A stretch of DNA of 64,000 nucleotides from Pseudomonas aeruginosa PAO1 (GTDB lineage: Bacteria; Pseudomonadota; Gammaproteobacteria; Pseudomonadales; Pseudomonadaceae): assembly GCF_000006765.1 (NCBI RefSeq), contig NC_002516.2; one strand, 5' to 3'. A model generated the notes under the pieces. That model was not told where the DNA came from and searched no databases. It worked only from the letters and a program-made list of their open reading frames with translations. Each line of letters starts with the position of its first letter. The stretch's first letter is position 1. The position numbers and the translations under genes were made by a program. Shown piece by piece: positions 1-64,000 of this stretch.

Positions 1-2
1 GG

Positions 3-494
3 CACGCGTTGAATACCGCAGGATTGGCCGTCCTCGGCTTGTGCAATGCGGAGCTGCGGGTTGGCGAGCGTTTCGCCGAGGAGACCTGGCGGGTACCGGG
101 CTACCGGGCCTGCCTGCTGTTTCCCGGCGAGCAGGCGCGTGCGCTGGCAGAGATGGCCGCCGAGGCCGCCGGCGAGCCCCTCCTGCTGGTGGTGCCGGAC
201 GGCACCTGGCGCAAGGCGCGCAAGCTCCTGCACCTGAACCCGGCCCTGGCGGCCCTGCCGCGGGTGAGCCTGGCCGAAGGCATGGCGTCGCGTTATCGCC
301 TGCGCAAGGCGCCGGGAGAGGGCGCGCTGTCGACCATCGAAGCAATCGCTGCGGCGCTCGACGAACTGGAGGCGCCGCGTACCCACGAAGCCTTGCTGAA
401 ACCCTTCGATGCCCTGATCGAGGGGCAGATCGCGGCGATGGGCGAGGACACCTATCGGCGCAACCATCTCAGCCAGGAGCGCCGCCGCCGATAG
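3..494 (+). CDS. DTW-domain protein (tRNA-uridine aminocarboxypropyltransferase-like), 5' end outside the window
   Basis: Frame is open from position 3 (CAC GCG TTG AAT). LLVVPDGTWRKARKL is the DTW motif, and YRLRK...LSTIEA is typical of the family. Confidence 0.85.
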   Translation, partial: HALNTAGLAVLGLCNAELRVGERFAEETWRVPGYRACLLFPGEQARALAEMAAEAAGEPLLLVVPDGTWRKARKLLHLNPALAALPRVSLAEGMASRYRLRKAPGEGALSTIEAIAAALDELEAPRTHEALLKPFDALIEGQIAAMGEDTYRRNHLSQERRRR

Positions 495-787
495 CGGTCG
501 AGCAGTTCCGGGATTGCCGTTTCGCGCCAGAACTCCGGGCTGACCATGCCGCTGGACATGCCGCCGTGGGCGTGGCGCGCGAGGTAGATCAAGGCATCGT
601 ATTCCAGCGAATGGCCGCTTAGGCGCTCGAAGGTCTCGCCGAGCAGGTGTTCCAGGGCCGCTGCGGAAGCCGGCCAGGACGCGTCCGCCAGTTGCCCGGC
701 CATTTCCTGCCAGAGGTAGGGGTCGCCACGGCCGCCCCAGCGCGAGGGTTCCTGTTCGAAGAGTTCGGAGATGCGCGGTCTGGCCAT
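452..787 (-). CDS. Small conserved hypothetical protein (111 aa), tail-to-tail overlap with the DTW gene
   Basis: ATG at 787 inside the 452..1117 ORF gives MARPRISELFEQEPSRWGGRGDPYLW...GGMSSG. It fills an otherwise empty gap and has protein-like composition. Confidence 0.65.
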   Translation of the reverse strand: MARPRISELFEQEPSRWGGRGDPYLWQEMAGQLADASWPASAAALEHLLGETFERLSGHSLEYDALIYLARHAHGGMSSGMVSPEFWRETAIPELLDRYRRRRSWLRWLRR

Positions 788-983
788 GTCGGTCGGTCGT
801 GTCTGTCGGAAACGAAAAGTATGCCCGATTGGCAGGGCCGCATGGGCGGAGTAGACTGCCGCGGTCTTTCCTTCCGTACGAGGTGTTCGTCCGATGCGCA
901 ATTGATGCTGCCGTGTCTGCACGGCCGGTTTTCCGTCCCTGGCCCGAGGGCCCGGGGGAATGCATGGCATCAAGGGGGTATCC

Positions 984-2600
984 ATGACGAATACGTCGAC
1001 CCTGACGCTCGATGGCGTCTCTTTCCAGCTGCCGGACGGCAGCCTTCTGTTTTCCGATCTCGACGAAACCTTCGACACCCGGCACACCGGGCTGGTGGGA
1101 CGCAACGGCGTCGGCAAGTCGCTGCTCGCGCGCCTGCTCGCCGGACACTTGCAGCCGTCCAGCGGCAGCGTCCGGCGCCAGGGGCGCGTGCGCTACCTGG
1201 CGCAGCAGCTCGAACCGGCCGACTACCCGACCGTCGCCGATCTGGCCGGCGTCCGCCCATGGCTGGAGGCGCTGGCGCGGATCGAGGCGGGTAGCCTCGA
1301 CGCCGCCGACTACGAATGCCTGGGCGAGCGCTGGGACATCCGCCAACGCCTGGCCGACGCCCTGGCCGCCGAGGGGCTCGGCCATCTCCGCGCGGATACC
1401 CCGAGCGAACGCCTGAGCGGCGGCGAATGCATGCGCGTAGCGCTGCTCGGCGCATTCCTCGACGACGCCGACTTTCTCATCCTCGACGAACCGAGCAACC
1501 CTCTCGACGGGCCGGCACGCGCTTTGCTGCGGGCGCGCCTGGCGGCATGGGACGGCGGCCTGCTGCTGGTCAGCCATGACCGCGAACTGCTGGAGGGCAT
1601 GCAGCGGATCGTCGAGCTGTCGACCCTCGGCCTGCGCAGCTATGGCGGCGGCTATTCCTTCTACGCGCAGAGCCGGGAGGAGGCGCGCGAGGCCGCCGAA
1701 CGTCGCCTGGACCAGCGTCGTCTGGAGCGCAAGCGGCAGACCCTGGCCATGCGCGAACAGCAGCAGCGCCAGGAGCGGTGCCAGGCCAGCGGCCGGCGCG
1801 AAGGCAAGACGGCGAACCAGGCGAAGATCCTGCTCGGTGGGTTCAGGGAACGTAGCGAGGTCAGCGCCGGCAAGCTGCGCAACGCCCACCAGGCGGAGCG
1901 CGAGCGTCTCGACCGCGAGGTGCGCGAGGCTGCCCGGGAGGTCGAGGAGGCGTCGCCGCTGCTGCTCGATTCGCCCGATGCCGAACTGGCGGCACAGCGC
2001 CGGATCGTCGAGTTGAAGGGCGCGGTCCTGCCGCATTTGCGCGGGCCGTTGCGCGAAATCGACCTGCTCCTGAGCGGTCCGCGACGGCTGGCGCTGGTCG
2101 GCCCGAACGGCAGCGGCAAGTCGACCCTGCTGCGGCTGCTGGCCGGGCAACGGGCGCCGCTGGCGGGAACCTGCGCGGTGACGGTGGGCGCCGCCTATCT
2201 CGACCAGCGGCTGAGCGTGCTGGACCACGGGCGAGGCGTGCTGGAGCAGTTGCTGGAGGTCAATCGCAGTCGCGGCGAAAGCTGGCTGCGCACGCGCCTG
2301 GCGCAACTCGGCTTGCCGGCTGAACGGCTCGCCCAGCCGTGCGCGACGCTGAGCGGCGGCGAACGCCTGAAGGCGGCCCTGGCCCTGGTGCTCTACGCCG
2401 ACCGGCCGGCGCAGCTGCTACTGCTCGACGAACCGGACAACCACCTCGACCTGGCTGCGCGGCAGGCCCTGGAAAGCATGCTCGGGCAGTACCGTGGGGC
2501 CTTGCTGGTGGTGTCCCACGACCCGGTGTTTCTCCGCCACCTGGCGCTGGATGGCGAACTGCGGGCTACTGCCGCGGGTTGGCGCCTGGAGGACCGATGA
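984..2600 (+). CDS. ABC-F family ATPase (two ABC domains, no transmembrane segments)
   Basis: Two Walker A motifs (GRNGVGKS, GPNGSGKS), two LSGGE signatures and two Walker B motifs (LILDEP, LLLDEP). ATG at 984 follows AAGGGGG. Confidence 0.9.
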   Translation: MTNTSTLTLDGVSFQLPDGSLLFSDLDETFDTRHTGLVGRNGVGKSLLARLLAGHLQPSSGSVRRQGRVRYLAQQLEPADYPTVADLAGVRPWLEALARIEAGSLDAADYECLGERWDIRQRLADALAAEGLGHLRADTPSERLSGGECMRVALLGAFLDDADFLILDEPSNPLDGPARALLRARLAAWDGGLLLVSHDRELLEGMQRIVELSTLGLRSYGGGYSFYAQSREEAREAAERRLDQRRLERKRQTLAMREQQQRQERCQASGRREGKTANQAKILLGGFRERSEVSAGKLRNAHQAERERLDREVREAAREVEEASPLLLDSPDAELAAQRRIVELKGAVLPHLRGPLREIDLLLSGPRRLALVGPNGSGKSTLLRLLAGQRAPLAGTCAVTVGAAYLDQRLSVLDHGRGVLEQLLEVNRSRGESWLRTRLAQLGLPAERLAQPCATLSGGERLKAALALVLYADRPAQLLLLDEPDNHLDLAARQALESMLGQYRGALLVVSHDPVFLRHLALDGELRATAAGWRLEDR

Positions 2601-4155
2601 GCTGGCCATCCGCCGCGACCTGCAGGAGGCTGACTCCGCCGTGGCTGAAACCGATGGCGAGGAGTTTGTCGCTGACTGCCAGGCACAGCGGTATGGCGTC
2701 TGCCGTGCGGTAGCGCCAGCGACATTCGCCGCTGGCGAGGTCGCGTACCTCGACCTGACCATCGACCAGCGCCAGTGCGATCCATTGTCCGCCGGGCAAC
2801 GGCGCGAAGGCGCTGACCTGGGCGGACAGGGTCGCGCCCCAGAGCGTGCCGCGGCTCTCCAGGTCGTAGCAGGTCAGGCGCTGGGTACCGTAGGCGTGAT
2901 GCGGCGAGTTGTAGACCTTGGCGTTGAGCAGCAGGCGATTGCCCAGCAGGCAGCCGTGCAGGTTGTTGAAGTGCTCCGGGTGGCGCTCCAGGCGTAGCAC
3001 TTCGCGGGTCTTGAAGGTCTGCGGGTCGAGGCGGAACAGGCCCTTGTCCTGGTGCTGCTCCGGCGGATTGCCGGCCAGGTAGAAGAAGGCTTCGCCACGG
3101 TCGATGCGCAGATGGTGGTTGAACAGGTCGTAGTGTCCGAGACGGCGCCTGTGGATGATCCGGCCGGCCGGGTCGAGCACGAGGTCTTCCAGGTCTTTGC
3201 CCTCGAGGGCGATCTGGCGGGCGAGAAAACCGCCTTGGGCGGATTGCGCCAGCAGATGGCGGCAGTCGCTCAGGAGCAGCGGTTGTCCCGGTGTCAGCGG
3301 CACCTTGAACAGTCGCTGGGCGGCATACCCGAGTTGCAGATTGACCAGCAGGCTGTCGTCCGTGGCGTTATGGAAGACCTGCAGGCACTGGCCCCGTTCG
3401 GCCAGTTCGAAGCTGCGCAGGCTGTCGTCGGCCAGATTCCAGAGCTCGAGCCGGGGGTTGGCGCGGGCGATGGCCAGGCGTTGGCCGTCGAGAAAGCACA
3501 GGTCCCACACCGGTGGACGATGCAGGAACCGCCGATCTTTGCCCAGGGCGAGGTTTTCCAGGATCGGCAGCGCTGCTTCGCGTTGTGTCGAGGCAGGGTA
3601 GAGGGCCCAGTCGAAGGGCAGGCGGGTGCCGGGCAGGTCGTCCAGCACCAGTGGGGCGTCGACCGGAAAGGCTAGCGAATGGCGCTGGCGGAACAACGGT
3701 CGGTCCTCCAGGTCGTCGCTGGGGGCGACGGTGAAGGTCAGGCGCCGGCCGTCGTCCTCGAAGTCGCAGGCGAGCACTTCGCGGTTGTCGGCGACCAGCG
3801 ATTGGGTCTTGCCGCTCGCGTAGTCCCAGGCCAGCAGACCGCCTTCGAAGAAGGCGCCGCCGTCGTAGCGCCCGCCGCCGATCACCAGTACGGGCCGGCT
3901 CGGGTGCCAGGCGATGGCGTTGAGCGGAAAGCCCAGGTCCGGCAGGACGGCGATGCATTCGAGGTCGCCGCCGCGGTACAGGCGCAGGCTCTGTTCGTAG
4001 ACGTCGAGCTGTCGGCCCGGGTGTTGCCCATGAAAGGCGCTGGCCACCGCAAGGAGCGCGCCGCCGGGAGCCTGGAACACGGCGTAGGGCTCGCCGATGT
4101 CGGCGAAGGCGCAAGCGGGCAGCCTGCGGCCGGAAGGAAGCGGGGAGTTGGGCAT
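2566..4155 (-). CDS. Hypothetical protein, probable WD40-like beta-propeller
   Basis: 529 aa ORF with repeated short beta-strand units such as LNAIAWHPSRPVLVIG, LLAWD, LELWNL and VEVRDL. No signal peptide is evident. Confidence 0.7.
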   Translation of the reverse strand: MPNSPLPSGRRLPACAFADIGEPYAVFQAPGGALLAVASAFHGQHPGRQLDVYEQSLRLYRGGDLECIAVLPDLGFPLNAIAWHPSRPVLVIGGGRYDGGAFFEGGLLAWDYASGKTQSLVADNREVLACDFEDDGRRLTFTVAPSDDLEDRPLFRQRHSLAFPVDAPLVLDDLPGTRLPFDWALYPASTQREAALPILENLALGKDRRFLHRPPVWDLCFLDGQRLAIARANPRLELWNLADDSLRSFELAERGQCLQVFHNATDDSLLVNLQLGYAAQRLFKVPLTPGQPLLLSDCRHLLAQSAQGGFLARQIALEGKDLEDLVLDPAGRIIHRRRLGHYDLFNHHLRIDRGEAFFYLAGNPPEQHQDKGLFRLDPQTFKTREVLRLERHPEHFNNLHGCLLGNRLLLNAKVYNSPHHAYGTQRLTCYDLESRGTLWGATLSAQVSAFAPLPGGQWIALALVDGQVEVRDLASGECRWRYRTADAIPLCLAVSDKLLAIGFSHGGVSLLQVAADGQLIGPPGANPRQ

Positions 4156-4414
4156 GGGCGATACCGGGAAAAAGAGTCGGGCGCAGTGTCGTTCATTCGT
4201 CGTTTCGGGAAAAGCATGGGAAGAGCGGCTGTTCCGACCGGTCGTTTTCTTCTAGGATGGCGCTCCCTTCCTCCCTCGTCGCCGCCGCTGTGCACCGTCC
4301 ATGCGTTGATTCGCGCCACGGGCATCCAGGCGACGAACCTCAGCGTGGCGCCCGGCCTGGCGGTCGCGGCTGCCTTTCGTTCTACCTGGAATCTTTCGGA
4401 TAAAGGAATCCAGC

Positions 4415-4846
4415 ATGCACATTCGCAAGCGCGTCGACGCCGACAACACGGCATTGGTCGACCTGTGGGAACGTTCCGTCCGCGCGACCCACGACTTTCT
4501 CAGTGAAGCGGACATCGTCGAGCTTTACCCACAGGTCCGCGACCTGTACCTGCCGGCCGTCGAGGTCTGGGTGCTGGTCGACGACGACGGCGTGGCCCAG
4601 GGCTTCATCGGCCTGAACCAGGCGCATGTCGAGATGCTCTTCGTCGAACCCGGGCTGCGCGGCCGGGGTATCGGCCGACGCCTGCTCGATCATGCGCGGG
4701 CGACCTGGCCGCGCCTGAGCGTCGATGTCAACGAGCAGAACCCGCAGGCCTGCGGCTTCTATCGACACTATGGGTTCCGCCAGACCGGCCGCTCCGCGAC
4801 CGACTCGGCGGGGCGGCCGTTCCCGCTGCTGCACATGAGCCTGTAG
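4415..4846 (+). CDS. GNAT acetyltransferase (YjaB-like)
   Basis: Motif A LFVEPGLRGRGIGRRLL and VDVNEQNPQACGFY. Confidence 0.9.
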   Translation: MHIRKRVDADNTALVDLWERSVRATHDFLSEADIVELYPQVRDLYLPAVEVWVLVDDDGVAQGFIGLNQAHVEMLFVEPGLRGRGIGRRLLDHARATWPRLSVDVNEQNPQACGFYRHYGFRQTGRSATDSAGRPFPLLHMSL

Positions 4847-4851
4847 GAGGA

Positions 4852-4885
4852 CGCGGCACCTCGCCCTGTGGAGCGAGGTGCCGCG
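4852..4885. terminator. Perfect 13 bp GC-rich hairpin just after the GNAT gene
   Basis: CGCGGCACCTCGC-CCTGTGGA-GCGAGGTGCCGCG. It has no U-tract, so it may be a REP-like or stabilising element rather than an intrinsic terminator. Confidence 0.5.
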
Positions 4886-4938
4886 CAACATCCGGAAAAG
4901 TTTTCCCCGGCCAGATGCTTTCAACTGCAAGCATCCGT

Positions 4939-4952
4939 TTGAGACAGGTCAA
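4939..4952 (+). promoter_or_regulatory. ANR/FNR-type box upstream of the P-type ATPase
   Basis: TTGAG-ACAG-GTCAA versus consensus TTGAT-N4-ATCAA. A -10-like GATAGT at 4975-4980 has class II spacing. Confidence 0.7.
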
Positions 4953-5011
4953 ACGTTGCGGCGCAGGCCTGCCCGATAGTTCTGTTCATCAGAACGAGGC
5001 GCAGGAATCCC

Positions 5012-7720
5012 ATGAACGGCATCCCACCCCTGTCTTCCCGCGACGCCCATGCCAGCCCGCCGCAACGGGTGCTGGAACGATTGCACAGCTCCGCCGCCGG
5101 TCTGGACGCGGACGAAGCCGCCCGCCGCCTGGCGGCGCACGGCTACAACCGATTGCCCGCGCCGAAACGCCAGGGGCCGCTGCTGCGCTTGCTGCGGCAG
5201 TTCCACAACGTCCTGCTGTACATGATGCTGTTCGCCTCGCTGGTCACCGCGCTGCTCGGCTTCTGGGTGGACAGTGCGGTAATCCTCCTGGCGGTGGTGG
5301 TCAACGCGCTGATCGGTTTCGTCCAGGAGGGCAAGGCGGCCAACGCGCTGGACGCCATCCGCGACATGCTTTCGCTGCATGCCCTGGTCCTGCGCGACGG
5401 CCAGCGCCAGGCGCTGGACGCCGAACGCCTGGTACCGGGCGACGTGGTGCTGCTGGCCTCCGGCGACCGGGTGCCGGCCGACCTGCGGCTGTTCGAAACG
5501 AAGAACTTCCATGTCGACGAGTCGGCCCTGACCGGCGAGTCGGTGCCGGTGGAGAAGGGCTGCGTCGCGGTGGCCATCGACGCGCTGCTCGGCGACCGCC
5601 GTTGCATGGCCTATTCCGGCACCCTGGTGACCAGCGGCCAGGCGCGCGGAGTGGTGGTCGCCACCGCCGGGGATACCGAACTGGGCCGGATCGGTACGCT
5701 GTTGCGCGAAGTCCGCACCCTGGCCACTCCGCTGCTGCGACAGATCGCCAGCTTCAGTCGCTGGCTGGCCCTGGCGATCCTGCTGCTGGCCGGCGCCACT
5801 TTCGTCCTCGGCACCCTCTGGCAGGGCCAGCCGATGGTGGACATGTTCATGCTGGTGGTGGCGCTGACCGCCTCGGCGATTCCCGAGGGACTGCCGGCGA
5901 TCATGACGGTGATCCTCGCCCTCGGCGTACAGCGCATGGCCCGGCGCAACGCCATCGTCAGCCGCCTGCCGGCGGTGGAGACGCTGGGTTCGGTGACGGT
6001 GATCTGCTCGGACAAGACCGGCACCCTGACCCGCAACGAGATGACCGTGCAGCGTATCGTCACCGCCGACCAGGTAATCGAGGTCAGCGGCGCCGGTTAC
6101 GCCCCCCTGGGTGGTTTCAGCCACAACGGCGAAGGCCTCGATCCCGCCGGACGCGACGATCTGCAGGAGATCGGTCGCGCGGCGCTGTTGTGCAACGAGG
6201 CGCGCCTGCACCAGGAGGGCGAGGCATGGCAACTGGAGGGCGACCCCACCGAAGGCGCGCTGCTCAGCCTCGGCCTCAAGCTGGGCCTCGATCCGCAGGC
6301 GCTGGCGGCGGAACGGCCACGCAGCGATGCGATTCCGTTCGAGTCCGAGCATCGCTTCATGGCCACCCTGCACCACGACCACGCAGGCCAGGCGATGGTC
6401 TACCTGAAGGGCGCGCCGGAGCGCATCCTCGACATGTGCGAGGCTGAACGGGTGGGCGACTCGGTGCGGCCGCTGGACCCGGACTACTGGCGGCGCCTGG
6501 CCACCGACACCGCCGCTCGCGGTCTGCGCCTGCTGGCCATCGCCCGACGGGCGATGCCGGCGGAGCAGCGCACGCTGGATTTCGCCGACGTGGAACATGG
6601 CTTCACCCTGCTGGCCCTGGTGGGCATCATCGACCCTCCGCGCGAGGAAGCCGTGGCCGCGGTCGCCGAATGCCAGGCGGCGGGTATCGCGGTGAAGATG
6701 ATCACCGGCGACCACGTCGACACCGCGCGGGCGATCGGCGCCATGCTCGGGATCGGCATCGACCGGCCGGCGCTGACCGGCGCGGAGATCGAGTTGCTCG
6801 ACGACCAGCGCCTGCGCGAAGTGCTGCCGGGCGTCGATGTGTTCGCCCGCGCCAGCCCTGAGCACAAGCTGCGCCTGGTGCAGGCCCTGCAGGCCAGCGG
6901 CGAGGTGGTGGCGATGACCGGCGACGGGGTCAACGATGCGCCGGCGCTGAAGCGCGCCGACGTCGGCGTAGCGATGGGCAACAAGGGCACCGAGGCGGCC
7001 AAGGAGGCGGCTGAGGTGGTCCTCGCCGACGACAATTTCGCCACCATCGCCAATGCCGTGCGCGAGGGAAGGGCAGTCTACGACAACCTGAAGAAATTCA
7101 TCCTCTTCATGCTGCCGACCAACGGTGGCGAGGCGCTGATCGTGATCGCCGCGATCCTGTTCCAGTTGACCCTGCCGATGACGCCGGCGCAGATCCTCTG
7201 GATCAACATGGTCACCTCCAGCACCCTGGGCCTGGCGCTGGCCTTCGATCCGGCCGAGCGCGGCCTGATGCAGCGTCCGCCGCGTCCGCCGGCGGAGCCC
7301 CTGTTGTCGCTGTTCTTCGTCTGGCGGGTGCTGCTGGTCTCGCTGCTGATGATGGCGGGCGCCCTGGGCCTGTTCCTCTGGGAGCTGGAGCATGGCACCG
7401 GGCTGGAGAGCGCGCGGACCATGGCGGTGAACAGCGTGGTGGTGTGCGAGATGTTCTACCTGCTCAACAGCCGGCATATCTACGATTCGGTGCTCAGCCG
7501 CGAGGGCCTGTTCGGCAACCGCCAGGTCTTGCTGGCGATCGCCGCCTGCGTGATGCTGCAACTGCTCTATACCTATGCGCCGCCGTTGCAGGCGCTGTTC
7601 GGCTCGGTCGGCCTGGCCCCGGGCGAGTGGGCGCGGGTGCTGCTGGCCGGGCTCGGCCTGTTCTGCGTCGCCGAACTGGAAAAGTGGCTATGTCGCCGGG
7701 TCCGTGCCCGGCAGGCCTGA
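5012..7720 (+). CDS. Cation-transporting P-type ATPase (P2, Ca2+-ATPase-like)
   Basis: TGES actuator motif, IPEGLP, phosphorylation motif CSDKTGTLT, KGAPE, MITGD and TGDGVNDAPAL. Confidence 0.95.
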   Translation: MNGIPPLSSRDAHASPPQRVLERLHSSAAGLDADEAARRLAAHGYNRLPAPKRQGPLLRLLRQFHNVLLYMMLFASLVTALLGFWVDSAVILLAVVVNALIGFVQEGKAANALDAIRDMLSLHALVLRDGQRQALDAERLVPGDVVLLASGDRVPADLRLFETKNFHVDESALTGESVPVEKGCVAVAIDALLGDRRCMAYSGTLVTSGQARGVVVATAGDTELGRIGTLLREVRTLATPLLRQIASFSRWLALAILLLAGATFVLGTLWQGQPMVDMFMLVVALTASAIPEGLPAIMTVILALGVQRMARRNAIVSRLPAVETLGSVTVICSDKTGTLTRNEMTVQRIVTADQVIEVSGAGYAPLGGFSHNGEGLDPAGRDDLQEIGRAALLCNEARLHQEGEAWQLEGDPTEGALLSLGLKLGLDPQALAAERPRSDAIPFESEHRFMATLHHDHAGQAMVYLKGAPERILDMCEAERVGDSVRPLDPDYWRRLATDTAARGLRLLAIARRAMPAEQRTLDFADVEHGFTLLALVGIIDPPREEAVAAVAECQAAGIAVKMITGDHVDTARAIGAMLGIGIDRPALTGAEIELLDDQRLREVLPGVDVFARASPEHKLRLVQALQASGEVVAMTGDGVNDAPALKRADVGVAMGNKGTEAAKEAAEVVLADDNFATIANAVREGRAVYDNLKKFILFMLPTNGGEALIVIAAILFQLTLPMTPAQILWINMVTSSTLGLALAFDPAERGLMQRPPRPPAEPLLSLFFVWRVLLVSLLMMAGALGLFLWELEHGTGLESARTMAVNSVVVCEMFYLLNSRHIYDSVLSREGLFGNRQVLLAIAACVMLQLLYTYAPPLQALFGSVGLAPGEWARVLLAGLGLFCVAELEKWLCRRVRARQA

Positions 7721-7881
7721 CGCCGCGAGGTCGCCCCCTTGGCCGCGGCGCTGTGCCTTTGCGCGTGCGCCGCGCACAGACGTCTGCGCCTCGGATCGCC
7801 CGGCCGAGAGCGGTCGCACGCGTGGCGATGGGCCGACAGTGAACCCGGGGACCAGGTGTGACTGGGTATTCAGTTCGCATA

Positions 7882-7903
7882 AAATGTGATCTAGATCACA
7901 TTT
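7882..7903. promoter_or_regulatory. Vfr (CRP-family) binding site of the lasR promoter
   Basis: AAATGTGATCTAGATCACATTT is the exact 22 bp CRP consensus palindrome. Vfr control of lasR is established. Confidence 0.95.
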
Positions 7904-8170
7904 AAACGTTTGCTTACCCTCTAGGACGGGTATCGTACTAGGTGCATCAAACGCTGCGGTCTATTGTTAAGTGGGACTGAAATGTGCCTTTCCGGCACAA
8001 CGCCAACTCTATAGAGTGGGCTGACTGGACATCTTCAGGGGTCGTCGGGCACGGGCGCATGCGCCTCGGCAGGAAGCCGGGATTCTCGGACTGCCGTACA
8101 ACGTGCCGGATATCGGGTGCCGAATCCATATTTGGCTGATTGGTTAATAGTTTAAGAAGAACGTAGCGCT

Positions 8171-8890
8171 ATGGCCTTGGTTGACGGTTTTCTTGAGCTG
8201 GAACGCTCAAGTGGAAAATTGGAGTGGAGCGCCATCCTGCAGAAGATGGCGAGCGACCTTGGATTCTCGAAGATCCTGTTCGGCCTGTTGCCTAAGGACA
8301 GCCAGGACTACGAGAACGCCTTCATCGTCGGCAACTACCCGGCCGCCTGGCGCGAGCATTACGACCGGGCTGGCTACGCGCGGGTCGACCCGACGGTCAG
8401 TCACTGTACCCAGAGCGTACTGCCGATTTTCTGGGAACCGTCCATCTACCAGACGCGAAAGCAGCACGAGTTCTTCGAGGAAGCCTCGGCCGCCGGCCTG
8501 GTGTATGGGCTGACCATGCCGCTGCATGGTGCTCGCGGCGAACTCGGCGCGCTGAGCCTCAGCGTGGAAGCGGAAAACCGGGCCGAGGCCAACCGTTTCA
8601 TGGAGTCGGTCCTGCCGACCCTGTGGATGCTCAAGGACTACGCACTGCAGAGCGGTGCCGGACTGGCCTTCGAACATCCGGTCAGCAAACCGGTGGTTCT
8701 GACCAGCCGGGAGAAGGAAGTGTTGCAGTGGTGCGCCATCGGCAAGACCAGTTGGGAGATATCGGTTATCTGCAACTGCTCGGAAGCCAATGTGAACTTC
8801 CATATGGGAAATATTCGGCGGAAGTTCGGTGTGACCTCCCGCCGCGTAGCGGCCATTATGGCCGTTAATTTGGGTCTTATTACTCTCTGA
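8171..8890 (+). CDS. lasR: 3-oxo-C12-HSL receptor LasR, full length
   Basis: Recognisable LasR sequence [20 protein letters not shown]...NLGLITL, 239 aa, with autoinducer-binding and LuxR HTH domains. Confidence 0.99.
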
Positions 8891-9122
8891 TCTTGCCTCT
8901 CAGGTCGGCGAGCTGGCGATCGGTAATTTGCCCTTCTATATAGAAATGCAAAAGCAGATATATAGGGAAGGGCAGGTTCTCGCCATTCTCGAAACGACTG
9001 CCGCAGGATTGGCTTATCCCGAAGCGGCTCCAGAAAGTTTCCTGGCTTTCCCGTCGGGCGGTGCGGGTGGCCTTTGCCCGGAAGGCCATGTTTTGGGGCT
9101 GTGTTCTCTCGTGTGAAGCCAT
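8880..9122 (-). CDS. rsaL: Quorum-sensing repressor RsaL
   Basis: 80 aa [14 protein letters not shown]... HTH protein between lasR and lasI, overlapping the lasR 3' end by 11 nt. Confidence 0.98.
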
Positions 9123-9178
9123 TGCTCTGATCTTTTCGGACGTTTCTTCGAGCCTAGCAAGGGTCCGGGTTCACCGAA

Positions 9179-9198
9179 ATCTATCTCATTTGCTAGTT
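9179..9198. promoter_or_regulatory. las box of the rsaL-lasI divergent promoter
   Basis: ATCTATCTCATTTGCTAGTT fits the NNCT-N12-AGNN las/rhl box pattern. Confidence 0.85.
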
Positions 9199-9205
9199 AT
9201 AAAAT

Positions 9206-9220
9206 TATGAAATTTGCATA
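9206..9220. promoter_or_regulatory. RsaL operator
   Basis: TATGAAATTTGCATA is an inverted repeat matching TATGnAAnTTnCATA. Confidence 0.85.
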
Positions 9221-9224
9221 AATT

Positions 9225-9253
9225 CTTCAGCTTCCTATTTGGAGGAAGTGAAG
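9225..9253 (+). promoter_or_regulatory. lasI 5'UTR hairpin occluding the SD sequence (ROSE-like RNA thermometer)
   Basis: CTTCA-G-CTTCCT/ATTTGG/AGGAAG-TGAAG forms an 11 bp stem with one bulged G that pairs part of GGAGG. A lasI thermometer has been described. Confidence 0.75.
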
Positions 9254-9859
9254 ATGATCGTACAAATTGGTCGGCGCGAAGAGTTCGATAAAAAACTGCT
9301 GGGCGAGATGCACAAGTTGCGTGCTCAAGTGTTCAAGGAGCGCAAAGGCTGGGACGTTAGTGTCATCGACGAGATGGAAATCGATGGTTATGACGCACTC
9401 AGTCCTTATTACATGTTGATCCAGGAAGATACTCCTGAAGCCCAGGTTTTCGGTTGCTGGCGAATTCTCGATACCACTGGCCCCTACATGCTGAAGAACA
9501 CCTTCCCGGAGCTTCTGCACGGCAAGGAAGCGCCTTGCTCGCCGCACATCTGGGAACTCAGCCGTTTCGCCATCAACTCTGGACAGAAAGGCTCGCTGGG
9601 CTTTTCCGACTGTACGCTGGAGGCGATGCGCGCGCTGGCCCGCTACAGCCTGCAGAACGACATCCAGACGCTGGTGACGGTAACCACCGTAGGCGTGGAG
9701 AAGATGATGATCCGTGCCGGCCTGGACGTATCGCGCTTCGGTCCGCACCTGAAGATCGGCATCGAGCGCGCGGTGGCCTTGCGCATCGAACTCAATGCCA
9801 AGACCCAGATCGCGCTTTACGGGGGAGTGCTGGTGGAACAGCGACTGGCGGTTTCATGA
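9254..9859 (+). CDS. lasI: Acyl-homoserine lactone synthase LasI
   Basis: MIVQIGRREEFDKKLLGEMHKLRAQVFKERKGWDV..., 201 aa from the ATG at 9254 after GGAGG. Confidence 0.99.
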   Translation: MIVQIGRREEFDKKLLGEMHKLRAQVFKERKGWDVSVIDEMEIDGYDALSPYYMLIQEDTPEAQVFGCWRILDTTGPYMLKNTFPELLHGKEAPCSPHIWELSRFAINSGQKGSLGFSDCTLEAMRALARYSLQNDIQTLVTVTTVGVEKMMIRAGLDVSRFGPHLKIGIERAVALRIELNAKTQIALYGGVLVEQRLAVS

Positions 9860-9936
9860 CGGGGACCTGTCGGCTCGCGCCGGCGCGTTCTCTGTCGGAG
9901 AGGGAGCGCCTGGCGTCGATGCCGAATCCGCTGTAA

Positions 9937-9964
9937 AGCGAGTCCGACCCGCTCCGGACTCGCT
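9937..9964 (-). terminator. Hairpin directly after the lapD-like stop codon
   Basis: AGCGAGTCCG-N8-CGGACTCGCT, a 10 bp perfect stem with a short U-run on the minus strand, between convergent lasI and lapD. Confidence 0.6.
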
Positions 9965-9965
9965 A

Positions 9966-11918
9966 TCAGGCATCCCCGGACCAGGGCGCCGGGCTGCCGA
10001 ACAGGCGTCCCATGGCGCCACGCAAACCCATTTCCCGCAGTACTTCGAGTTCACCGAGGGTTTCCACCTGTTCCGCGATCAACGGTAGATCGATGCTGTG
10101 GGTGGTGCGATAGACCGCTTCGATGAACAACCGCTTGTCGCCTTCCCGGTCGACGGCGTGCAGGTAGCAGCCGTCCAGCTTGAGGTAGGCCAGCCCCAGA
10201 TGGGTAAGGTTGCCGATCAGGCTGAAGCGGCCGCCGAAATGCTGCAGGCCGAGACCGCAGCCCAGTTCGCGCAGGACCTGGCTGAGGCGTTCCAGTTCGG
10301 CCGCGGCTGGCAGGTGCCGCTCGTCCAGTTCCAGGGTCAGCTGGCGCGCCTCCTGCGGATGCGCCTTGAGCAGGGCCAGTAGCGGGGCAAACGTCTGCGC
10401 ATTGCGGACACTGGCGGCCGACAGGCTCAGCGCCAGCGGCCGTGGATGGCGCCGCAGGTGCTCCAGGCTCTGTTCGAGCATCGCCAGGTCCATGCGCGCG
10501 GCCCAGCCGAAACGTTCTATCCAGGGCAGGAAGCGCCCGGCGGCGATGGCCGTGGCCTGCGGGTCGAGCAGACGCGCGAGGACCTTGTGGTGGAGGACGC
10601 GCTGGGTGTCCAGGCAGTCCACCACCGGCTGGAAATAGAGCAGCAGGCGGCGCTCCGTCAGGGCCTGGTCGATCCAGTCGTGCCAGTCCTGGCTATCGTT
10701 GAGCGCCGCGAGCGCGGTGCCGTCCTGGCTCGCCCAGGGCTGGGCGGGCTGGCTTTCGGCCTGGGCCAGGGCCTGGTCGGCACGGGCCAGGAGATCCGCG
10801 GGCGAGTCGCCTTCGGCGAACGCGCTGATACCGAGATAGGCGACCGGCGTGAGATCGCTGGCACCGGTGCGGGCAAGGTTCTCCAGGCCTTCGCAGAGTT
10901 CCTCGGCCAGGCGTTCGGCCTGCTCGCGGGAGCAACCGGGAGCCAGCACGGCGAACTCGCCGCCGCGGCTGCGGGCCAGCAGCCAGTCGGCGCGCCCTTG
11001 CTGGCCGCAGGAGTCGACCAGCAAGCGGGCGACCGCCTGGATCAATTCATCCGTGCGTTGCCCGCCGAGACGCTGGTTCAGCCCGTTCAGGTCGTTCAGG
11101 CGCAGCAGCAGGAGCTGCCCGGCATGCTCGTGCTCGCCGGCACCCAGCTGTTCGTTGAGGCGGGCGTCGAACAGGCGCCGGTTGGGCAGGCCGGTGAGAC
11201 TGTCCTGGTAGGCCTGGGCGCGTAGCTTGTCGCTACGCGCAGCCTCCTCGGCGAACAGCGTGCGAAGTTTCTCCACCATCTGGTTCATCGCCTGCACCAC
11301 GCGGCGCAGCTCCGGCGTGCGCGGCAGCCTGGGCAGGCTGAGGAATTCCCGCCGGCTGATGGCATGGGCCTGGCGCACCATCTGGTCGAGCGGGCGCAGT
11401 TGGCGGCGCAGCAGCCAGCCGCCAAGCAGCAGGCTCGCCGCGCCGCAGGCCAGCAACCAGTAGAGGCTGCCCAGGGCGCTGTCCCACAGGCGCGCCAGGG
11501 CGAATTGCGGATGGCTGACCACCTCGACCCGCGCCGCCTGTTCCCAGCCGCGCATGATCAGCGCGTCGCCACCCTGGGGCTGGAGATCCACCAGGCGTTC
11601 GAACCAGCCGGGCACCGTACGCTCGGCATGCGCCTGCACGCGCTCGACCAGCGGCTTGCCGCTCTTGATGTCGATCACCCGGATGCTGGCGAAGTAGCCG
11701 CTGTCGAAGATCGAGCTGACCATCAGTTGCACCATCGCCGGGTCGTCCACGTGTGGCGTCAGGGACAGGCCGAGGGCGGTGGCGGCGTCCTGGGCGTGGG
11801 AGCGCAACTGGCCGCGCAACTGCTCGCGGGAGTTCTCCACGCTGCTGACGAAGCTGCCGCTGAAGGCGACGACGAGGAACAGGCAGATGGCGAGGAACAA
11901 TTGCTTGAGCAGTGACAT
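9966..11918 (-). CDS. lapD: LapD-like c-di-GMP receptor (periplasmic domain, HAMP, degenerate GGDEF, degenerate EAL)
   Basis: MSLLKQLFLAICLF N-terminus, RGGEF in place of GGDEF, KVLAR in place of EAL, and adjacent to lapG. Confidence 0.9.
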   Translation of the reverse strand: MSLLKQLFLAICLFLVVAFSGSFVSSVENSREQLRGQLRSHAQDAATALGLSLTPHVDDPAMVQLMVSSIFDSGYFASIRVIDIKSGKPLVERVQAHAERTVPGWFERLVDLQPQGGDALIMRGWEQAARVEVVSHPQFALARLWDSALGSLYWLLACGAASLLLGGWLLRRQLRPLDQMVRQAHAISRREFLSLPRLPRTPELRRVVQAMNQMVEKLRTLFAEEAARSDKLRAQAYQDSLTGLPNRRLFDARLNEQLGAGEHEHAGQLLLLRLNDLNGLNQRLGGQRTDELIQAVARLLVDSCGQQGRADWLLARSRGGEFAVLAPGCSREQAERLAEELCEGLENLARTGASDLTPVAYLGISAFAEGDSPADLLARADQALAQAESQPAQPWASQDGTALAALNDSQDWHDWIDQALTERRLLLYFQPVVDCLDTQRVLHHKVLARLLDPQATAIAAGRFLPWIERFGWAARMDLAMLEQSLEHLRRHPRPLALSLSAASVRNAQTFAPLLALLKAHPQEARQLTLELDERHLPAAAELERLSQVLRELGCGLGLQHFGGRFSLIGNLTHLGLAYLKLDGCYLHAVDREGDKRLFIEAVYRTTHSIDLPLIAEQVETLGELEVLREMGLRGAMGRLFGSPAPWSGDA

Positions 11919-12632
11919 TCAATCCTCCTTGGGTGCGTCGAGGTCGAGGCCTTCGGCGCGCATCTTGGTCAGCAGGTCCTGCCAGCGCGACAGCTTCTTG
12001 CTGTCGCCGGTCCGGCGTCCGCCGTCGGCGCCGGGCAGCCAGAGGCCCTCGGCATTGAAGGCGTACACCGGCAACAGGTCGTCACGTTGCGAAGCGGGGC
12101 GGATCTCGCCGATCAGGTTGTCCAGCACCAGTGGGTCGGCGCCCGGGCTGGCGTACCAGGTCAGCACCATGTGCGCCTGGTTCAGGCGCAGGGCCTTGAC
12201 GTAGGTGATGCGCAGCTTGTCGCTGGCGACGCCGAGGCGACGCAGGGTCACGTACTTGGCGATGGCGTAGTCCTCGCAGTCGGCGGCGCCCTTGACCAGC
12301 GCCTCGACCGGAGTCGCCCAATAGTCTTCCTGTTGCCAGATCTCGATGTCGTCGGTGAAACGCAGCGACCGGTTGAAGAAGTCGTTGACCGCGCGCAGCT
12401 TGGCCGCTTCGTCGAGCGTGCCGCCCTGTTCGAGCAGGCGGCCCCAGTCGCCCAGGCGTGATTTCGCCGCGCCCAGCTCGCCGTAGCGCTGCTCGGCACG
12501 GCTCAGTATCGACTCCAGGTCCCACTGCGCCAGCGCCGCGCCGACTGCCAGCAGCAATGTCGCCGCCAGCGACAGCAGCCAGGGGGCGTAGGCCCTGGGG
12601 CAGGGCCGGCGGGCGCCGGGGGTTGGGGACAT
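11919..12632 (-). CDS. lapG: LapG-like periplasmic transglutaminase-like cysteine protease
   Basis: DYWATP, ADCEDYAIAKY, HMVL and LVLDNL C93-family motifs, with a signal-like N-terminus. The exact start is uncertain. Confidence 0.9.
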   Translation of the reverse strand: MSPTPGARRPCPRAYAPWLLSLAATLLLAVGAALAQWDLESILSRAEQRYGELGAAKSRLGDWGRLLEQGGTLDEAAKLRAVNDFFNRSLRFTDDIEIWQQEDYWATPVEALVKGAADCEDYAIAKYVTLRRLGVASDKLRITYVKALRLNQAHMVLTWYASPGADPLVLDNLIGEIRPASQRDDLLPVYAFNAEGLWLPGADGGRRTGDSKKLSRWQDLLTKMRAEGLDLDAPKED

Positions 12633-12709
12633 CGAGCGGGCTCCGGAAGGACTCAGCGAAGTCTACGAGAGCGCCGGGCGGCCTGCCAGCGCGGGGTGTC
12701 CGGCGAAAC

Positions 12710-12723
12710 TGACAGGATTGTCA
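12710..12723. promoter_or_regulatory. TGACA-N4-TGTCA inverted repeat upstream of mexM (CusR/CopR-box-like)
   Basis: AAACTGACAGGATTGTCATT resembles the heavy-metal response regulator box ATGACAANNTTGTCAT. Confidence 0.6.
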
Positions 12724-12812
12724 TTCAGGGGTCAGGGTGGGGTCCCGCTGCGCTGCTTATAAAGAAGAACGAAGTCGGCCGCGCGAGGCCGGCTACTGGG
12801 AAAGGTGGACAG

Positions 12813-13970
12813 ATGCAGGCGTTGCGCAGTGGTGGGGGACGGGTCCTGGTGGGCGTGCTGGCGGCGGGCCTGGTCGCCTTCGGCGGTTGGGCATGGCTCG
12901 GCGGCGACGCCGGGGCGAAGGCGGCGCCCGCGCCGGCCAGGGTCCCGGTGATCGTGGCGCGGGTGGAGCGGCGCGACGTCGAGCAACAGGTCAGCGGCAT
13001 CGGCACGGTGACTTCGTTGCACAACGTGGTGATCCGCACCCAGATCGACGGCCAGTTGACCCGCCTGCTGGTGAGCGAAGGGCAGATGGTCGAGGCGGGC
13101 GAGTTGCTGGCGACCATCGATGACCGCGCCGTCGTCGCCGCGCTGGAGCAGGCGCAGGCCTCCAGGGCGAGCAACCAGGCCCAGCTGAAATCCGCCGAGC
13201 AGGACCTGCAACGCTACCGCAGCCTGTATGCCGAGCGTGCGGTGTCACGCCAACTGCTGGACCAGCAGCAGGCGACGGTCGACCAGTTGCGCGCGACCCT
13301 GAAGGCCAACGATGCCACCATCAACGCCGAGCGGGTGCGCCTGTCCTACACCCGGATCACCTCGCCGGTATCCGGCAAGGTCGGTATCCGCAACGTCGAT
13401 GTCGGCAACCTGGTGCGGGTCGGCGACAGTCTCGGCCTGTTCAGCGTGACCCAGATCGCACCGATCTCCGTAGTCTTCTCCCTGCAACAGGAACAGTTGC
13501 TCCAGTTGCAGGCGCTGCTCGGCGGCGAGGCGGCGGTGCGCGCCTACAGCCGCGACGGCGGGAGCGCGCTGGGCGAGGGCCGGTTGCTGACCATCGACAA
13601 CCAGATCGACAGTTCCACCGGCACCATCCGCGTGCGCGCCTCCTTCGATAACCGCCAGGCCCGGCTCTGGCCCGGGCAGTTCGTCGCGGTGAGCCTGCAC
13701 ACCGGGGTCCGGCGCGACCAGTTGGTGCTGTCGAGCAAGGCGGTGCGCCGCGGCCTGGAGGGCAATTTCGTCTACCGGGTCGCCGACGACCGGGTCGAGG
13801 CGGTGCCGGTGCGGGTGCTCCAGGACATCGACGGCCTCAGTGTGGTGGAAGGCCTGGCCAGCGGTGACCAGGTGGTGGTGGACGGCCACTCGCGGCTGAT
13901 GCCCGGCGCCCTGGTCGATATCCAGGAGCCGCGCCCGAGCCTGGCCCAGGCCACGGAGCGGCGGCCGTGA
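12813..13970 (+). CDS. mexM: RND efflux membrane fusion protein MexM (MdtA-like)
   Basis: ATG at 12813, an N-terminal membrane anchor, the biotinyl-lipoyl-like IRTQIDGQL...V.EGQ.V..G.LL motif and ITSPVSGKVG. Confidence 0.9.
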   Translation: MQALRSGGGRVLVGVLAAGLVAFGGWAWLGGDAGAKAAPAPARVPVIVARVERRDVEQQVSGIGTVTSLHNVVIRTQIDGQLTRLLVSEGQMVEAGELLATIDDRAVVAALEQAQASRASNQAQLKSAEQDLQRYRSLYAERAVSRQLLDQQQATVDQLRATLKANDATINAERVRLSYTRITSPVSGKVGIRNVDVGNLVRVGDSLGLFSVTQIAPISVVFSLQQEQLLQLQALLGGEAAVRAYSRDGGSALGEGRLLTIDNQIDSSTGTIRVRASFDNRQARLWPGQFVAVSLHTGVRRDQLVLSSKAVRRGLEGNFVYRVADDRVEAVPVRVLQDIDGLSVVEGLASGDQVVVDGHSRLMPGALVDIQEPRPSLAQATERRP

Positions 13971-16900
13971 CGCCGCGCGCCGGGATTTCCGGCTGGTGCG
14001 TACGGCACCCGATCGCCACCGCGCTGCTGACCCTGGCCTCGCTGCTGCTGGGGCTGCTGGCGTTCCTCCGGCTCGGTGTGGCGCCGTTGCCGGAGGCGGA
14101 CTTCCCGACCATCCAGATCAACGCCTTGCTGCCCGGCGGTAGCCCGGAGACCATGGCCTCGTCGGTGGCCACCCCCTTGGAAGTGCAGTTCAGCGCGATT
14201 CCCGGGATCACCGAGATGACTTCCAGCAGCGCCCTGGGCACCACCACCCTGACCCTGCAGTTCAGCCTCGACAAGAGCATCGACGTCGCCGCCCAGGAGG
14301 TCCAGGCGGCGATCAACGCCGCGGCCGGGCGGCTGCCGGTGGACATGCCGAACCTGCCGACCTGGCGCAAGGTCAACCCGGCGGACAGCCCGATCATGAT
14401 CCTGCGGGTCAACTCGGAGATGATGCCGCTGATCGAACTCAGCGATTACGCCGAGACCATCCTCGCCCGCCAGCTCAGCCAGGTGAACGGCGTGGGGCAG
14501 ATCTTCGTGGTCGGCCAGCAGCGCCCGGCGATCCGCATCCAGGCCCAGCCGGAGAAGCTCGCCGCCTACCAGCTGACCCTGGCCGACCTGCGCCAGTCGT
14601 TGCAGTCGGCCAGCGTCAACCTGGCCAAGGGCGCGCTCTACGGCGAGGGGCGGGTGTCGACCCTCGCGGCCAACGACCAGTTGTTCAACGCCAGCGACTA
14701 TGACGACCTGGTGGTCGCCTACCGCCAGGGCGCGCCGGTGTTCCTCAAGGACGTGGCGCGGATCGTCTCGGCGCCCGAGGACGACTACGTGCAGGCCTGG
14801 CCGAACGGCGTGCCCGGGGTGGCGCTGGTGATCCTGCGCCAGCCTGGGGCGAACATCGTCGATACCGCCGACGCGATCCAGGCCGCGCTGCCACGCCTGC
14901 GCGAGATGCTCCCGGCGACCATCGAGGTAGACGTGCTCAACGACCGCACCCGGACCATCCGCTCGTCGTTGCACGAGGTCGAACTGACCCTGCTGCTGAC
15001 CATTGGCCTGGTGGTGCTGGTGATGGGCCTGTTCCTCCGCCAGCTGTCGGCGACCCTGATCGTCGCCACGGTGCTGGCGGTGTCCCTGAGCGCCAGCTTC
15101 GCGGCGATGTACGTGCTCGGCTTCACCCTCAACAACCTGACCCTGGTGGCGCTGATCATCGCTGTCGGCTTCATCGTCGACGACGCCATCGTGGTCGTGG
15201 AGAACATCCACCGACACCTGGAAGCGGGCGCCTCGAAGGTCGAGGCGGCGCTCAAGGGCGCGGCGGAGATCGGCTTTACCGTGATTTCCATCAGCTTCTC
15301 GCTGATCGCCGCGTTCATTCCCCTGCTGTTCATGGGCGGGATCGTCGGCCGGCTGTTCCGCGAATTCGCGGTCAGCGTGACGGTGGCGATCCTGATCTCG
15401 GTGGTCGCTTCGCTGACCCTGGCGCCGATGCTGGCTTCGCGCTTCATGCCGGCATTGCGGCATGCCGAAGCGCCGAGAAAGGGCTTCGCCGAATGGCTGA
15501 CCGGCGGCTACGAACGCGGCCTGCGCTGGGCGCTCGGGCACCAGCGGCTGATGCTGGTCGGCTTCGCCTTTACCGTGCTGGTGGCGGTGGCCGGCTACGT
15601 CGGGATTCCCAAGGGTTTCTTCCCCTTGCAGGACACCGCCTTCGTCTTCGGCACGAGCCAGGCTGCCGAGGATATCTCCTACGACGACATGGTCGCCAAG
15701 CACCGGCAACTGGCCGAGATCATCGCCAGCGACCCGGCGGTGCAGAGCTACAACCATGCGGTGGGCGTCACCGGCGGTAGCCAGAGCCTGGCCAACGGAC
15801 GTTTCTGGATCGTCCTCAAGGACCGTGGCGAGCGCGATGTCTCGGTCGGCGAGTTCATCGACCGGCTGCGCCCGCAACTGGCCAAGGTGCCGGGAATCAT
15901 GCTCTACCTGCGCGCGGCGCAGGACATCAACCTCAGTTCCGGACCCTCGCGGACCCAGTACCAGTACGCCCTGCGCAGCAGCGACAGCACCCAGCTGGCG
16001 CTCTGGGCGCAACGCCTCACCGAGCGCCTGAAGCAGGTGCCGGGGCTGATGGATGTGTCCAACGACCTGCAGGTCGGCGCCAGCGTCACCGCGCTGGACA
16101 TCGACCGGGTGGCCGCGGCGCGTTTCGGCCTCAGCGCCGAGGATGTCAGCCAGACCCTCTACGACGCCTTCGGCCAGCGCCAGGTCGGCGAGTACCAGAC
16201 CGAGGTCAACCAGTACAAGGTGGTCCTCGAACTCGATGCGCGCCAGCGCGGCCGCGCGGAAAGCCTGGACTGGTTCTACCTGCGCTCGCCGCTGAGCGGC
16301 GAGATGGTCCCGCTGTCGGCCATCGCCAAGGTCGCGGCGCCGCGCTCCGGGCCGCTGCAGATCAACCACAACGGCATGTTCCCGGCGGTCAACCTGTCCT
16401 TCAACCTGGCTGCCGGGGTGTCCCTCGGCGAGGCGGTGCAGGCGGTGCAGCGCGCCCAGGAGGAGATCGGCATGCCCTCGACCATTATCGGCGTGTTCCA
16501 GGGCGCGGCGCAGGCCTTCCAGAGCTCGCTGGCCTCGCAACCGCTGCTGATCCTCGCCGCGCTGATCGCGGTGTACATCATCCTCGGCGTGCTCTACGAG
16601 AGTTTCGTACATCCGCTGACGATCCTCTCGACCCTGCCCTCGGCGGGGATCGGCGCGGTGTTCCTGCTCTGGGCCTGGGGCCAGGACTTCTCGATCATGG
16701 CGCTGATCGGCATCGTGCTGCTGATCGGCATCGTCAAGAAGAACGGCATCCTCATGGTCGACTTCGCCATCGTCGCCCAGCGCGAGCAGGGCATGAGCGC
16801 GGAGCAGGCGATCTACCAGGCCTGCCTGACCCGTTTCCGGCCGATCATGATGACCACCCTGGCCGCGCTGCTGGGCGCGATACCCCTGATGATCGGCTTC

Positions 16901-17077
16901 GGCACCGGTTCCGAGCTGCGCCAGCCTCTGGGCATCGCGGTGGTCGGCGGGCTGCTGGTGAGCCAGGTGCTGACCCTGTTCAGCACGCCGGTGGTATACC
17001 TGGCCCTGGAGCGGCTGTTCCACCGGCGCGGGACGACGACCTCGGACGGCGGAACCGCTGGGGCGACGGCGACATGA
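13967..17077 (+). CDS. mexN: RND efflux transporter MexN (MdtB/C-like)
   Basis: 1036 aa. IVDDAIVVVENI, GIVKKNGILMVDF and RFRPIMMTT are RND motifs. Confidence 0.95.
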   Translation: MTPRAGISGWCVRHPIATALLTLASLLLGLLAFLRLGVAPLPEADFPTIQINALLPGGSPETMASSVATPLEVQFSAIPGITEMTSSSALGTTTLTLQFSLDKSIDVAAQEVQAAINAAAGRLPVDMPNLPTWRKVNPADSPIMILRVNSEMMPLIELSDYAETILARQLSQVNGVGQIFVVGQQRPAIRIQAQPEKLAAYQLTLADLRQSLQSASVNLAKGALYGEGRVSTLAANDQLFNASDYDDLVVAYRQGAPVFLKDVARIVSAPEDDYVQAWPNGVPGVALVILRQPGANIVDTADAIQAALPRLREMLPATIEVDVLNDRTRTIRSSLHEVELTLLLTIGLVVLVMGLFLRQLSATLIVATVLAVSLSASFAAMYVLGFTLNNLTLVALIIAVGFIVDDAIVVVENIHRHLEAGASKVEAALKGAAEIGFTVISISFSLIAAFIPLLFMGGIVGRLFREFAVSVTVAILISVVASLTLAPMLASRFMPALRHAEAPRKGFAEWLTGGYERGLRWALGHQRLMLVGFAFTVLVAVAGYVGIPKGFFPLQDTAFVFGTSQAAEDISYDDMVAKHRQLAEIIASDPAVQSYNHAVGVTGGSQSLANGRFWIVLKDRGERDVSVGEFIDRLRPQLAKVPGIMLYLRAAQDINLSSGPSRTQYQYALRSSDSTQLALWAQRLTERLKQVPGLMDVSNDLQVGASVTALDIDRVAAARFGLSAEDVSQTLYDAFGQRQVGEYQTEVNQYKVVLELDARQRGRAESLDWFYLRSPLSGEMVPLSAIAKVAAPRSGPLQINHNGMFPAVNLSFNLAAGVSLGEAVQAVQRAQEEIGMPSTIIGVFQGAAQAFQSSLASQPLLILAALIAVYIILGVLYESFVHPLTILSTLPSAGIGAVFLLWAWGQDFSIMALIGIVLLIGIVKKNGILMVDFAIVAQREQGMSAEQAIYQACLTRFRPIMMTTLAALLGAIPLMIGFGTGSELRQPLGIAVVGGLLVSQVLTLFSTPVVYLALERLFHRRGTTTSDGGTAGATAT

Positions 17078-17180
17078 GGCGTAACGGACGCGGCTTTCCT
17101 GGACGGCGGCGCGTGGCTAGGATGCAGGCAGGCATGCGTCCCGCCCGGGATGCGAAGGCGAACAGAGGATCGGGCGATAG

Positions 17181-17870
17181 ATGCGGGTACTGATTGTCGA
17201 GGACGAGGCGAAGACGGCGGACTACCTGAACCGTGGCCTCAGCGAACAGGGGTTCACCGTGGACCTGGCGGACAACGGCATCGACGGTCGCCACCTGGCG
17301 CTCCATGGCGAGTACGACGTGATCGTGCTCGACGTGATGCTGCCGGGCGTCGACGGCTACGGCGTTCTGCGGGCGTTGCGCGAGCGGCGGCAGACCCCGG
17401 TGATCATGCTCACCGCGCGCGAGCGCGTGGAAGACCGGGTGCGCGGGCTGCGCGAGGGCGCCGACGACTACCTGATCAAGCCGTTCTCCTTCCTCGAACT
17501 GGTCGCCCGCCTGCAGGCCCTGACCCGGCGCGGCGGCAACCACGAAAGCCATTCGCAGATGCGCATCGCCGACCTGTCCATCGACCTGCTCAGCCGCAAG
17601 GTCTTCCGTGGCAACACCCGTCTGGAGCTGACTGCCAAGGAGTACGCGCTGCTCTGCGTGCTGGCCCAGCGCAGCGGCGAGATCCTGTCGAAGACGGCGA
17701 TCGCCGAACTGGTCTGGGACATCAACTTCGATACCGACACCAATGTCGTGGAGGTGGCGATCAAGCGCCTGCGCGCCAAGCTCGACGGTCCGTTCGAGAA
17801 CAAGCTGCTGCATACCATCCGGGGCATGGGCTACGTCCTGGAGAACCGTGCGCTGGCGGAGTCGGGCTGA
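17181..17870 (+). CDS. mmnR: OmpR-family heavy-metal-type response regulator
   Basis: [18 protein letters not shown] and a winged-helix C-terminus with [13 protein letters not shown]. Confidence 0.88.
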
Positions 17871-17877
17871 GGTGGGC

Positions 17878-19293
17878 ATGTCCTTGTCGACCCGCCTGGC
17901 GGGAATGTTCGCCGGCGCCGCGGTGGTGATCTTCGCCCTCATCGGCACCATGCTCTATTGCATCCTCGACCGCCAGACCGAGCGCCTGCAGCAGGGCGAG
18001 GTGGACGTGCGCTTCAACATGGTCTCGCGGATGCTCGACCATCCCGACCTGGCCGAGCGCTGGCCGCACCTGCAGGGCAAGCTGGACAACCTGAGCCAGG
18101 AGTACGAGCTGATCCGTTTCTGGATCGACAGCGACGACCCGCGCTATCACTACGGGCGCTTCAGCGAACCGGTGCAGCGGCTGATCGCCGATGGCGCCGG
18201 CCGCTACGAATTGGAGTTGCCGGAGCACCGGTACGCGCTGACTGCGCGGGTCGGCGTGTTGCCGGCGCGCGAGGGGCGGCCGCGGCTGACCTACGTCACC
18301 GCCATCGATAGCGCGGCGTTCCATGAGGCGCGGACCTCCACCCTGAAATGGCTGCTCGGCCTGTCCGCCCTCGGTGTGCTGCTGGCCTCGTTGCTTGGCC
18401 ACTGGATCGCCCGCCTGGGCCTGTGGCCGGTGCATCGGCTGTCCGAGGAGGCCCGGCGGATCAGCCCGCGGCAGTTGTCGCAGCGCTTGCAGCTCTCGCC
18501 GCTGCCGGCCGAGCTGCGCGAGCTGGTGGGAGCGTTCAACGGCGCCCTGGACCGCCTGGAGCAGGCCTACGTGCGCCTGGAGTCGTTCAATGCCGACGTC
18601 GCCCACGAGCTGCGCACGCCATTGACCAACCTGATCGGCCAGACCCAGGTGGCGTTGTCCCGCGAACGCAGCGGCGAACATTACGAAGAGGTCCTGCAAT
18701 CCAACCTGGAGGAGCTGGAGCGGCTGCGGGCGATCGTCAACGACATGCTGTTCCTCGCCCGCGCCGACCAGGGACGCCTGGCCTGCGAGCGCGAGGAAAC
18801 CTCGCTGGCCGGCGAGATCGCCACCACGGTGGATTTCCTCGAGGTGATCTTCGACGAGGCCGGGGTCGGTATCGAGGTGCGCGGCGAGGCCCGCGCGCTG
18901 GTCGAGCGCGCCCTGTTCCAGCGGGCGGTGACCAACCTGCTGTACAACGCCGCCCAGCACACCGCCGCCGGCGGCACGCTGCGGGTCGGCGTCGAGCGGC
19001 GCGGCGACGAAGTGCGGGTGGCGGTGAGCAACCCCGGCGTGCCGATCGCCGACGAGCACCGCAGGCACCTGTTCGAACGCTTCTATCGGGTCGACGCGGC
19101 GCGCAGCAACAGCGAGGCCAACCACGGCCTCGGCCTGTCCATCGTCAAGGCGGTGGCGAGCATGCACGGCGGTTCGGTGTTCGTCGACAGCGCGGACGGC
19201 TGGAACACCTTCGGCTTCACCGTGCTGAGCCCCGAGCGGCGCGGGCCCGGCGACCGCTTGCCGCTGGGCGAGGGCGATCCGGCGCTGTCCTGA
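17878..19293 (+). CDS. mmnS: Heavy-metal-type sensor histidine kinase
   Basis: Two TM segments, HAMP, H-box ADVAHELRTPL, N-box NLLYNA, FERFYR and GLGLSIV. Confidence 0.88.
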   Translation: MSLSTRLAGMFAGAAVVIFALIGTMLYCILDRQTERLQQGEVDVRFNMVSRMLDHPDLAERWPHLQGKLDNLSQEYELIRFWIDSDDPRYHYGRFSEPVQRLIADGAGRYELELPEHRYALTARVGVLPAREGRPRLTYVTAIDSAAFHEARTSTLKWLLGLSALGVLLASLLGHWIARLGLWPVHRLSEEARRISPRQLSQRLQLSPLPAELRELVGAFNGALDRLEQAYVRLESFNADVAHELRTPLTNLIGQTQVALSRERSGEHYEEVLQSNLEELERLRAIVNDMLFLARADQGRLACEREETSLAGEIATTVDFLEVIFDEAGVGIEVRGEARALVERALFQRAVTNLLYNAAQHTAAGGTLRVGVERRGDEVRVAVSNPGVPIADEHRRHLFERFYRVDAARSNSEANHGLGLSIVKAVASMHGGSVFVDSADGWNTFGFTVLSPERRGPGDRLPLGEGDPALS

Positions 19294-19301
19294 GCGGGCC
19301 A

Positions 19302-19709
19302 TCAGGCGTCGTGCGGCGGGCGGGTCTTCTGGCGGAGGATATAGATGCTGACCAGTACCGCGCTGGTCAGCATGAAGCCCTGGGCCCAGGGGCGTCGGAC
19401 CAGGTAGCAGGAAAGGGCGATGCTGGCCCACATCAGGCCGATGGCGTAGACCTTGCCCTTGAGCGGGATGCCTTCGCCGTCGAGATAGTCGCGGATCCAC
19501 GGGCCGAGCCGTGGATGGCCGACCAGCCAGTGGTAGAAGCGCGGCGAGCTGCGCATGAAGCAGGCCGCCGCGAGGAGCAAGAAAGGCGTGGTCGGCAGCA
19601 CCGGCAGGAAGATGCCGATCACGCCCAGGGCTACGCTTAGGAAACCCACGGCCTGGAGGCTATAGCGCACCCAGGCACGAGCGCTCGGGCGAATTTCCCG
19701 CTGCGCCAC
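19302..19709 (-). CDS. YbaN (DUF454) family membrane protein
   Basis: GTG start after GGAG. LGVIGIFLPVLPTTPFLLLAAACFMRSSPRF is the family signature. Confidence 0.88.
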   Translation of the reverse strand: MAQREIRPSARAWVRYSLQAVGFLSVALGVIGIFLPVLPTTPFLLLAAACFMRSSPRFYHWLVGHPRLGPWIRDYLDGEGIPLKGKVYAIGLMWASIALSCYLVRRPWAQGFMLTSAVLVSIYILRQKTRPPHDA

Positions 19710-19720
19710 CGCGGCGCTCC

Positions 19721-20308
19721 TTAGTGCGTGCGCGGCTTGAGCAGGGCGGGCTTTTCTTCCGGCGCCTGGCAGAGCAGGAACAGGTTGGTCAGCAGGTCGG
19801 GAATCTGCGCGACCATGTCGTCCACCAGGTGGCGGTCGCGGGCGATCTCGTCGAACTCGGGCTGCTCGTCGAACAGGCCGGAGCCGACCATGATAGGCAG
19901 CAGCAGCTCGCTGACTTCCTCCTCGGCCTGCTCGAACCAGACTTCCTCGCGAAGGAACACGCCTTCCATGAAGCCGATGCACCAGCCGCGCAGGTCGGAG
20001 TCGTCCGGCTCGTCGCCGAGGTCGAGGTCGCAGGGCAGCTCGAGGTCTTCGTCGCTGGCCAGCACGCGGGTGATGTGCGCCTTGAGCTGCTCGAGGGAAG
20101 TCTCGATCTCCTGGCGCTCCTCATCGCTGCGGTAGTGCGGCGGTTCGGCGAACAGGGCGTCGATCCACTCCCGCTCCGGCACCTGCTCCGGGCAGATGGA
20201 GAGGGCGGTCAGGTAGCCGTGGGTCGCCACGTAGTCCAGCGCTTCTTCGTGCAGGTCATCGGCATCGAGGAAGGCTTGCAGACGGGACAGTTTTTCGGCG
20301 AAGGACAT
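19721..20308 (-). CDS. YecA/UPF0149 family protein
   Basis: MSFAEKLSRLQAFL...HGYLTALSICPEQVPEREWI...WCIGFMEG, acidic, 195 aa. Confidence 0.85.
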   Translation of the reverse strand: MSFAEKLSRLQAFLDADDLHEEALDYVATHGYLTALSICPEQVPEREWIDALFAEPPHYRSDEERQEIETSLEQLKAHITRVLASDEDLELPCDLDLGDEPDDSDLRGWCIGFMEGVFLREEVWFEQAEEEVSELLLPIMVGSGLFDEQPEFDEIARDRHLVDDMVAQIPDLLTNLFLLCQAPEEKPALLKPRTH

Positions 20309-20428
20309 CAGGGTACTACCTCGGGAGGGATGCGGCTCTGGATTGTAGTCCAGACGGGACCTGCGGGCAAAGCGAGCGTGCCTGCTGCGGCGCCCTGGCG
20401 AGCGTTTCACGGAGGCTCTCGGCGAAGT

Positions 20429-20444
20429 TGGCCCGGACCTTGCT
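20429..20444 (+). promoter_or_regulatory. Sigma54 -24/-12 promoter of fliK
   Basis: TGGCCC-GGACC-TTGCT fits TGGCAC-N5-TTGCW. Confidence 0.8.
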
Positions 20445-20495
20445 CCATCCCTTGCGCAAGCCACGACGCAATCCCTTCGCAAATGGAGAATTCCC

Positions 20496-21779
20496 ATGGC
20501 CGTCGCCCCTGGTGTGTTGTTGCCGCCGACGCCTGATGTAAAGCCCAAGGCCGCTGCGCCGAAGAGCCAGCAGAAAACGCCTGAGCCCAGTAACGACAAG
20601 ACTTCCAGCTTCTCCGACATGTATGCCAAGGAGACCGCGAAGAAGCCCGCCGAGCGCGCCGACGGTCCCGCGAAGGGTTCGCGGGACAAGCCACGGGACG
20701 CCGGCAAGGACGCCGCCGAAGCGCAGCCGACGGATGCCGTCAGGCAGCCGGCCGTTGCCGAAGACGGCAAGCCTTTGCCGGCCGACGGCCAGGCCAAGGC
20801 CGACGGCGAAGATAAAGTCGAAACGCCGGTCGATCCGCTGCAATTGCTCGGCCTCGGCGGTGCCGTACCGTTGCTCGACGAGAATACCCAGGCGACTTTG
20901 CTGCCACCGGCCGTGCCGACGGCCAGCAGTGCTCCGGCCAGCCTTACCGAAGCCAGCAGCGACCCGACCCTGGTCAAGCTCAACGGCGTGCCGGCGGTGA
21001 ACATGGCCCTGGAGCAGGGCGCCCAGGACGCCGCGCAGACGGCGAAAGGCGGGCCGGCGAAGAGCGCCGATCCCCGCCAGGCGAACCTCGGCGATGCCCT
21101 TGCCGGCCTGACCTCGGATTCCTTGACCAAGGCCGTCGACGGCAAGGCGCTCGAGGCCCAGTTGCAGCAGACCGCCGAGCCGGCCGTCGCCAGCGCCGCC
21201 TCCGAGAGCCTGCTGGAGAGCAAGGCGGAACCCCGCGGTGAACCTTTCGCGGCCAAGCTCAACGGGCTGACCCAGGCCATGGCGCAACAGGCCCTGACCA
21301 ACCGTCCGGTGAACGGCACGGTGCCCGGCCAGCCGGTGGCGATGCAGCAGAACGGCTGGAGCGAGGCGGTGGTGGACCGGGTGATGTGGATGTCCAGCCA
21401 GAACCTGAAGTCGGCGGAGATCCAGCTCGACCCCGCCGAGCTGGGACGCCTGGACGTGCGCATCCACATGACCGCCGACCAGACCCAGGTGACCTTCGCC
21501 AGTCCCAACGCCGGCGTTCGCGACGCCCTGGAAAGCCAGATGCACCGGCTGCGCGACATGTTCAGCCAGCAGGGCATGAACCAGCTCGACGTGAACGTCT
21601 CCGACCAGTCGCTGGCGCGGGGCTGGCAGGGCCAGCAGCAGGGCGAGGGCGGATCGGCGCGCGGACGCGGCTTGGCCGGCGAGGCCTCGGGCGATGAGGA
21701 AACCCTCGCCGGAGTCAGCGAGATCCGCAGCCGGCCGGGTGCGTCGGCGGCGCGCGGTCTGGTCGACTACTACGCCTGA
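20496..21779 (+). CDS. fliK: Flagellar hook-length control protein FliK
   Basis: Disordered Ala/Pro-rich N-terminal part and a C-terminal FliK domain (AEIQLDPAELGRLDVRI...LESQMHRLRDMF). Confidence 0.9.
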   Translation: MAVAPGVLLPPTPDVKPKAAAPKSQQKTPEPSNDKTSSFSDMYAKETAKKPAERADGPAKGSRDKPRDAGKDAAEAQPTDAVRQPAVAEDGKPLPADGQAKADGEDKVETPVDPLQLLGLGGAVPLLDENTQATLLPPAVPTASSAPASLTEASSDPTLVKLNGVPAVNMALEQGAQDAAQTAKGGPAKSADPRQANLGDALAGLTSDSLTKAVDGKALEAQLQQTAEPAVASAASESLLESKAEPRGEPFAAKLNGLTQAMAQQALTNRPVNGTVPGQPVAMQQNGWSEAVVDRVMWMSSQNLKSAEIQLDPAELGRLDVRIHMTADQTQVTFASPNAGVRDALESQMHRLRDMFSQQGMNQLDVNVSDQSLARGWQGQQQGEGGSARGRGLAGEASGDEETLAGVSEIRSRPGASAARGLVDYYA

Positions 21780-21804
21780 GGCGAACGACTGCATTTCCCC
21801 TTTG

Positions 21805-21831
21805 GGCCTCCTGCGGGAGGCCTTTCTTTTT
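21805..21831 (+). terminator. Intrinsic terminator after fliK
   Basis: GGCCTCC-TGCG-GGAGGCC followed by TTTCTTTTT. Confidence 0.85.
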
Positions 21832-21957
21832 CCGGAGCGGGCAATTTCGCAAAAGACGGGGATGATTTCCTGTGGCCAGGCTGTAATATCCGCGCCGTCT
21901 ATCATCTCGGACAGCCCTCCGGGGCTGGTCCCAGGAGGCGGGGCGGCGTTGCAGAAA

Positions 21958-21973
21958 TGGCACAACCCTTGCT
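21958..21973 (+). promoter_or_regulatory. Sigma54 promoter of the fliL operon
   Basis: TGGCAC-AACCC-TTGCT is an exact consensus match. Confidence 0.9.
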
Positions 21974-22022
21974 CTGCCCCTGTGAAACCCTTCATTTGAC
22001 GCTATAGCGACGGATTTTTGGC

Positions 22023-22544
22023 ATGGCTAAGAAAGAGGCGACACCCGCCGACGCGGGGGCTCCGAGCGGCGGCAAGAGCAAGCTGAAGCTGATCCTGCTG
22101 ATCGTGGTCGGCCTGCTGCTGGCGATCGGCCTGTCGGTGGGCGGCACCTGGTTCTTCCTCAGCAAGTCGCTGAAGGCCGAGAAGACCGAGGAAGTCGCCA
22201 GCGAGGCGGCGAAGCCGGGCAAGCAGCCGGCGCTCTACGAGATCCTGGCGCCGGCCTTCGTCGTCAACTTCAACCAGAACGGCCGGCAGCGCTACATGCA
22301 GGTCGGCGTCGCGTTGATGGGGCGCGACAAGGCGCAGATGGACGCATTGCGCGAGCACATGCCGCTGGTTCGCAATAAACTGGTGATGCTGTTCTCGAGT
22401 CAGAGTTTCGACTCGCTGGTGACTCCGGTGGGCAAGGAAATGCTCCGCCAGCAGGCGACCGCCGGATTGCAGGAACTGGCCAAGAAGGAAACCGGCCAAC
22501 TGGCTATCGAACAAGTGTTGTTCACCAATTTCGTGCTGCAGTAG
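22023..22544 (+). CDS. fliL: Flagellar basal body protein FliL
   Basis: Single N-terminal TM, FVVNF and a C-terminal VLFTNFVLQ. Confidence 0.95.
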   Translation: MAKKEATPADAGAPSGGKSKLKLILLIVVGLLLAIGLSVGGTWFFLSKSLKAEKTEEVASEAAKPGKQPALYEILAPAFVVNFNQNGRQRYMQVGVALMGRDKAQMDALREHMPLVRNKLVMLFSSQSFDSLVTPVGKEMLRQQATAGLQELAKKETGQLAIEQVLFTNFVLQ

Positions 22545-22551
22545 GTATCCC

Positions 22552-23523
22552 ATGGCCGTGCAAGATCTGCTTTCCCAGGATGAAATCGACGCGCTGTTGC
22601 ACGGCGTCGACGATGGCCTGGTGGAAACCGAAGTCGAGGCGACGCCGGGATCGGTCAAGTCCTATGACCTGACCAGCCAGGACCGCATCGTCCGGGGCCG
22701 CATGCCGACCCTGGAGATGATCAACGAGCGTTTCGCCCGCTACACCCGCATCAGCATGTTCAACCTGCTGCGCCGTTCGGCCGACGTCGCGGTCGGCGGC
22801 GTGCAGGTGATGAAGTTCGGCGAGTACGTGCACTCGCTGTACGTTCCCACCAGCCTCAACCTGGTGAAGATGAAGCCGCTGCGCGGCACCGCGCTGTTCA
22901 TCCTCGACGCCAAGCTGGTGTTCAAGCTGGTGGACAACTTCTTCGGCGGCGACGGCCGCCACGCCAAGATCGAGGGCCGCGAGTTCACCCCGACCGAACT
23001 GCGGGTGGTGCGGATGGTGCTGGAGCAGGCCTTCGTCGATCTGAAGGAAGCCTGGCAGGCGGTGCTGGAGATGAACTTCGAGTACGTCAACTCGGAGGTC
23101 AACCCGGCCATGGCCAACATCGTCAGTCCCAGCGAGGTGGTGGTGGTCTCCACCTTCCACATCGAACTGGACGGCGGTGGCGGCGACCTGCACATCACCA
23201 TGCCCTACTCGATGATCGAGCCGATCCGCGAGATGCTCGACGCCGGTTTCCAGTCCGACCACGACGACCAGGACGAGCGCTGGATCAAGGCCCTGCGCGA
23301 GGACGTGCTGGACGTCCAGGTACCGCTCGGCGCCACCGTGGTCCGCCGCCAGCTCAAGCTGCGCGACATCCTGCACATGCAGCCGGGCGACGTGATCCCG
23401 GTGGAGATGCCGGAACACATGGTGATGCGCGCCAACGGCGTGCCCGCCTTCAAGGTCAAGCTGGGCGCCCACAAGGGCAACCTGGCGCTACAGATTCTCG
23501 AAGCGGTCGAGCGCTCGCGCTGA
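22552..23523 (+). CDS. fliM: Motor switch protein FliM
   Basis: N-terminal LSQDEIDALL CheY-binding peptide and RIVRGRMPTLEMINERFAR. Confidence 0.97.
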   Translation: MAVQDLLSQDEIDALLHGVDDGLVETEVEATPGSVKSYDLTSQDRIVRGRMPTLEMINERFARYTRISMFNLLRRSADVAVGGVQVMKFGEYVHSLYVPTSLNLVKMKPLRGTALFILDAKLVFKLVDNFFGGDGRHAKIEGREFTPTELRVVRMVLEQAFVDLKEAWQAVLEMNFEYVNSEVNPAMANIVSPSEVVVVSTFHIELDGGGGDLHITMPYSMIEPIREMLDAGFQSDHDDQDERWIKALREDVLDVQVPLGATVVRRQLKLRDILHMQPGDVIPVEMPEHMVMRANGVPAFKVKLGAHKGNLALQILEAVERSR

Positions 23524-23550
23524 CCGCTTCCCCCGGAGGAAAGACGAACC

Positions 23551-24024
23551 ATGGCAGACGAAGAAAAAGTGACCACCGAGGAACAGGCACTGGCCGACGA
23601 GTGGGCGGCGGCGCTGGCCGAGGCGGGCGACGCCAGCCAGGACGACATCGATGCGCTGATGGCCCAGGGCGGCGCGACTCCCGTGGCGGAGCCGAGTACC
23701 CCGCGGGCGCCGATGGAAGAGTTCGGCGCTTCGCCGAAGGCACCGACCATTTCCGGCCTGGAGGGGCCCAACCTGGATGTGATCCTGGACATCCCGGTGA
23801 CCATTTCCATGGAGGTCGGGCATACCGACATCAGCATCCGCAACCTGCTGCAGCTCAACCAGGGGTCGGTGATCGAACTCGATCGCCTGGCCGGCGAGCC
23901 GCTGGACGTACTGGTCAACGGCACCCTGATCGCCCACGGCGAGGTGGTGGTAGTGAACGAGAAGTTCGGCATCCGCCTGACCGACGTGATCAGTCCCAGC
24001 GAACGCATCAAGAAGCTGCGCTGA
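23551..24024 (+). CDS. fliN: Motor switch protein FliN
   Basis: ILDIPVTISMEVG...GEVVVVNEKFGIRLT SpoA domain. Confidence 0.97.
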   Translation: MADEEKVTTEEQALADEWAAALAEAGDASQDDIDALMAQGGATPVAEPSTPRAPMEEFGASPKAPTISGLEGPNLDVILDIPVTISMEVGHTDISIRNLLQLNQGSVIELDRLAGEPLDVLVNGTLIAHGEVVVVNEKFGIRLTDVISPSERIKKLR

Positions 24025-24025
24025 C

Positions 24026-24478
24026 ATGCGTCGCTACCTGTTCGCCGGCTTCCTGCCGGCACTCGCCTCGCTGAGCGCGCCGCTGTGCGCCGCCGAGGGG
24101 ACGACGGGTGCCGCCGCGCCGACGGTGGGCGCCGCTTCCGGCGCCGCCGCGCAACTGGCCCAACTGGTGCTCGGCCTGGGCCTGGTGATCGGCCTGATCT
24201 TCCTGCTCGCCTGGCTGGTGCGCCGGGTGCAACAGGCCGGTCCGCGCGGCAACCGCTTGATCCGCACCCTTGCCAGCCAGCCGCTGGGTCCGCGCGACCG
24301 GCTGGTGCTGGTGCAGGTCGGTGAGGAGCAGATCCTGCTCGGCCTGACGCCCGGCCGGATCACGCCGTTGCACGTGCTCAAGGAGCCGGTACACCTGCCG
24401 GACGGCGAGCCGGCCACGCCGGAATTCGCCCAGCGCCTGCTGGAGCTGCTGAACAAGGACCCCAAGGGCAAGCCATGA
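24026..24478 (+). CDS. fliO: Flagellar export chaperone FliO
   Basis: TM segment followed by [13 protein letters not shown]...LLGLT, in the expected position. Confidence 0.93.
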
Positions 24479-25242
24479 CTCCGCGCATCTCCCTGGCCGG
24501 CGCGCTCGCCGCGCTCTGCCTTCTGCTGCTGGCGCCGTGGCCGGCGCTGGCCGCCGACCCGACATCGATCTCGGCGATCACCGTGACCACCAACGGCCAG
24601 GGCCAGCAGGAGTATTCGGTCAGCCTGCAGATCCTGCTGATCATGACCGCGCTGAGCTTCATCCCGGCGTTCGTCATGCTGATGACCAGCTTCACCCGGA
24701 TCATCATCGTCTTCTCCATCCTGCGCCAGGCGCTGGGCCTGCAATCGACGCCGTCGAACCAGGTGCTGGTGGGGCTGGCGCTGTTCCTGACCATGTTCGT
24801 CATGGCCCCGGTGTTCGACAAGATCAACAGCCAGGCCCTGCAGCCCTACCTGAACGAGCAGATTCCCGCCCAGGAAGCCCTGCAAAAGGCCGAGGTACCG
24901 CTGAAGGCGTTCATGCTGGCGCAGACTCGCACCTCCGACCTGGAGCTGTTCGTCCGCCTGTCCAAGCGCACCGACATCGGCAGCCCGGAGGCGACGCCGC
25001 TGACCATCCTGGTCCCGGCCTTCGTCACGTCCGAGCTGAAGACGGCGTTCCAGATCGGCTTCATGATCTTCATCCCGTTCCTGATCATCGACCTGGTGGT
25101 GTCCAGCGTGCTGATGGCGATGGGCATGATGATGCTGTCGCCGCTGATCATTTCCCTGCCGTTCAAGATCATGCTGTTCGTCCTGGTGGATGGCTGGGCG
25201 CTGATCATCGGGACGCTGGCGGGCAGTTTCGGCACCGTCTAG
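24475..25242 (+). CDS. fliP: Export gate protein FliP
   Basis: [19 protein letters not shown] and [10 protein letters not shown]...MMMLSP...PFK. Confidence 0.97.
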
Positions 25243-25289
25243 CGGTGGTGCCGCCGGCTTGACGCGCCGCTGGCGCACTGGAGAGAGAC

Positions 25290-25559
25290 ATGACCCCTGA
25301 GGTGGCACTCGACCTGTTCCGCGAGGCGTTGTGGCTGACGGCGATGATCGTCGGCGTGCTGGTGGTTCCGAGCCTGCTGGTCGGTCTCGTGGTGGCGATG
25401 TTCCAGGCCGCCACCCAGATCAACGAACAGACCCTGAGCTTCCTGCCGCGCCTGATGGTGATCCTGCTCACCCTGATCGTGCTGGGCCCCTGGCTGCTGC
25501 GGCAGCTGATGGAATACACCCAGACGCTGATCGGCAACATCCCGCTGCTGATCGGCTGA
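25290..25559 (+). CDS. fliQ: Export gate protein FliQ
   Basis: FQAATQINEQTLSFLPR. Confidence 0.97.
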   Translation: MTPEVALDLFREALWLTAMIVGVLVVPSLLVGLVVAMFQAATQINEQTLSFLPRLMVILLTLIVLGPWLLRQLMEYTQTLIGNIPLLIG

Positions 25560-26335
25560 TGCTGGAGCTGACCAACGCGCAGATCGGCGGCTGGATCGCC
25601 AGCTTCGTGCTGCCGCTGTTCCGGGTCGCGGCGCTGCTGATGACCATGCCGGTGATCGGCACCCAGCTGGTGCCGGTGCGGGTGCGACTGTACCTGGCGC
25701 TGGGCGTCTGCGTGGTGCTGGTGCCGAACCTGCCGTCGATGCCGCAGGTGGACGCGCTGAGCATGAAGGCCATGCTGCTGATCGGCGAGCAGATCCTGGT
25801 CGGCGCCTTGCTCGGCTTTTCCCTGCAGTTGTTGTTCCACGCCTTCGTGATCGCCGGGCAGATCATCTCGATGCAGATGGGCCTGGGCTTCGCTTCCATG
25901 GTTGACCCGGCCAACGGCGTCTCGGTGCCGGTGCTCGGCCAGTTCTTCACCATGCTGGTGACGCTGCTGTTCCTGGCGATGAACGGACACCTGGTAGTGT
26001 TCGAGGTAATCGCCGAGAGCTTCGTCACCCTGCCGGTGGGCGAGGGCCTGAGCGGCAACCATTTCTGGATCATCGCCGGCAAGCTCGGCTGGGTGATGGG
26101 CGCGGCACTGCTGCTGGCGCTGCCGGCGATCACCGCGCTGCTGGTGGTGAACCTCGCCTTCGGCGCCATGACCCGCGCGGCGCCGCAACTGAACATCTTC
26201 TCCATCGGCTTTCCGTTGACCCTGGTGCTGGGCCTGGTGATCCTCTGGATCGGCACCGCCGACCTGCTCAGCCAGTACCAGGTGCTGGCCGGCGAGGCCC
26301 TGCAATTCCTCCGTGAACTGGTGCGGGCGAAATAG
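25559..26335 (+). CDS. fliR: Export gate protein FliR
   Basis: ATG overlaps the fliQ stop. MQMGLGFASMVDP and RAAPQLNIFSIGFP. Confidence 0.96.
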   Translation: MLELTNAQIGGWIASFVLPLFRVAALLMTMPVIGTQLVPVRVRLYLALGVCVVLVPNLPSMPQVDALSMKAMLLIGEQILVGALLGFSLQLLFHAFVIAGQIISMQMGLGFASMVDPANGVSVPVLGQFFTMLVTLLFLAMNGHLVVFEVIAESFVTLPVGEGLSGNHFWIIAGKLGWVMGAALLLALPAITALLVVNLAFGAMTRAAPQLNIFSIGFPLTLVLGLVILWIGTADLLSQYQVLAGEALQFLRELVRAK

Positions 26336-26337
26336 CC

Positions 26338-27474
26338 ATGGCCGAGAGCGAGAGCGGGCAGGACAAGACAGAGGAACCCACGGAGAAACGCCGCCGCGAG
26401 GCGCGCGAGAAAGGGCAGTTGCCGCGTTCGCGGGAGCTGAACACCCTGGCCATCCTCATGGCCGGCGCCGGCGGCCTGCTGATCTACGGCGCCGACCTGG
26501 CGGGCGCCCTGTTGCGCCTGATGCGCAGCAATTTCGAGCTGTCCCGGGAAACCGCGATGAATACCGAGAGCATGCTGCAATTGCTCGGCGCTTCGGCCTA
26601 CCTGGCTGCCCAGGGGCTCTGGCCGATCCTGCTGATGCTGCTGGTGGCGGCGATCGTCGGGCCGATCGCCCTCGGCGGCTGGCTGTTCTCGATGGACGCC
26701 CTGCAACCCAAGTTCAGCCGGCTCAACCCGCTGTCGGGGCTGAAGCGGATGTTTTCCGCCAAGTCGCTGCTCGAACTGAGCAAGGCGCTGATCAAGTTCC
26801 TGGTGGTGCTGGCGGTGGCCCTGCTGGTGCTCTCCGCCGACCGCGACGCCCTCCTGGCGCTGGCGCACCAGCCGCTCGAGCAGGCGATCCTGCACAGCGT
26901 GCGGGTGGTCGGCTGGAGCGCCTTCTGGATGGCCTGCAGCCTGCTGCTGATCGCCGCGGTGGACGTGCCCTACCAGATCTGGGACAACCGCCAGAAGCTG
27001 CTGATGACCAAGCAGGAAGTCCGCGACGAATACAAGGACTCCGAGGGCAAGCCCGAGGTCAAGTCGAAGATCCGCCAGATGCAGCGCGAGATGGCGCAGA
27101 GACGGATGATGGCGGCGGTGCCGGAGGCCGACGTGGTGATCACCAACCCGACCCACTTCGCCGTAGCCCTGAAGTACGACCCGGCGGGCGGCGGGGCGCC
27201 GCTGCTGCTGGCCAAGGGCAACGATTTCCTGGCCCTGAAGATCCGCGAGGTGGCCCAGGAGCACAAGGTGATGGTCATGGAGTCGCCGGCGCTGGCGCGA
27301 GCGGTGTACTACTCCACCGAGCTGGATCAGGAGATTCCCGCCGGGCTCTATCTCGCCGTGGCCCAGGTGCTGGCCTATGTCTACCAGCTCAAGCAGTACC
27401 AGGCCGGCAAGGGCAAGCGGCCGAGCCCGTTGAAGGACCTGCCGATCCCGCCGGACCTGCGTCGCGACGAGTGA
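26338..27474 (+). CDS. flhB: Export substrate-specificity switch FlhB
   Basis: KTEEPTEKR N-terminus, four TM segments and the NPTH autocleavage motif. Confidence 0.98.
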   Translation: MAESESGQDKTEEPTEKRRREAREKGQLPRSRELNTLAILMAGAGGLLIYGADLAGALLRLMRSNFELSRETAMNTESMLQLLGASAYLAAQGLWPILLMLLVAAIVGPIALGGWLFSMDALQPKFSRLNPLSGLKRMFSAKSLLELSKALIKFLVVLAVALLVLSADRDALLALAHQPLEQAILHSVRVVGWSAFWMACSLLLIAAVDVPYQIWDNRQKLLMTKQEVRDEYKDSEGKPEVKSKIRQMQREMAQRRMMAAVPEADVVITNPTHFAVALKYDPAGGGAPLLLAKGNDFLALKIREVAQEHKVMVMESPALARAVYYSTELDQEIPAGLYLAVAQVLAYVYQLKQYQAGKGKRPSPLKDLPIPPDLRRDE

Positions 27475-27528
27475 CCTGGCTGGAGCTACGCGCCGCGCTG
27501 TGGCAGCCTTGGCCGATACCCGCTCGGG

Positions 27529-28806
27529 ATGAGAGCTTTGCCGTTCATGGATCGAACCTTGTCTGATCGTATTTTCCCGCCTGTCCTCCTGTTGCTCGCC
27601 CTGGCCTGGCTGCTGCCCTGGATGCCTGCGCACGCCGAAGCGCCGGCGGAATGGGTCGCCTTGCCCCTGTCGGAGCGGGTGGTGGATGCCACCCACACGC
27701 TGGACGAGGCGACGCGCCAACGCCTGGTGGAGAAGCTCGAGGCGCTGGAGCGGCGACGCGGTGCGCAGATCGCGGTGGTGATGCTGCCGACTACCGGTAC
27801 CCTCGATATCGAAGCCTTCTCCGACAAGTTGTTCCAGGCCTGGAAGCTCGGCCGCAAGGCGGTCGACGACGGTCTGCTGCTGGTGGTGGCCAAGGATGAC
27901 CGGCGCATGCGCATCGAGGTCGGCTACGGCCTGGAGGGTGCGGTGCCCGATGTGGTCGCCGGACGGATCATTCGCGAGCGGATGGCCCCGGCATTTCGCG
28001 AGGGCGACTACGCCGGCGGGATCGAGGCCGCGGTGGACGAGCTGATCCGCCTGGTCGACGGCGAAACGCTGCCGGCGGCCGCGTCGTCGGGTGCGCCGAA
28101 AGTCTCGCTGGGGCAATTGCCGGCGGAAGCCTGGGCGCTGCTGGTCGCCTTCATCTACGGATCGTTGGCCGGAGTGCTGTTGAGTGCCCGGGCGCTGCGC
28201 TGGCCCTGGCTGCTCGGCGGGGCGCTGCTCTGCTGGCTGTTGGGCACGCTGGCCGGCGCTTCCGGCGAATGGATGAGCGTGCTGCTGGTCGCTCCGCTGT
28301 GCATGCTGGTCGGCGGCGCGACCTTCGGCGCGCTGTGGACGGTGCGCCCGGCCTTCTACCTGGTGATCGGCGTACTGGTCTATGTAGCCCTGCTCGGGCT
28401 GGCGGCGCATTGGTTCAGCGCGGTGTCCTTCATCTACGGCCTGCTGTGGCCGGCCGGGGTGCTGATGCTGGCGGTTCTCTGCTGGTCGAACTACCGCCTG
28501 ATGCGCTCGCTGTGGCGCGAGCGGCGGAAAAGTTTCCACCGCCGACTATGGGCGTTGCTGGCGGCCTACCTGCTGCTCGGATTGCTGTCCGGTGGCCTGG
28601 ACGCACCGCTGGTCTGGCTGGCCCTGCTACCGTTCCAGCTCATGCTCGGGCTGCTGGTGTTCGGCCAGGTACGCCTGAGTGGGGGTGGTGGAGGCTCGTC
28701 GGGAAGCTCCGGCGGCGGTTCCTCCTCCTCTTCCTCCTCGTCGTCCGGCGGCTTTTCCGGGGGCGGTGGTTCCAGCGGCGGAGGCGGTGCCTCGGACAGT
28801 TGGTAA
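27529..28806 (+). CDS. TPM-domain (YgcG-like) membrane protein 1
   Basis: Signal peptide, TPM domain (WKLGRK..DDG.LL.VAKDDRRMRIEVGYGLEG), multi-TM region and a Gly/Ser tail ending GGASDSW. The start may be the ATG at 27547. Confidence 0.85.
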   Translation: MRALPFMDRTLSDRIFPPVLLLLALAWLLPWMPAHAEAPAEWVALPLSERVVDATHTLDEATRQRLVEKLEALERRRGAQIAVVMLPTTGTLDIEAFSDKLFQAWKLGRKAVDDGLLLVVAKDDRRMRIEVGYGLEGAVPDVVAGRIIRERMAPAFREGDYAGGIEAAVDELIRLVDGETLPAAASSGAPKVSLGQLPAEAWALLVAFIYGSLAGVLLSARALRWPWLLGGALLCWLLGTLAGASGEWMSVLLVAPLCMLVGGATFGALWTVRPAFYLVIGVLVYVALLGLAAHWFSAVSFIYGLLWPAGVLMLAVLCWSNYRLMRSLWRERRKSFHRRLWALLAAYLLLGLLSGGLDAPLVWLALLPFQLMLGLLVFGQVRLSGGGGGSSGSSGGGSSSSSSSSSGGFSGGGGSSGGGGASDSW

Positions 28807-28838
28807 TGGGTTCCCGTTCATTTCATTCGGAGACAAGG

Positions 28839-30182
28839 ATGTCTGCAATCACGCGTTATCTCGCCATGCTTCGCCTGTTCGGCATGCTGCTCTGCGCCGC
28901 CGCGATTCCCTCCGTTGCCACCGCGACGGTGCCGGTCACCGTCGCGGTGGCAGCGTCCGATGTCGAGGAGGAGGCCGTGGAGGCATCGGCGGTCGGCGCC
29001 GAGGCCGAGGCAGCGCGCGATGCGGGCTACGAGTCCGCGGAGGTTCCAGCGCTGGCGCGGCGGGTGACCGACCTTACCGCGACCCTCGACGCCGCCGAGC
29101 GTGCCCGCCTGGAAGCTTCGCTGGCCGCGCTGGAGGCCCGGAAGGGTGCCCAGGTAGCGATCCTGATGGTGCCCAGCACCTATCCGGACAGCATCGAGGC
29201 CTATGCGACGCGGGTCTTCGAGGCGTGGAAGCTGGGGCGCAAGGGGATCGATGACGGCGTCCTGGTGCTGGTGGCGAAGGACGACCGGCGCATGCGCATC
29301 GAAGTCGGCTATGGCCTGGAAGGAACGATCACCGACATCGATGCCGGGCGGATCATCCGCGAATACATGACCCCTGCGTTCCGTCAGCAAGACTACGCCG
29401 GCGGCCTGGAAGCGGCGGCGCAGCGCCTGGTACGACTGATCGACGGCGAGGCGTTGCCGCCGCCGCCGCGCGACCCGCTGGAGCCCGGCGCGGTACGGCA
29501 GACCCTGGCTATCGCATTCCTGCTCGGCGCTCTCGGCGGGGTGGCGCTGCTGGTACGTCCGCGCGCCTGGTACTGGACCCTGGGGGCGGTAGTGGCGCTC
29601 GCTGCGGCGCTGGCACTGGGGCGGCACTGGCCGGCAGGGGCGATGGTGGCGCTGGCGGAGATGGTGGCGGTCCTGGGCGTCGGCTTCGGCGCGTTGCTCA
29701 AGTATTCGCGCGGTGCCCGCTGGTTCTTCGCCATTCTTGTGCTCTATGCGCTGGGGCTGTTCTGGGCCTACCGCCGTTATGGCCTGCCGGTGCTCCATTA
29801 CGGATTGGCCGTGCCGCTTTCGCTGGGACTGAGCCTGCTGATGCTGGCCGGTGCCTGGCAGGGGCTGCGCAGAGGACGGCGCTGGGCCTACCTGCCGGGC
29901 CTGCTCGGCCTGCTGCTGACCCTGGCCCTGGAGTGCCTGCTGTTGCTGGTGGACGACCCGCTGAACAGCATCGAGGCGCTGATCATCCTGCCCGCCGCTT
30001 GCCTGCCGCTGCTCATCGGTTGCAATTTCAGCGCCGGCGGCTCGGGGGGAGGGCGTCGACGCGGCGGCGATTACGCTAGCTCATCGGGTTCCTCGTCGTC
30101 GAGTTCGTCCAGTTCGTCTTCGGACTCGTTCTCCGGCGGCGGAGGCTCGAGTGGCGGCGGTGGCGCCTCCGGTAGTTGGTGA
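28839..30182 (+). CDS. TPM-domain (YgcG-like) membrane protein 2
   Basis: ATG at 28839 after GGAG, with the same architecture and a tail ending GGASGSW. Confidence 0.85.
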   Translation: MSAITRYLAMLRLFGMLLCAAAIPSVATATVPVTVAVAASDVEEEAVEASAVGAEAEAARDAGYESAEVPALARRVTDLTATLDAAERARLEASLAALEARKGAQVAILMVPSTYPDSIEAYATRVFEAWKLGRKGIDDGVLVLVAKDDRRMRIEVGYGLEGTITDIDAGRIIREYMTPAFRQQDYAGGLEAAAQRLVRLIDGEALPPPPRDPLEPGAVRQTLAIAFLLGALGGVALLVRPRAWYWTLGAVVALAAALALGRHWPAGAMVALAEMVAVLGVGFGALLKYSRGARWFFAILVLYALGLFWAYRRYGLPVLHYGLAVPLSLGLSLLMLAGAWQGLRRGRRWAYLPGLLGLLLTLALECLLLLVDDPLNSIEALIILPAACLPLLIGCNFSAGGSGGGRRRGGDYASSSGSSSSSSSSSSSDSFSGGGGSSGGGGASGSW

Positions 30183-30194
30183 TTGGCGAAAACC

Positions 30195-30218
30195 CTTTTC
30201 AATCAATGAATTGAAAAG
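30195..30218. promoter_or_regulatory. 9 bp inverted repeat containing an IHF consensus site, upstream of flhA
   Basis: CTTTTCAAT-CAATGA-ATTGAAAAG. AATCAATGAATTG (30201-30213) matches WATCAANNNNTTR. Confidence 0.7.
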
Positions 30219-30219
30219 T

Positions 30220-30235
30220 TGGAACGGTTCCTGCA
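30220..30235 (+). promoter_or_regulatory. Sigma54 promoter of flhA
   Basis: TGGAAC-GGTTC-CTGCA has correct GG/GC spacing. Confidence 0.8.
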
Positions 30236-30320
30236 ATGACCCGCCCGACGCGCATTCCGGCGTCAAAAGTTTGTTCGGCGCCCACCCACGGGCGCCATAC
30301 GCAGGGCAGGGGAGTCGAGA

Positions 30321-32444
30321 GTGGATCGCACGCAACTGATCAGCAATGTGCGCAGCAACCTGGCGGGACTGGGGCGCGGCAGCCTCGGCGTGCCGGTCCT
30401 GCTGCTGGCCATGCTGGCGATGATGACCCTGCCGATCCCGCCATTCCTGCTGGACGTGCTGTTCACCTTCAACATCGCCCTGTCCATCGTCGTCCTGCTG
30501 GTCTGCGTGTACGCCCTGCGGCCGCTGGACTTCGCCGTGTTCCCGACCATCCTGCTGGTGGCGACCCTGTTGCGCCTGGCGCTGAACGTTGCCTCGACCC
30601 GCGTGGTGCTGCTCCACGGCCACGACGGCCATGGCGCCGCAGGCAAGGTGATCCAGGCCTTCGGCGAAGTGGTGATCGGCGGCAACTACGTGGTCGGGGT
30701 GGTGGTGTTCGCGATCCTCATGATCATCAACTTCGTGGTGGTGACCAAGGGCGCCGGGCGGATTTCCGAAGTCAGCGCGCGCTTCACCCTGGATGCCATG
30801 CCCGGCAAGCAGATGGCCATCGACGCCGACCTCAACGCCGGCCTGATCGAGCAGGAGGAAGCCAAGAAGCGCCGCAGCGAGGTGGCCCAGGAGGCCGACT
30901 TCTACGGTTCGATGGACGGTGCCAGCAAGTTCGTCCGCGGCGACGCCATCGCCGGCCTGCTGATTCTCTTCATCAACCTGATCGGCGGCGTCGCCATCGG
31001 CATGATCCAGCATTCGATGTCCTTCGGCGATGCCGGCAAGGTCTACGCCCTGCTGACCATCGGTGACGGCCTGGTGGCACAACTGCCGTCGCTGCTGCTG
31101 TCGACCGCGGCGGCGATCATGGTGACGCGGGTCTCCAGTTCCGAGGACATGGGCCAGCAGGTCAACCGGCAGATGTTCGCCTCGCCCAAGGCGCTGGCGA
31201 TTTCCGCGGCGATCCTGATCGCCATGGGCGCCGTGCCGGGCATGCCGCATGTTTCCTTCATCGGCCTCGGCGCCCTGGCCGGCGCTGCCGCCTACTGGAT
31301 CTGGCACCGGCAGAACAAGGCCAAGCAGGTCGCCGAGCAGGAGGTGCAGCGCCAGCAGGAGCTGCTGCCGGCGCAGCGCGCCCAGGAGGTCAAGGAACTG
31401 GGTTGGGACGACGTCACCCCGGTGGACATGGTCGGCCTGGAAGTCGGCTACCGGCTGATCCCGCTGGTCGACCGCAACCAGGGCGGGCAACTGCTGGCGC
31501 GGATCAAGGGCGTACGCAAGAAGCTGTCCCAGGAGCTGGGCTTCCTGATGCCCTCGGTGCACATCCGCGACAACCTCGACCTGCTGCCCAACGCCTACCG
31601 TCTGACCCTGATGGGGGTCAGCGTGGCCGAAGCGGAGATCTATCCCGATCGCGAGCTGGCGATCAACCCCGGCCAGGTATTCGGCAGCCTCAACGGCATC
31701 GCCGGCAAGGACCCGGCCTTCGGCCTGGAGGCGGTATGGATCGAGCCCGGCCAGCGCGACCAGGCGCAGTCGCTGGGCTACACCGTGGTGGATGCGAGCA
31801 CAGTGGTCGCCACTCACCTGAATCAGGTGCTGCACAAGCACGCCCACGAGCTGCTGGGCCATGAAGAAGTGCAACAGCTCCTGCAATTGCTCGCGCGCAG
31901 CTCGCCGAAGCTGGCGGAAGAGCTGGTGCCGGGGCTGATTTCCCTGTCCACCCTGCTCAAGGTCCTGCAGGCGCTGCTCCAGGAGCAGGTGCCGGTGCGC
32001 GACATCCGTACCATCGCCGAGGCCATCGCCAACGTCGCTCCACGGAGTCAAGATCCCGGCGCGATGGTCGCCGCGGTTCGCGTCGCGTTGTCCCGCGCAA
32101 TCGTGCAAAGCATTGTCGGGCTTGAGCCGGAGCTGCCTGTGATCACGCTCGAGCCGAGGTTGGAACAGATTTTGCTGAACAGCATGCAGAAGGCCGGACA
32201 AGGCTCCGAGGACGGCATGTTGCTGGAGCCGGGGATGGCCGAGAAGCTGCAACGCTCGCTGATCGAGAGCGCGCAACGCCAGGAGATGCTCGGTAAGCCG
32301 GCGATCCTGCTGGTTGCCGGACCGATCCGCTCGATGATGTCGCGCTTCGCGCGGATGGCGGTGCCCAGCATGCATGTGCTGGCCTACCAGGAAATCCCGG
32401 ACAACAAGCAAGTCACCATCGTCGCGACGGTGGGACAGAACTGA
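30321..32444 (+). CDS. flhA: Flagellar export protein FlhA
   Basis: RISEVSARFTLDAMPGKQMAIDADL and FYGSMDGASKFVRGDA. Confidence 0.98.
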   Translation: MDRTQLISNVRSNLAGLGRGSLGVPVLLLAMLAMMTLPIPPFLLDVLFTFNIALSIVVLLVCVYALRPLDFAVFPTILLVATLLRLALNVASTRVVLLHGHDGHGAAGKVIQAFGEVVIGGNYVVGVVVFAILMIINFVVVTKGAGRISEVSARFTLDAMPGKQMAIDADLNAGLIEQEEAKKRRSEVAQEADFYGSMDGASKFVRGDAIAGLLILFINLIGGVAIGMIQHSMSFGDAGKVYALLTIGDGLVAQLPSLLLSTAAAIMVTRVSSSEDMGQQVNRQMFASPKALAISAAILIAMGAVPGMPHVSFIGLGALAGAAAYWIWHRQNKAKQVAEQEVQRQQELLPAQRAQEVKELGWDDVTPVDMVGLEVGYRLIPLVDRNQGGQLLARIKGVRKKLSQELGFLMPSVHIRDNLDLLPNAYRLTLMGVSVAEAEIYPDRELAINPGQVFGSLNGIAGKDPAFGLEAVWIEPGQRDQAQSLGYTVVDASTVVATHLNQVLHKHAHELLGHEEVQQLLQLLARSSPKLAEELVPGLISLSTLLKVLQALLQEQVPVRDIRTIAEAIANVAPRSQDPGAMVAAVRVALSRAIVQSIVGLEPELPVITLEPRLEQILLNSMQKAGQGSEDGMLLEPGMAEKLQRSLIESAQRQEMLGKPAILLVAGPIRSMMSRFARMAVPSMHVLAYQEIPDNKQVTIVATVGQN

Positions 32445-32527
32445 ACGAGGGCTGCGCCGGCTCCAGGGCCGGCACACCGGGCAACCTGAGGTTGCCGGCA
32501 AGACTACTGAACTGAGGGGTTCGGGCA

Positions 32528-33817
32528 ATGCAAGTCAAACGCTTCTTCGCCGCCGATATGCGCCAGGCCATGAAACTGGTCCGCGACGAACTGGGTCCGG
32601 ACGCCGCGATTCTCGGCAACCGCCGGGTCGCCGGCGGCATCGAGCTGACCGCGGCGCTGGATTACCAGGCCCCGCCGGCGCCGAGCAAGCCCAACCCGGC
32701 GCTGGAAGTGGAGCTGCGCAAGACCCAGGCGCGGATCGCCGAGGCGCGCGCCGAGTTGACGGCGCGTCCGGCGGAAACCCAGCGCAAGGACCGTCAATTG
32801 TTCGCCGAGGAGAAGCCGGCGCGTCCGACCCTGGCCGAGTCCATGACGGCGGCGCATGCCAAGCCCCAGGTGGGCGGCCAGACCCTCGAGGCAATGCGTT
32901 TCGAACTGAACGGCCTGCGCGAGCTGATCGAGGTACAACTGGGTTCCATCGCCTGGGGCCAGTTGCAGCACCAGCGTCCGCAGCAGGCCAATCTCTGGCG
33001 GCGCCTGCAGCGCATGGGCTTGCCGGCGGAGCTGAGCAAGCCGTTGCTGGAGCGGGTCGCCGCGGTGGGCGATACGCGCCAGGCCTGGCGCATGCTGTTG
33101 GCGCACCTGTCGCGTGCCGTGCAGACCCCCGAGCAGGACCCGCTCGACGCGGGCGGCGTACTGGCCCTGGTCGGCCCGGCAGGCGCCGGCAAGACCACCA
33201 CCCTGGCGAAGATGGCCGCGCGCTACGTCCTCAAGTACGGCGCCCAGAGCCTGGCGCTGGTGAGCATGGACAGCTACCGGATCGGCGCCCAGGAGCAGAT
33301 CAAGACCCTCGGTCGGATCCTCAACGTACCGGTGACCCTGGTCGATCCCGGCCAGTCGCTGATCCAGGCCCTGGCGCCGCTGGCGCGCAAGCGCATGGTG
33401 CTGATCGATACCGCCGGCCTGCCGGCCAGCGACCCGGCATTGCGCATGCAGCTCGAGGCACTGGCGTCGCCGAGCCTGAACGTGAAGAATTACCTGGTGA
33501 TGGCCACCACCAGCCAGAGCCAGGTGCTCAAGTCGGCCTACCAGACCTATCGGCACTGCGGGCTGGCGGGTTGCATCCTGACTAAGCTGGACGAGGCGGG
33601 CAGCCTCGGTGAATCGATGGCGCTGGCTATCGCCCAGCGTCTCCCGGTAGCCTATCTGGCGGATGGGCCGCGGATTCCGGACGACCTGCAGGTGGCGCGC
33701 AGTCACCAACTGGTCAGCCGGGCGGTGAGCCTGCAGGCACCGGAAGAGCCCAGCGAGGACGCCATGGCCGAGATGTTCGCCGGGCTCTACCAGCAACCGG
33801 CGCGGCGTGCCGGCTGA
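32528..33817 (+). CDS. flhF: SRP-family GTPase FlhF
   Basis: GPAGAGKTTT, DSYRIGA, DTAG and TKLDE. Confidence 0.97.
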   Translation: MQVKRFFAADMRQAMKLVRDELGPDAAILGNRRVAGGIELTAALDYQAPPAPSKPNPALEVELRKTQARIAEARAELTARPAETQRKDRQLFAEEKPARPTLAESMTAAHAKPQVGGQTLEAMRFELNGLRELIEVQLGSIAWGQLQHQRPQQANLWRRLQRMGLPAELSKPLLERVAAVGDTRQAWRMLLAHLSRAVQTPEQDPLDAGGVLALVGPAGAGKTTTLAKMAARYVLKYGAQSLALVSMDSYRIGAQEQIKTLGRILNVPVTLVDPGQSLIQALAPLARKRMVLIDTAGLPASDPALRMQLEALASPSLNVKNYLVMATTSQSQVLKSAYQTYRHCGLAGCILTKLDEAGSLGESMALAIAQRLPVAYLADGPRIPDDLQVARSHQLVSRAVSLQAPEEPSEDAMAEMFAGLYQQPARRAG

Positions 33818-33955
33818 GGACGTGGGAAGAACCGCGCGTGGCGCGGGTGACGGAAGCGAAGGTGGCTTCCGCCGGGCCGGGAGCGATGGCGCATCGTTCC
33901 CGCCAATACCGGAGAGCGCTGGAAGGGGCGTTCCGGGAAGACGACAACACAAGGT

Positions 33956-34798
33956 ATGAAGCAGATGGGTAGCATGCATCCCGTACAGGTGATCGCAGTA
34001 ACTGGCGGCAAGGGCGGCGTCGGCAAGACCAATGTGTCGGTGAACCTGGCACTGGCTCTGGCCGATCTCGGCCGTCGCGTCATGCTGCTGGATGCCGACC
34101 TCGGCCTGGCCAACGTCGACGTCCTGCTGGGACTCACGCCCAAGCGCACCCTGGCCGACGTGATCGAGGGACGCTGCGAACTGCGCGATGTCCTCCTCCT
34201 CGGTCCCGGTGGCGTGCGCATCGTTCCCGCGGCCTCCGGCACGCAGAGCATGGTGCACCTCTCGCCGATGCAGCATGCGGGGCTGATCCAGGCGTTCAGC
34301 GATATCAGCGACAACCTCGATGTCCTGGTCGTCGACACTGCCGCCGGGATCGGCGATTCGGTGGTCAGTTTCGTCCGCGCCGCGCAGGAGGTGCTGCTGG
34401 TCGTCTGCGACGAGCCGACCTCGATCACCGATGCCTACGCCCTGATCAAACTGCTCAACCGCGACCACGGCATGACCCGCTTCCGGGTCCTGGCCAACAT
34501 GGCCCACAGCCCGCAGGAAGGACGCAACCTGTTCGCCAAACTGACCAAGGTCACTGACCGTTTCCTCGACGTCGCACTACAGTATGTAGGTGTCATCCCT
34601 TACGACGAGTCGGTACGCAAGGCCGTGCAGAAACAGCGAGCCGTATACGAGGCATTCCCCCGCTCGAAGGCGTCCCTGGCCTTCAAGGCGGTCGCGCAGA
34701 AGGTCGATAGCTGGCCGCTGCCGGCCAACCCGCGCGGGCACCTGGAGTTCTTCGTCGAACGACTGGTCCAACACCCCGCGACAGGTTCGGCCGTATGA
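33956..34798 (+). CDS. fleN: Flagellar number regulator FleN (FlhG/MinD-like)
   Basis: Deviant Walker A GKGGVGKT, DADLGLANVD and EPTSITDAY. Confidence 0.97.
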   Translation: MKQMGSMHPVQVIAVTGGKGGVGKTNVSVNLALALADLGRRVMLLDADLGLANVDVLLGLTPKRTLADVIEGRCELRDVLLLGPGGVRIVPAASGTQSMVHLSPMQHAGLIQAFSDISDNLDVLVVDTAAGIGDSVVSFVRAAQEVLLVVCDEPTSITDAYALIKLLNRDHGMTRFRVLANMAHSPQEGRNLFAKLTKVTDRFLDVALQYVGVIPYDESVRKAVQKQRAVYEAFPRSKASLAFKAVAQKVDSWPLPANPRGHLEFFVERLVQHPATGSAV

Positions 34799-35538
34799 CA
34801 GCGGCCTCTGGAGTGCGTATGTATAGCAAGGCGCAAGCGCAGAACTCCCAGGAGCAACTGATCCAGCGTTACGCACCACTGGTCAAGCGCATCGCCTATC
34901 ACCTGCTCGGCCGCCTGCCGGCCAGCGTGCAGGTGGAGGACCTGATGCAGGCCGGCATGATCGGCCTGCTCGAGGCCGCGAAGAAATACGACGCCGGCAA
35001 GGGCGCCAGCTTCGAGACCTATGCCGGCATCCGCATCCGCGGGGCCATGCTCGACGAGGTCCGCAAGGGCGACTGGGCGCCGCGTTCGGTGCACCGCAAC
35101 ACGCGCATGGTGACCGACGCGATCCGCGCGATCGAGGCGAGAACCGGGCGCGACGCTAAAGATCACGAAGTTGCTGCCGAACTCCAATTGAGCCTCGAAG
35201 ATTACTACGGCATCCTCAGCGACACGCAGGGCAGCCGCCTGTACAGCTTCGACGACCTGTTGCAGGACGGCGAACATGGATTGCCGGAAGACACCAGCCT
35301 CAGTCACAACGAACCGATCCACGGCCTGCTCGACGAACGTTTCCAGGCGGCCCTGGCGGATGCCATCGCCAAGTTGCCGGAGCGCGAGCGCCTGGTGCTG
35401 GCGTTGTATTACGACGAGGAACTCAACCTCAAGGAGATCGGCGAGGTACTGGGCGTCAGCGAATCGCGGGTCAGCCAGTTGCACAGCCAGTGCGCCGCGC
35501 GTTTGCGCGCGCGCCTGGCCGATTGGCGGTCGGCCTGA
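34795..35538 (+). CDS. fliA: Sigma28 FliA
   Basis: [20 protein letters not shown] and a region 4 HTH ([17 protein letters not shown]). Confidence 0.98.
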
Positions 35539-35639
35539 ACCGGCCTCGACCGCAGCTTGTAACCGTTAACGCAAAAGAATGTGTGGCGCGTCCCCTGGGG
35601 CGCGCTCTGGTCTGTACGGAGGTTTACTTGGACAAGAAC

Positions 35640-36014
35640 ATGAAAATTCTCATCGTGGACGACTTTTCCACGATGAGACGCATCATCAAGAACCTCTTGC
35701 GGGACTTGGGCTTCACCAATACCGCCGAGGCCGACGACGGCACCACGGCGCTGCCGATGCTGCACAGCGGCAATTTCGACTTTCTCGTCACCGACTGGAA
35801 CATGCCGGGCATGACCGGCATCGATCTGCTGCGCGCGGTTCGCGCCGACGAGCGCCTCAAGCACCTGCCGGTGCTGATGGTCACCGCCGAGGCCAAGCGC
35901 GACCAGATCATCGAAGCGGCCCAGGCCGGGGTCAACGGCTATGTGGTCAAACCCTTCACCGCTCAGGTCCTGAAGGAAAAGATCGAGAAGATTTTCGAGC
36001 GGGTCAACGGCTGA
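35640..36014 (+). CDS. cheY: Chemotaxis response regulator CheY
   Basis: [24 protein letters not shown] and VKPF. Confidence 0.98.
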
Positions 36015-36033
36015 AGCCGGCCAAGAGGGTGTC

Positions 36034-36822
36034 ATGGTGCTTGGTAACGATTCCACGGGCGACGAATTCGAATCGACCCTGAAAAAACATGCGCGCGAAC
36101 TGGTGGACTGTCTCGAACGGGGGCACTTCCAGCAGGCGGTGCAATTGATCCAGGAGCTCAGCCAGGCCAGGGACCGTGGCCTCTACCAGGAAGTGGGCAA
36201 GCTGACCCGCGAACTGCACAACGCCATCGTCGATTTCCAGATCGACCCGCATTCCCCCCACGCGCAGGAAATGTCGCAGATCGCCGATGCCACCGATCGT
36301 CTTTCCTACGTAGTGGAAATGACCGAGAAGGCCGCCAACCGGACCATGGACCTGGTGGAGCAGAGCGCCCCGCTGGTCAACCAGTTGGGCGACGATTCGC
36401 GGGAGCTGCACCAGGAGTGGCAACGCTTCATGCGCCGGGAAATCGACGCTGACGGCTTCCGCGAGCTGGCCAAGCGCATCGAACAGTTCCTCGTGCGCAG
36501 CGGCGAGAACGCCGGCCAGTTGTCCTCGCAGCTCAATGACATCCTGCTGGCGCAGGATTACCAGGACCTGACCGGCCAGGTGATCAAGCGTGTCACCAAG
36601 CTGGTCACCGAGGTCGAGAGCAACCTCGTGAAGCTGGTCTGGATGGCCGGCCAGGTGGACCGTTACGCCGGGATCGAGCACGACCACGTGAGCATGCGCC
36701 ACCAGGCCGCGCTGGAGCGTTCGGCCAAGGGCGAGGGGCCGCAGGTCGCCGCGGAAAAACGAGAGGATGTGGTGTCCGGGCAGGATGACGTGGACGATCT
36801 GCTGTCCAGCCTGGGTTTCTGA
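36034..36822 (+). CDS. cheZ: CheY phosphatase CheZ
   Basis: QDYQDLTGQVIKRV and a C-terminal QDDVDDLLSSLGF. Confidence 0.97.
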   Translation: MVLGNDSTGDEFESTLKKHARELVDCLERGHFQQAVQLIQELSQARDRGLYQEVGKLTRELHNAIVDFQIDPHSPHAQEMSQIADATDRLSYVVEMTEKAANRTMDLVEQSAPLVNQLGDDSRELHQEWQRFMRREIDADGFRELAKRIEQFLVRSGENAGQLSSQLNDILLAQDYQDLTGQVIKRVTKLVTEVESNLVKLVWMAGQVDRYAGIEHDHVSMRHQAALERSAKGEGPQVAAEKREDVVSGQDDVDDLLSSLGF

Positions 36823-36832
36823 CCCGCCCGGC

Positions 36833-36859
36833 TCAAGACTGCGGCATCGCTGCCGTTAA
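36833..36859 (+). promoter_or_regulatory. Sigma28 (FliA) promoter upstream of cheA
   Basis: TCAAG-N14-GCCGTTAA versus consensus TAAAG/TCAAG-N14-GCCGATAA. Confidence 0.75.
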
Positions 36860-37022
36860 GTAAGCATTGAACGCTGGCATCCGCGGGCTGCTGGCACAGC
36901 CTTCGTCATGCCGGTGATCCCGGCGGGCGGGCTGAAGTCGGTCCGGAAAGCCGGGCCGGTATTTCCGGCAGGACAGCGGTCCTGCCGATCCTTTCGAGTA
37001 ACACGTCTCTGGGAGCAGCCGA

Positions 37023-39284
37023 ATGAGCTTCGACGCCGATGAAGAAATCCTCCAGGACTTCCTGGTTGAGGCCGGCGAGATTCTCGAGCAATTGTCCGAG
37101 CAACTGGTCGAGCTGGAGAGCCGGCCGGACGATATGGACCTGCTCAATGCCATTTTCCGTGGGTTCCATACGGTCAAGGGCGGTGCCGGCTTCCTCCAGC
37201 TGAACGCGCTGGTGGAATGCTGCCACATTGCGGAAAACGTCTTCGATATCCTGCGCAAGGGCGAGCGGCGCGTCAGCTCCGAACTGATGGATGTGGTGCT
37301 GCAGGCGCTGGATACGGTCAACGCGATGTTCGACCAGGTGCGCGAGCAGTCCGAACCGACCCCGGCGACGCCCGAGCTGCTGGCGGCCCTTGCCCGCCTG
37401 GCCGAGCCCGAGGGCGCCGAGCCCGCGGAACCTGTGCAAGCGCCGCCGGCGGCCGTTCCGCCAGCCGAGCCTGCGGCGCCGCCGGAAGCGCCCGCGCAGA
37501 GTGCCTCCAGCGATATCACCGACGACGAGTTCGAGCAGTTGCTGGATGCTCTGCAGGGCGACGAAGCGCCGGCCTCCGCCGTTGCAGAAGCGCCCGCGGC
37601 TCCCGCTGGCGACGAGATCAGCGACGCCGAGTTCGAGGCGTTGCTCGACCAGTTGCACGGCAAGGGCAAGTTCGTCCCGCCGGCGGTCTCGGCCGAGCCT
37701 GCGCAAGTCCCCGCCGAGGCGGTCGAGCCGGCCGCGGCTGCCGCTGGTGACGATATCAGCGACGACGAGTTCGAGGCACTGCTCGACGAACTGCACGGCA
37801 AGGGCAAGTTCGGCGATGTCCCGGAAGCCGCCGGCACACCCGCCGCACCGGCTGCCGCGGCTCCAGCGGCTGCGCCGGCGGAGCAGGGCAAGGCGCCGGC
37901 CGCCGCGGGCGGCGATGAGATCAGCGACGACGAGTTCGAGTCGCTGCTCGACGAACTGCACGGCAAGGGCAAGTTCAACGGCGCCTCCGAGGCCGTGGCG
38001 GCCGCCGCGGCGGTAGCCAAGAACATCGCGGCGAAGAGTCCCGCGGCGAAACCGGTCGCTCCGGCCAAGGCCGCCGCCGCGCGTCCGGCGGCGCCCGACA
38101 GGCCGGCGGCGAGCGAGGCGGAGACCACCGTGCGGGTGGATACGGCGCGTCTCGACGAGATCATGAACATGGTCGGCGAGCTGGTGCTGGTGCGTAACCG
38201 CCTGGTGCGCCTGGGCCTGAACAGTGGCGACGAGGCCATGGCCAAGGCCGTGGCCAACCTCGACGTGGTCACCGGCGACCTGCAGATGTCGGTGATGAAG
38301 ACCCGCATGCAGCCGATCAAGAAGGTCTTCGGCCGCTTCCCGCGCCTGGTTCGCGACCTGGCGCGGAACATGAAGAAAGAGATCAACCTGGAGCTGGTGG
38401 GCGAAGAGACCGACCTCGACAAGAACCTGGTCGAGGCCCTCGCCGATCCGCTGGTGCACCTGGTGCGCAACGCCGTCGACCACGGCATCGAGAGTCCGGA
38501 GGAGCGCGAGGCCGCCGGCAAGCCGCGGGTCGGCCAGGTGGTGCTGTCAGCGGAGCAGGAGGGTGACCACATCCTCCTGATGATCACCGACGACGGCAAG
38601 GGCATGGACGCCGAGGTGCTGCGCAACAAGGCGGTGGAGAAGGGCCTGCTGGAGCGCGATGCGGCGGACCGCCTGACCGACCTGGAGTGCTACAACCTGA
38701 TTTTCGCCCCGGGTTTCTCGACCAAGACCGAGATTTCCGACGTGTCCGGCCGCGGTGTCGGCATGGACGTGGTGAAGACCAAGATTTCCCAGCTCAACGG
38801 CACGGTCAACGTGTTTTCGCAGAAGGGGTCCGGCTCGAAGATCGTCATCAAGGTGCCGCTGACTTTGGCGATCATGCCTACCCTTATGGTGATGCTGGGC
38901 AGCCAGGCGTTCGCCTTCCCGCTGGTCAACGTCAACGAAATCTTCCATCTTGACCTGTCGCGCACCAATGTCGTGGATGGCCAGGAAGTGGTGATCGTCC
39001 GCGACAAGGCCTTGCCGCTGTTCTATCTCAAGCGCTGGCTGGTGCCGAGTGCGGCCCACGAAGAGCAGGGTGAGGGACACGTGGTGATCCTGTCGGTCGG
39101 CACCCAGCGCATCGGTTTCGTCGTCGACCAGTTGGTGGGACAAGAAGAAGTGGTGATCAAGCCACTCGGCAAGATGTTGCAGGGCACCCCCGGCATGGCG
39201 GGCGCCACCATCACCGGGGACGGGCGCATCGCCCTGATCCTCGATGTGCCGAGCATGCTCAAGCGTTACGCACGGCGCATCTGA
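37023..39284 (+). CDS. cheA: Chemotaxis histidine kinase CheA
   Basis: HPt domain FRGFHTVKGGAG, HATPase (NAVDHGIE, DDGKG, GRGVGMDVV) and a C-terminal CheW domain. Confidence 0.98.
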   Translation: MSFDADEEILQDFLVEAGEILEQLSEQLVELESRPDDMDLLNAIFRGFHTVKGGAGFLQLNALVECCHIAENVFDILRKGERRVSSELMDVVLQALDTVNAMFDQVREQSEPTPATPELLAALARLAEPEGAEPAEPVQAPPAAVPPAEPAAPPEAPAQSASSDITDDEFEQLLDALQGDEAPASAVAEAPAAPAGDEISDAEFEALLDQLHGKGKFVPPAVSAEPAQVPAEAVEPAAAAAGDDISDDEFEALLDELHGKGKFGDVPEAAGTPAAPAAAAPAAAPAEQGKAPAAAGGDEISDDEFESLLDELHGKGKFNGASEAVAAAAAVAKNIAAKSPAAKPVAPAKAAAARPAAPDRPAASEAETTVRVDTARLDEIMNMVGELVLVRNRLVRLGLNSGDEAMAKAVANLDVVTGDLQMSVMKTRMQPIKKVFGRFPRLVRDLARNMKKEINLELVGEETDLDKNLVEALADPLVHLVRNAVDHGIESPEEREAAGKPRVGQVVLSAEQEGDHILLMITDDGKGMDAEVLRNKAVEKGLLERDAADRLTDLECYNLIFAPGFSTKTEISDVSGRGVGMDVVKTKISQLNGTVNVFSQKGSGSKIVIKVPLTLAIMPTLMVMLGSQAFAFPLVNVNEIFHLDLSRTNVVDGQEVVIVRDKALPLFYLKRWLVPSAAHEEQGEGHVVILSVGTQRIGFVVDQLVGQEEVVIKPLGKMLQGTPGMAGATITGDGRIALILDVPSMLKRYARRI
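37512..37976 (+). repeat. Four intragenic repeats in CheA, consensus D(E/D)ISDDEFEALLDELHGKGKF
   Basis: Copies at 37512-37559 (partial), 37611-37673, 37749-37811 and 37914-37976, separated by Ala/Pro linkers. They are also similar at the nucleotide level. Confidence 0.95.
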
Positions 39285-39337
39285 CGCCGCGTATGGGTTT
39301 CCGGCGGCGCAGGAGCGTCGCCCTCTGAGGAGTAGCT

Positions 39338-40444
39338 ATGGCAGTCAAAGTCCTGGTGGTGGACGATTCGGGGTTCTTCCGCCGCCGTGTCTCGGAGATT
39401 CTCTCCGCCGATGGACAGATCCAGGTGGTCGGCACCGGCACCAATGGCCGCGAGGCCATCGAGCAGGCGCTGGCCCTGAGACCCGATGTGATCACCATGG
39501 ATTACGAGATGCCGCTGATGGACGGCATCACCGCGGTACGCAACATCATGCAGCGTTGCCCGACCCCGGTCCTGATGTTCTCCTCGCTGACCCACGAGGG
39601 CGCGCGGGTGACCCTGGATGCACTGGACGCTGGAGCGGTCGACTACCTGCCGAAGAATTTCGAGGACATCTCGCGCAACCCGGACAAGGTCCGCCAGTTG
39701 CTCTGCGAGAAGGTCCTGACCATCGCCCGTAGCAATCGTCGCTCGATCAGCCTGCCGCCGCTGCCTTCGGCCACCTCGTCCAGCCATGCGCCGGCGTCGT
39801 CCTCCAGCGTCGGCGCGAGCGCGCGTGTTGGTGCCGGCGCGTCGCCGGCCCCGGCGTCGACCTCGGCGGCGCCGAAGCGCAAGGCCTACCGGCTGGTCGC
39901 GATCGGTACCTCCACCGGTGGACCGGTTGCCTTGCAGCGGGTGCTGACCCAGTTGCCGGCCAACTTCCCGGCGCCGCTGGTACTGATCCAGCACATGCCG
40001 GCGGCCTTCACCAAGGCCTTCGCCGAGCGCCTCGACAAGCTGTGCCGGATCAACGTCAAGGAGGCGGAGGACGGCGACATCCTGCGTCCCGGCCTGGCGC
40101 TGCTGGCGCCGGGCGGCAAGCAGATGATGGTCGACGGCCGCGGCACGGTGCGCATCCTCCCCGGCGACGAACGCCTGAACTACAAGCCCTGCGTCGACGT
40201 GACCTTCGGCTCGGCGGCCAAGGCCTACAACGACAAGGTCCTGGCGGTGGTCCTCACCGGCATGGGCGCCGACGGGCGCGAGGGTGCGCGCCTGCTCAAG
40301 CAGGGCGGCAGCCAGGTGTGGGCGCAGGACGAGGCCAGTTGCGTGATCTACGGGATGCCGATGGCCGTGGTCAAGGCCAACCTGGCGGACGCGGTGTACG
40401 GGCTCGACGACATCGGCCGGCACCTGGTCGAGGCGTGCCAGTAA
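39338..40444 (+). CDS. cheB: Chemotaxis methylesterase CheB
   Basis: REC domain plus esterase motifs GTSTGGP, QHMP and LTGMGADG. Confidence 0.97.
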   Translation: MAVKVLVVDDSGFFRRRVSEILSADGQIQVVGTGTNGREAIEQALALRPDVITMDYEMPLMDGITAVRNIMQRCPTPVLMFSSLTHEGARVTLDALDAGAVDYLPKNFEDISRNPDKVRQLLCEKVLTIARSNRRSISLPPLPSATSSSHAPASSSSVGASARVGAGASPAPASTSAAPKRKAYRLVAIGTSTGGPVALQRVLTQLPANFPAPLVLIQHMPAAFTKAFAERLDKLCRINVKEAEDGDILRPGLALLAPGGKQMMVDGRGTVRILPGDERLNYKPCVDVTFGSAAKAYNDKVLAVVLTGMGADGREGARLLKQGGSQVWAQDEASCVIYGMPMAVVKANLADAVYGLDDIGRHLVEACQ

Positions 40445-40532
40445 GCGTGCGTGCAGGAATGAGGAGACTGCCTTCGATGGCCACCCACGTGACGAGCTGC
40501 GCGCGCCTTCGCCGAGCCGAGGGGACGCGCTG

Positions 40533-41273
40533 ATGGATGTGCTCAGCCTGGTCGGGATCATCCTGGCGTTCGTCGCCATCGTCGGCGGCAACTTTCTCGA
40601 GGGCGGCCACGCCGGAGCCCTGCTCAACGGTCCGGCGGCGCTGATCGTGATCGGCGGCACCCTGGCCGCGGCGCTGTTGCAGACCCCGGTGAACGTGCTC
40701 AAGCGCGGCCTGGGCATGCTCGGCTGGGTGTTCTTCCCGCCGCGCGAGGATCTTTCCGGGGGAATCGACCGGATCGTCTCCTGGAGCATGACCGCGCGCA
40801 AGGAAGGCCTGCTCGGCCTGGAGAGCATCGCCGATGCGGAGCCCGATCCCTATGCGCGCAAGGGCCTGCAACTGCTGGTGGACGGCGCCGAGCCGGAAGT
40901 CATCCGCAGCATCCTCGAGGTCGACCTGTTCACCCAGGAAAGTCGCGACCTGCAGGCCGCCAAGGTGTTCGAGAGCATGGGCGGCTATGCGCCGACCATC
41001 GGCATCATCGGCGCGGTAATGGGCTTGATCCATGTGATGGGCAACCTGGCCAACCCGGCGCAGCTCGGCAGCGGCATCGCCGTGGCCTTCGTCGCCACCA
41101 TCTATGGCGTCGGCTTCGCCAACCTGCTCCTGCTGCCGATCGGCAACAAGCTGAAAACCCTGGTACTGCGCCAGTCGCGCTACCGCGAGATGCTCCTGGA
41201 GGGCCTGCTGTCCATCGCCGAGGGCGAGAACCCGCGTTCCATCGAGTTGAAGCTGCAAGGCTTCATGGACTGA
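40533..41273 (+). CDS. motC: Stator protein MotC
   Basis: MotA family: YAPTIGIIGAVMGLI and AFVATIYGV. Confidence 0.95.
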   Translation: MDVLSLVGIILAFVAIVGGNFLEGGHAGALLNGPAALIVIGGTLAAALLQTPVNVLKRGLGMLGWVFFPPREDLSGGIDRIVSWSMTARKEGLLGLESIADAEPDPYARKGLQLLVDGAEPEVIRSILEVDLFTQESRDLQAAKVFESMGGYAPTIGIIGAVMGLIHVMGNLANPAQLGSGIAVAFVATIYGVGFANLLLLPIGNKLKTLVLRQSRYREMLLEGLLSIAEGENPRSIELKLQGFMD

Positions 41274-41285
41274 CCGGAGCCGAGC

Positions 41286-42176
41286 ATGCAGCGCCGCCGT
41301 CGCCACCAGGAGGAACACGAGAACCACGAACGCTGGCTGGTTTCCTATGCCGACTTCATCACCCTGCTGTTCGCCTTCTTCGTGGTGATGTATTCGATTT
41401 CCTCGATCAACGAGGGCAAGTACAAGATCCTCTCGGAGACCCTCACCGGCGTGTTCAACCAGCCCGACCGCTCGTTGAAGCCGATTCCCATCGGCGACGA
41501 GCGGCCGCGCACCACCGAGCCGGAGCGCACCAGCGTCGAGGAGCAGCCCAGCGACAACGCGGCCAGCGCCGACTCGCTGGAGCGGATCGCCGACAGCGTG
41601 CGCGATGCCTTCGGCGACTTGATCGCCTCCGACCAGTTGAGCGTGCGCGGTAACGAGCTGTGGATCGAGATCACTCTCAATTCCAGCCTGCTGTTTCCCA
41701 GCGGCGATGCGCTGCCCAACGATGCCGCCTTCGATATCGTCGAGAAGGTCGCCAAGATCCTGGCGCCCTACAAGAACCCGATCCATGTCGAGGGCTTCAC
41801 CGATGACGTGCCGATCCATAGCCCGCGCTATCCCACCAACTGGGAACTGTCGGCGGCGCGGGCGGCGAGCATCGTCCGCCTGCTCGGCAACGATGGGGTC
41901 GAGCCGTCGCGGATGGCTGCGGTGGGCTATGGTGAATTTCAGCCGGTGGCGGACAATGCCAGCGCCGAGGGGCGGGCGAAGAATCGCCGGGTGGTGCTGG
42001 TGATCTCGCGCAACCTGGAGGTGCGGCGCAGCGTCAGCGGGGTCGGCAGCGGCAAGGCGCAACCGGATTCGGCGCTCCGCCACGCAGGCTCGGCAGCTGG
42101 CACGCAAGCTGCAGATACTGGCGGTACGCCGGCGCCCGCGCCGGCAACCGTCAATTCCCCGTCGCCTTCGCCATGA
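41286..42176 (+). CDS. motD: Stator protein MotD
   Basis: WLVSYADFITLLFAFFVVMYS and an OmpA-like domain with NWELSAARA and NRRV. Confidence 0.95.
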   Translation: MQRRRRHQEEHENHERWLVSYADFITLLFAFFVVMYSISSINEGKYKILSETLTGVFNQPDRSLKPIPIGDERPRTTEPERTSVEEQPSDNAASADSLERIADSVRDAFGDLIASDQLSVRGNELWIEITLNSSLLFPSGDALPNDAAFDIVEKVAKILAPYKNPIHVEGFTDDVPIHSPRYPTNWELSAARAASIVRLLGNDGVEPSRMAAVGYGEFQPVADNASAEGRAKNRRVVLVISRNLEVRRSVSGVGSGKAQPDSALRHAGSAAGTQAADTGGTPAPAPATVNSPSPSP

Positions 42177-42270
42177 GCGCGCGAACCATGGTTTGCGTAC
42201 GGGCGCCGGGGCCGAACTGGCCATTAGCGCGGCCCCAACCGGGTAGACCCATGCCAGGAAGAGTAGAGCA

Positions 42271-43059
42271 ATGAAAGTCTGGGCAGTCGCCAATCAGAAA
42301 GGAGGGGTCGGCAAGACCACCTCGTCCATCGCCCTGGCCGGCCTGTTGGCGGATGCCGGCAAGCGCGTGGTCGTGGTCGACCTGGACCCCCACGGCTCGA
42401 TGACCAGCTATTTCGGCTATGACCCGGACACCCTCGAGCACAGCGCCTTCGACCTGTTCCTGCACCAGGGCAACGTCCCCGAGGGGCTGCCGGCCTCGCT
42501 GCTGCGCAGCACCAGCAACGAACGCATTTCCCTGCTGCCGTCGAGTACCGCGCTGGCCACCCTGGAGCGCCAGTCGCCGGGCAAGAGCGGTCTCGGCCTG
42601 GTGGTCTCGAAGAGCCTGGCGCAGCTCTGGCAGGATTTCGACCATGCGATCATCGACAGCCCGCCGCTGCTCGGCGTGCTGATGGTCAACGCCCTGGCCG
42701 CCAGCCAGCACCTGGTGATCCCGGTGCAGACCGAGTTCCTCGCGGTGAAAGGGCTGGAGCGGATGGTCAACACCCTGGCGATGATCAACCGGTCGCGCAA
42801 ACAGGCGTTGCCCTATACCATCGTACCTACGCTGTTCGACCGGCGGACCCAGGCTTCGCTGAGCACGCTGCGGATTCTCAACGAGAACTACCCGGACAAC
42901 CTGTGGCAGGCGTTCATTCCCATCGATACCCGCCTGCGCGATGCCAGCCGGGCCGGGGTCACGCCGTCGCAGCACGACGGCAAGAGTCGCGGGGTGATCG
43001 CCTACCGCGCCTTGCTCAAGCATCTGCTGGCGCAGCAGCCGGCCACCCGGGTGGCCTGA
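42271..43059 (+). CDS. parC: ParA-family ATPase for chemotaxis array partitioning
   Basis: ANQKGGVGKTT, DLDPHGS and IIDSPP, located within the che cluster. Confidence 0.88.
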   Translation: MKVWAVANQKGGVGKTTSSIALAGLLADAGKRVVVVDLDPHGSMTSYFGYDPDTLEHSAFDLFLHQGNVPEGLPASLLRSTSNERISLLPSSTALATLERQSPGKSGLGLVVSKSLAQLWQDFDHAIIDSPPLLGVLMVNALAASQHLVIPVQTEFLAVKGLERMVNTLAMINRSRKQALPYTIVPTLFDRRTQASLSTLRILNENYPDNLWQAFIPIDTRLRDASRAGVTPSQHDGKSRGVIAYRALLKHLLAQQPATRVA

Positions 43060-43091
43060 TGGCGCGCCGGTCGCCGCGCCGACAGGCGCAT

Positions 43092-43119
43092 TCAAGCCGC
43101 ACCGGAGTGCGGCCGATAA
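43092..43119 (+). promoter_or_regulatory. Sigma28 promoter upstream of the parP-like gene and cheW
   Basis: TCAAG-N15-GCCGATAA with a perfect -10 octamer. Confidence 0.8.
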
Positions 43120-43150
43120 CCGTTGTAGACCCCTGTCGCGGAATACCCAC

Positions 43151-44041
43151 ATGAGCGCCGCCACCGCCACCCGTTCGCAACTGGCCTTGCAGTCCTACCT
43201 GGATGCGTTGCTCCAGGAGGCCACTTTCGAGGACCTGGAACCTCTCGTCGAGACGCCGCCAGCGCCTGCGCCCGCGCCGTTGAAGCCTGTCGCGCTGGCG
43301 GTCGCCGAAGTGGCGACACCGGCCCCGGCGCTGGAAACGCTGCCGGTCGACCACGGGTTCGACGAGTTCGAGGCCGCGGTGCTCGAGGAGCAGGTCCGCG
43401 ATGCGCGCCTGGTTCCGCCGGCGCCGGCGGCCCTGCTCGACGAACCGACGACGTTGCGCGAGCTGCCGGTCGAGCCACGGCCCCACGAAGTCATCGAGTT
43501 GCGCGTGCCGAGCGCCCCGGCGAGCGTCGGCGAGCCGCCGCTGCTCGACCTGCCGCTGCTCGACGACGGTCGTCCGGCCTGGGCGGCGGAGCCCTTCGAG
43601 TGCCTGCTGTTCGACGTCGCCGGGCTGACCCTGGCGGTGCCGCTGGTGTGCCTCGGCTCGATCTATCCGCTGGAGAACCAGGAACTGACCCCGTTGTTCG
43701 GCCAGCCCGACTGGTTCCTCGGCATCCTGCCGTCGCAGGCGGGCAACCTGAAGGTGTTGGACACCGCACGCTGGGTGATGCCCGAACGCTACCGCGACGA
43801 CTATCGCGACGGCCTCAAGTACGTGATCTCGGTCCAGGGCTACGAGTGGGGGCTGGCGGTGCACCAGGTGAGCCGCTCGATCCGCCTCGACCCGGCCGAG
43901 GTGAAATGGCGCAGCCAGCGTAGCCAGCGCCCCTGGCTGGCCGGCACGGTCATCGAACACATGTGTGCGCTGCTGGATGTGGCGGCGCTCGCCGAACTGA
44001 TCGCCAGCGGCGCCGTCAAGCGCCTGCACGGCGACCATTGA
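43151..44041 (+). CDS. parP: CheW-like (AIF) domain protein ParP
   Basis: Acidic Pro-rich N-terminus and a C-terminal CheW-like domain (FECLLFDVAGLTLAVPL...WFLGI), directly after the ParA-like gene. Confidence 0.85.
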   Translation: MSAATATRSQLALQSYLDALLQEATFEDLEPLVETPPAPAPAPLKPVALAVAEVATPAPALETLPVDHGFDEFEAAVLEEQVRDARLVPPAPAALLDEPTTLRELPVEPRPHEVIELRVPSAPASVGEPPLLDLPLLDDGRPAWAAEPFECLLFDVAGLTLAVPLVCLGSIYPLENQELTPLFGQPDWFLGILPSQAGNLKVLDTARWVMPERYRDDYRDGLKYVISVQGYEWGLAVHQVSRSIRLDPAEVKWRSQRSQRPWLAGTVIEHMCALLDVAALAELIASGAVKRLHGDH

Positions 44042-44086
44042 TAGACAGCTTCCGCCACTTGCGGCGGTTTTCGAGAGGTTAGGGGA

Positions 44087-44566
44087 ATGAGCAAAGCCAC
44101 CGCGCAAAGCGCCGAAGATCCGATCCTGCAGTGGGTCACCTTCCGCCTGGACAACGAGAGCTACGGCATCAATGTGATGCAGGTCCAGGAGGTGCTGCGC
44201 TACACCGAGATCGCCCCGGTGCCGGGCGCGCCGAGCTACGTGCTGGGCATCATCAACCTGCGCGGCAACGTGGTCACGGTGATCGACACCCGCCAGCGCT
44301 TCGGCCTGGACCCTGCGCCGGTCAGCGACAACACGCGGATCGTCATTATCGAGGCGGACAAGCAGGTGGTCGGCATCCTGGTCGACAGCGTCGCCGAGGT
44401 GGTCTACCTGAAGCAGTCGGAAATCGAGACCGCGCCGAACGTCGGCAACGAAGAGTCGGCCAAGTTCATCCAGGGTGTCTGCAACAAGAACGGCGAGCTG
44501 CTGATCCTGGTCGAGCTGGACAAGATGATGACCGAGGAAGAATGGTCGGAGCTGGGCAGCATCTGA
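44087..44566 (+). CDS. cheW: Chemotaxis coupling protein CheW
   Basis: YGINVMQVQEV and VLGIINLRGNVVTVID. Confidence 0.97.
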   Translation: MSKATAQSAEDPILQWVTFRLDNESYGINVMQVQEVLRYTEIAPVPGAPSYVLGIINLRGNVVTVIDTRQRFGLDPAPVSDNTRIVIIEADKQVVGILVDSVAEVVYLKQSEIETAPNVGNEESAKFIQGVCNKNGELLILVELDKMMTEEEWSELGSI

Positions 44567-44596
44567 TGCGTTCTACCGACACGAGGGCCTGCTGAG

Positions 44597-45004
44597 ATGG
44601 AGGTCGTCGCGCTGGCACTGGCGCTCGCCGCCTGCCTCGGCCTGGCGGCGGCGTGCCTGTGGCTGCGCCGTGAATTGCGCCGCCTGCAAGCTGCGCTGGC
44701 GCAGCAGGCGGAGGAGGGCGCCGCGCGCGAGCGCCGGCTCAAGGAGCTGAGCAAGCGCATCGAGTCCTACCAGCAGGTCAACGTGCGCATGGGCGAGGCC
44801 TTGCAGGACCTCGGCAAGCAACTCGCGCCGCTTCCCGACCGGGTCGCGCGCCTGGAGCAGCGCGATCCGACCACGCTGTCGTTCAGCCAGGCCGCACGCC
44901 TGGTCGGGCTCGGCGCCAGCGCCGAAGACCTGACCCAGGCCTGCGGTCTGTCGCAGGCCGAGGCCGAGCTGGTGGCGCGCCTGCACGAAGCCAAGGGCAA
45001 GTGA
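44597..45004 (+). CDS. DUF2802-like protein (TM, coiled coil, C-terminal HTH-like segment)
   Basis: AARLVGLGASAEDLTQACGLSQAEAELVARL, in the typical position after cheW. Confidence 0.8.
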   Translation: MEVVALALALAACLGLAAACLWLRRELRRLQAALAQQAEEGAARERRLKELSKRIESYQQVNVRMGEALQDLGKQLAPLPDRVARLEQRDPTTLSFSQAARLVGLGASAEDLTQACGLSQAEAELVARLHEAKGK

Positions 45005-45031
45005 CGGTCGCCGGCCCGGCGCTGGCGCTTT

Positions 45032-45718
45032 TCAGGCGAGCAGGCGGCTCGCCACTTCTGCCAGTGTCACCTCTCCCCTGAACTCCCCGCAGCTCTGCGC
45101 CGGCAGGCGATCCTCGATGGCATGGGCGAAGCGCACCGCCGGGTCCTGCTCCAGCTTCTCCAGGTGTCGATGCAGGCGCGGAAAGTCGTGTTGCAGGTCG
45201 AAGTAGCCCAGCTCCCGTCCCCAGCGAGCGGTACCCGCGAGGTAGGCGTCGGCCACGCTCGGCCCTTCGCCGGCCAGCCACTTGCGGTCGCCGAGCAGCT
45301 TGTCGATCCGGCCATAGGCTCGCGCCGCGCGCGTCAGCGCCCTTGCCGTCGTGGTTGCGTCGGCGTCCTCCAGATAGAACAGGGCTCCCCAGGCCGAATG
45401 GCATTCGGTATGCAGGAGGGCGAGGGCGAAGTTCAGTTCGTCGAACTCGGCGCTGCCCTGCGGATAACCGAGCTTCCTGCACAGGTCGCGCGCCGCCAGG
45501 TGCTGGAGAATGGCCAGGCTTTCGCTGAGCGCGCGGCCGTCCTCCAGGAGCAGGGTGGGCGTCTGGCGAGCCGGGTTCAGGCGCACGTAGGTGCGCTCGC
45601 CGGTATCCAGCGGCATCTCGATCCGACACAGGCGATAGGGGCGGCCGAGCCACTCGAGGGCCACGATCGAGCCGAAGGAACAGCCGTGGGGTACGCCATA
45701 AAACAGTACAGGTTCCAT
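45032..45718 (-). CDS. Glutathione S-transferase
   Basis: FYGVPHGCS, RLNPARQTPTL, LSESLAILQHL and GPSVADAYL. Confidence 0.92.
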   Translation of the reverse strand: MEPVLFYGVPHGCSFGSIVALEWLGRPYRLCRIEMPLDTGERTYVRLNPARQTPTLLLEDGRALSESLAILQHLAARDLCRKLGYPQGSAEFDELNFALALLHTECHSAWGALFYLEDADATTTARALTRAARAYGRIDKLLGDRKWLAGEGPSVADAYLAGTARWGRELGYFDLQHDFPRLHRHLEKLEQDPAVRFAHAIEDRLPAQSCGEFRGEVTLAEVASRLLA

Positions 45719-45826
45719 TTTCCATCTCCGTTCAGGTAACGCACGTTGCGCATCGCAACCGGGCTGAACGCAGGGTAGGGGGGATATAGGCTATATTCGG
45801 TCCTGATTTTTCCGGTGGATCGAAAA

Positions 45827-46798
45827 ATGTCCAAGCCCACGGTGCGCGTGCTCGCCCTGCTCGAACTGCTGCAGAGCCACGGCCAGCTCAGCGGTAGCGA
45901 GCTGGCCAGGCGCCTGGAGGTGGATGGACGGACGCTGCGTCGCTATATCGTCGCCCTCGAGGAGCTGGGCATACCCATCTCGGCGGAGCGCGGACGCCAT
46001 GGCGGTTACCGCCTGGTGGCCGGTTTCAAGCTCCCGCCGCTGATGTTCAGCGCGGAGGAAACCCTGGCCGTGTCCCTCGGCCTGCTGGCGGTGCGCAGTC
46101 TCGGCCTGGGCGAAAGCGAGCTGGCCCTGGAAAGTGCGCAGGCCAAGCTGAGCAGGGTGATGCCCGTTGCGCTGCGGCGGCGCCTCGTGGCGCTCCGCGA
46201 GACCGCCAGCCTGGACCTGGCCCGCGCCCGGGCGGGAACCAGTGTGGCGGCGCTGGCGACCCTCGCCGAAGCCGCCCAGGTCCGTGCGCGGGTCGAGTTC
46301 CGCTATCGCGACCCGCAGGGCGCCGAAACCCTCCGCCAACTCGATCCCTACGGCCTGGCCTATCGCAACGGCTGCTGGTACGTCAGCGGTTTCTGCCACC
46401 TGCGCCAGGCGTTGCGCTCGTTCCGTCTCGATCGCCTGGACGCGCCGCGCATGCTGGCGGAGCGCTTCGAGCGACCGGCGGATTTCGATACCCTCCGCCA
46501 CCTGCGGGAGAGCTTCGCCCGGATGCCGCGCGCCTACCCGGTGGAAATCCTGATGCGGGCGGCGAGGGAGCAGGTGGTCGCGGTGCTCGGCGAGCCCCTC
46601 GGTCTGCTCGCCGAGGTCGATGGCGGTACGCTGTTGCGCGCCAGCACCGACGACCTGGACTGGTTCGCCCGGCGCCTGTGCGGCCTGCCGTTCGACTTCG
46701 AGGTCAGGCAGCCGCTGGAGTTGCGCGAGCCGTTGAGGCGCCAGGCCGAGCGTGTCCTGCGTAACCTGGGCCAGGAGGAAGCTTCGGATCACAGGTAG
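45827..46798 (+). CDS. YafY/PafC-type wHTH-WYL transcriptional regulator
   Basis: HTH (ELARRLEVDGRTLRRYIVAL...GGYRL) and WYL domain (LDPYGL...WYVSGFCHLRQALRSFRLDRL). Confidence 0.92.
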   Translation: MSKPTVRVLALLELLQSHGQLSGSELARRLEVDGRTLRRYIVALEELGIPISAERGRHGGYRLVAGFKLPPLMFSAEETLAVSLGLLAVRSLGLGESELALESAQAKLSRVMPVALRRRLVALRETASLDLARARAGTSVAALATLAEAAQVRARVEFRYRDPQGAETLRQLDPYGLAYRNGCWYVSGFCHLRQALRSFRLDRLDAPRMLAERFERPADFDTLRHLRESFARMPRAYPVEILMRAAREQVVAVLGEPLGLLAEVDGGTLLRASTDDLDWFARRLCGLPFDFEVRQPLELREPLRRQAERVLRNLGQEEASDHR

Positions 46799-46888
46799 GC
46801 ATTTAGAGGAAAAGTCCTATTAATTGCGCGGCTGCCGCTTTCTAGAATCGGTCCTGGTCAACCCGCACGTTTCCAGGAGGCCACAAGG

Positions 46889-47305
46889 ATGCCTGCAATA
46901 CCCCTGCGCGCCATGGTGCTGTGCGCCAACCCCGGCCGTCTGCTCAGGTATGGAGCGCTGTTCAACCGCTGCGGCTACTTCCACTTGAGCCTGTGCCTGG
47001 ACCGACGGGAGCTGCGGCGCTCCCTGGACCAGGGTTACCCGTACGACTATTGCCTCTACGACGGATTCCGCCTGGACCAGGGCTGCAAGGGCACGCTGGC
47101 GATGCTGGGACGCAGCGGCAGCATCCGGCGCTTCCTGCTGGTGGGCGAACTCGATTGCCGCGAGAAGCGCCTGTTGTTCGAGTGGAGCAGAGGCCATGGC
47201 CTGAGCATCGGCGCGGTGTCCGACCGGCCTTTGGGCCAGGTCGCCCTGGCCGCGTTGATCAAGCGTGATCGCGGCTGCCCCGACCTCCTGCGCGGCATCG
47301 CCTGA
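46889..47305 (+). CDS. Hypothetical protein, probable stand-alone atypical receiver (REC-like) domain
   Basis: The secondary-structure pattern read by eye matches REC: RAMVLC, YDYCLYD, FLLVGE and VSDRP. AGGAGG RBS. Confidence 0.65.
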   Translation: MPAIPLRAMVLCANPGRLLRYGALFNRCGYFHLSLCLDRRELRRSLDQGYPYDYCLYDGFRLDQGCKGTLAMLGRSGSIRRFLLVGELDCREKRLLFEWSRGHGLSIGAVSDRPLGQVALAALIKRDRGCPDLLRGIA

Positions 47306-47349
47306 GGCGGCTTCCGGGAAGATGAGGTAAGGTCGTTTTCCAACCTTCC

Positions 47350-48087
47350 ATGGCGAGACAGCGCATGACCGTCCAGGCCGACATCCTCAAGGCGATCGAA
47401 GGCATCGAGCATGGCTTCCAGCAAGCCGGCCAGGCACTCTCCGAGCGGATATTCCATTGCCGGCAGGTGCATGGCGCCGAGATCGTCGACGCGCGCTCGT
47501 TGTCGGAATCGGGACGGCATGCCGCCGACGGCGTTTTCAGCGAAGGGCCGCTGGCGGTCGCGGTGGTCACCGCGGACTGCCTGCCGATTCTCATGAGCAG
47601 TCGCGACGGTCGGGTGGTGGCCGCCCTGCATGGCGGCTGGCAGGGGCTCGTCGCCGGTATCGTCGGCGCGGCGGTGGCGCGCTTCAATGCGCGCGGCGTC
47701 GCCAGCGCGGACATCCGGGTCGCCATCGGTCCCGGGATCAAAGCCTGCTGCTACGAGGTGAGTGCCGGGTTCATCGAGGCGTTGCAGGTCGGCCACGGCC
47801 GCCTCTGGGAAGGCGCGGCGCCTCCCTGGAGCCAGCGTCGTCCGCTCCCCGAGCGGCCGCCCCGGTTCGCTCCGCCCGAGCCAAGGCAGGCGGAGCAGGG
47901 CGCCTGGCTGGACCTGGTGGCCTTCTGTCGCCAGTTGTTCCAGGCCGCCGGCGTCGGGCCGGCGCAGATCGAAGCCAGCGCCGTCTGCACCTACTGTTCC
48001 GGCGATGCGTTCGCCAGTCATCGCCGACGCCAGCGCCTGGGCGAGGAGAAGCGTCAGCAGTACGCCTGGATCGCGCGCAAGCCGTGA
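47350..48087 (+). CDS. YfiH/PgeF-like (laccase-domain) protein
   Basis: QVHG, VTADCLPIL, HGGWQG, IGPGIKACCYEV and CTYC...FASHRR. The start may be 47365. Confidence 0.85.
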   Translation: MARQRMTVQADILKAIEGIEHGFQQAGQALSERIFHCRQVHGAEIVDARSLSESGRHAADGVFSEGPLAVAVVTADCLPILMSSRDGRVVAALHGGWQGLVAGIVGAAVARFNARGVASADIRVAIGPGIKACCYEVSAGFIEALQVGHGRLWEGAAPPWSQRRPLPERPPRFAPPEPRQAEQGAWLDLVAFCRQLFQAAGVGPAQIEASAVCTYCSGDAFASHRRRQRLGEEKRQQYAWIARKP

Positions 48088-48220
48088 CCGCGTATCGGTA
48101 TTGTCCGGAAATCCTGGATAGTCATGACGGTTGTCTGCTGTTTATCCGCCAATAGCCGGCTTCTAGACTTTTCTTGTCGATGCGTGGCTGTCGCCACGCT
48201 CATTCCAGGAGAGTCCCAGC

Positions 48221-48958
48221 ATGCCTGACATCACCCAAGCCGCCATCGTCACCGGCGCCTCCCGCGGCATCGGTCGCGCCATTGCCCGGCGGCTGGCCGC
48301 CGACGGTTTCGCGGTCGCGGTCAACTATGCCAGCAACCAGGCCATGGCCGACGAGGTCGTGGCCGAAATCGTCGCCGCCGGCGGCGCGGCCATCGCCGTG
48401 CAGGGCGACGTGGCCAGCGCGGAGGACATGGACAAGCTGTTCGAAGCCACCAGGGGCGCCTTCGGCCGCATCGACGTGGTGGTCAACAGCGCCGGCACGA
48501 TGCCCTATCTGAAGATCGCCGATGGCGACCTGGAGGGCTTCGACCGGGTGATCCGCACCAACCTGCGCGGCGCCTTCATCGTGCTCGGCCTGGCTGCCCG
48601 GCATGTCGAGCGCGGCGGACGGATCATCGCCCTGTCCACCAGCGTGATCGCCCGGGCGCTGCCCAGCTACGGTCCGTACATCGCGTCCAAGTCCGGGGTC
48701 GAGGGGCTGGTGCACGTGCTGGCCAACGAGTTGCGCGGCCAGGACATCAGGGTCAACGCGGTGGCGCCCGGCCCGGTGGCCACCGAGCTGTTCTTCAACG
48801 GCAAGAGCGCCGAACAGATCGACCAGATCGCCAGGCTGGCGCCGCTGGAGCGTCTCGGCGAGCCGGACGAGATCGCCGCGGCGGTGTCCTTCCTCGCCGG
48901 GCCGGACGGGGCCTGGGTCAATTCCCAGGTGCTGCGGGTCAACGGCGGTTTCGCCTGA
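48221..48958 (+). CDS. Short-chain dehydrogenase/reductase
   Basis: TGASRGIG, NSAG, catalytic YIASK and VAPGP. Confidence 0.95.
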   Translation: MPDITQAAIVTGASRGIGRAIARRLAADGFAVAVNYASNQAMADEVVAEIVAAGGAAIAVQGDVASAEDMDKLFEATRGAFGRIDVVVNSAGTMPYLKIADGDLEGFDRVIRTNLRGAFIVLGLAARHVERGGRIIALSTSVIARALPSYGPYIASKSGVEGLVHVLANELRGQDIRVNAVAPGPVATELFFNGKSAEQIDQIARLAPLERLGEPDEIAAAVSFLAGPDGAWVNSQVLRVNGGFA

Positions 48959-48973
48959 GCCGTGTGGGCGGGG

Positions 48974-49009
48974 CACGAAAAAGCCGGCGCGAAGGCCGGC
49001 TTTTTCGTG
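48974..49009. terminator. Bidirectional intrinsic terminator
   Basis: CACGAAAAAGCCGGC-GCGAAG-GCCGGCTTTTTCGTG, a perfect 15 bp inverted repeat with U-tracts on both strands, between convergent genes. Confidence 0.92.
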
Positions 49010-49023
49010 GTCGCCACTGGCGG

Positions 49024-49320
49024 TCAGCGGTCGTTCTTGGTCGAGGAGCCGATGGCGTTGCTCAAGCCCTTGCTGTTGTGATCGCCGGGGGTGGTGGCGG
49101 AGATCGCGCTGGCCTGCGACAGCCCGCGGCTGTCGCGGGAGCTGGCGATGCCGGAGGTGGCTGAACCATGGCCTTTGCTGGAGTGGCCGCCGAGGTTGCC
49201 GCCGCCATTTCCGCCCTTGGCATAGGCGGAGCCGACAGGAGAAAGCTCGCCAGGCAGCAGGGTGCTGCCCGCGAACAGCAGGCCGAGAGCAGCTACGGCG
49301 AACAGGGTATGTTTTTTCAT
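49024..49320 (-). CDS. Small secreted Gly/Ser-rich protein
   Basis: Signal-like MKKHTLFAVAALGLLF...SAYA followed by a low-complexity mature region. GGAGG lies upstream. Confidence 0.75.
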   Translation of the reverse strand: MKKHTLFAVAALGLLFAGSTLLPGELSPVGSAYAKGGNGGGNLGGHSSKGHGSATSGIASSRDSRGLSQASAISATTPGDHNSKGLSNAIGSSTKNDR

Positions 49321-49357
49321 TTGAGGGATGCCTCCGCAGGCATGTGGTGTGCCGTCT

Positions 49358-49384
49358 AAAGACCGTTGCGCGAACGACAGGTTC
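49358..49384 (-). promoter_or_regulatory. AlgU (sigmaE)-like promoter for the small secreted protein
   Basis: Minus strand reads GAACCT-N16-TCTTT versus AlgU consensus GAACTT-N16/17-TCtga. Confidence 0.55.
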
Positions 49385-49427
49385 TGTGGAAAGCGACGGA
49401 TGGCGGGCCCTGCCGGTGGTTCCTCCT

Positions 49428-49982
49428 TCAGCGGTTGCGCCAGTGCTCGGCGAGCAATCCGTAGAGCGCCGAGTCGGAGACTTCTCCGGAAACGATCCAG
49501 CGTTGTGCGAGCAGGCCCTCCTGGCGGAAGCCCAGGCGCTCCAGGCTGGCGGCCGAAGGCCGGTTGCGCGGATCGATCTCCGCCTCCAGGCGGTTCAGGT
49601 CGATTTCATCGAAAGCGAACGCCAGCAGCCTGCGCAGCGCCTCGCCCATGTAACCCCGGCCCTGGGCTGCACGTGCCAGGCAGTAGCCGAGTTCGGCGCG
49701 GCGCGAGCCTTTCTCGAAATGGAAGAGGATACAACTGCCGAGCAATTGGCCGTCTTCTCGACGCTCGATGGCCAGGTTCAGGTATTCGCCGTCGACGAGC
49801 GCCTGGCTGTCCCGCAGGATCGCCTCGCGGGCCTGCGCAGGGGTCGTCCACGGCGGTGTGTTCCAGTAACGCATGACTTCCGGGTCGGACATCATGGCGA
49901 ACAGCGGCGCGGCGTCTTCCTCTCGGAAAGTGCGTAGCCGCAGGCGCGGGGTGTCCAACGGGTGGGGAAAGACGAAGTTCAT
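49428..49982 (-). CDS. GNAT N-acetyltransferase, RimJ/RimL family
   Basis: LDTPRLRLR, AELGYCLARAAQGRGYMGEA and NRPSAASLERLGF. Confidence 0.92.
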   Translation of the reverse strand: MNFVFPHPLDTPRLRLRTFREEDAAPLFAMMSDPEVMRYWNTPPWTTPAQAREAILRDSQALVDGEYLNLAIERREDGQLLGSCILFHFEKGSRRAELGYCLARAAQGRGYMGEALRRLLAFAFDEIDLNRLEAEIDPRNRPSAASLERLGFRQEGLLAQRWIVSGEVSDSALYGLLAEHWRNR

Positions 49983-50082
49983 CGGGCGCTCCTTTGCCGA
50001 GGTCGGAGGCTGCGCAGCTTAGCGCGCAGCGGCGAGGTCCTGGAGCTGATGTGCGTGCGGATGTTTCGCCGTGCGGGCTGGC

Positions 50083-50418
50083 TCAGTCGCCGGGACCGCC
50101 GAGTAGCAGCATCTGGTTGCCATCCGCGGCGTCCGGCGCGAATCCCTCGGGACACTTGCCTTTCAGGTGCCAGGCGAAGGCGATGATCTCAGCGATGGTG
50201 CGATACAGCGCTTCCGGAATGGCGTCGCCGAGTTCCAGGCGGGCGAGCAGGCGGACCAGCTCGGCGTTCTCGTAGATCGGTACCTCGTAGTCGCGGGCGA
50301 TGGCCAGGATCGCCTCGGCCAGTTCGGCGTCGCCCTTGGCGGAAAGGGTCGGCGCGGCCTGGCCGTCGTAGCTCAGGGCGATGGCCTGGCGCGGGGCGGG
50401 TGACTGCTTTCTGTTCAT
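50083..50418 (-). CDS. Stand-alone FlhB C-terminal-fragment-like protein (EscU/FlhB family)
   Basis: AIALSYD...AP...AKG...LA..I...A....V...E...L...L......IPE.LY...A.I.A aligns by eye with FlhB residues after NPTH. No TM segments. Confidence 0.88.
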   Translation of the reverse strand: MNRKQSPAPRQAIALSYDGQAAPTLSAKGDAELAEAILAIARDYEVPIYENAELVRLLARLELGDAIPEALYRTIAEIIAFAWHLKGKCPEGFAPDAADGNQMLLLGGPGD

Positions 50419-51995
50419 GCGGTTTCGTCTACCCAGCGTTGTTCGATGGTCGCTCGCGGGCCCTGGGGCGGGCGGCCGCGTTGGCAGGTGATCTCGCCAA
50501 CGGTCAGGCCGGCGTCGCGCAGGCGTTGGCGCAGGTGGCCGAGTTCATGCTCGACCAGCCGCGCGGTCGCGTCTCGCTCGGCCCAAAGCTGGCTGGACAG
50601 GCTGCCGCGTAGCAGGGTCGCCTGGGCGTGCAGCGGTCCCAGCGGCTCCAGGTCGAAGGCCAGTTCGACGCGCCAGAGGCTTTCGCGGGCCTCTTCGCCG
50701 GTCTTGCGCTGTTCTTCCTGGAACTTCACCTGCAACGGTACCACCGAGTGCTGATGGCGCATGGGCACCTCCATCTGCCAGGTCGCCAGTTGGGTGCCAT
50801 CCGGCAGGGTGCTGGTCTGCGCCAGGCTCGACAACTGATGGGTCTGCAGGCGGGAGATCGCCGCGGCGGCAAGGCGCAGCAGCGACTCCAGTTCCATGTC
50901 CTCGTCGAACAGTTGGAGAACCTTGCTCGGCAGGGGAAAGTTCAGTGCCTGGGTCTTGTTGGCGCTCTGTCCCAGGTTGCCCAGGGCGTTGCGGACAAAG
51001 GCCGGCAGCGCCTGGGCCAGGTTCGCCGTGTTGCCGGCGAACATGCCCGGCGCCTGGGCGCCGGTCGGCGGCAGCGGCGACAGCTGGGCGAACAGGCGCA
51101 ACAGGTTGGCCTTCAGGTCATGGCCGAGATGATCGGTGGCGCCCTGCATCAGGCGCGCCTCGAGGAACAGGCCGCTCTGCTGCAGGGCCTGGCCGAGCAG
51201 CTTGGAATCGCCCATCTTCTGCGCCTCCGGCAGGCCGGCGAAGAGGCGCTCCACGGCCTGGCGCAGGCTGTCCGGCAGGTCGTTGCGGCCGTTCAGCCCC
51301 TGCAGGGCGGCGAACAGGCCTTCCAGGGAAGCCTGGCGGGCGCTCTGCCCGGCCAGTTGCTGGCCCAGCGCAAGCTGGTCGAGGCGTCCGCTGAGTGGCA
51401 GGAAGTCGATCTGCTGGCTGTTTTTAACCAGCGCCGTGAGCAGGCTGCCGACTGGCAGCGCCTGGGGCGAGTCGAGGCTCAGCTTGCTGCCGGCGAGCGG
51501 CGTGTTGAGCAGGTTCAGCAGGACCCGGTAGACCACCTGCTGGGCCTTGTCCGCCGGCAGCGCGGTGCTGGACAGGACCTTGCCCTGGAGCAGGGTGCCG
51601 GGCGGCAGTTGCTCCAGGTCGAGGCTGCTCAGCGGGCCAGCGCCGGCCATGCTGTCGAGCAGGGTTGCAACCACGCTGGTGTTGCTGGTGGCGCTGACGT
51701 TAAGCAGGTTGCCCGGCACCAGCGGCCGATTGCTCTGCACTTCCACCAGGCTCTGCCCGCTGTTCGCCAGGGTCAGCTTGAGCAGGACCTGGAAATTGTT
51801 CGCCAGGCCTTCCTTGACCGCCAGCACCTCGGCCTTGCCCGACTCGCCTTCGCCCAGCAGGCCGGCCAGGGTCTGCACCAGCTTCAGGGTCATCTCGGCG
51901 TCGGCCTGGGCGTTGCCCTGCGATTGCGCCGGCGGCAGCGGGCGTGGGGCGGAGACCGGGGGTAGTGGCGGGGAAGCGCCTATCTCGGCTGGCAT
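50415..51995 (-). CDS. FliK-like protein with a C-terminal hook-length control domain
   Basis: C-terminal WRVELAFDLEPLGPLHAQA...LWAE...LRQRLRDAGL resembles the FliK C-domain. ATG at 51995, or TTG at 52004. Confidence 0.75.
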   Translation of the reverse strand: MPAEIGASPPLPPVSAPRPLPPAQSQGNAQADAEMTLKLVQTLAGLLGEGESGKAEVLAVKEGLANNFQVLLKLTLANSGQSLVEVQSNRPLVPGNLLNVSATSNTSVVATLLDSMAGAGPLSSLDLEQLPPGTLLQGKVLSSTALPADKAQQVVYRVLLNLLNTPLAGSKLSLDSPQALPVGSLLTALVKNSQQIDFLPLSGRLDQLALGQQLAGQSARQASLEGLFAALQGLNGRNDLPDSLRQAVERLFAGLPEAQKMGDSKLLGQALQQSGLFLEARLMQGATDHLGHDLKANLLRLFAQLSPLPPTGAQAPGMFAGNTANLAQALPAFVRNALGNLGQSANKTQALNFPLPSKVLQLFDEDMELESLLRLAAAAISRLQTHQLSSLAQTSTLPDGTQLATWQMEVPMRHQHSVVPLQVKFQEEQRKTGEEARESLWRVELAFDLEPLGPLHAQATLLRGSLSSQLWAERDATARLVEHELGHLRQRLRDAGLTVGEITCQRGRPPQGPRATIEQRWVDETA

Positions 51996-52089
51996 GGGTA
52001 ACAACCTGTCTTAAACGACCCTGCGGAGGCTGGGGAAGGGCGTGTATAATGCCGCGCCTGTCAAACAGGCTGGCCGCGTCGTCACCAGT

Positions 52090-52116
52090 ATAGCGGCCGT
52101 GTTTATCCCGACTTTA
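52090..52116 (-). promoter_or_regulatory. Sigma28-type promoter for the FliK-like/FlhB-like pair
   Basis: Minus strand reads TAAAG-N14-GCCGCTAT (consensus TAAAG-N14-GCCGATAA), about 95 nt upstream of the ATG. Confidence 0.65.
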
Positions 52117-52178
52117 GGGTCTGTTCCGTGAAGGCCTCCGGCGCCGCGACGAGGAGAGACGCTTGGCGATGTTGTTCG

Positions 52179-52880
52179 ATGTCCGATCCTGCTGAAGTCC
52201 CCACAGCCAGCCCCTTGCTGGAAACCGTCGGGCTCGCCTGCGAGCGCGACTGGCGCATGCTGTTCGAGCGCCTCGACCTGCGCCTGGCCGCCGGCGAGAT
52301 GTTGCAGGTGGTGGGTCCCAACGGCAGCGGCAAGACCAGCCTGCTGCGCCTGCTGTCCGGACTGATGCAGCCGACCGCCGGGGAAGTCCGCCTGAACGGC
52401 CGGCCGCTCGCCGAACAGCGCGGCGAACTGGCCCGCAGCCTGTTGTGGATCGGCCACGCCGCGGGAATCAAGGGCCTGCTCAGCGCCGAGGAGAACCTCA
52501 CCTGGCTCTGCGCGCTGCACCAGCCGGCCAGCCGCGAGGCGATCTGGCAGGCCCTGGCCGACGTCGGCCTGCGTGGCTTCGAGGACGTTCCCTGTCACAC
52601 CCTTTCCGCCGGCCAGCAACGCCGCGTGGCGCTGGCCCGCCTGTACCTGGACGCACCGCCCTTGTGGATCCTCGATGAACCCTTCACCGCCCTCGACAAA
52701 CAGGGGGTGGCGCAACTGGAAACGCACCTGGCCGGGCATTGCCAGCGCGGCGGGATGGTGGTGCTGACCACCCACCACAGCCTGCAGCAGGTGCCCGCCG
52801 GCTACCGCGAGCTGGACCTTGGTGCGCTCAAGGCGGCCAGCGGCGCGACGGTCGAGCCGGCGCTGGGCGACCCGGCATGA
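52179..52880 (+). CDS. ccmA: Heme exporter ATPase CcmA
   Basis: [26 protein letters not shown] and WILDEPFT. Confidence 0.96.
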
Positions 52881-53548
52881 GCAACGTCTTCAGCCTGCTC
52901 CTGGCGCGCGAGGCGCGCCTGCTGTTCCGCCGACCGGCGGAGCTGGCCAATCCGCTGGTGTTCTTCGCCATCGTCATCGCCCTGTTCCCCCTGGCGGTCG
53001 GGCCGGAGAGCCAATTGCTACAAACCTTGTCGCCCGGCCTGGTCTGGGTGGCGGCGCTATTGGCCGTGCTGCTCTCGCTGGAAGGGCTGTTCCGCAGCGA
53101 TTTCGAGGACGGTTCTATGGAGCAGTGGGTCCTTTCGCCGCACCCCCTGGCTCTTCTGGTGCTGGCCAAGGTGCTGGCACACTGGCTGTTTTCCGGGCTG
53201 GCCCTGGTCCTGATGTCGCCGCTGTTCGCGCTGATGCTGGGCCTGCCGGCCCGTTGCATACCGGTGCTGCTGCTTTCCCTGTTGCTCGGTACGCCGGTGC
53301 TGAGCCTGCTCGGCGCCGTCGGCGCGGCCTTGACCGTGGGCCTCAAGCGCGGCGGCCTGTTGCTGGCGCTGCTGATCCTGCCGCTGTACATCCCGGTGCT
53401 GATTCTCGGTAGCGGGGCGCTGCAGGCTTCGCTGCAGGGACTGCCTAGCAGCGGACATTTATTGTGGCTGGCGAGCCTGACGGCGCTAGCATTGACACTC
53501 ACGCCATTCGCCATCGCTGCCGGCCTGAAGATCAGCGTAGGCGAGTGA
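52877..53548 (+). CDS. ccmB: Heme exporter permease CcmB
   Basis: [14 protein letters not shown] and [12 protein letters not shown]. Confidence 0.96.
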
Positions 53549-53670
53549 GTCCGCCCGCCGAAGGCATCGGCGGGCGTGCGGTACCGGGCGGCTGTGCCGC
53601 CCACGCTTGACCCGGGCTGGCAGCGGAAGGTCTGCCCGGTATTTCCAAAGAGCCCTGTAAACAGAGCCTG

Positions 53671-54429
53671 ATGATGAATTGGACATGGTTTCACAAGCTT
53701 GGGTCGCCCAAGTGGTTCTACGAGATCAGCGGCCGCTGGCTGCCCTGGTTCGCCGTGGCGGCGGCGCTGCTGATCGTCACCGGCTGCGTCTGGGGGCTGG
53801 CCTTCGCGCCGCCGGACTACCAGCAGGGCAATAGCTTCCGCATCATCTATATCCATGTGCCGGCGGCCTTCCTCGCCCAGTCCTGCTACGTCATGCTGGC
53901 CGTGGCCGGTGCCGTCGGGCTGATCTGGAAGATGAAGATCGCCGACGTGGCGGTGCAGTGCGCCGCTCCCATCGGCGCCTGGATGACCTTCGTCGCGCTG
54001 CTTACCGGGGCCGTATGGGGCAAGCCGACCTGGGGCGCCTGGTGGGTCTGGGACGCGCGCCTGACGGCGATGCTGATCCTGCTTTTCCTCTATTTCGGCA
54101 TCATCGCCCTCGGCCAGGCGATCAGTAACCGCGACAGCGCGGCCAAGGCCTGTGCCGTACTGGCCATCGTCGGCGTGGTGAACATCCCGATCATCAAGTA
54201 CTCGGTGGAGTGGTGGAACACCCTGCACCAGCCGGCCACCTTCACCATCACCGAGAAACCGGCGATGCCGGTGGAGATGTGGTTGCCGTTGCTGATCATG
54301 GTCCTCGGCTTCTATTGCTTCTTCGCGGCCATGCTGCTGGTGCGCATGCGCCTGGAAGTGCTCAAGCGCGAGTCCCGCACCGCCTGGGCGAAGGCCGAGG
54401 TGAAGGCCCTGGTGGAGAAGGCACGATGA
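53671..54429 (+). CDS. ccmC: Heme exporter CcmC
   Basis: IYIHVP, the Trp-rich [17 protein letters not shown] motif and WWNTLHQ. Confidence 0.97.
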
Positions 54430-54602
54430 GCTTCGAATCGTTCGGCGACTTCCTCGCCATGGGCCATCACGGTCCCTACGTCTGGTCGGCCTACGGCATC
54501 AGCCTGCTGGTGCTGGCGATCAATGTCGCCGAGCCGCTGCTGGCCCGGCGCCGCTACCTGCAAGAAGAGGCGCGTCGTCTGCGCCGGGAGGCCCAGCAGT
54601 GA
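54426..54602 (+). CDS. ccmD: Heme exporter CcmD
   Basis: 58 aa [24 protein letters not shown], single TM. Confidence 0.93.
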
Positions 54603-55087
54603 ATCCGGTCCGCAAGAAACGTCTGATCATCGTCCTCGCCATCGTGGCGGGTGTCGGCGCCGCGGTGGGCCTGGCGCTGTCGGCCCTGCAACAGAACATC
54701 AACCTGTTCTACACCCCGACCCAGATCGCCAACGGCGAAGCGCCGACCGACACCCGCATACGCGCCGGCGGCCTGGTGGAAAAGGGTTCTCTGCAACGCA
54801 GCGAGGATTCGCTGAACGTGCGTTTCGTGGTCACCGACGGCGCCAAGGAAGTGACCATCGCCTACCATGGCATCCTTCCCGACCTGTTCCGCGAGGGGCA
54901 GGGCATCGTCGCCCTCGGCAAGCTGGGCGGCGACGGCGTGCTGGTGGCCGATGAAGTGCTGGCCAAGCACGACGAGAACTACATGCCGCCGGAAGTCACC
55001 AAGGCGCTCAAGGACAGCGGCCAACTGAAGCACTACGAGAACGGCAAGGCCGCCGGCGAGACCTCGTACAACCAGGAGGGCAAGTAG
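54599..55087 (+). CDS. ccmE: Heme chaperone CcmE
   Basis: [10 protein letters not shown] and heme-binding [11 protein letters not shown]. Confidence 0.97.
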
Positions 55088-57061
55088 ATGATCCCCGAAC
55101 TCGGCCACCTGGCCCTGATCCTCGCCCTTTGCCTGGCCCTGGTGCAGTCGAGCCTGCCGCTGGTCGGCGCCTGGCGCGGCGACCGCCAGTGGATGAGCCT
55201 GGCGCGCCCGGCGGCCTGGGGGCAGTTCGCCTTCCTCGCCTTCGCCTTCGGCTGCCTGACCTGGGCCTTCCTGCGCGACGACTTCTCGGTGGCCTACGTG
55301 GCCGGCAACTCCAACAGCGCGCTGCCCTGGTACTACAAGTTCAGCGCCGTCTGGGGCGCCCACGAAGGTTCGCTGCTGCTCTGGGCGCTGATCCTCGGTG
55401 GCTGGACCTTCGCCGTGTCGATCTTCTCCCGGCAACTGCCGGAGGTCATGCTGGCCCGCGTGCTGGCGGTGATGGGCATGATCAGCACCGGCTTCCTGCT
55501 GTTCCTGATCATCACCTCCAACCCGTTCAGCCGCCTGCTGCCGCAGACCCCGATGGACGGCAACGACCTCAACCCGCTGCTGCAGGACGTCGGCCTGATC
55601 GTCCACCCGCCGATGCTCTACATGGGTTACGTCGGATTCTCGGTGGCCTTCGCCTTCGCCATCGCCGCACTGCTCGGCGGCCGCCTGGACGCCGCCTGGG
55701 CGCGCTGGTCGCGGCCCTGGACCCTGGTAGCCTGGGCCTTCCTCGGTATCGGCATCGTGCTCGGCTCCTGGTGGGCCTACTACGAGCTGGGCTGGGGGGG
55801 CTGGTGGTTCTGGGATCCGGTGGAAAACGCCTCCTTCATGCCCTGGCTGGTCGGCACTGCACTGATCCACTCGCTGGCGGTGACCGAGAAGCGCGGCGTG
55901 TTCAAGAGCTGGACCGTGCTGCTGGCGATCGCCGCTTTCTCCCTGAGCCTGCTGGGCACCTTCCTGGTCCGCTCCGGCGTGCTCACCTCGGTGCACGCCT
56001 TCGCCTCCGACCCGGAGCGCGGGGTGTTCATCCTCGCCTTCCTGCTGCTGGTGGTCGGCGGCTCGCTGACCCTGTTCGCCCTGCGCGCGCCGGTGGTCAA
56101 GAGCCAGGTCGGCTTCGCCCTGTGGTCGCGCGAGACCCTGCTGCTGCTGAACAACCTGGTGCTGGTGGTGGCGGCCTCGATGATCCTCCTCGGGACCCTC
56201 TACCCGCTGCTGCTCGATGCCCTCAGCGGCGCCAAGCTGTCGGTCGGCCCGCCGTACTTCAACGCCATGTTCCTGCCGCTGATGGCGGCGCTGATGGCGG
56301 CGCTGGCGGTCGGCGTGCTGGTGCGCTGGAAGGACACCCCGAGCCGCTGGCTGCTCGGCATGCTGACCCCGGTGCTGGCGGCCAGCGCGGTCCTGGCGGC
56401 GGCCGGTTCGATGTACTTCGGCGATTTCAACTGGGCGGTGCTGGCGGTGTTCCTGCTGTCCGCCTGGGTGGTCCTGGCCGGTTTCCGCGACTTCCTCGAC
56501 AAGACCCGGCACAAGGGCGTGCTGGCCGGCGCCCGCAGCCTGACCCGCAGCTACTGGGGCATGCAACTGGCGCACCTGGGCATCGCCGTGTGCGCCATCG
56601 GCATCGTCCTCAGCAGCCAGTACAGCGCCCAGCGTGACCTGCGCATGTCGCCCGGCGACACCGTCGAACTGGGCGGCTACCACTTCCTCTTCGACGGCGC
56701 GAAGCACCACGAAGGGCCGAACTACACCTCGGACAAGGGCAGCATCCACGTCAGCCGCGACGGCAAGGAGATCGCCACCCTGCATCCGGAGAAGCGCCTG
56801 TACACCGTGCAGAGTTCGATGATGACCGAGGCAGGGATCGATGCCGGCTTTACCCGCGACCTCTACGTGGCGCTCGGCGAGCCGCTGGAGAACGGTGCCT
56901 GGGCGGTGCGCGTGCACGTCAAGCCGTTCGTCCGCTGGATCTGGTTCGGTGGCCTGCTGATGGGCCTCGGCGGCGCCCTGGCGGCGCTCGACCGGCGCTA
57001 CCGGGTGAAGGTGAAAACACGTGTGCGCGAGGCCCTGGGCCTCGCCGGTCAGGGAGCCTGA
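55088..57061 (+). CDS. ccmF: Heme lyase CcmF
   Basis: WGAHEGSLLLW, HPPMLY and WGGWWFWDPVENASFMPW. Confidence 0.98.
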   Translation: MIPELGHLALILALCLALVQSSLPLVGAWRGDRQWMSLARPAAWGQFAFLAFAFGCLTWAFLRDDFSVAYVAGNSNSALPWYYKFSAVWGAHEGSLLLWALILGGWTFAVSIFSRQLPEVMLARVLAVMGMISTGFLLFLIITSNPFSRLLPQTPMDGNDLNPLLQDVGLIVHPPMLYMGYVGFSVAFAFAIAALLGGRLDAAWARWSRPWTLVAWAFLGIGIVLGSWWAYYELGWGGWWFWDPVENASFMPWLVGTALIHSLAVTEKRGVFKSWTVLLAIAAFSLSLLGTFLVRSGVLTSVHAFASDPERGVFILAFLLLVVGGSLTLFALRAPVVKSQVGFALWSRETLLLLNNLVLVVAASMILLGTLYPLLLDALSGAKLSVGPPYFNAMFLPLMAALMAALAVGVLVRWKDTPSRWLLGMLTPVLAASAVLAAAGSMYFGDFNWAVLAVFLLSAWVVLAGFRDFLDKTRHKGVLAGARSLTRSYWGMQLAHLGIAVCAIGIVLSSQYSAQRDLRMSPGDTVELGGYHFLFDGAKHHEGPNYTSDKGSIHVSRDGKEIATLHPEKRLYTVQSSMMTEAGIDAGFTRDLYVALGEPLENGAWAVRVHVKPFVRWIWFGGLLMGLGGALAALDRRYRVKVKTRVREALGLAGQGA

Positions 57062-57064
57062 GTC

Positions 57065-57607
57065 TTGAAACGAGCGATTCTGCTGCTGCCGCTGGGGATC
57101 TTCCTGATCGTCGCGGTGTTCCTCTTCCGCGGCCTCTGGCTGGACCCCAGCGAGCTGCCCTCGGCGCTGATCGGCAAGCCGTTCCCGGCCTTCGACCTGC
57201 CCAGCGTGCAGGACCCGGCCCGGCGCCTGACCGAGGCCGACCTCAAGGGCAAGCCGGCGCTGGTCAACGTCTGGGGCACCTGGTGCCCGTCGTGCCGGGT
57301 CGAGCACCCGGAACTGACCCGACTGGCCGAGCAGGGCGTGGTGATCTACGGGATCAACTACAAGGACGACAACGCCGCCGCCATCAAGTGGCTGAACGAG
57401 CTGCACAATCCCTACCTGCTGAGCATCAGCGACGCCGACGGCACCCTGGGCCTGGACCTGGGCGTGTACGGTGCGCCGGAAACCTACCTGATCGACAAAC
57501 AGGGCATCATCCGCCACAAGATCGTCGGGGTGGTCGACCAGAAAGTCTGGCGCGAGCAACTGGCGCCGCTGTACCAGCAACTGCTGGACGAGCCGGAGGC
57601 CCGATGA
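57065..57607 (+). CDS. ccmG: Thiol:disulfide interchange protein CcmG/DsbE
   Basis: WGTWCPSCRVEHP and GVYGAPETY. Confidence 0.96.
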   Translation: MKRAILLLPLGIFLIVAVFLFRGLWLDPSELPSALIGKPFPAFDLPSVQDPARRLTEADLKGKPALVNVWGTWCPSCRVEHPELTRLAEQGVVIYGINYKDDNAAAIKWLNELHNPYLLSISDADGTLGLDLGVYGAPETYLIDKQGIIRHKIVGVVDQKVWREQLAPLYQQLLDEPEAR

Positions 57608-58071
57608 AGCGTTTCCTCGCCACCGCGCTGCTCGGTCTCGCCCTCTGCGGCGTGGCCCGGGCCGCCATCGACACCTACGAGTTCGCCAGCGACGCCGAGC
57701 GCGAACGCTTCCGCAACCTGACCCAGGAACTGCGCTGCCCGAAGTGCCAGAACCAGGACATCGCCGACTCCAACGCACCGATCGCCGCCGACCTGCGCAA
57801 GCAGATCTACGGCCAGTTGCAGCAGGGCAAGAGCGACGGCGAGATCGTCGACTACATGGTTGCCCGCTACGGTGATTTCGTTCGCTACAAGCCGCCGGTC
57901 AACGAGCGTACCTGGCTGCTCTGGTTCGGTCCGGGCGCCTTGCTGCTGTTCGGCGTGCTGGTGATCGGCGTGATCGTCCTGCGCCGCCGGCGCACCGCTG
58001 CCAAGGTGCAAACCACCCTGTCCGCCGAGGAGCAAGCGCGCCTCGCCAACCTGTTGAAGAACGACAAATGA
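57604..58071 (+). CDS. ccmH: Cytochrome c biogenesis protein CcmH (CycL)
   Basis: [16 protein letters not shown] and [10 protein letters not shown]. Confidence 0.96.
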
Positions 58072-59291
58072 TCGATTTCTGGCTCGCTGCCGGCCTGCTG
58101 CTGCTGGCGGCCCTGGCATTCCTGCTGATTCCGCTGCTGCGTGGCCGTCGCGCCCAGGCCGAGGAAGACCGTACCGCCCTGAACGTCGCGCTTTATCAGG
58201 AGCGGATCGCCGAGCTGGCCGGCCAGCAGGCCGCCGGCACGCTGACCGCCGAGCAACTGGAGAATGGCCGCGCCGAGGCTGCCCGCGAACTGCTCGCCGA
58301 CACCGAGGGCAGCGGCGAAGAGCGTAGCTCGCGCCTGGGCCGGGCGGTCCCGCTGGTCGCGGCGCTGCTGGTGCCGTTGGTCGCGCTCGGCCTGTACCTG
58401 CATTGGGGCGCCAGCGACAAGGTCGAGCTGGCCCGCGAATTCGCCCAGGCGCCGCACTCCATGGAAGAGATGACTGCGCGCCTGGAGCGCGCGGTACAGG
58501 CTCAGCCGGATTCCGCCCAGGGCTGGTACTTCCTCGGTCGCACCTACATGACCCAGGAACGCGGCGCCGATGCAGCGCGGGCCTTCGAACGCGCCGCCGA
58601 ACTCAGTGGGCGGCAGCCGGAAGTGCTCGGCCAGTGGGCGCAGGCACTGTATTTCTCCGGTGGCAAGAAAATGACCGCGCAGATCAAGGCCCTGGCCGAC
58701 GAGGCGCTGAAGGGCGACCCGGCCGAAGTGACCACCCTTGGCCTGCTCGGCATCGCCGCCTTCGAAGAGCAGCGCTACGCCGACGCCATCGGCTTCTGGG
58801 AGCGCCTGGTGTCGGTGTTGCCGAACGAGGACCCGGCACGCTCGGCGATCCAGGGCGGCATCCAGCGCGCCCGCGAGCGCATGACCGAGGCCGGGCAGAC
58901 TCCGCCGGCGCCGGCCGCGCCCGCTGCCGCCGGGGTGACCCTGACGGTGAAGGTGGATATCAGCGACGCGGTGAAGGGCCAGGTCAAGGCCGACGACAGC
59001 GTGTTCGTCTTCGCCCGCGCCGTCGGCGGCCCGCCGATGCCGTTGGCAGTGAAGCGCCTGACCGTCGCCGACCTGCCGGCCGAGGTCAGCCTGAGCGATG
59101 CCGACGCCATGATGCCGCAGCTCAAGCTCAGCGGTTTCCCGCAGGTCGAGCTGGTGGCACGGGTATCCCGCGCCGGCAACGCCATCTCCGGCGAGTGGAT
59201 CGGACGCGGCAAACCGTTGTCTACTGCCCAGTCGTCGGCGCAAGCGCTGACCATCGACGGCCCGGACCAGCCCCAGGCGGCCCGGCCATAA
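58068..59291 (+). CDS. cycH: Cytochrome c biogenesis TPR protein CcmI/CycH
   Basis: N-terminal TMs, TPR repeats and a C-terminal [16 protein letters not shown] domain. Confidence 0.95.
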
Positions 59292-59317
59292 CGACAATCG
59301 GTTGGGGAGGTGCGGCG

Positions 59318-59734
59318 GTGAAGGCGAAGTATCTGGGTCTGGCGATTCTCCTGGGCGGTCTCGGCGGGTGCGTGGTGCATCCGCCGCAGACCAGCGAACC
59401 GCCGGCCTCGCTGCCGCCGCAGAGCCAGCCGCAGCCCGGTCCGTCCAGCGCGCCCGGCGCCACCCCGCCGCGCATCACCCCGCAACCGCAGACTCCGGCG
59501 CAGCCCAGCCGCTCGCGTCCGCAGTTCGCCCCGCCGCCAGGCGGCAAGGGCGTCTGGGACGGCAGCCTGGGGGTCTACGTGATCCGTGGCGAGCGCGATC
59601 TCTACTACCGCCAGCGCACCTACTACCGCTGGGACGGCGGCTGGTTCTGGTCCACCAGCCCGCAGGGTCCATGGACCGAGACCGACGCTCGCGGCATCCC
59701 GCCCGGTCTCAGCCGGCGCTACGCCAATCCATGA
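59318..59734 (+). CDS. Putative Pro-rich lipoprotein (138 aa)
   Basis: GTG start 7 nt after GGAGG. MKAKYLGLAILLGGLGGC has a lipobox, followed by a Pro/Gln/Ser linker and an aromatic-rich C-domain. It is embedded in the 58403..59734 ORF. Confidence 0.75.
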   Translation: MKAKYLGLAILLGGLGGCVVHPPQTSEPPASLPPQSQPQPGPSSAPGATPPRITPQPQTPAQPSRSRPQFAPPPGGKGVWDGSLGVYVIRGERDLYYRQRTYYRWDGGWFWSTSPQGPWTETDARGIPPGLSRRYANP

Positions 59735-59737
59735 TCC

Positions 59738-60544
59738 CTAGGGGTTCTCCGGGTCGTGCCCGAGCGACTGGATGAACAGCGAGAACAGCTCCGGTTGCGA
59801 GGAAATGTCCAGCTTGGCGTACAGGTGGCGCCGATGGACCTTGATCGTCTCCGGCGAGATCGCCAGGCGCTCGGCCATGGCCTTCGACGAGTAGCCGCGA
59901 AGGATCAGGCGGGCGATCTCCAGTTCCCGTTCCGATAGCACGCTGGCGCCGAAGTGGCTGAGGGCGTCGCGTATCTGCGTGGCCATCTCTTCCTGCGGTG
60001 CAGCCGGCAACAGGCGCTGGCTGCGTTGCTGCCAGTGCTGCTGCATCAGCGCCAGGACCCAGCTCGAGAGCAAGCCGAGCATCCCGCATTCCTCGTCGGC
60101 GAACATCCTCTGCATGCCCAGCGACAGCGACAGCGCGCCCTGGCCGGGCACCTGTAGGATGAACTGCACCTCGTCCTCCAGAACGTTGTCGTGGAAGTAG
60201 CTGAGGTAGTACTCGCTCTGCCGGAAATGGTCCGGGGCGATCTCCTCGAGGCGGTACAGGCCGCTGGCCAGGCCTTCCCGGCAAGCCTGGTAGAAGGGGT
60301 CGAGCAGGTACAGCCCGTTCAGGTAGGCGAGCATCGAGGCCGGCCCGGCGTGCGGTTCGGCGTCGTATTCCTCCAGGGCCACCGGCACGCCGTTGGCGGG
60401 GTAGAAGATCGCCAGGGCGTTGTCGAACGGCAGGTGCTGGCGCAGCAGCAGGATCAATTGCTTCCAGAAACGGTTGCCGCCGATCTGTTCGATGGCGCGG
60501 CCCAGACTGGCGTGCATGCCGATGTCCCGGAACAGGGTGTGCAT
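59738..60544 (-). CDS. LuxR-family transcriptional regulator (N-terminal sensing domain plus HTH)
   Basis: LSERELEIARLILRGYSSKAMAERLAISPETIKVHRRHLYAKL. ATG at 60544. Confidence 0.9.
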   Translation of the reverse strand: MHTLFRDIGMHASLGRAIEQIGGNRFWKQLILLLRQHLPFDNALAIFYPANGVPVALEEYDAEPHAGPASMLAYLNGLYLLDPFYQACREGLASGLYRLEEIAPDHFRQSEYYLSYFHDNVLEDEVQFILQVPGQGALSLSLGMQRMFADEECGMLGLLSSWVLALMQQHWQQRSQRLLPAAPQEEMATQIRDALSHFGASVLSERELEIARLILRGYSSKAMAERLAISPETIKVHRRHLYAKLDISSQPELFSLFIQSLGHDPENP

Positions 60545-60615
60545 CCGTATTCGCTCCACGGTGGGTTTTCGCAGGCTCCGGTTTGCGGCTTTTCCACCCG
60601 CCGCGTCAAGGGGCG

Positions 60616-60631
60616 TAACCCCAAAGGGTGA
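60616..60631. promoter_or_regulatory. Candidate operator of the LuxR regulator
   Basis: TAACCC-CAAA-GGGTGA imperfect palindrome, centred about 43 nt before the start site predicted from a TAGAGT -10 at 60655. Confidence 0.5.
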
Positions 60632-60721
60632 TTGGCCCGCCGGTTCCGCGCTCCTAGAGTCGGCGCATAACCAGCGCCCCGGCAAGGGGCCGCCGCGAGT
60701 CTCCGTTACTGCCTCAACTTC

Positions 60722-60729
60722 AATAACAA
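60722..60729 (+). promoter_or_regulatory. Hfq/Crc CA motif in the permease 5'UTR
   Basis: AATAACAA matches AAnAAnAA and lies just upstream of the RBS. Confidence 0.65.
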
Positions 60730-60744
60730 TCAGAGGACAACGAC

Positions 60745-62112
60745 ATGAGCTCTTCCCCCGCGCCCGAAAGTGCGCTGAAACCCACGCTGGGCGTGTTCGA
60801 CGTGGTCGCCATCACCGTTTCCGCAGTCACTCCCGCCAGTTCCGTCTTCGTCATCGCCCCCTTCGCCATCCAGCAGGCCGGCACCGGCGCTTTCTGGGCC
60901 TTCGCCCTGGCCGGGGTGCTGGCGCTGATGTTCGCCTGGTGCTATGCCGAGCTGGGCAGGGCGCACAGCACCGCCGGCGGCGAGTATGTCTACGCCAAGC
61001 GGGTGTTCGGCGGCTTGGCCGGCTACGCCACCTTCCTCACGGTGCTGGCGATGCTGCTGTTCATCCCGCCGGTGCTCGCCACCGGCGCGGCGACTTACCT
61101 GAACGCTGCCCTCGGCACCCACTTCGATGCGCAGACCGTGGCCCTGGCGATCGTTGCCTTCAGCTACCTGCTGGGCATCCTCAACATCCGCGTCAACGCC
61201 TGGGTCACGGGTACCTGCCTGCTGCTGGAAGTGGCGGCGCTGCTGGTGATCGTCGGCCTCGGTTTCGGCCATGCACAGCAACCGGCGAGCGTCCTGCTGC
61301 AGCCGCAGGTAGTCGGCGACGGCGGGCTGCTGGCGATCGCACCCTGGGCATTGGTGATCGGAGCGGTCGGTACCGCGCTGTTCTCCTACAACGGTTTCGG
61401 CGGCGCGGTGCTGCTCGCCGAGGACATGAAGGACGGCGGCCACAGCGTGCATCGCGCGGTGCTCTGGTCGCTGGCGCTGGTAGTACTGATCGAGATCGTC
61501 CCGCTCGCCGCGCTGCTGATCGGCGCGCCGTCGCTCCCGGCGATGCTCGCCAGCCCCGACCCGATCGGCTACCTGTTGAACAGCCATGGCAACGAGACGC
61601 TGTCGCGCCTGGTCAGCGCCGGGATCTTCCTCTCGGTGTTCAACGCCATCGTCGCCATCGTCATCCAGAGCGCCCGGGTGATCTTCAGCAGCGGTCGCGA
61701 CGCGCTCTGGATGCCGGCGTTGAACCGTGCCTTCACCCGTATCCATCCGCGCTGGGAATCGCCCTGGCTGGCCACGCTGTTCCTCGCCATTCCCTCGGCG
61801 GCGCTGAGCTTCAGCTCCAACCTGGCCGAACTGACCTCGTTCACCGTGTTGCTGATCGTCATGGTCTACCTGATCGTCGCCCTCTGCGCGCTGTTCAGCC
61901 GGGTGCTGCGGCGCGACCGCGAGCATCCCTACCGGATGCCGCTGTGGCCGCTGCCGGCGCTGCTGGCGGTGAGCGGCGCGGGATACCTGCTGCTCAACCT
62001 GTTCCTGGCGGCCTCGGCCAGGGACGTGATGATCATTGTCGGACTGCTGGCGGTGTCGGTGATTCTCTACTGCACCTACGGCAAGCTCAGTCCGGCGTTC
62101 CAGAAGCTTTGA
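60745..62112 (+). CDS. APC-family amino acid/peptide permease
   Basis: About 12 TMs, YAELG...AGGEYVY and RVIFSSGRD. Confidence 0.92.
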   Translation: MSSSPAPESALKPTLGVFDVVAITVSAVTPASSVFVIAPFAIQQAGTGAFWAFALAGVLALMFAWCYAELGRAHSTAGGEYVYAKRVFGGLAGYATFLTVLAMLLFIPPVLATGAATYLNAALGTHFDAQTVALAIVAFSYLLGILNIRVNAWVTGTCLLLEVAALLVIVGLGFGHAQQPASVLLQPQVVGDGGLLAIAPWALVIGAVGTALFSYNGFGGAVLLAEDMKDGGHSVHRAVLWSLALVVLIEIVPLAALLIGAPSLPAMLASPDPIGYLLNSHGNETLSRLVSAGIFLSVFNAIVAIVIQSARVIFSSGRDALWMPALNRAFTRIHPRWESPWLATLFLAIPSAALSFSSNLAELTSFTVLLIVMVYLIVALCALFSRVLRRDREHPYRMPLWPLPALLAVSGAGYLLLNLFLAASARDVMIIVGLLAVSVILYCTYGKLSPAFQKL

Positions 62113-62125
62113 AACAGGAGTCCGC

Positions 62126-63226
62126 ATGCGCGCTCGACAACTTGGCATCACCCTCGGCCTGGGCACTCCCGGCCCGTTCAACGCGATCACCGACGTTCCC
62201 GGCGTGCGCGTCGGCCACAGCACCCTGAACCAGCGGATCGACGGCAGGCAGGTTCGCACCGGCGTCACCCTGGTCCAGCCGCGCGCCGGTGCGGCGCGCC
62301 TGCAACCCTGCTTCGCCGGCTGCCATGTGCTCAACGGCAACGGCGACGCCACGGGCCTGGAGTGGATCCGCGAAGCCGGCCTGCTGACCACCCCGATCGC
62401 CATCACCAATACCCACAGCGTCGGCGCGGTGCGCGACGCGCTGATCGCCGAGGAGCGCGCCGAACTCGGCGACAGCGGGCTGTACTGGTGCATGCCGGTG
62501 GTGATGGAGACCTTCGACGGCCTGCTCAACGATATCTGGGGCCAGCATGTCGGCGCCCGCCAGGTCGGCGAGGCGCTGGCCTGCGCCGAGTCCGGACCGG
62601 TCCGCGAAGGTTCGGTGGGCGGCGGTACCGGGATGATCTGTCACGAGTTCAAGGGTGGCATCGGTAGCGCATCGCGGCGGCTTCCGGCGGAGCAGGGCGG
62701 CTGGACGGTGGGCGCGCTGGTCCAGGCCAACCACGGCCAGCGTCGCGAGCTGCGGGTCGATGGCTATCCGGTCGGCCGCCGGCTGGGCGACATCCCCTCG
62801 CCGTTCAGCGAGGAAGGCACCCCGGGCATGGGCTCCATCGTGGTGATCCTGGCCACCGACGCGCCGCTGCTGCCGCACCAGTGCCAGCGCCTGGCGCAGC
62901 GCGCCTCGATCGGCATCGCTCGCACCGGCGGTGGCACCGAGGACTCCAGCGGCGACGTGTTCCTCGCCTTCGCCACCGGCAACCAGGACCTGCCGCCAGC
63001 CGACTATGCGCGCAAGGACCTGCCGCAGAGCACGCCGCTGCGGATGCTCAACAACGACCACATCTCGCCGTTGTTCGCCGCGGCGGCGGAGGCGGTGGAA
63101 GAAGCCATCGTCAACGTGCTGCTGGCCGGCGAGGACATGCGCACCGAGGACGGCCGGCTGGTGCCCGCGCTGAAGGGGGAGAGGCTCCTGGCGGCGCTGC
63201 GCGAGACCGGCTGGCCGGGACGCTGA
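62126..63226 (+). CDS. bapF: DmpA/BapA-family (P1/S58) aminopeptidase, BapF-like
   Basis: NAITDVPGVRVGH, EGSVGGGTGM, VQANHG, Ntn autocleavage site G|SIVV and SGDVFLAF. Confidence 0.85.
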   Translation: MRARQLGITLGLGTPGPFNAITDVPGVRVGHSTLNQRIDGRQVRTGVTLVQPRAGAARLQPCFAGCHVLNGNGDATGLEWIREAGLLTTPIAITNTHSVGAVRDALIAEERAELGDSGLYWCMPVVMETFDGLLNDIWGQHVGARQVGEALACAESGPVREGSVGGGTGMICHEFKGGIGSASRRLPAEQGGWTVGALVQANHGQRRELRVDGYPVGRRLGDIPSPFSEEGTPGMGSIVVILATDAPLLPHQCQRLAQRASIGIARTGGGTEDSSGDVFLAFATGNQDLPPADYARKDLPQSTPLRMLNNDHISPLFAAAAEAVEEAIVNVLLAGEDMRTEDGRLVPALKGERLLAALRETGWPGR

Positions 63227-63233
63227 AAGCGGC

Positions 63234-64000
63234 TCAGCGCCAGCCGCGGGTGCGCGCCACCGCTTCGCTGAAACGCACCTGCCAGCGCCGGGCGGTGCCG
63301 GCGTCGACCCGCGGCTGGAACTCCGTGCGAGTGTTGCGCGGCTCCGCCAGTTCGTGGCCGAGGCCACGTGCGGCAAGGGCGGCGCAACCGAAGGCGGTGA
63401 GTTCGTCGAAGCGCTGGGTGACGATGCGCCGTTGCAGGCTGTCGGCGAGGAACTGGGCGAAGTAGGGGCTGCGCGCCAGGCCGCCGTCGATGGACAGGCG
63501 GTCGGTGACCTTCAGGTAGCCGTCCATCGCCTGGATCACCTCGGCGCTGCGCAGCACCACGCCTTCGAGCAGGGCCTGGCAGAGGTCCTCGCGGCGGGTG
63601 CCGGCGTCCATTCCCAGCCACATCGCGCCGGCGCTGCGGTCCCAGTGCGGGCATGCGAGTCCCGACAGGGCCGGGACGAAGGCCAGGCCGCGCTCGATGG
63701 CCGGCGGCCGGTCGAAGCCGGCCAGTTCCGAGAAGTCGCTGAACAGGCCGAGACGCCCGGCCCACTCGACCGCGGCGCTGGCGTCGTAGACCCCGCCGTC
63801 CATGGCGTACACCGGTTTGCCATCGATCTGCCAGGCGATGGTGGCGAGCAGGCCTGTCTCCGGCGAGCGGATGATCCGCTCGCCGCTGAGAGTCAGGGCG
63901 AAGGCGCCGGTGCCGAAGGTGATCTTCGCATCACCGGGCTGGCGGCAGCCGTGACCGTAGAGCGAGGCCTGCTGGTCGACCACCGAGGCCGTCAGCGGGG
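63234..64000 (-). CDS. FGGY-family carbohydrate kinase (glycerol kinase-like), 5' part outside the window
   Basis: DQQASLYG, KITFGTGAF, FVPALSGLACPHW and SIDGGLARS. Confidence 0.9.
   Translation of the reverse strand, partial: PLTASVVDQQASLYGHGCRQPGDAKITFGTGAFALTLSGERIIRSPETGLLATIAWQIDGKPVYAMDGGVYDASAAVEWAGRLGLFSDFSELAGFDRPPAIERGLAFVPALSGLACPHWDRSAGAMWLGMDAGTRREDLCQALLEGVVLRSAEVIQAMDGYLKVTDRLSIDGGLARSPYFAQFLADSLQRRIVTQRFDELTAFGCAALAARGLGHELAEPRNTRTEFQPRVDAGTARRWQVRFSEAVARTRGWR

Follow-up and report, generated by a model that had tools for sequence, protein, structure and literature searches.

Four acidic helical repeats in the P1–P3 linker of Pseudomonas aeruginosa CheA: probable ParP-docking motifs that also occur in lineages without parP

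A localisation and inheritance domain (LID) of Vibrio CheA was reportedly described by Ringgaard et al. in 2014. In V. parahaemolyticus, the LID suffices to bind ParP. The part of ParP that the LID binds is the AIF domain, and a W305A substitution in V. cholerae ParP abolishes binding (Alvarado 2017, PMC5706961). In P. aeruginosa, an interaction between ParP and CheA has been reported for the full-length proteins in a two-hybrid assay. CheA of P. putida contains three ‘EFExLLD’ repeats, DEITDAEFESLLDQLHGKG, which recurrently touch residues 253–274 of ParP in AlphaFold 3 models (bioRxiv 10.1101/2025.10.27.684771). The same preprint equates these repeats with the ParP-binding LID of Vibrio CheA, with which they overlap, and cautions that its models did not agree on the part of the interface contributed by CheA. 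The repeat motif in CheA is therefore not new, having already been described in P. putida, and is likely a ParP docking site. The repeats, or the LID, have been described as exclusive to organisms encoding ParC and ParP (10.1101/2025.10.27.684771; PMC5706961; a review).

We analysed a window of 64,000 nucleotides of the P. aeruginosa PAO1 genome (NC_002516.2). Its cheA gene (37023..39284, plus strand) encodes an F6-class chemotaxis histidine kinase of 753 residues, of the P. aeruginosa PA1458 type, as judged from the open reading frame, Pfam matches and protein identity. The product, translated from 37023–39281 on the plus strand, is identical to NCBI proteins named P. aeruginosa CheA. Its Pfam domains are Hpt (residues 8–100), H-kinase_dim (368–427), HATPase_c and CheW. 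The repeats sit between the first two domains, and the cheA gene itself belongs to a fliA-cheY-cheZ-cheA cluster. They are housed in a disordered, Ala/Pro/Glu-rich P1–P3 linker at residues 133–372 (37419..38138, plus strand), delimited with AlphaFold2 pLDDT values and Pfam. No Pfam P2 or CheY-binding model matched at E ≤ 0.01 in P. aeruginosa CheA or in 16 orthologues, that is, in 17 repeat-bearing CheAs. In an AlphaFold2 model with 17 orthologues as input, P1 and P3 were not separated by any globular alpha/beta domain. The linker contained just four helices of 11–12 residues, one in each repeat, which form islands of pLDDT ~53–79 where the rest of the linker is below 50. The original prediction that the repeats stand in place of a globular P2 agrees with both the Pfam searches and the model. 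Isolated helices in a disordered linker are typical of docking motifs. The P1–P3 linker of P. aeruginosa CheA is not a degenerate P2 but probably a string of four docking motifs, of a kind tied in P. putida and Vibrio to polar anchoring through ParP.

The four acidic helix copies, of the form D-E-I-S-D-D-E-F-E-A-L-L-D-E-L-H-G-K-G-K-F, are all internal, none being located at a protein terminus. Repeat 1 (DITDDEFEQLLDALQG, residues 164–179; 37512..37559, plus strand) is degenerate and lacks the HGKGKF tail, with a predicted helix at residues 167–178. Repeat 2 (GDEISDAEFEALLDQLHGKGKF, residues 196–217; 37608..37673, plus strand) has a predicted helix at 201–211 and a block pLDDT of ~79. Repeat 3 (GDDISDDEFEALLDELHGKGKF, residues 242–263; 37746..37811, plus strand) has its predicted helix at 247–258, and repeat 4 (GDEISDDEFESLLDELHGKGKF, residues 297–318; 37911..37976, plus strand) at 302–313, with a block pLDDT of ~77. 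The interval originally proposed, 37512–37976, thus corresponds exactly to CheA residues 164–318 and comprises DITDDEFEQLLDALQG and, after it, three units that read D(E/D)ISD(A/D)EFE(A/S)LLD(Q/E)LHGKGKF. The spacers between the repeats are rich in Ala and Pro. In a repeat search, the DNA copies were 76–80% identical, and the starts of successive copies lay 102, 138 and 165 nt apart. Tandem Repeats Finder did not report the CheA repeats because the spacers are unequal in length. At the protein level, copies 2–4 differ pairwise at only two or three of 22 residues. DNA copies of 76–80% identity encoding nearly identical proteins in repeats 2–4 indicate, as far as these comparisons go, that selection acts on each copy.

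The residues E, F, E, LL, D, L and G are invariant across the four P. aeruginosa copies. A logo built from 246 repeats of 80 species had the same core, with F, LL, D, L and H-G near-invariant. Run against G001, the nearest complete genome, the repeat profile gave significant matches to the four CheA copies alone (E 6e-14 to 1e-12), the next match having an E-value of 0.15, so that the repeat matches in this genome are far beyond chance. Weaker matches there, which included a 169-residue phage-like frame (E 0.15–5), appear unrelated. The same profile retrieved nothing from the Protein Data Bank at E ≤ 10. Copy number ranged from one to four per CheA in the 145 motif-bearing genomes of our sample. 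P. aeruginosa CheA alleles of 787, 799 and 808 residues each contain five repeats, and their excess length matches the repeat spacings. The suspicion that repeat number varies between strains was borne out by this survey, and the four- and five-repeat alleles of P. aeruginosa are natural variants for asking whether valency matters.

We consider it probable, though well short of settled, that the repeats are short linear docking motifs which form the core of the LID, with the AIF domain of ParP as their partner. Each repeat would be a helix of acidic and amphipathic character, I-[ST]-D-D-E-F-E-x-L-L-D-x-L, with H-G-K-G-K-F as its cap, carried on the disordered P1–P3 linker. The repeats would be the conserved core of the Vibrio LID, whose established partner is the CheW-like C-terminal domain of ParP. 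ParC and the polar landmark FimV/HubP are in turn bound by ParP. Through the repeats, CheA would be kept in the polar array and handed on at division. Four copies per chain, or eight per dimer, might provide avidity or allow several ParP molecules to bind each CheA. By analogy with the described systems, the repeats themselves may be the ParP contact, and their binding may be multivalent.

Both partner genes are found 3–4 kb downstream of cheA in the window, in the order parC-parP-cheW. The parC gene (42271..43059, plus strand) encodes a ParA-like ATPase, the polar anchor for ParP, with matches to Pfam AAA_31, CbiA and ParA. The parP gene (43151..44041, plus strand) encodes a protein of 296 residues, the published partner of the CheA LID, with a CheW-like (AIF) domain at residues 150–282 (PF01584, E 7e-15). 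ParP residues Trp253 and Trp263 were invariant in 26 of 26 ParPs and fall inside the region predicted in the P. putida preprint to contact CheA (253–274). The sequence DEFEAAVL, at residue 70 in the linker of ParP, was considered as a further motif copy; it was present in only eight of 75 ParPs and is attributed to chance.

The motif was detected in 145 of 401 sampled gammaproteobacterial genomes, always in CheA, and among the genomes sampled only in Gammaproteobacteria. ParP was matched in 108 of the 401, and 105 of these also contained the motif. Contig ends or loss of the che cluster by deletion account for the remaining three, so every evaluable ParP-positive genome carries the motif. Around the CheA genes of 80 named species, parC-parP was present wherever the sequence reached far enough to cover the genes downstream, except in one metagenome-assembled genome. 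The converse of the published exclusivity thus holds: genomes with ParP have the motif. This co-occurrence is confounded with that of the whole F6 cluster.

The exclusivity itself is contradicted. In at least 11 genomes of seven lineages, the motif is present and the conserved cluster has no parP. In one lineage (f31; G031 and G347), cheW directly follows parC, and in Thermithiobacillus tepidarius, of which the DSM 3134 genome is complete, and in T. plumbiphilus (both f36) neither parC nor parP is found. The other lineages with the motif and no parP in the cluster are f10 (G010 and G201), f33 (G033 and G215, in which no cheZ adjoins cheA), the single genomes G003 and G135, and the metagenome-assembled locus L109. 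ParP was called absent from gene order together with two profile searches and not from one search, because a single-sequence search missed divergent ParPs and the Pfam CheW model missed one of five. In ten ParP-less genomes, a genome-wide search with PF01584 found no ParP-like CheW domain, the matches being only CheW, CheV, CheA-P5 and the CheW of second chemosensory systems. A ParP-domain profile likewise detected no ParP in five of these ten, the genomes of f31 and f36. A further 28 motif-positive genomes without a ParP match were partly resolved, and ambiguous ones, such as G048, G123 and G127, were left out of the count.

Within the ParP-less pairs of f31, f36 and f10, the repeat cores are 80–87% identical, compared with 33–55% for the remaining linker. 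In Thermithiobacillus and several other ParP-less lineages, the cores are conserved as well as the catalytic domains. Judged from these sequence comparisons, ParP docking cannot explain the conservation of the core within such pairs, and it is therefore probably not the sole or original role of the motif. The motif probably has a second, ParP-independent partner drawn from the core F6 machinery. What had been assumed to be an interface with one partner becomes a testable question of two partners. It also bears on how F6 kinases, which run chemotaxis in Pseudomonas, Vibrio and Shewanella, recruit CheY when they have no P2.

Among the components of that machinery, CheY (124 residues; 35640..36014, plus strand; Pfam Response_reg) is a candidate alternative partner. 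The repeats could be a multivalent peptide dock for CheY, and perhaps for the CheB receiver, in place of the missing P2, with ParP as a later additional user, a reading that we regard as possible and on balance doubtful. Like the FliM N-terminus, each helix would bind CheY at its alpha4-beta5-alpha5 face, and would raise the local concentration of CheY near P1. P2 is absent from all 17 repeat-bearing CheAs tested, and the repeats occupy the position of P2 in E. coli. The likeness to other flagellar and chemotaxis peptides pointed out in the original prediction is there: FliM (22552–23523) starts with MAVQDLLSQDEIDALLHGV, FliN (23551–24024) contains ASQDDIDALM and CheZ ends with GQDDVDDLLSSLGF. 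The pattern [IL]-S-x-D-E-(F/I)-(E/D)-A-L-L is common to the repeats and to residues 6–16 of FliM. A matrix derived from 31 repeats was used to score the six-frame positions of the window. The FliM N-terminal peptide LLSQDEIDALLHG (22567..22605, plus strand) ranked 6–14 of ~105,000 positions, among the best non-self matches in the window, whereas the CheZ C-terminal peptide (36778..36819, plus strand) was much weaker, at ~320–390 of ~106,000–111,000. A stretch near the N-terminus of CheZ, STGDEFES (nt 36052), ranked fifth with the same matrix; it is not conserved in other taxa and is considered a chance match.

The ranking of the FliM peptide is post hoc, and binding through an acidic amphipathic helix that bears an LL pair is generic. 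When the whole genome was searched with the repeat profile, neither the FliM nor the CheZ peptide came up, even at E ≤ 10. Moreover, peptides of the FliM and CheZ type are terminal and favour phospho-CheY, so that a dock of this kind would retain the product and not the substrate, whereas P2 does the reverse. E. coli CheA is functional without P2, so a dock is not required. Of the two roles first proposed for the repeats, polar anchoring through ParC/ParP is supported, by the P. putida preprint, the Vibrio LID and the parC and parP genes in the window. Docking of CheY would be a hypothetical role, with the absence of P2 and the likeness to FliM in its favour.

The CheY idea stays alive because the motif is maintained in ParP-less lineages. 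There it is under purifying selection, and all of these lineages retain cheY next to cheA. Circumstantial support comes from Ortega et al., in which the CheY of F6 systems has Lys117 on its FliM-binding helix and Glu or Asp once CheY is recruited to P2-bearing F7 kinases; we infer which residues of the window CheY correspond to position 117 of that study. In a stronger form, the EFExLLD repeats would primarily be a FliM-like, multivalent dock for CheY and CheB that replaces P2 in all gammaproteobacterial F6 CheAs, and the CheW-derived ParP would secondarily have evolved to grip the same peptides. We judge this unlikely. A primary CheY dock, if true, would account both for the motif in all ParP genomes and for its survival under selection without ParP or ParC.

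Other members of the F6 machinery could be involved. The partners of the repeats might be CheW-like domains as a class (CheW, CheV and ParP-AIF), which would tether scarce CheA to a CheW-rich F6 baseplate, ParP being a specialised member of this group. The motif would then be kept where ParP is missing because CheW-like domains remain as partners. The AIF domain is a CheW homologue according to Pfam, and where ParP has its invariant Trp263 (P-W-L-A-G), F6 CheW carries Phe or Tyr (K-[FY]-I-Q-G). The cheW gene is retained in every ParP-less cluster, with CheV present elsewhere, and F6 arrays are reported to contain ~50 CheW to 7.5 CheA. However, CheW has no aromatic residue to match Trp253 of ParP, the Trp263 position is Gly in CheA-P5, and we found no report in the literature of the LID binding to CheW. 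General binding to CheW domains is purely inferential and seems quite improbable to us.

Very improbable, in our opinion, is a role of the repeats in recruiting the DipA/Pch phosphodiesterase, CheZ or a DUF2802 protein, or as a partnerless acidic spacer that tunes the mobility of P1. The localisation of DipA is CheA-dependent and DipA has been reported to co-precipitate with CheA, but nothing maps this binding to the repeat region. In nearly all F6 clusters examined, cheW is followed by a DUF2802 gene, and this holds for most of those that lack parP. The f33 clusters keep a repeat without cheZ beside cheA, which weighs against CheZ. The near-invariant F, LL, D, L and H-G over 246 repeats favour a specific interface over a spacer.

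The repeats of P. putida CheA resemble those of P. aeruginosa in their position between P1 and P3, their core motif, their HGKG tail and the downstream parC-parP-cheW genes, within the same genus. The difference is one of number, three in P. putida against four in P. aeruginosa, or five in rare alleles. Like the repeats, the Vibrio LID is a region of F6 CheA upstream of P3, and it binds the ParP AIF domain (PMC5706961). Deletions and two-hybrid mapping delineated it as a domain, not as repeated short helices, with boundaries that we take from secondary sources. In one review the LID follows a P2 domain, whereas P2 is undetectable in P. aeruginosa CheA. In Photobacterium damselae (Vibrionaceae; L107), CheA contains three copies of the same motif.

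P2 of E. coli and Thermotoga maritima CheA is held on flexible linkers between P1 and P3, as the repeats are, but it is a single-copy globular alpha/beta domain, whereas the repeat region of P. aeruginosa has no such fold or Pfam match. The FliM N-terminal and CheZ C-terminal peptides resemble the repeats as amphipathic helices of acidic character, in which a hydrophobic and then an acidic residue precede x and L-L. FliM is the closest of these (S-x-D-E-I-D-A-L-L compared with S-D-D-E-F-E-A-L-L). These peptides are terminal and single, whereas the CheA repeats are internal and multiple, with an extended conserved L-H-G-K-G-K-F tail. For P. aeruginosa itself, the finding is largely one of annotation. 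What is new is the taxonomic range of the motif, its co-occurrence with ParP, the ParP-less lineages and the five-repeat alleles of P. aeruginosa, together with a clean discrepancy across genomes with a literature that treats the repeats as exclusive to organisms with ParC and ParP.

The window covers the che I region of Pseudomonas aeruginosa (species from the source names of matching proteins), with the gene order fliA (34795-35538), cheY (35640-36014), cheZ (36034-36822), cheA (37023-39284), cheB, motC, motD, parC (42271-43059), parP (43151-44041), cheW and a DUF2802 gene (44597-45004, + strand). Pfam assigns Hpt, H-kinase_dim, HATPase_c and CheW domains to the 753-aa CheA, and neither in this protein nor in 16 orthologues does it match a P2 or CheY-binding domain. 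Its residues 164-318, which correspond exactly to the interval originally predicted (nt 37512-37976), comprise a 22-residue unit (consensus GDDISDDEFEALLDELHGKGKF) in four copies, three almost identical and one degenerate. In an AlphaFold2 model built from a 17-sequence alignment, four helices of 11-12 residues (167-178, 201-211, 247-258 and 302-313) coincide with the repeats, forming islands of confidence in an otherwise disordered region (133-372). These helices and the missing P2 match bear out the prediction that P2 is replaced here by acidic helical repeats strung on Ala/Pro linkers.

The presence of repeats in CheA is confirmed. A four-copy profile matched only these four CheA copies in the nearest complete genome (E about 1e-12 to 6e-14), the next-best match having an E of 0.15. 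At the DNA level the copies are only 76-80% identical, whereas protein copies 2-4 differ pairwise at 2-3 of 22 residues, which indicates that each copy is maintained by protein-level selection. It was also predicted that repeat number may vary between strains, and both four and five copies occur among P. aeruginosa CheA sequences. Among the best-scoring proteins of the matches listed, which covered alleles of 753 aa and longer, the dominant form has 753 aa and four repeats, with identical sequences on hundreds to >1,000 contigs. Several independent assemblies, some of which carry the name P. aeruginosa at NCBI, encode five-repeat forms of 787, 799 and 808 aa. These are longer than the 753-aa form by 34, 46 and 55 aa, which matches the three distances between successive repeat starts (102, 138 and 165 nt) and is the outcome expected from unequal recombination of adjacent copies.

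The repeat profile retrieved the motif in 145 of 401 genomes sampled across the class Gammaproteobacteria, always in a CheA-sized open frame. At E<=1e-3, these 145 genomes had one (13 genomes), two (76), three (52) or four (4) matches. All 55 motif-positive genomes of a phylum-wide sample belong to the same class. In loci fetched around CheA from 80 named species, including Pseudomonas, Marinobacter, Marinomonas, Pseudoalteromonas, Photobacterium and Thiodiazotropha, three copies were found in 63, four in 12, two in 4 and one in a single locus (L109), which has two on inspection. The logo of 246 repeats reads D-[ED]-I-[TS]-D-D-E-F-E-[AS]-L-L-D-[QE]-L-H-G-K-G-[KQ]-F, with F, LL and D conserved near 100% and H and G at about 90%.

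The original prediction's interpretation is upheld in part: polar anchoring through ParC/ParP, the second of its two readings, is the published interpretation of the same motif, and both genes lie in the window. [quoted passage not shown] In V. parahaemolyticus the LID is sufficient for ParP binding (Ringgaard 2014, as cited in that preprint and in Alvarado 2017), and in V. cholerae ParP W305A alone abolishes binding of CheA (Alvarado 2017). In P. aeruginosa, CheA interacts with both ParP and ParC in a two-hybrid assay, and normal CheA foci need ParP. Trp 253 and Trp 263 of the window ParP, within the predicted CheA-contact stretch, are invariant in 26 of 26 ParPs. ParP binding is thus the best-supported mechanism; it is already in the literature, to which P. 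aeruginosa adds the four-copy case. Separately, ParPs of Pseudomonas and related genera (loci L036-L115) share a conserved LQSYLDxLLQ(D/E) at residues 10-25 (window 43151-43250, + strand), presumably a ParC-binding element.

Of the same 401 genomes, 108 were positive for ParP, 105 of them also for the motif. The three exceptions are explained: cheA is truncated at a contig end in two, and che genes are deleted in the third (G277:C16, locus L028, about 6311-7493), where the last 78 parP codons alone remain, adjoining fliA, and cheY to parC are apparently deleted. ParP presence therefore implies motif presence, a pattern that fits the motif being ParP's handle. Forty motif-positive genomes gave no ParP match; several, eight by name (G287 and G196 among them), have a divergent ParP, and others are truly without it.

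Among the latter, family f31 (G031 and G347; loci L008 and L009) has parC followed after 90 nt by cheW. In f36, comprising Thermithiobacillus tepidarius DSM 3134 (G217, complete genome) and T. plumbiphilus (G036), motD directly precedes cheW and both par genes are absent. Family f10 (G010 and G201) has cheA-cheB-cheW; G003, with four repeats, has motD-cheW, while a sister genus (G196) retains parC-parP. Family f33 (G033 and G215; loci L034 and L035) has motD-cheW, neither par gene and a single CheA repeat; these clusters also lack cheZ between cheY and cheA, and their 573-aa MotD has a long Pro-rich C-terminal extension. The Pseudomonadales MAG locus L109 (JANQJO010000114.1) has motD followed by two ordinary cheW genes and no ParP. 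In ParP-less G135, parC and cheW are separated by about 1 kb in which the operon strand carries no open frame (C8, locus L012, 4453-5516), where its sister G287 encodes a 222-aa ParP; this gap is possibly a decayed parP. A whole-genome Pfam CheW search of ten ParP-less genomes found only CheW, CheV, CheA-P5 and second-system CheW proteins, and a ParP-domain profile likewise found no ParP in five f31 and f36 genomes (G031, G347, G214, G217 and G036). The retention of parC in f31 raises the question of its role there or of direct CheA binding, as reported for P. aeruginosa ParC by two-hybrid assay.

Identities were compared by pair for repeat cores, remaining linker and P3-P5. They were 87, 55 and 94% for G031/G347, 80, 33 and 87% for G217/G036 and 80, 51 and 96% for G010/G201, all without ParP, and 73, 33 and 80% for G135/G287, the latter keeping ParP. 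Since divergence, the three pairs in which both members lack ParP have retained the motif at roughly the level of the folded domains, so the motif has a function independent of ParP and, for most of the lineages concerned, of ParC as well. The C-terminal Phe of the H-G-K-G-K-F tail is absent from all of the approximately 20 repeats read in nine ParP-less genomes and L109; it is present in 60% of the 246 repeats of ParP-bearing species, mostly Pseudomonas, a comparison that ignores phylogeny, and is also missing in some ParP-bearing taxa, such as Photobacterium. Judged from these sequences, the tail might be the ParP-specific portion of the motif.

A second partner could be CheY or CheB, docked by FliM-N-like peptides where P2 would sit; no proposal of CheY binding by this motif was found in the literature. 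The position in the chain of a P2-less CheA suits such a dock, although E. coli CheA is reported to function without P2. Against a matrix of 31 repeats, the FliM N-terminus (LSQDEIDALLHGV) scores near the top of the non-self matches (rank 6-14 of about 105,000 six-frame window positions, varying with the columns used), but this test was post hoc, the CheZ C-terminus ranks far lower (about 320-390) and the genome-wide repeat profile recovers neither. Lys117 on the FliM-binding helix of F6 CheY, whose charge is reversed in CheYs serving P2-bearing F7 kinases (Ortega et al.), would circumstantially suit an acidic partner; FliM- and CheZ-type peptides, however, prefer phospho-CheY, which is odd for a kinase dock. 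FliN (23551-24024, + strand) has its own FliM-N-like stretch near the N-terminus (DASQDDIDALMAQ, residues about 26-38), giving both flagellar switch proteins a candidate CheY-binding peptide. Alternatively, the repeats might have a general affinity for CheW-like domains, the ParP AIF being one: F6 CheW has Phe or Tyr at the column of the invariant Trp263, and F6 arrays are reviewed as CheW-rich and CheA-poor. In nearly all F6 clusters examined (loci L008-L035 and L036-L115), including most without parC and parP, cheW is followed by a small DUF2802 gene, whose product might be another partner of the array.

Beyond the ParP reading, what is new here is that ParP-less lineages conserve the motif, which raises the odds of a second, core partner and makes the question directly testable. 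The LID or the repeats have been described as occurring only with ParC/ParP, in the P. putida preprint (10.1101/2025.10.27.684771), in Alvarado 2017 and in a review; the motif in ParP-less lineages contradicts this exclusivity.

Follow-up and report, generated by a model that had tools for sequence, protein, structure and literature searches.

A predicted late-made gene pair of Pseudomonas aeruginosa, fliK2-flhX, encodes a free FlhB-CC homologue and a T3S4-domain partner that may act on the flagellar export switch

Why should a bacterium with a canonical FliK and a canonical FlhB carry a further FliK-like protein next to a detached counterpart of the FlhB C-terminal domain, and what could such a pair do? 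The question is raised by two minus-strand open reading frames in the 64-kb stretch of DNA analysed here (the window), within which only one flagellar gene set is visible. The ORF list gives them as 50083-50418 (111 aa) and 50415-52004 (529 aa, counted from the first TTG); an in-frame ATG at 51995 yields a 526-aa product for the latter (50415-51995). The plus strand reads TCAT at 50415-50418, i.e. ATGA on the coding strand, which bears out the coupling of the two genes proposed in the first-pass annotation of this DNA. The pair can be identified, with strong support, as the P. aeruginosa fliK2-flhX operon (PA1474-PA1473), two translationally coupled genes that form a conserved unit within the flagellar regulon (Table 1). 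FlhX is 99% identical to a P. aeruginosa protein, the description of PA1474 is that of a hypothetical protein for flagellar hook-length control, lying divergent from the heme exporter operon, and FliK2 bears the public annotation 'flagellar hook-length control protein FliK'. Besides its canonical fliK and flhB, the window contains, as our data support, a coupled FliK-like/FlhB-CC-like pair.

Table 1. Coordinates of the fliK2-flhX operon, its parts and the canonical genes used for comparison
Feature	Position in the window	Strand	Basis
flhX (PA1473 by position), CDS including stop	50083..50418	-	Pfam Bac_export_2; NCBIfam flhB_rel; FlhB alignment
fliK2 (PA1474 orthologue), CDS including stop	50415..51995	-	ORF list; Pfam Flg_hook; PA1474 description
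ATGA overlap, fliK2 stop/flhX start (translational coupling)	50415..50418	-	Sequence reading
FliK2 C-terminal pentapeptide VDETA (motif D-x-x-[AVTI] at the very end)	50418..50432	-	Tail conservation
FliK2 residues ~402-512, T3S4 substrate-specificity-switch domain	50460..50792	-	Pfam Flg_hook; AlphaFold2; Foldseek
FliK2 residues 202-393, predicted helical middle region	50817..51392	-	AlphaFold2 helices
FliK2 residues 35-199, predicted pair of small beta-barrels (35-112, 135-199)	51399..51893	-	AlphaFold2, block pLDDT 85-96
Putative fliK2 5' leader	51996..52089	-	Extent inferred from promoter position
Sigma-28 (FliA)-type element, TAAAG (52116-52112)-N14-GCCGCTAT (52097-52090)	52090..52116	-	Pattern scan and footprint
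Canonical flhB, 378 aa, presumed target/partner, outside the operon	26338..27474	+	Full Bac_export_2; NPTH present
Canonical fliK, 427 aa, comparator only	20496..21779	+	Pfam Flg_hook, E=1.7e-24; translation

The gene pair is already known. In P. putida, the orthologues PP_4328/PP_4329 have been placed in the FliA-dependent class under the names fliK2-flhX (bioRxiv 10.1101/2021.08.29.457346; Jimenez-Fernandez et al. 2016, PMC5026340), so that the initial portrayal of an under-described system does not stand, even if the P. putida authors themselves call the operon uncharacterised (Leal-Morales et al., bioRxiv 10.1101/2021.08.29.457346); the same work states that the P. aeruginosa segment runs from fliK2 to fliK. 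The two species share the genes and their order, the FliA-type promoter motif and the position at the edge of a flagellar/chemotaxis cluster, whereas P. aeruginosa differs by ~6 kb of unrelated genes between flhX and the che genes. What is new here is conservation detail rather than the existence of the pair: its adjacency at 87 loci, the overlap counts, the sigma-28 footprint in 79 of 80 loci and the conserved D-x-x-A tail of FliK2. Similarly named genes elsewhere are a separate matter, the 'fliK2/flhB2' of Vibrio alginolyticus belonging to a second complete flagellar system and those of Rhodobacter, as far as the available part of the source goes, to a second flagellar gene set; of the literature matches for 'PA1473', at least some are spurious, being PA14_73xxx locus tags.

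FlhX corresponds to FlhB only beyond its autocleavage site, and the alignment strings quoted earlier in favour of this match those that we find. Pfam Bac_export_2 is matched only at model columns 262-334 of 335 (E=4e-16), as against columns 1-335 for the canonical FlhB (E=1.8e-132; NPTHFAVALKYD is visible in its alignment with FlhX), and the similarity to that FlhB, at 38% identity, spans FlhB residues 275-352, directly after ...NPTHF. Where FlhB has NPTH, FlhX reads APRQ (residues 8-11), and NPTH, NPEH and NPSH were found in none of 86 FlhX sequences. With lengths of 90-165 aa, these proteins are too short for the four transmembrane helices of the FlhB membrane domain, in keeping with the original statement that the 111-aa protein has neither NPTH nor a transmembrane segment. 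The top PDB matches are the cleaved FlhB C-terminal chains 3B1S_B and 3B0Z_B, and PGAP names the protein 'EscU/YscU/HrcU family ... switch protein'. The best NCBIfam family is TIGR00789 (flhB_rel; E=2e-20, 72.7 bits against a curated cutoff of 117.35, which is a property of this one model and not a literature definition of FlhX).

Judged by sequence, it is strongly supported that FlhX is a free copy of FlhB-CC, the subdomain freed by NPTH autocleavage, and that it retains both the post-cleavage strand and the four-residue hydrophobic pocket for docking early (rod/hook) substrates. Residues A22/P23/A76/I79 of FlhX correspond to A286/P287/A341/L344 of Salmonella FlhB, and among 87 FlhX sequences A22 is conserved in 79, P23 and A76 in all 87, and I79 in 85. 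The fold of FlhX is deduced from sequence homology, since AlphaFold2 models the protein alone poorly (pLDDT 55.6, alignment of 12 sequences). Identity to the FlhX of the window is 85-88% among relatives in the P. putida group, and small FlhB-CC proteins make up >5000 representative clusters.

The upstream product had been called FliK-like, which holds for its C-terminal end. There, FliK2 matches Pfam Flg_hook PF02120, the FliK C-domain (E=1e-18, 67.2 bits against a cutoff of 29.8), and in the AlphaFold2 model (mean pLDDT 82.3) the T3S4 domain is predicted mostly at 93-97, with one 10-residue block at 78. Foldseek pairs this domain with the switch domain of PscP (5CUK; probability 1.00, rmsd 2.5 Å over 67 columns) and with FliK-C (2RRL; probability 1.00). 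BLASTP finds no similarity between FliK2 and the canonical FliK of the window, and only the Pfam profile and the fold reveal their kinship; the homology claimed at first thus stands for FlhB-CC and the FliK C-domain, but not as BLASTP similarity of the large protein to canonical FliK. Searches of PDB sequences with FliK2 or its family profile gave nothing meaningful, and no NCBIfam model covers it. The T3S4 domain is followed by a tail of ~11-12 residues, compared with 55 after the T3S4 domain (residues 294-372) of the canonical FliK, whose terminal VDYYA the D-x-x-A of FliK2 resembles. Of 86 FliK2 proteins encoded at the loci, 81 end in D-x-x-[AVTI], as do 37 of 44 representatives. At E<1e-10, relatives of FliK2 form 1424 representative clusters sharing residues ~207-526; its relatives also give weak Pfam HpaP matches, and none of the long ones checked is a natural FliK2::FlhX fusion.

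The remainder of FliK2 is predicted to be folded rather than to be the disordered part of a secreted ruler. A canonical FliK ruler has a long disordered N-terminus with a hook-type export signal/gate-recognition motif and a Pro-rich flexible linker (PMC6972891). The N-terminal two-thirds of the canonical FliK in the window are Ala/Pro/Gln-rich and of low complexity, with FSDMY at residues 38-42. In the AlphaFold2 model of FliK2, only the Pro-rich residues 1-33 are disordered and folded domains with pLDDT ~85-96 follow, while Phe is absent from the first ~70 residues. For the two predicted barrels, Foldseek returns those of ModG Mop and ribosomal S28e as weak matches, and FliK2 relatives give weak Pfam S1-like and DUF7513 matches. 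The helical middle region carries the family motifs SGxFLE, DLKAxLLRL and ALARxQxHQL, with columns G275, E279, K295, R382 and Q387 invariant in a 44-sequence alignment, and has no Pfam, NCBIfam or PDB sequence match. We therefore do not class FliK2, which is predicted to be mostly folded, as a FliK ruler; since it is without an N-terminal gate-recognition motif, we infer that it is cytoplasmic. It is strongly supported that FliK2 shares with FliK no more than the T3S4 switch domain and a short, conserved tail at the C-terminus.

When would the pair be made? The sigma-28-type promoter suggested upstream of fliK2 is well substantiated. The strict TAAAG-N14-GCCGCTAT pattern occurs once in the 64 kb, against 0.01 expected, and among the intergenic matches of a relaxed scan three lie close to the consensus, each before a flagellar/chemotaxis ORF: one at 36833, upstream of the ORF in the cheA position, one at 43092, upstream of a gene with a CheW domain, and the fliK2 site. 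The footprint T[CA]AAG-N14-GCCG[CTA]TA[TCA], with a variable spacer, is found at the same position in 79 of the best 80 Pseudomonadaceae loci and in the Legionella locus L002. In P. putida, ectopic FliA stimulates seven FliA-consensus promoters, including PfliK2, 4- to 33-fold in reporter fusions, and Ppp4328 is FleQ-dependent. Transcription of fliK2-flhX from a sigma-28 (FliA) promoter is thus strongly supported, by the promoter sequence in P. aeruginosa, on whose fliK2 we found no literature data regarding FliA dependence, and by direct measurement in P. putida only. Such a promoter implies that FliK2 and FlhX are made only after the hook-basal body is finished.

The arrangement is also stable across genomes. 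We examined 87 loci, namely the best 80 loci, all Pseudomonadaceae, of a scan of genome contigs with an FlhX-alignment profile, and seven other gammaproteobacterial loci; in all 87, which include Legionella and Thiogranum and span several gammaproteobacterial orders, the gene directly upstream of flhX, on its strand, is an ORF of the FliK2 family, and the ORFs of the pair are intact. The two genes overlap in 75 of the 86 pairs scored, by 4 nt (ATGA) in 66 and by 1 nt in nine. The pair is usually found in a flagellar cluster of polar type that includes genes for a ParA-like ATPase, a DUF2802 protein and motCD-type stators. All seven non-Pseudomonas gammaproteobacterial loci contain the pair, and in six a DUF2802 gene and cheW and/or motCD-type genes lie alongside. 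In 78 of the best 80 Pseudomonadaceae loci, ccmAB is divergent upstream, as in the window. The profile-search matches listed come mostly from metagenomic gammaproteobacteria.

Comparison with known systems gives some direction as to function. In Helicobacter pylori, FlhX (HP1575), an FlhB-CC homologue, is described as a 'spare part' (Wand et al. 2006 and Smith et al. 2009, as cited) and is reported to be able to substitute for FlhB-CC (as cited in bioRxiv 10.1101/2021.08.29.457346, where P. putida FlhX is given as 34% identical to HP1575); the analogy drawn in the first-pass annotation is hence already in literature use. Both are small stand-alone proteins, HP1575 being, by these accounts, homologous to FlhB-CC only. 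The parts of the Helicobacter literature found document no FliK2-like partner or sigma-28 operon for HP1575, and it is only there that functional substitution is reported as shown; for Pseudomonas FlhX, the sequences show conservation of the docking pocket. For Salmonella, it is reported that FlhB, through its cleaved C-terminal domain, actively keeps the gate in early mode, and that FliK ejects this domain (Chevance et al. 2026, PMC13344023); action on FlhB-CCD there requires the last five residues of FliK (PMC13344023). The two interacting modules of Salmonella, a T3S4 domain whose C-terminal tail is critical and an FlhB C-terminal domain with a hydrophobic pocket (PMC13344023; Kinoshita et al. 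2020, PMC6972891), have their counterparts in Pseudomonas. Unlike in Salmonella, however, the CC domain is here a separate soluble gene product and not a cleavage fragment, the N-terminal domains of FliK2 are predicted to be folded, its tail counts 11 residues where that of FliK has ~50, an N-terminal export motif is missing, and both proteins are made late rather than early. Similarity extends to the T3S4 proteins of injectisomes (PscP/YscP and HpaC/HpaP, which act on YscU/HrcU), given that the FliK2 C-domain superposes on PscP 5CUK and that HpaC, according to the available part of PMC3040844, is a non-ruler T3S4 protein binding an FlhB-family C-domain; the context of fliK2-flhX, by contrast, is flagellar, beside che/mot genes and with no injectisome genes nearby.

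The best explanation of these observations, in which we place moderate confidence, is a late-made operon whose paired products act on the FlhB switch of the export gate. Most likely, FlhX would be an exchangeable FlhB-CC and FliK2 its dedicated T3S4 partner. The two proteins may bind each other stoichiometrically, in a contact like that of FliK-C with FlhB-CC; FlhX would be a 'spare' FlhB-CC that could take the place on FlhB-CN, as Helicobacter FlhX is reported to do, and FliK2 its holder, loader or remover. In cells already carrying a finished flagellum, the pair could in this way buffer export specificity or reset it. Among the roles suggested in the first-pass annotation, namely locking, resetting or repairing the switch or titrating FliK, the present observations favour none over another. 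Loss of FlhB-CCD locks Salmonella in late secretion, so re-supplying CC during filament growth would look counter-productive unless tightly controlled.

We consider it unlikely that FlhX instead works off the gate, as a cytoplasmic decoy or sink for early substrates and canonical FliK, with FliK2 capturing ejected FlhB-CC, so that the switch is made irreversible and early-type cargo is cleared from the cytoplasm. The conserved early-substrate pocket of FlhX and the late, sigma-28-dependent expression would suit such a role, as would the elements of FliK2 known to engage FlhB-CCD in Salmonella (T3S4 fold, terminal tail) and its predicted folded state without an N-terminal export motif, consistent with a cytoplasmic stay. 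Strict translational coupling and adjacency, however, point to mutual binding rather than to two separate targets, and the reported replacement of FlhB-CC by Helicobacter FlhX, as cited, implies docking at the gate.

The early-to-late switch, supposedly irreversible, might even be reversible or renewable in polar flagellates, which we regard as rather doubtful. FliK2 would load FlhX, made under sigma-28 control, onto the FlhB-CN of gates with ejected CC, or strip it, re-arming gates for rod/hook-type export, e.g. when a lost or broken flagellum is rebuilt. In another version, nascent gates would be kept in early mode by the pair in cells with active FliA. More doubtful, and purely inferential, is a guard against premature switching at the next flagellum. 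In a polar-flagellate mother cell with active FliA, FliK2-FlhX would be present while the basal body at the new pole is being built, and could stabilise or replenish FlhB-CC until the hook is complete, in analogy to Flk (Fluke), the inhibitor of premature switching in Salmonella, where early mode is held by FlhB-CCD plus Fluke. Sigma-28 control, placing the pair in already flagellated cells, and its usual occurrence in polar-type clusters favour this possibility. Flk offers at most a functional analogy, as an accessory factor timing the FlhB/FlhA switch flip; it is membrane-anchored and acts on FlhA, and no sequence relationship to FliK2-FlhX is expected.

That FliK2 is a second secreted ruler, gauging some other structure or an alternative hook and having in FlhX a receptor of its own, is very unlikely. 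The Flg_hook/T3S4 domain, the FliK-like tail and the public annotation name would speak for it; against it stand the largely folded model with a disordered N-terminus of only ~33 residues, the want of the gate-recognition motif that sets FliK2 apart from canonical FliK, expression that follows hook completion, the single flagellar gene set of the window and the missing membrane anchor of FlhX, which cannot alone be a gate component. Functionless, decaying duplicates of fliK and flhB, to which the lack of a reported phenotype, the flhB_rel score under its curated cutoff and the missing NCBIfam model for FliK2 might point, are scarcely credible and already disfavoured by intact ORFs at 87 of 87 loci in several orders, conserved promoter and overlap, invariant pocket and tail residues, and the >1400 and >5000 representative clusters of FliK2 and small FlhB-CC proteins, respectively.

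Many gammaproteobacteria, including Pseudomonas and Legionella species, thus encode a separate, late-expressed copy of FlhB-CC coupled to a non-ruler T3S4 protein. The 2026 report that FliK ejects FlhB-CC (PMC13344023) makes the function of the pair testable, and fliK2-flhX offers a handle on whether the ejected domain is replaceable, whether the export switch is truly one-way, and how, when a polar flagellum is built anew in every generation, cells keep old and new gates in different states. Concrete residues and constructs for such experiments follow from the conserved docking pocket, from the tail of FliK2 and from the ATGA coupling.

A few observations concern the surroundings of the operon. 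The downstream GNAT, SDR and small Gly-rich genes were rejected as operon members, being absent from all other loci. A scan of 49300-52300 gave no sigma-70-type promoter-like site and, on the minus strand from flhX to the downstream GNAT gene, no terminator-like site; Rfam returned no RNA family over 49000-53000. A CCTGT-N3-ACAGG palindrome in the fliK2 leader was dropped, as it is conserved in only one of 79 sequences. Within the same leader, ATTATACA is conserved in 70 of 78 loci, and the opposite strand bears an extended -10, TGTATAAT, at 52033-52040 (+), which probably serves the divergent ccmA operon.

The two minus-strand genes fliK2 and flhX are joined by an ATGA that holds the stop of the former and the start of the latter (TCAT on the plus strand at 50415-50418), as the first-pass annotation had read. 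The small product shares 99% identity with a P. aeruginosa protein, and a P. aeruginosa paper lists PA1474, annotated as a hypothetical flagellar hook-length control protein, as lying divergent to the heme exporter operon, an arrangement that matches the window, where ccmA begins at ~52128, divergent from fliK2; the gene pair is therefore PA1474-PA1473. The anatomy and late expression class proposed earlier hold, but the description 'under-described' does not: the pair is an already described and named system, fliK2-flhX, whose existence will not surprise a specialist. The names were given to the P. putida orthologues, which are co-transcribed by RNA-seq; a FliA consensus was noted 5' of fliK2 in several species, and in P. 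aeruginosa one flagellar segment was said to span 'from fliK2 to fliK' (bioRxiv 10.1101/2021.08.29.457346). The same authors termed the operon 'uncharacterized' (bioRxiv 10.1101/2021.08.29.457346), and we found no functional study of the pair in the literature after its naming.

Features of the fliK2-flhX region, its comparison promoters and the AlphaFold2 model of FliK2
Feature	Position	Strand	Remark
flhX ORF	50083-50418	-	111 aa
fliK2 ORF	50415-52004	-	529 aa if start is first TTG; 526 aa from ATG 51995
Sigma-28-type TAAAG-N14-GCCGCTAT	52116-52090	-	~95 nt before fliK2 ATG
Extended -10 TGTATAAT	52033-52040	+	perfect; within fliK2 leader, facing ccmA
Leader block GACAGG[GT]TGT[AT]A	51998-52014	-	immediately 5' of fliK2 start codon
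Sigma-28-type TCAAG-N14-GCCGTTAA	36833-36859	+	before cheA-position ORF
Sigma-28-type TCAAG-N15-GCCGATAA	43092-43119	+	before CheW-domain gene at 43151
280-aa ORF	44883-45725	-	no assignment
HTH-WYL-WCX regulator	45815-46798
Cu-oxidase_4 / PgeF-like protein	47350-48087
SDR	48221-48958
98-aa Gly-rich protein	49024-49320	-	hydrophobic N-terminus
GNAT	49428-49982	-
FliK2 N-terminus	residues 1-33		Pro-rich, disordered
FliK2 small beta domains, two	residues 35-112, 135-199
FliK2 helical region	residues 202-393		two low-confidence loops
FliK2 C-terminal alpha/beta domain	residues 402-506

The sigma-28-type promoter claimed for fliK2 is likewise supported. The strict pattern occurs once in the 64 kb (0.01 expected), while a relaxed scan of the window returned many matches, mostly within coding sequence, and three intergenic near-consensus ones: the fliK2 upstream site and those at 36833 and 43092, the latter two matching the internal regions PcheA and PparC of P. 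putida. Among the Pseudomonadaceae loci collected with the FlhX alignment (best 80 matches), 79 carry T[CA]AAG-N14-GCCG[CTA]TA[TCA] in the equivalent position with a variable 14-nt spacer, and in Legionella dresdenensis the pair is preceded by a perfect TCAAG-N14-GCCGATAA. Judged by this conservation, the pattern is a phylogenetic footprint and not a chance match. FliA dependence is experimental in P. putida only, where ectopic FliA raised the seven FliA-consensus promoters, PfliK2 included, 4- to 33-fold (bioRxiv 10.1101/2021.08.29.457346), whereas the P. aeruginosa element is known by sequence. The extended -10 facing ccmA is conserved, as its reverse complement ATTATACA, in 70 of 78 Pseudomonadaceae loci from the best 80. 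It lies downstream of the fliK2 sigma-28 -10, so that divergent transcripts would overlap by ~35 nt at their 5' ends; the two promoters could interfere with each other. A GlpR-associated site is listed for the PA1474/ccmA intergenic region in the P. aeruginosa paper that lists PA1474. The leader block, found by strict pattern in 40/78 loci from the best 80, could be a ribosome-binding region or a regulator site.

FlhX corresponds to FlhB only C-terminal to the cleavage site, as had been noted. Of the 335 columns of Pfam Bac_export_2 it matches just the final 73 (E=4e-16), whereas the full-length FlhB of the window (26338-27474) has the complete domain; the top NCBIfam family, TIGR00789 'FlhB-like flagellar biosynthesis protein' (E=2e-20), scores under the model's curated cutoff. 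FlhX aligns to FlhB residues 275-352 with 38% identity, directly after ...ITNPTHF, and reads A-P-R-Q at the position of N-P-T-H. AlphaFold2 gave a low-confidence model of FlhX by itself; the best solved-structure matches are 3B1S and 3B0Z, whose B chains are C-terminal fragments from FlhB autocleavage. In Salmonella FlhB, the early-substrate pocket consists of A286, P287, A341 and L344, and three mutagenised positions tolerate A/V/S, A/V/S/G/I and L/I/V, respectively (PMC9307174). By alignment to the solved structures, the counterparts in FlhX are A22, P23, A76 and I79, kept in 79, 87, 87 and 85 of 87 sequences, and in the strand after the cleavage site A12, A14, L15, Y17, D18 and G19 are almost invariant. 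FlhX keeps the functional surface of FlhB-CC, both docking pocket and post-cleavage strand.

As claimed, the larger protein has a FliK-like C-domain (Pfam Flg_hook near the C-terminus, E=1e-18), although BLASTP found no similarity between FliK2 and the window's canonical FliK (20496-21779). In the AlphaFold2 model (44-sequence alignment, mean pLDDT 82.3) the C-terminal domain has the T3S4 fold: Foldseek paired it at probability 1.00 with two structures, 5CUK, the switch domain of PscP (rmsd 2.5 A), and 2RRL, FliK-C. Canonical FliK has a disordered ruler that bears an export signal, followed by a Pro-rich linker, then a folded core, and closes with a disordered tail of ~50 residues (PMC6972891), a description to which the window's own FliK conforms, with FSDMY at residues 38-42. 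The idea that FliK2 is a second secreted ruler fits poorly: its model is mostly folded, no Phe occurs in its first ~70 residues, and its tail after the folded domain has only ~11 residues; as modelled, FliK2 is not ruler-like. The ends of the two proteins are similar (VDETA in FliK2, VDYYA in canonical FliK), and the FliK2 end is conserved, with a terminal D-x-x-[AVTI] in 81/86 loci and 37/44 representatives. For Salmonella FliK, the proposal is that its last five residues engage FlhB-CCD and destabilise it (PMC13344023).

Among 1.84 billion representative proteins searched there are 3020 FliK2-related clusters, 1424 at E<1e-10, that share residues ~207-526, well beyond the 85-residue Pfam domain. 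On seven of seven non-Pseudomonas gammaproteobacterial contigs, including Thiogranum longum and Legionella dresdenensis, a Bac_export_2 gene of 90-101 aa comes directly after each FliK2-like gene; the overlap is 4 nt in six of these pairs, and six adjoin a DUF2802 gene together with genes of cheW and/or motCD type. Same-strand adjacency holds at 87/87 loci (the best 80 Pseudomonadaceae plus these seven), with an ATGA junction in 66 and a 1-nt overlap in 9 of 86 scored pairs. The pair is, by this distribution, far older than Pseudomonas, and the data agree poorly with decaying paralogues. Since the best 80 matches of the genome scan were Pseudomonadaceae only, its spread beyond Gammaproteobacteria is drawn from literature hints: an 'flhX-fliK' pair in Nitratiruptor, and surveys of Actinobacteria and Campylobacterota in which FlhX served as query or was a scored component.

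Translationally coupled and co-inherited, fliK2 and flhX lie behind a sigma-28-type promoter. FliK-C binding to FlhB-C flips export specificity (PMC6972891), and FlhB-CCD keeps the gate in early mode and disappears when the hook-basal body is finished, at the same time as sigma-28 becomes active (PMC13344023). This 2026 ejection model turns a conserved, late-made free CC domain and its T3S4 partner into a sharply posed problem that is easy to test. FliK2 and FlhX may form a complex mimicking FliK-C/FlhB-CC that would act on FlhB at the export gate; in the version that we prefer, and infer, FlhX would serve FlhB-CN as a CC domain that can be exchanged, and FliK2 would hold, load or remove it. 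Helicobacter FlhX is likewise an FlhB-CC homologue; in H. pylori it is reported to stand in for FlhB-CC as a spare part. In a flagellated monotrichous cell the next basal body assembles with FliA already active, and therefore the pair could act on nascent as well as switched gates. In rival readings the pair would soak up early substrates, FliK and ejected CC in the cytoplasm, or, like Flk, guard against premature switching.

In the window, ~6 kb of non-flagellar genes (~44100-50080) separate flhX from the chemotaxis genes. A CheW-domain gene lies <4 kb from flhX in 67 other Pseudomonadaceae loci from the best 80, all of which lack the GNAT, SDR and 98-aa Gly-rich genes. At six of the seven non-Pseudomonas loci (L001, L003, L084-L087), a ~260-330-aa pentapeptide-repeat protein is encoded divergently from fliK2, with a Memo-AMMECR1 gene pair beyond it, directly adjacent in 5/6. 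The metagenomic locus L087 encodes a response-regulator/GGDEF/EAL protein (4611-6467) between flhX and the DUF2802-cheW genes.
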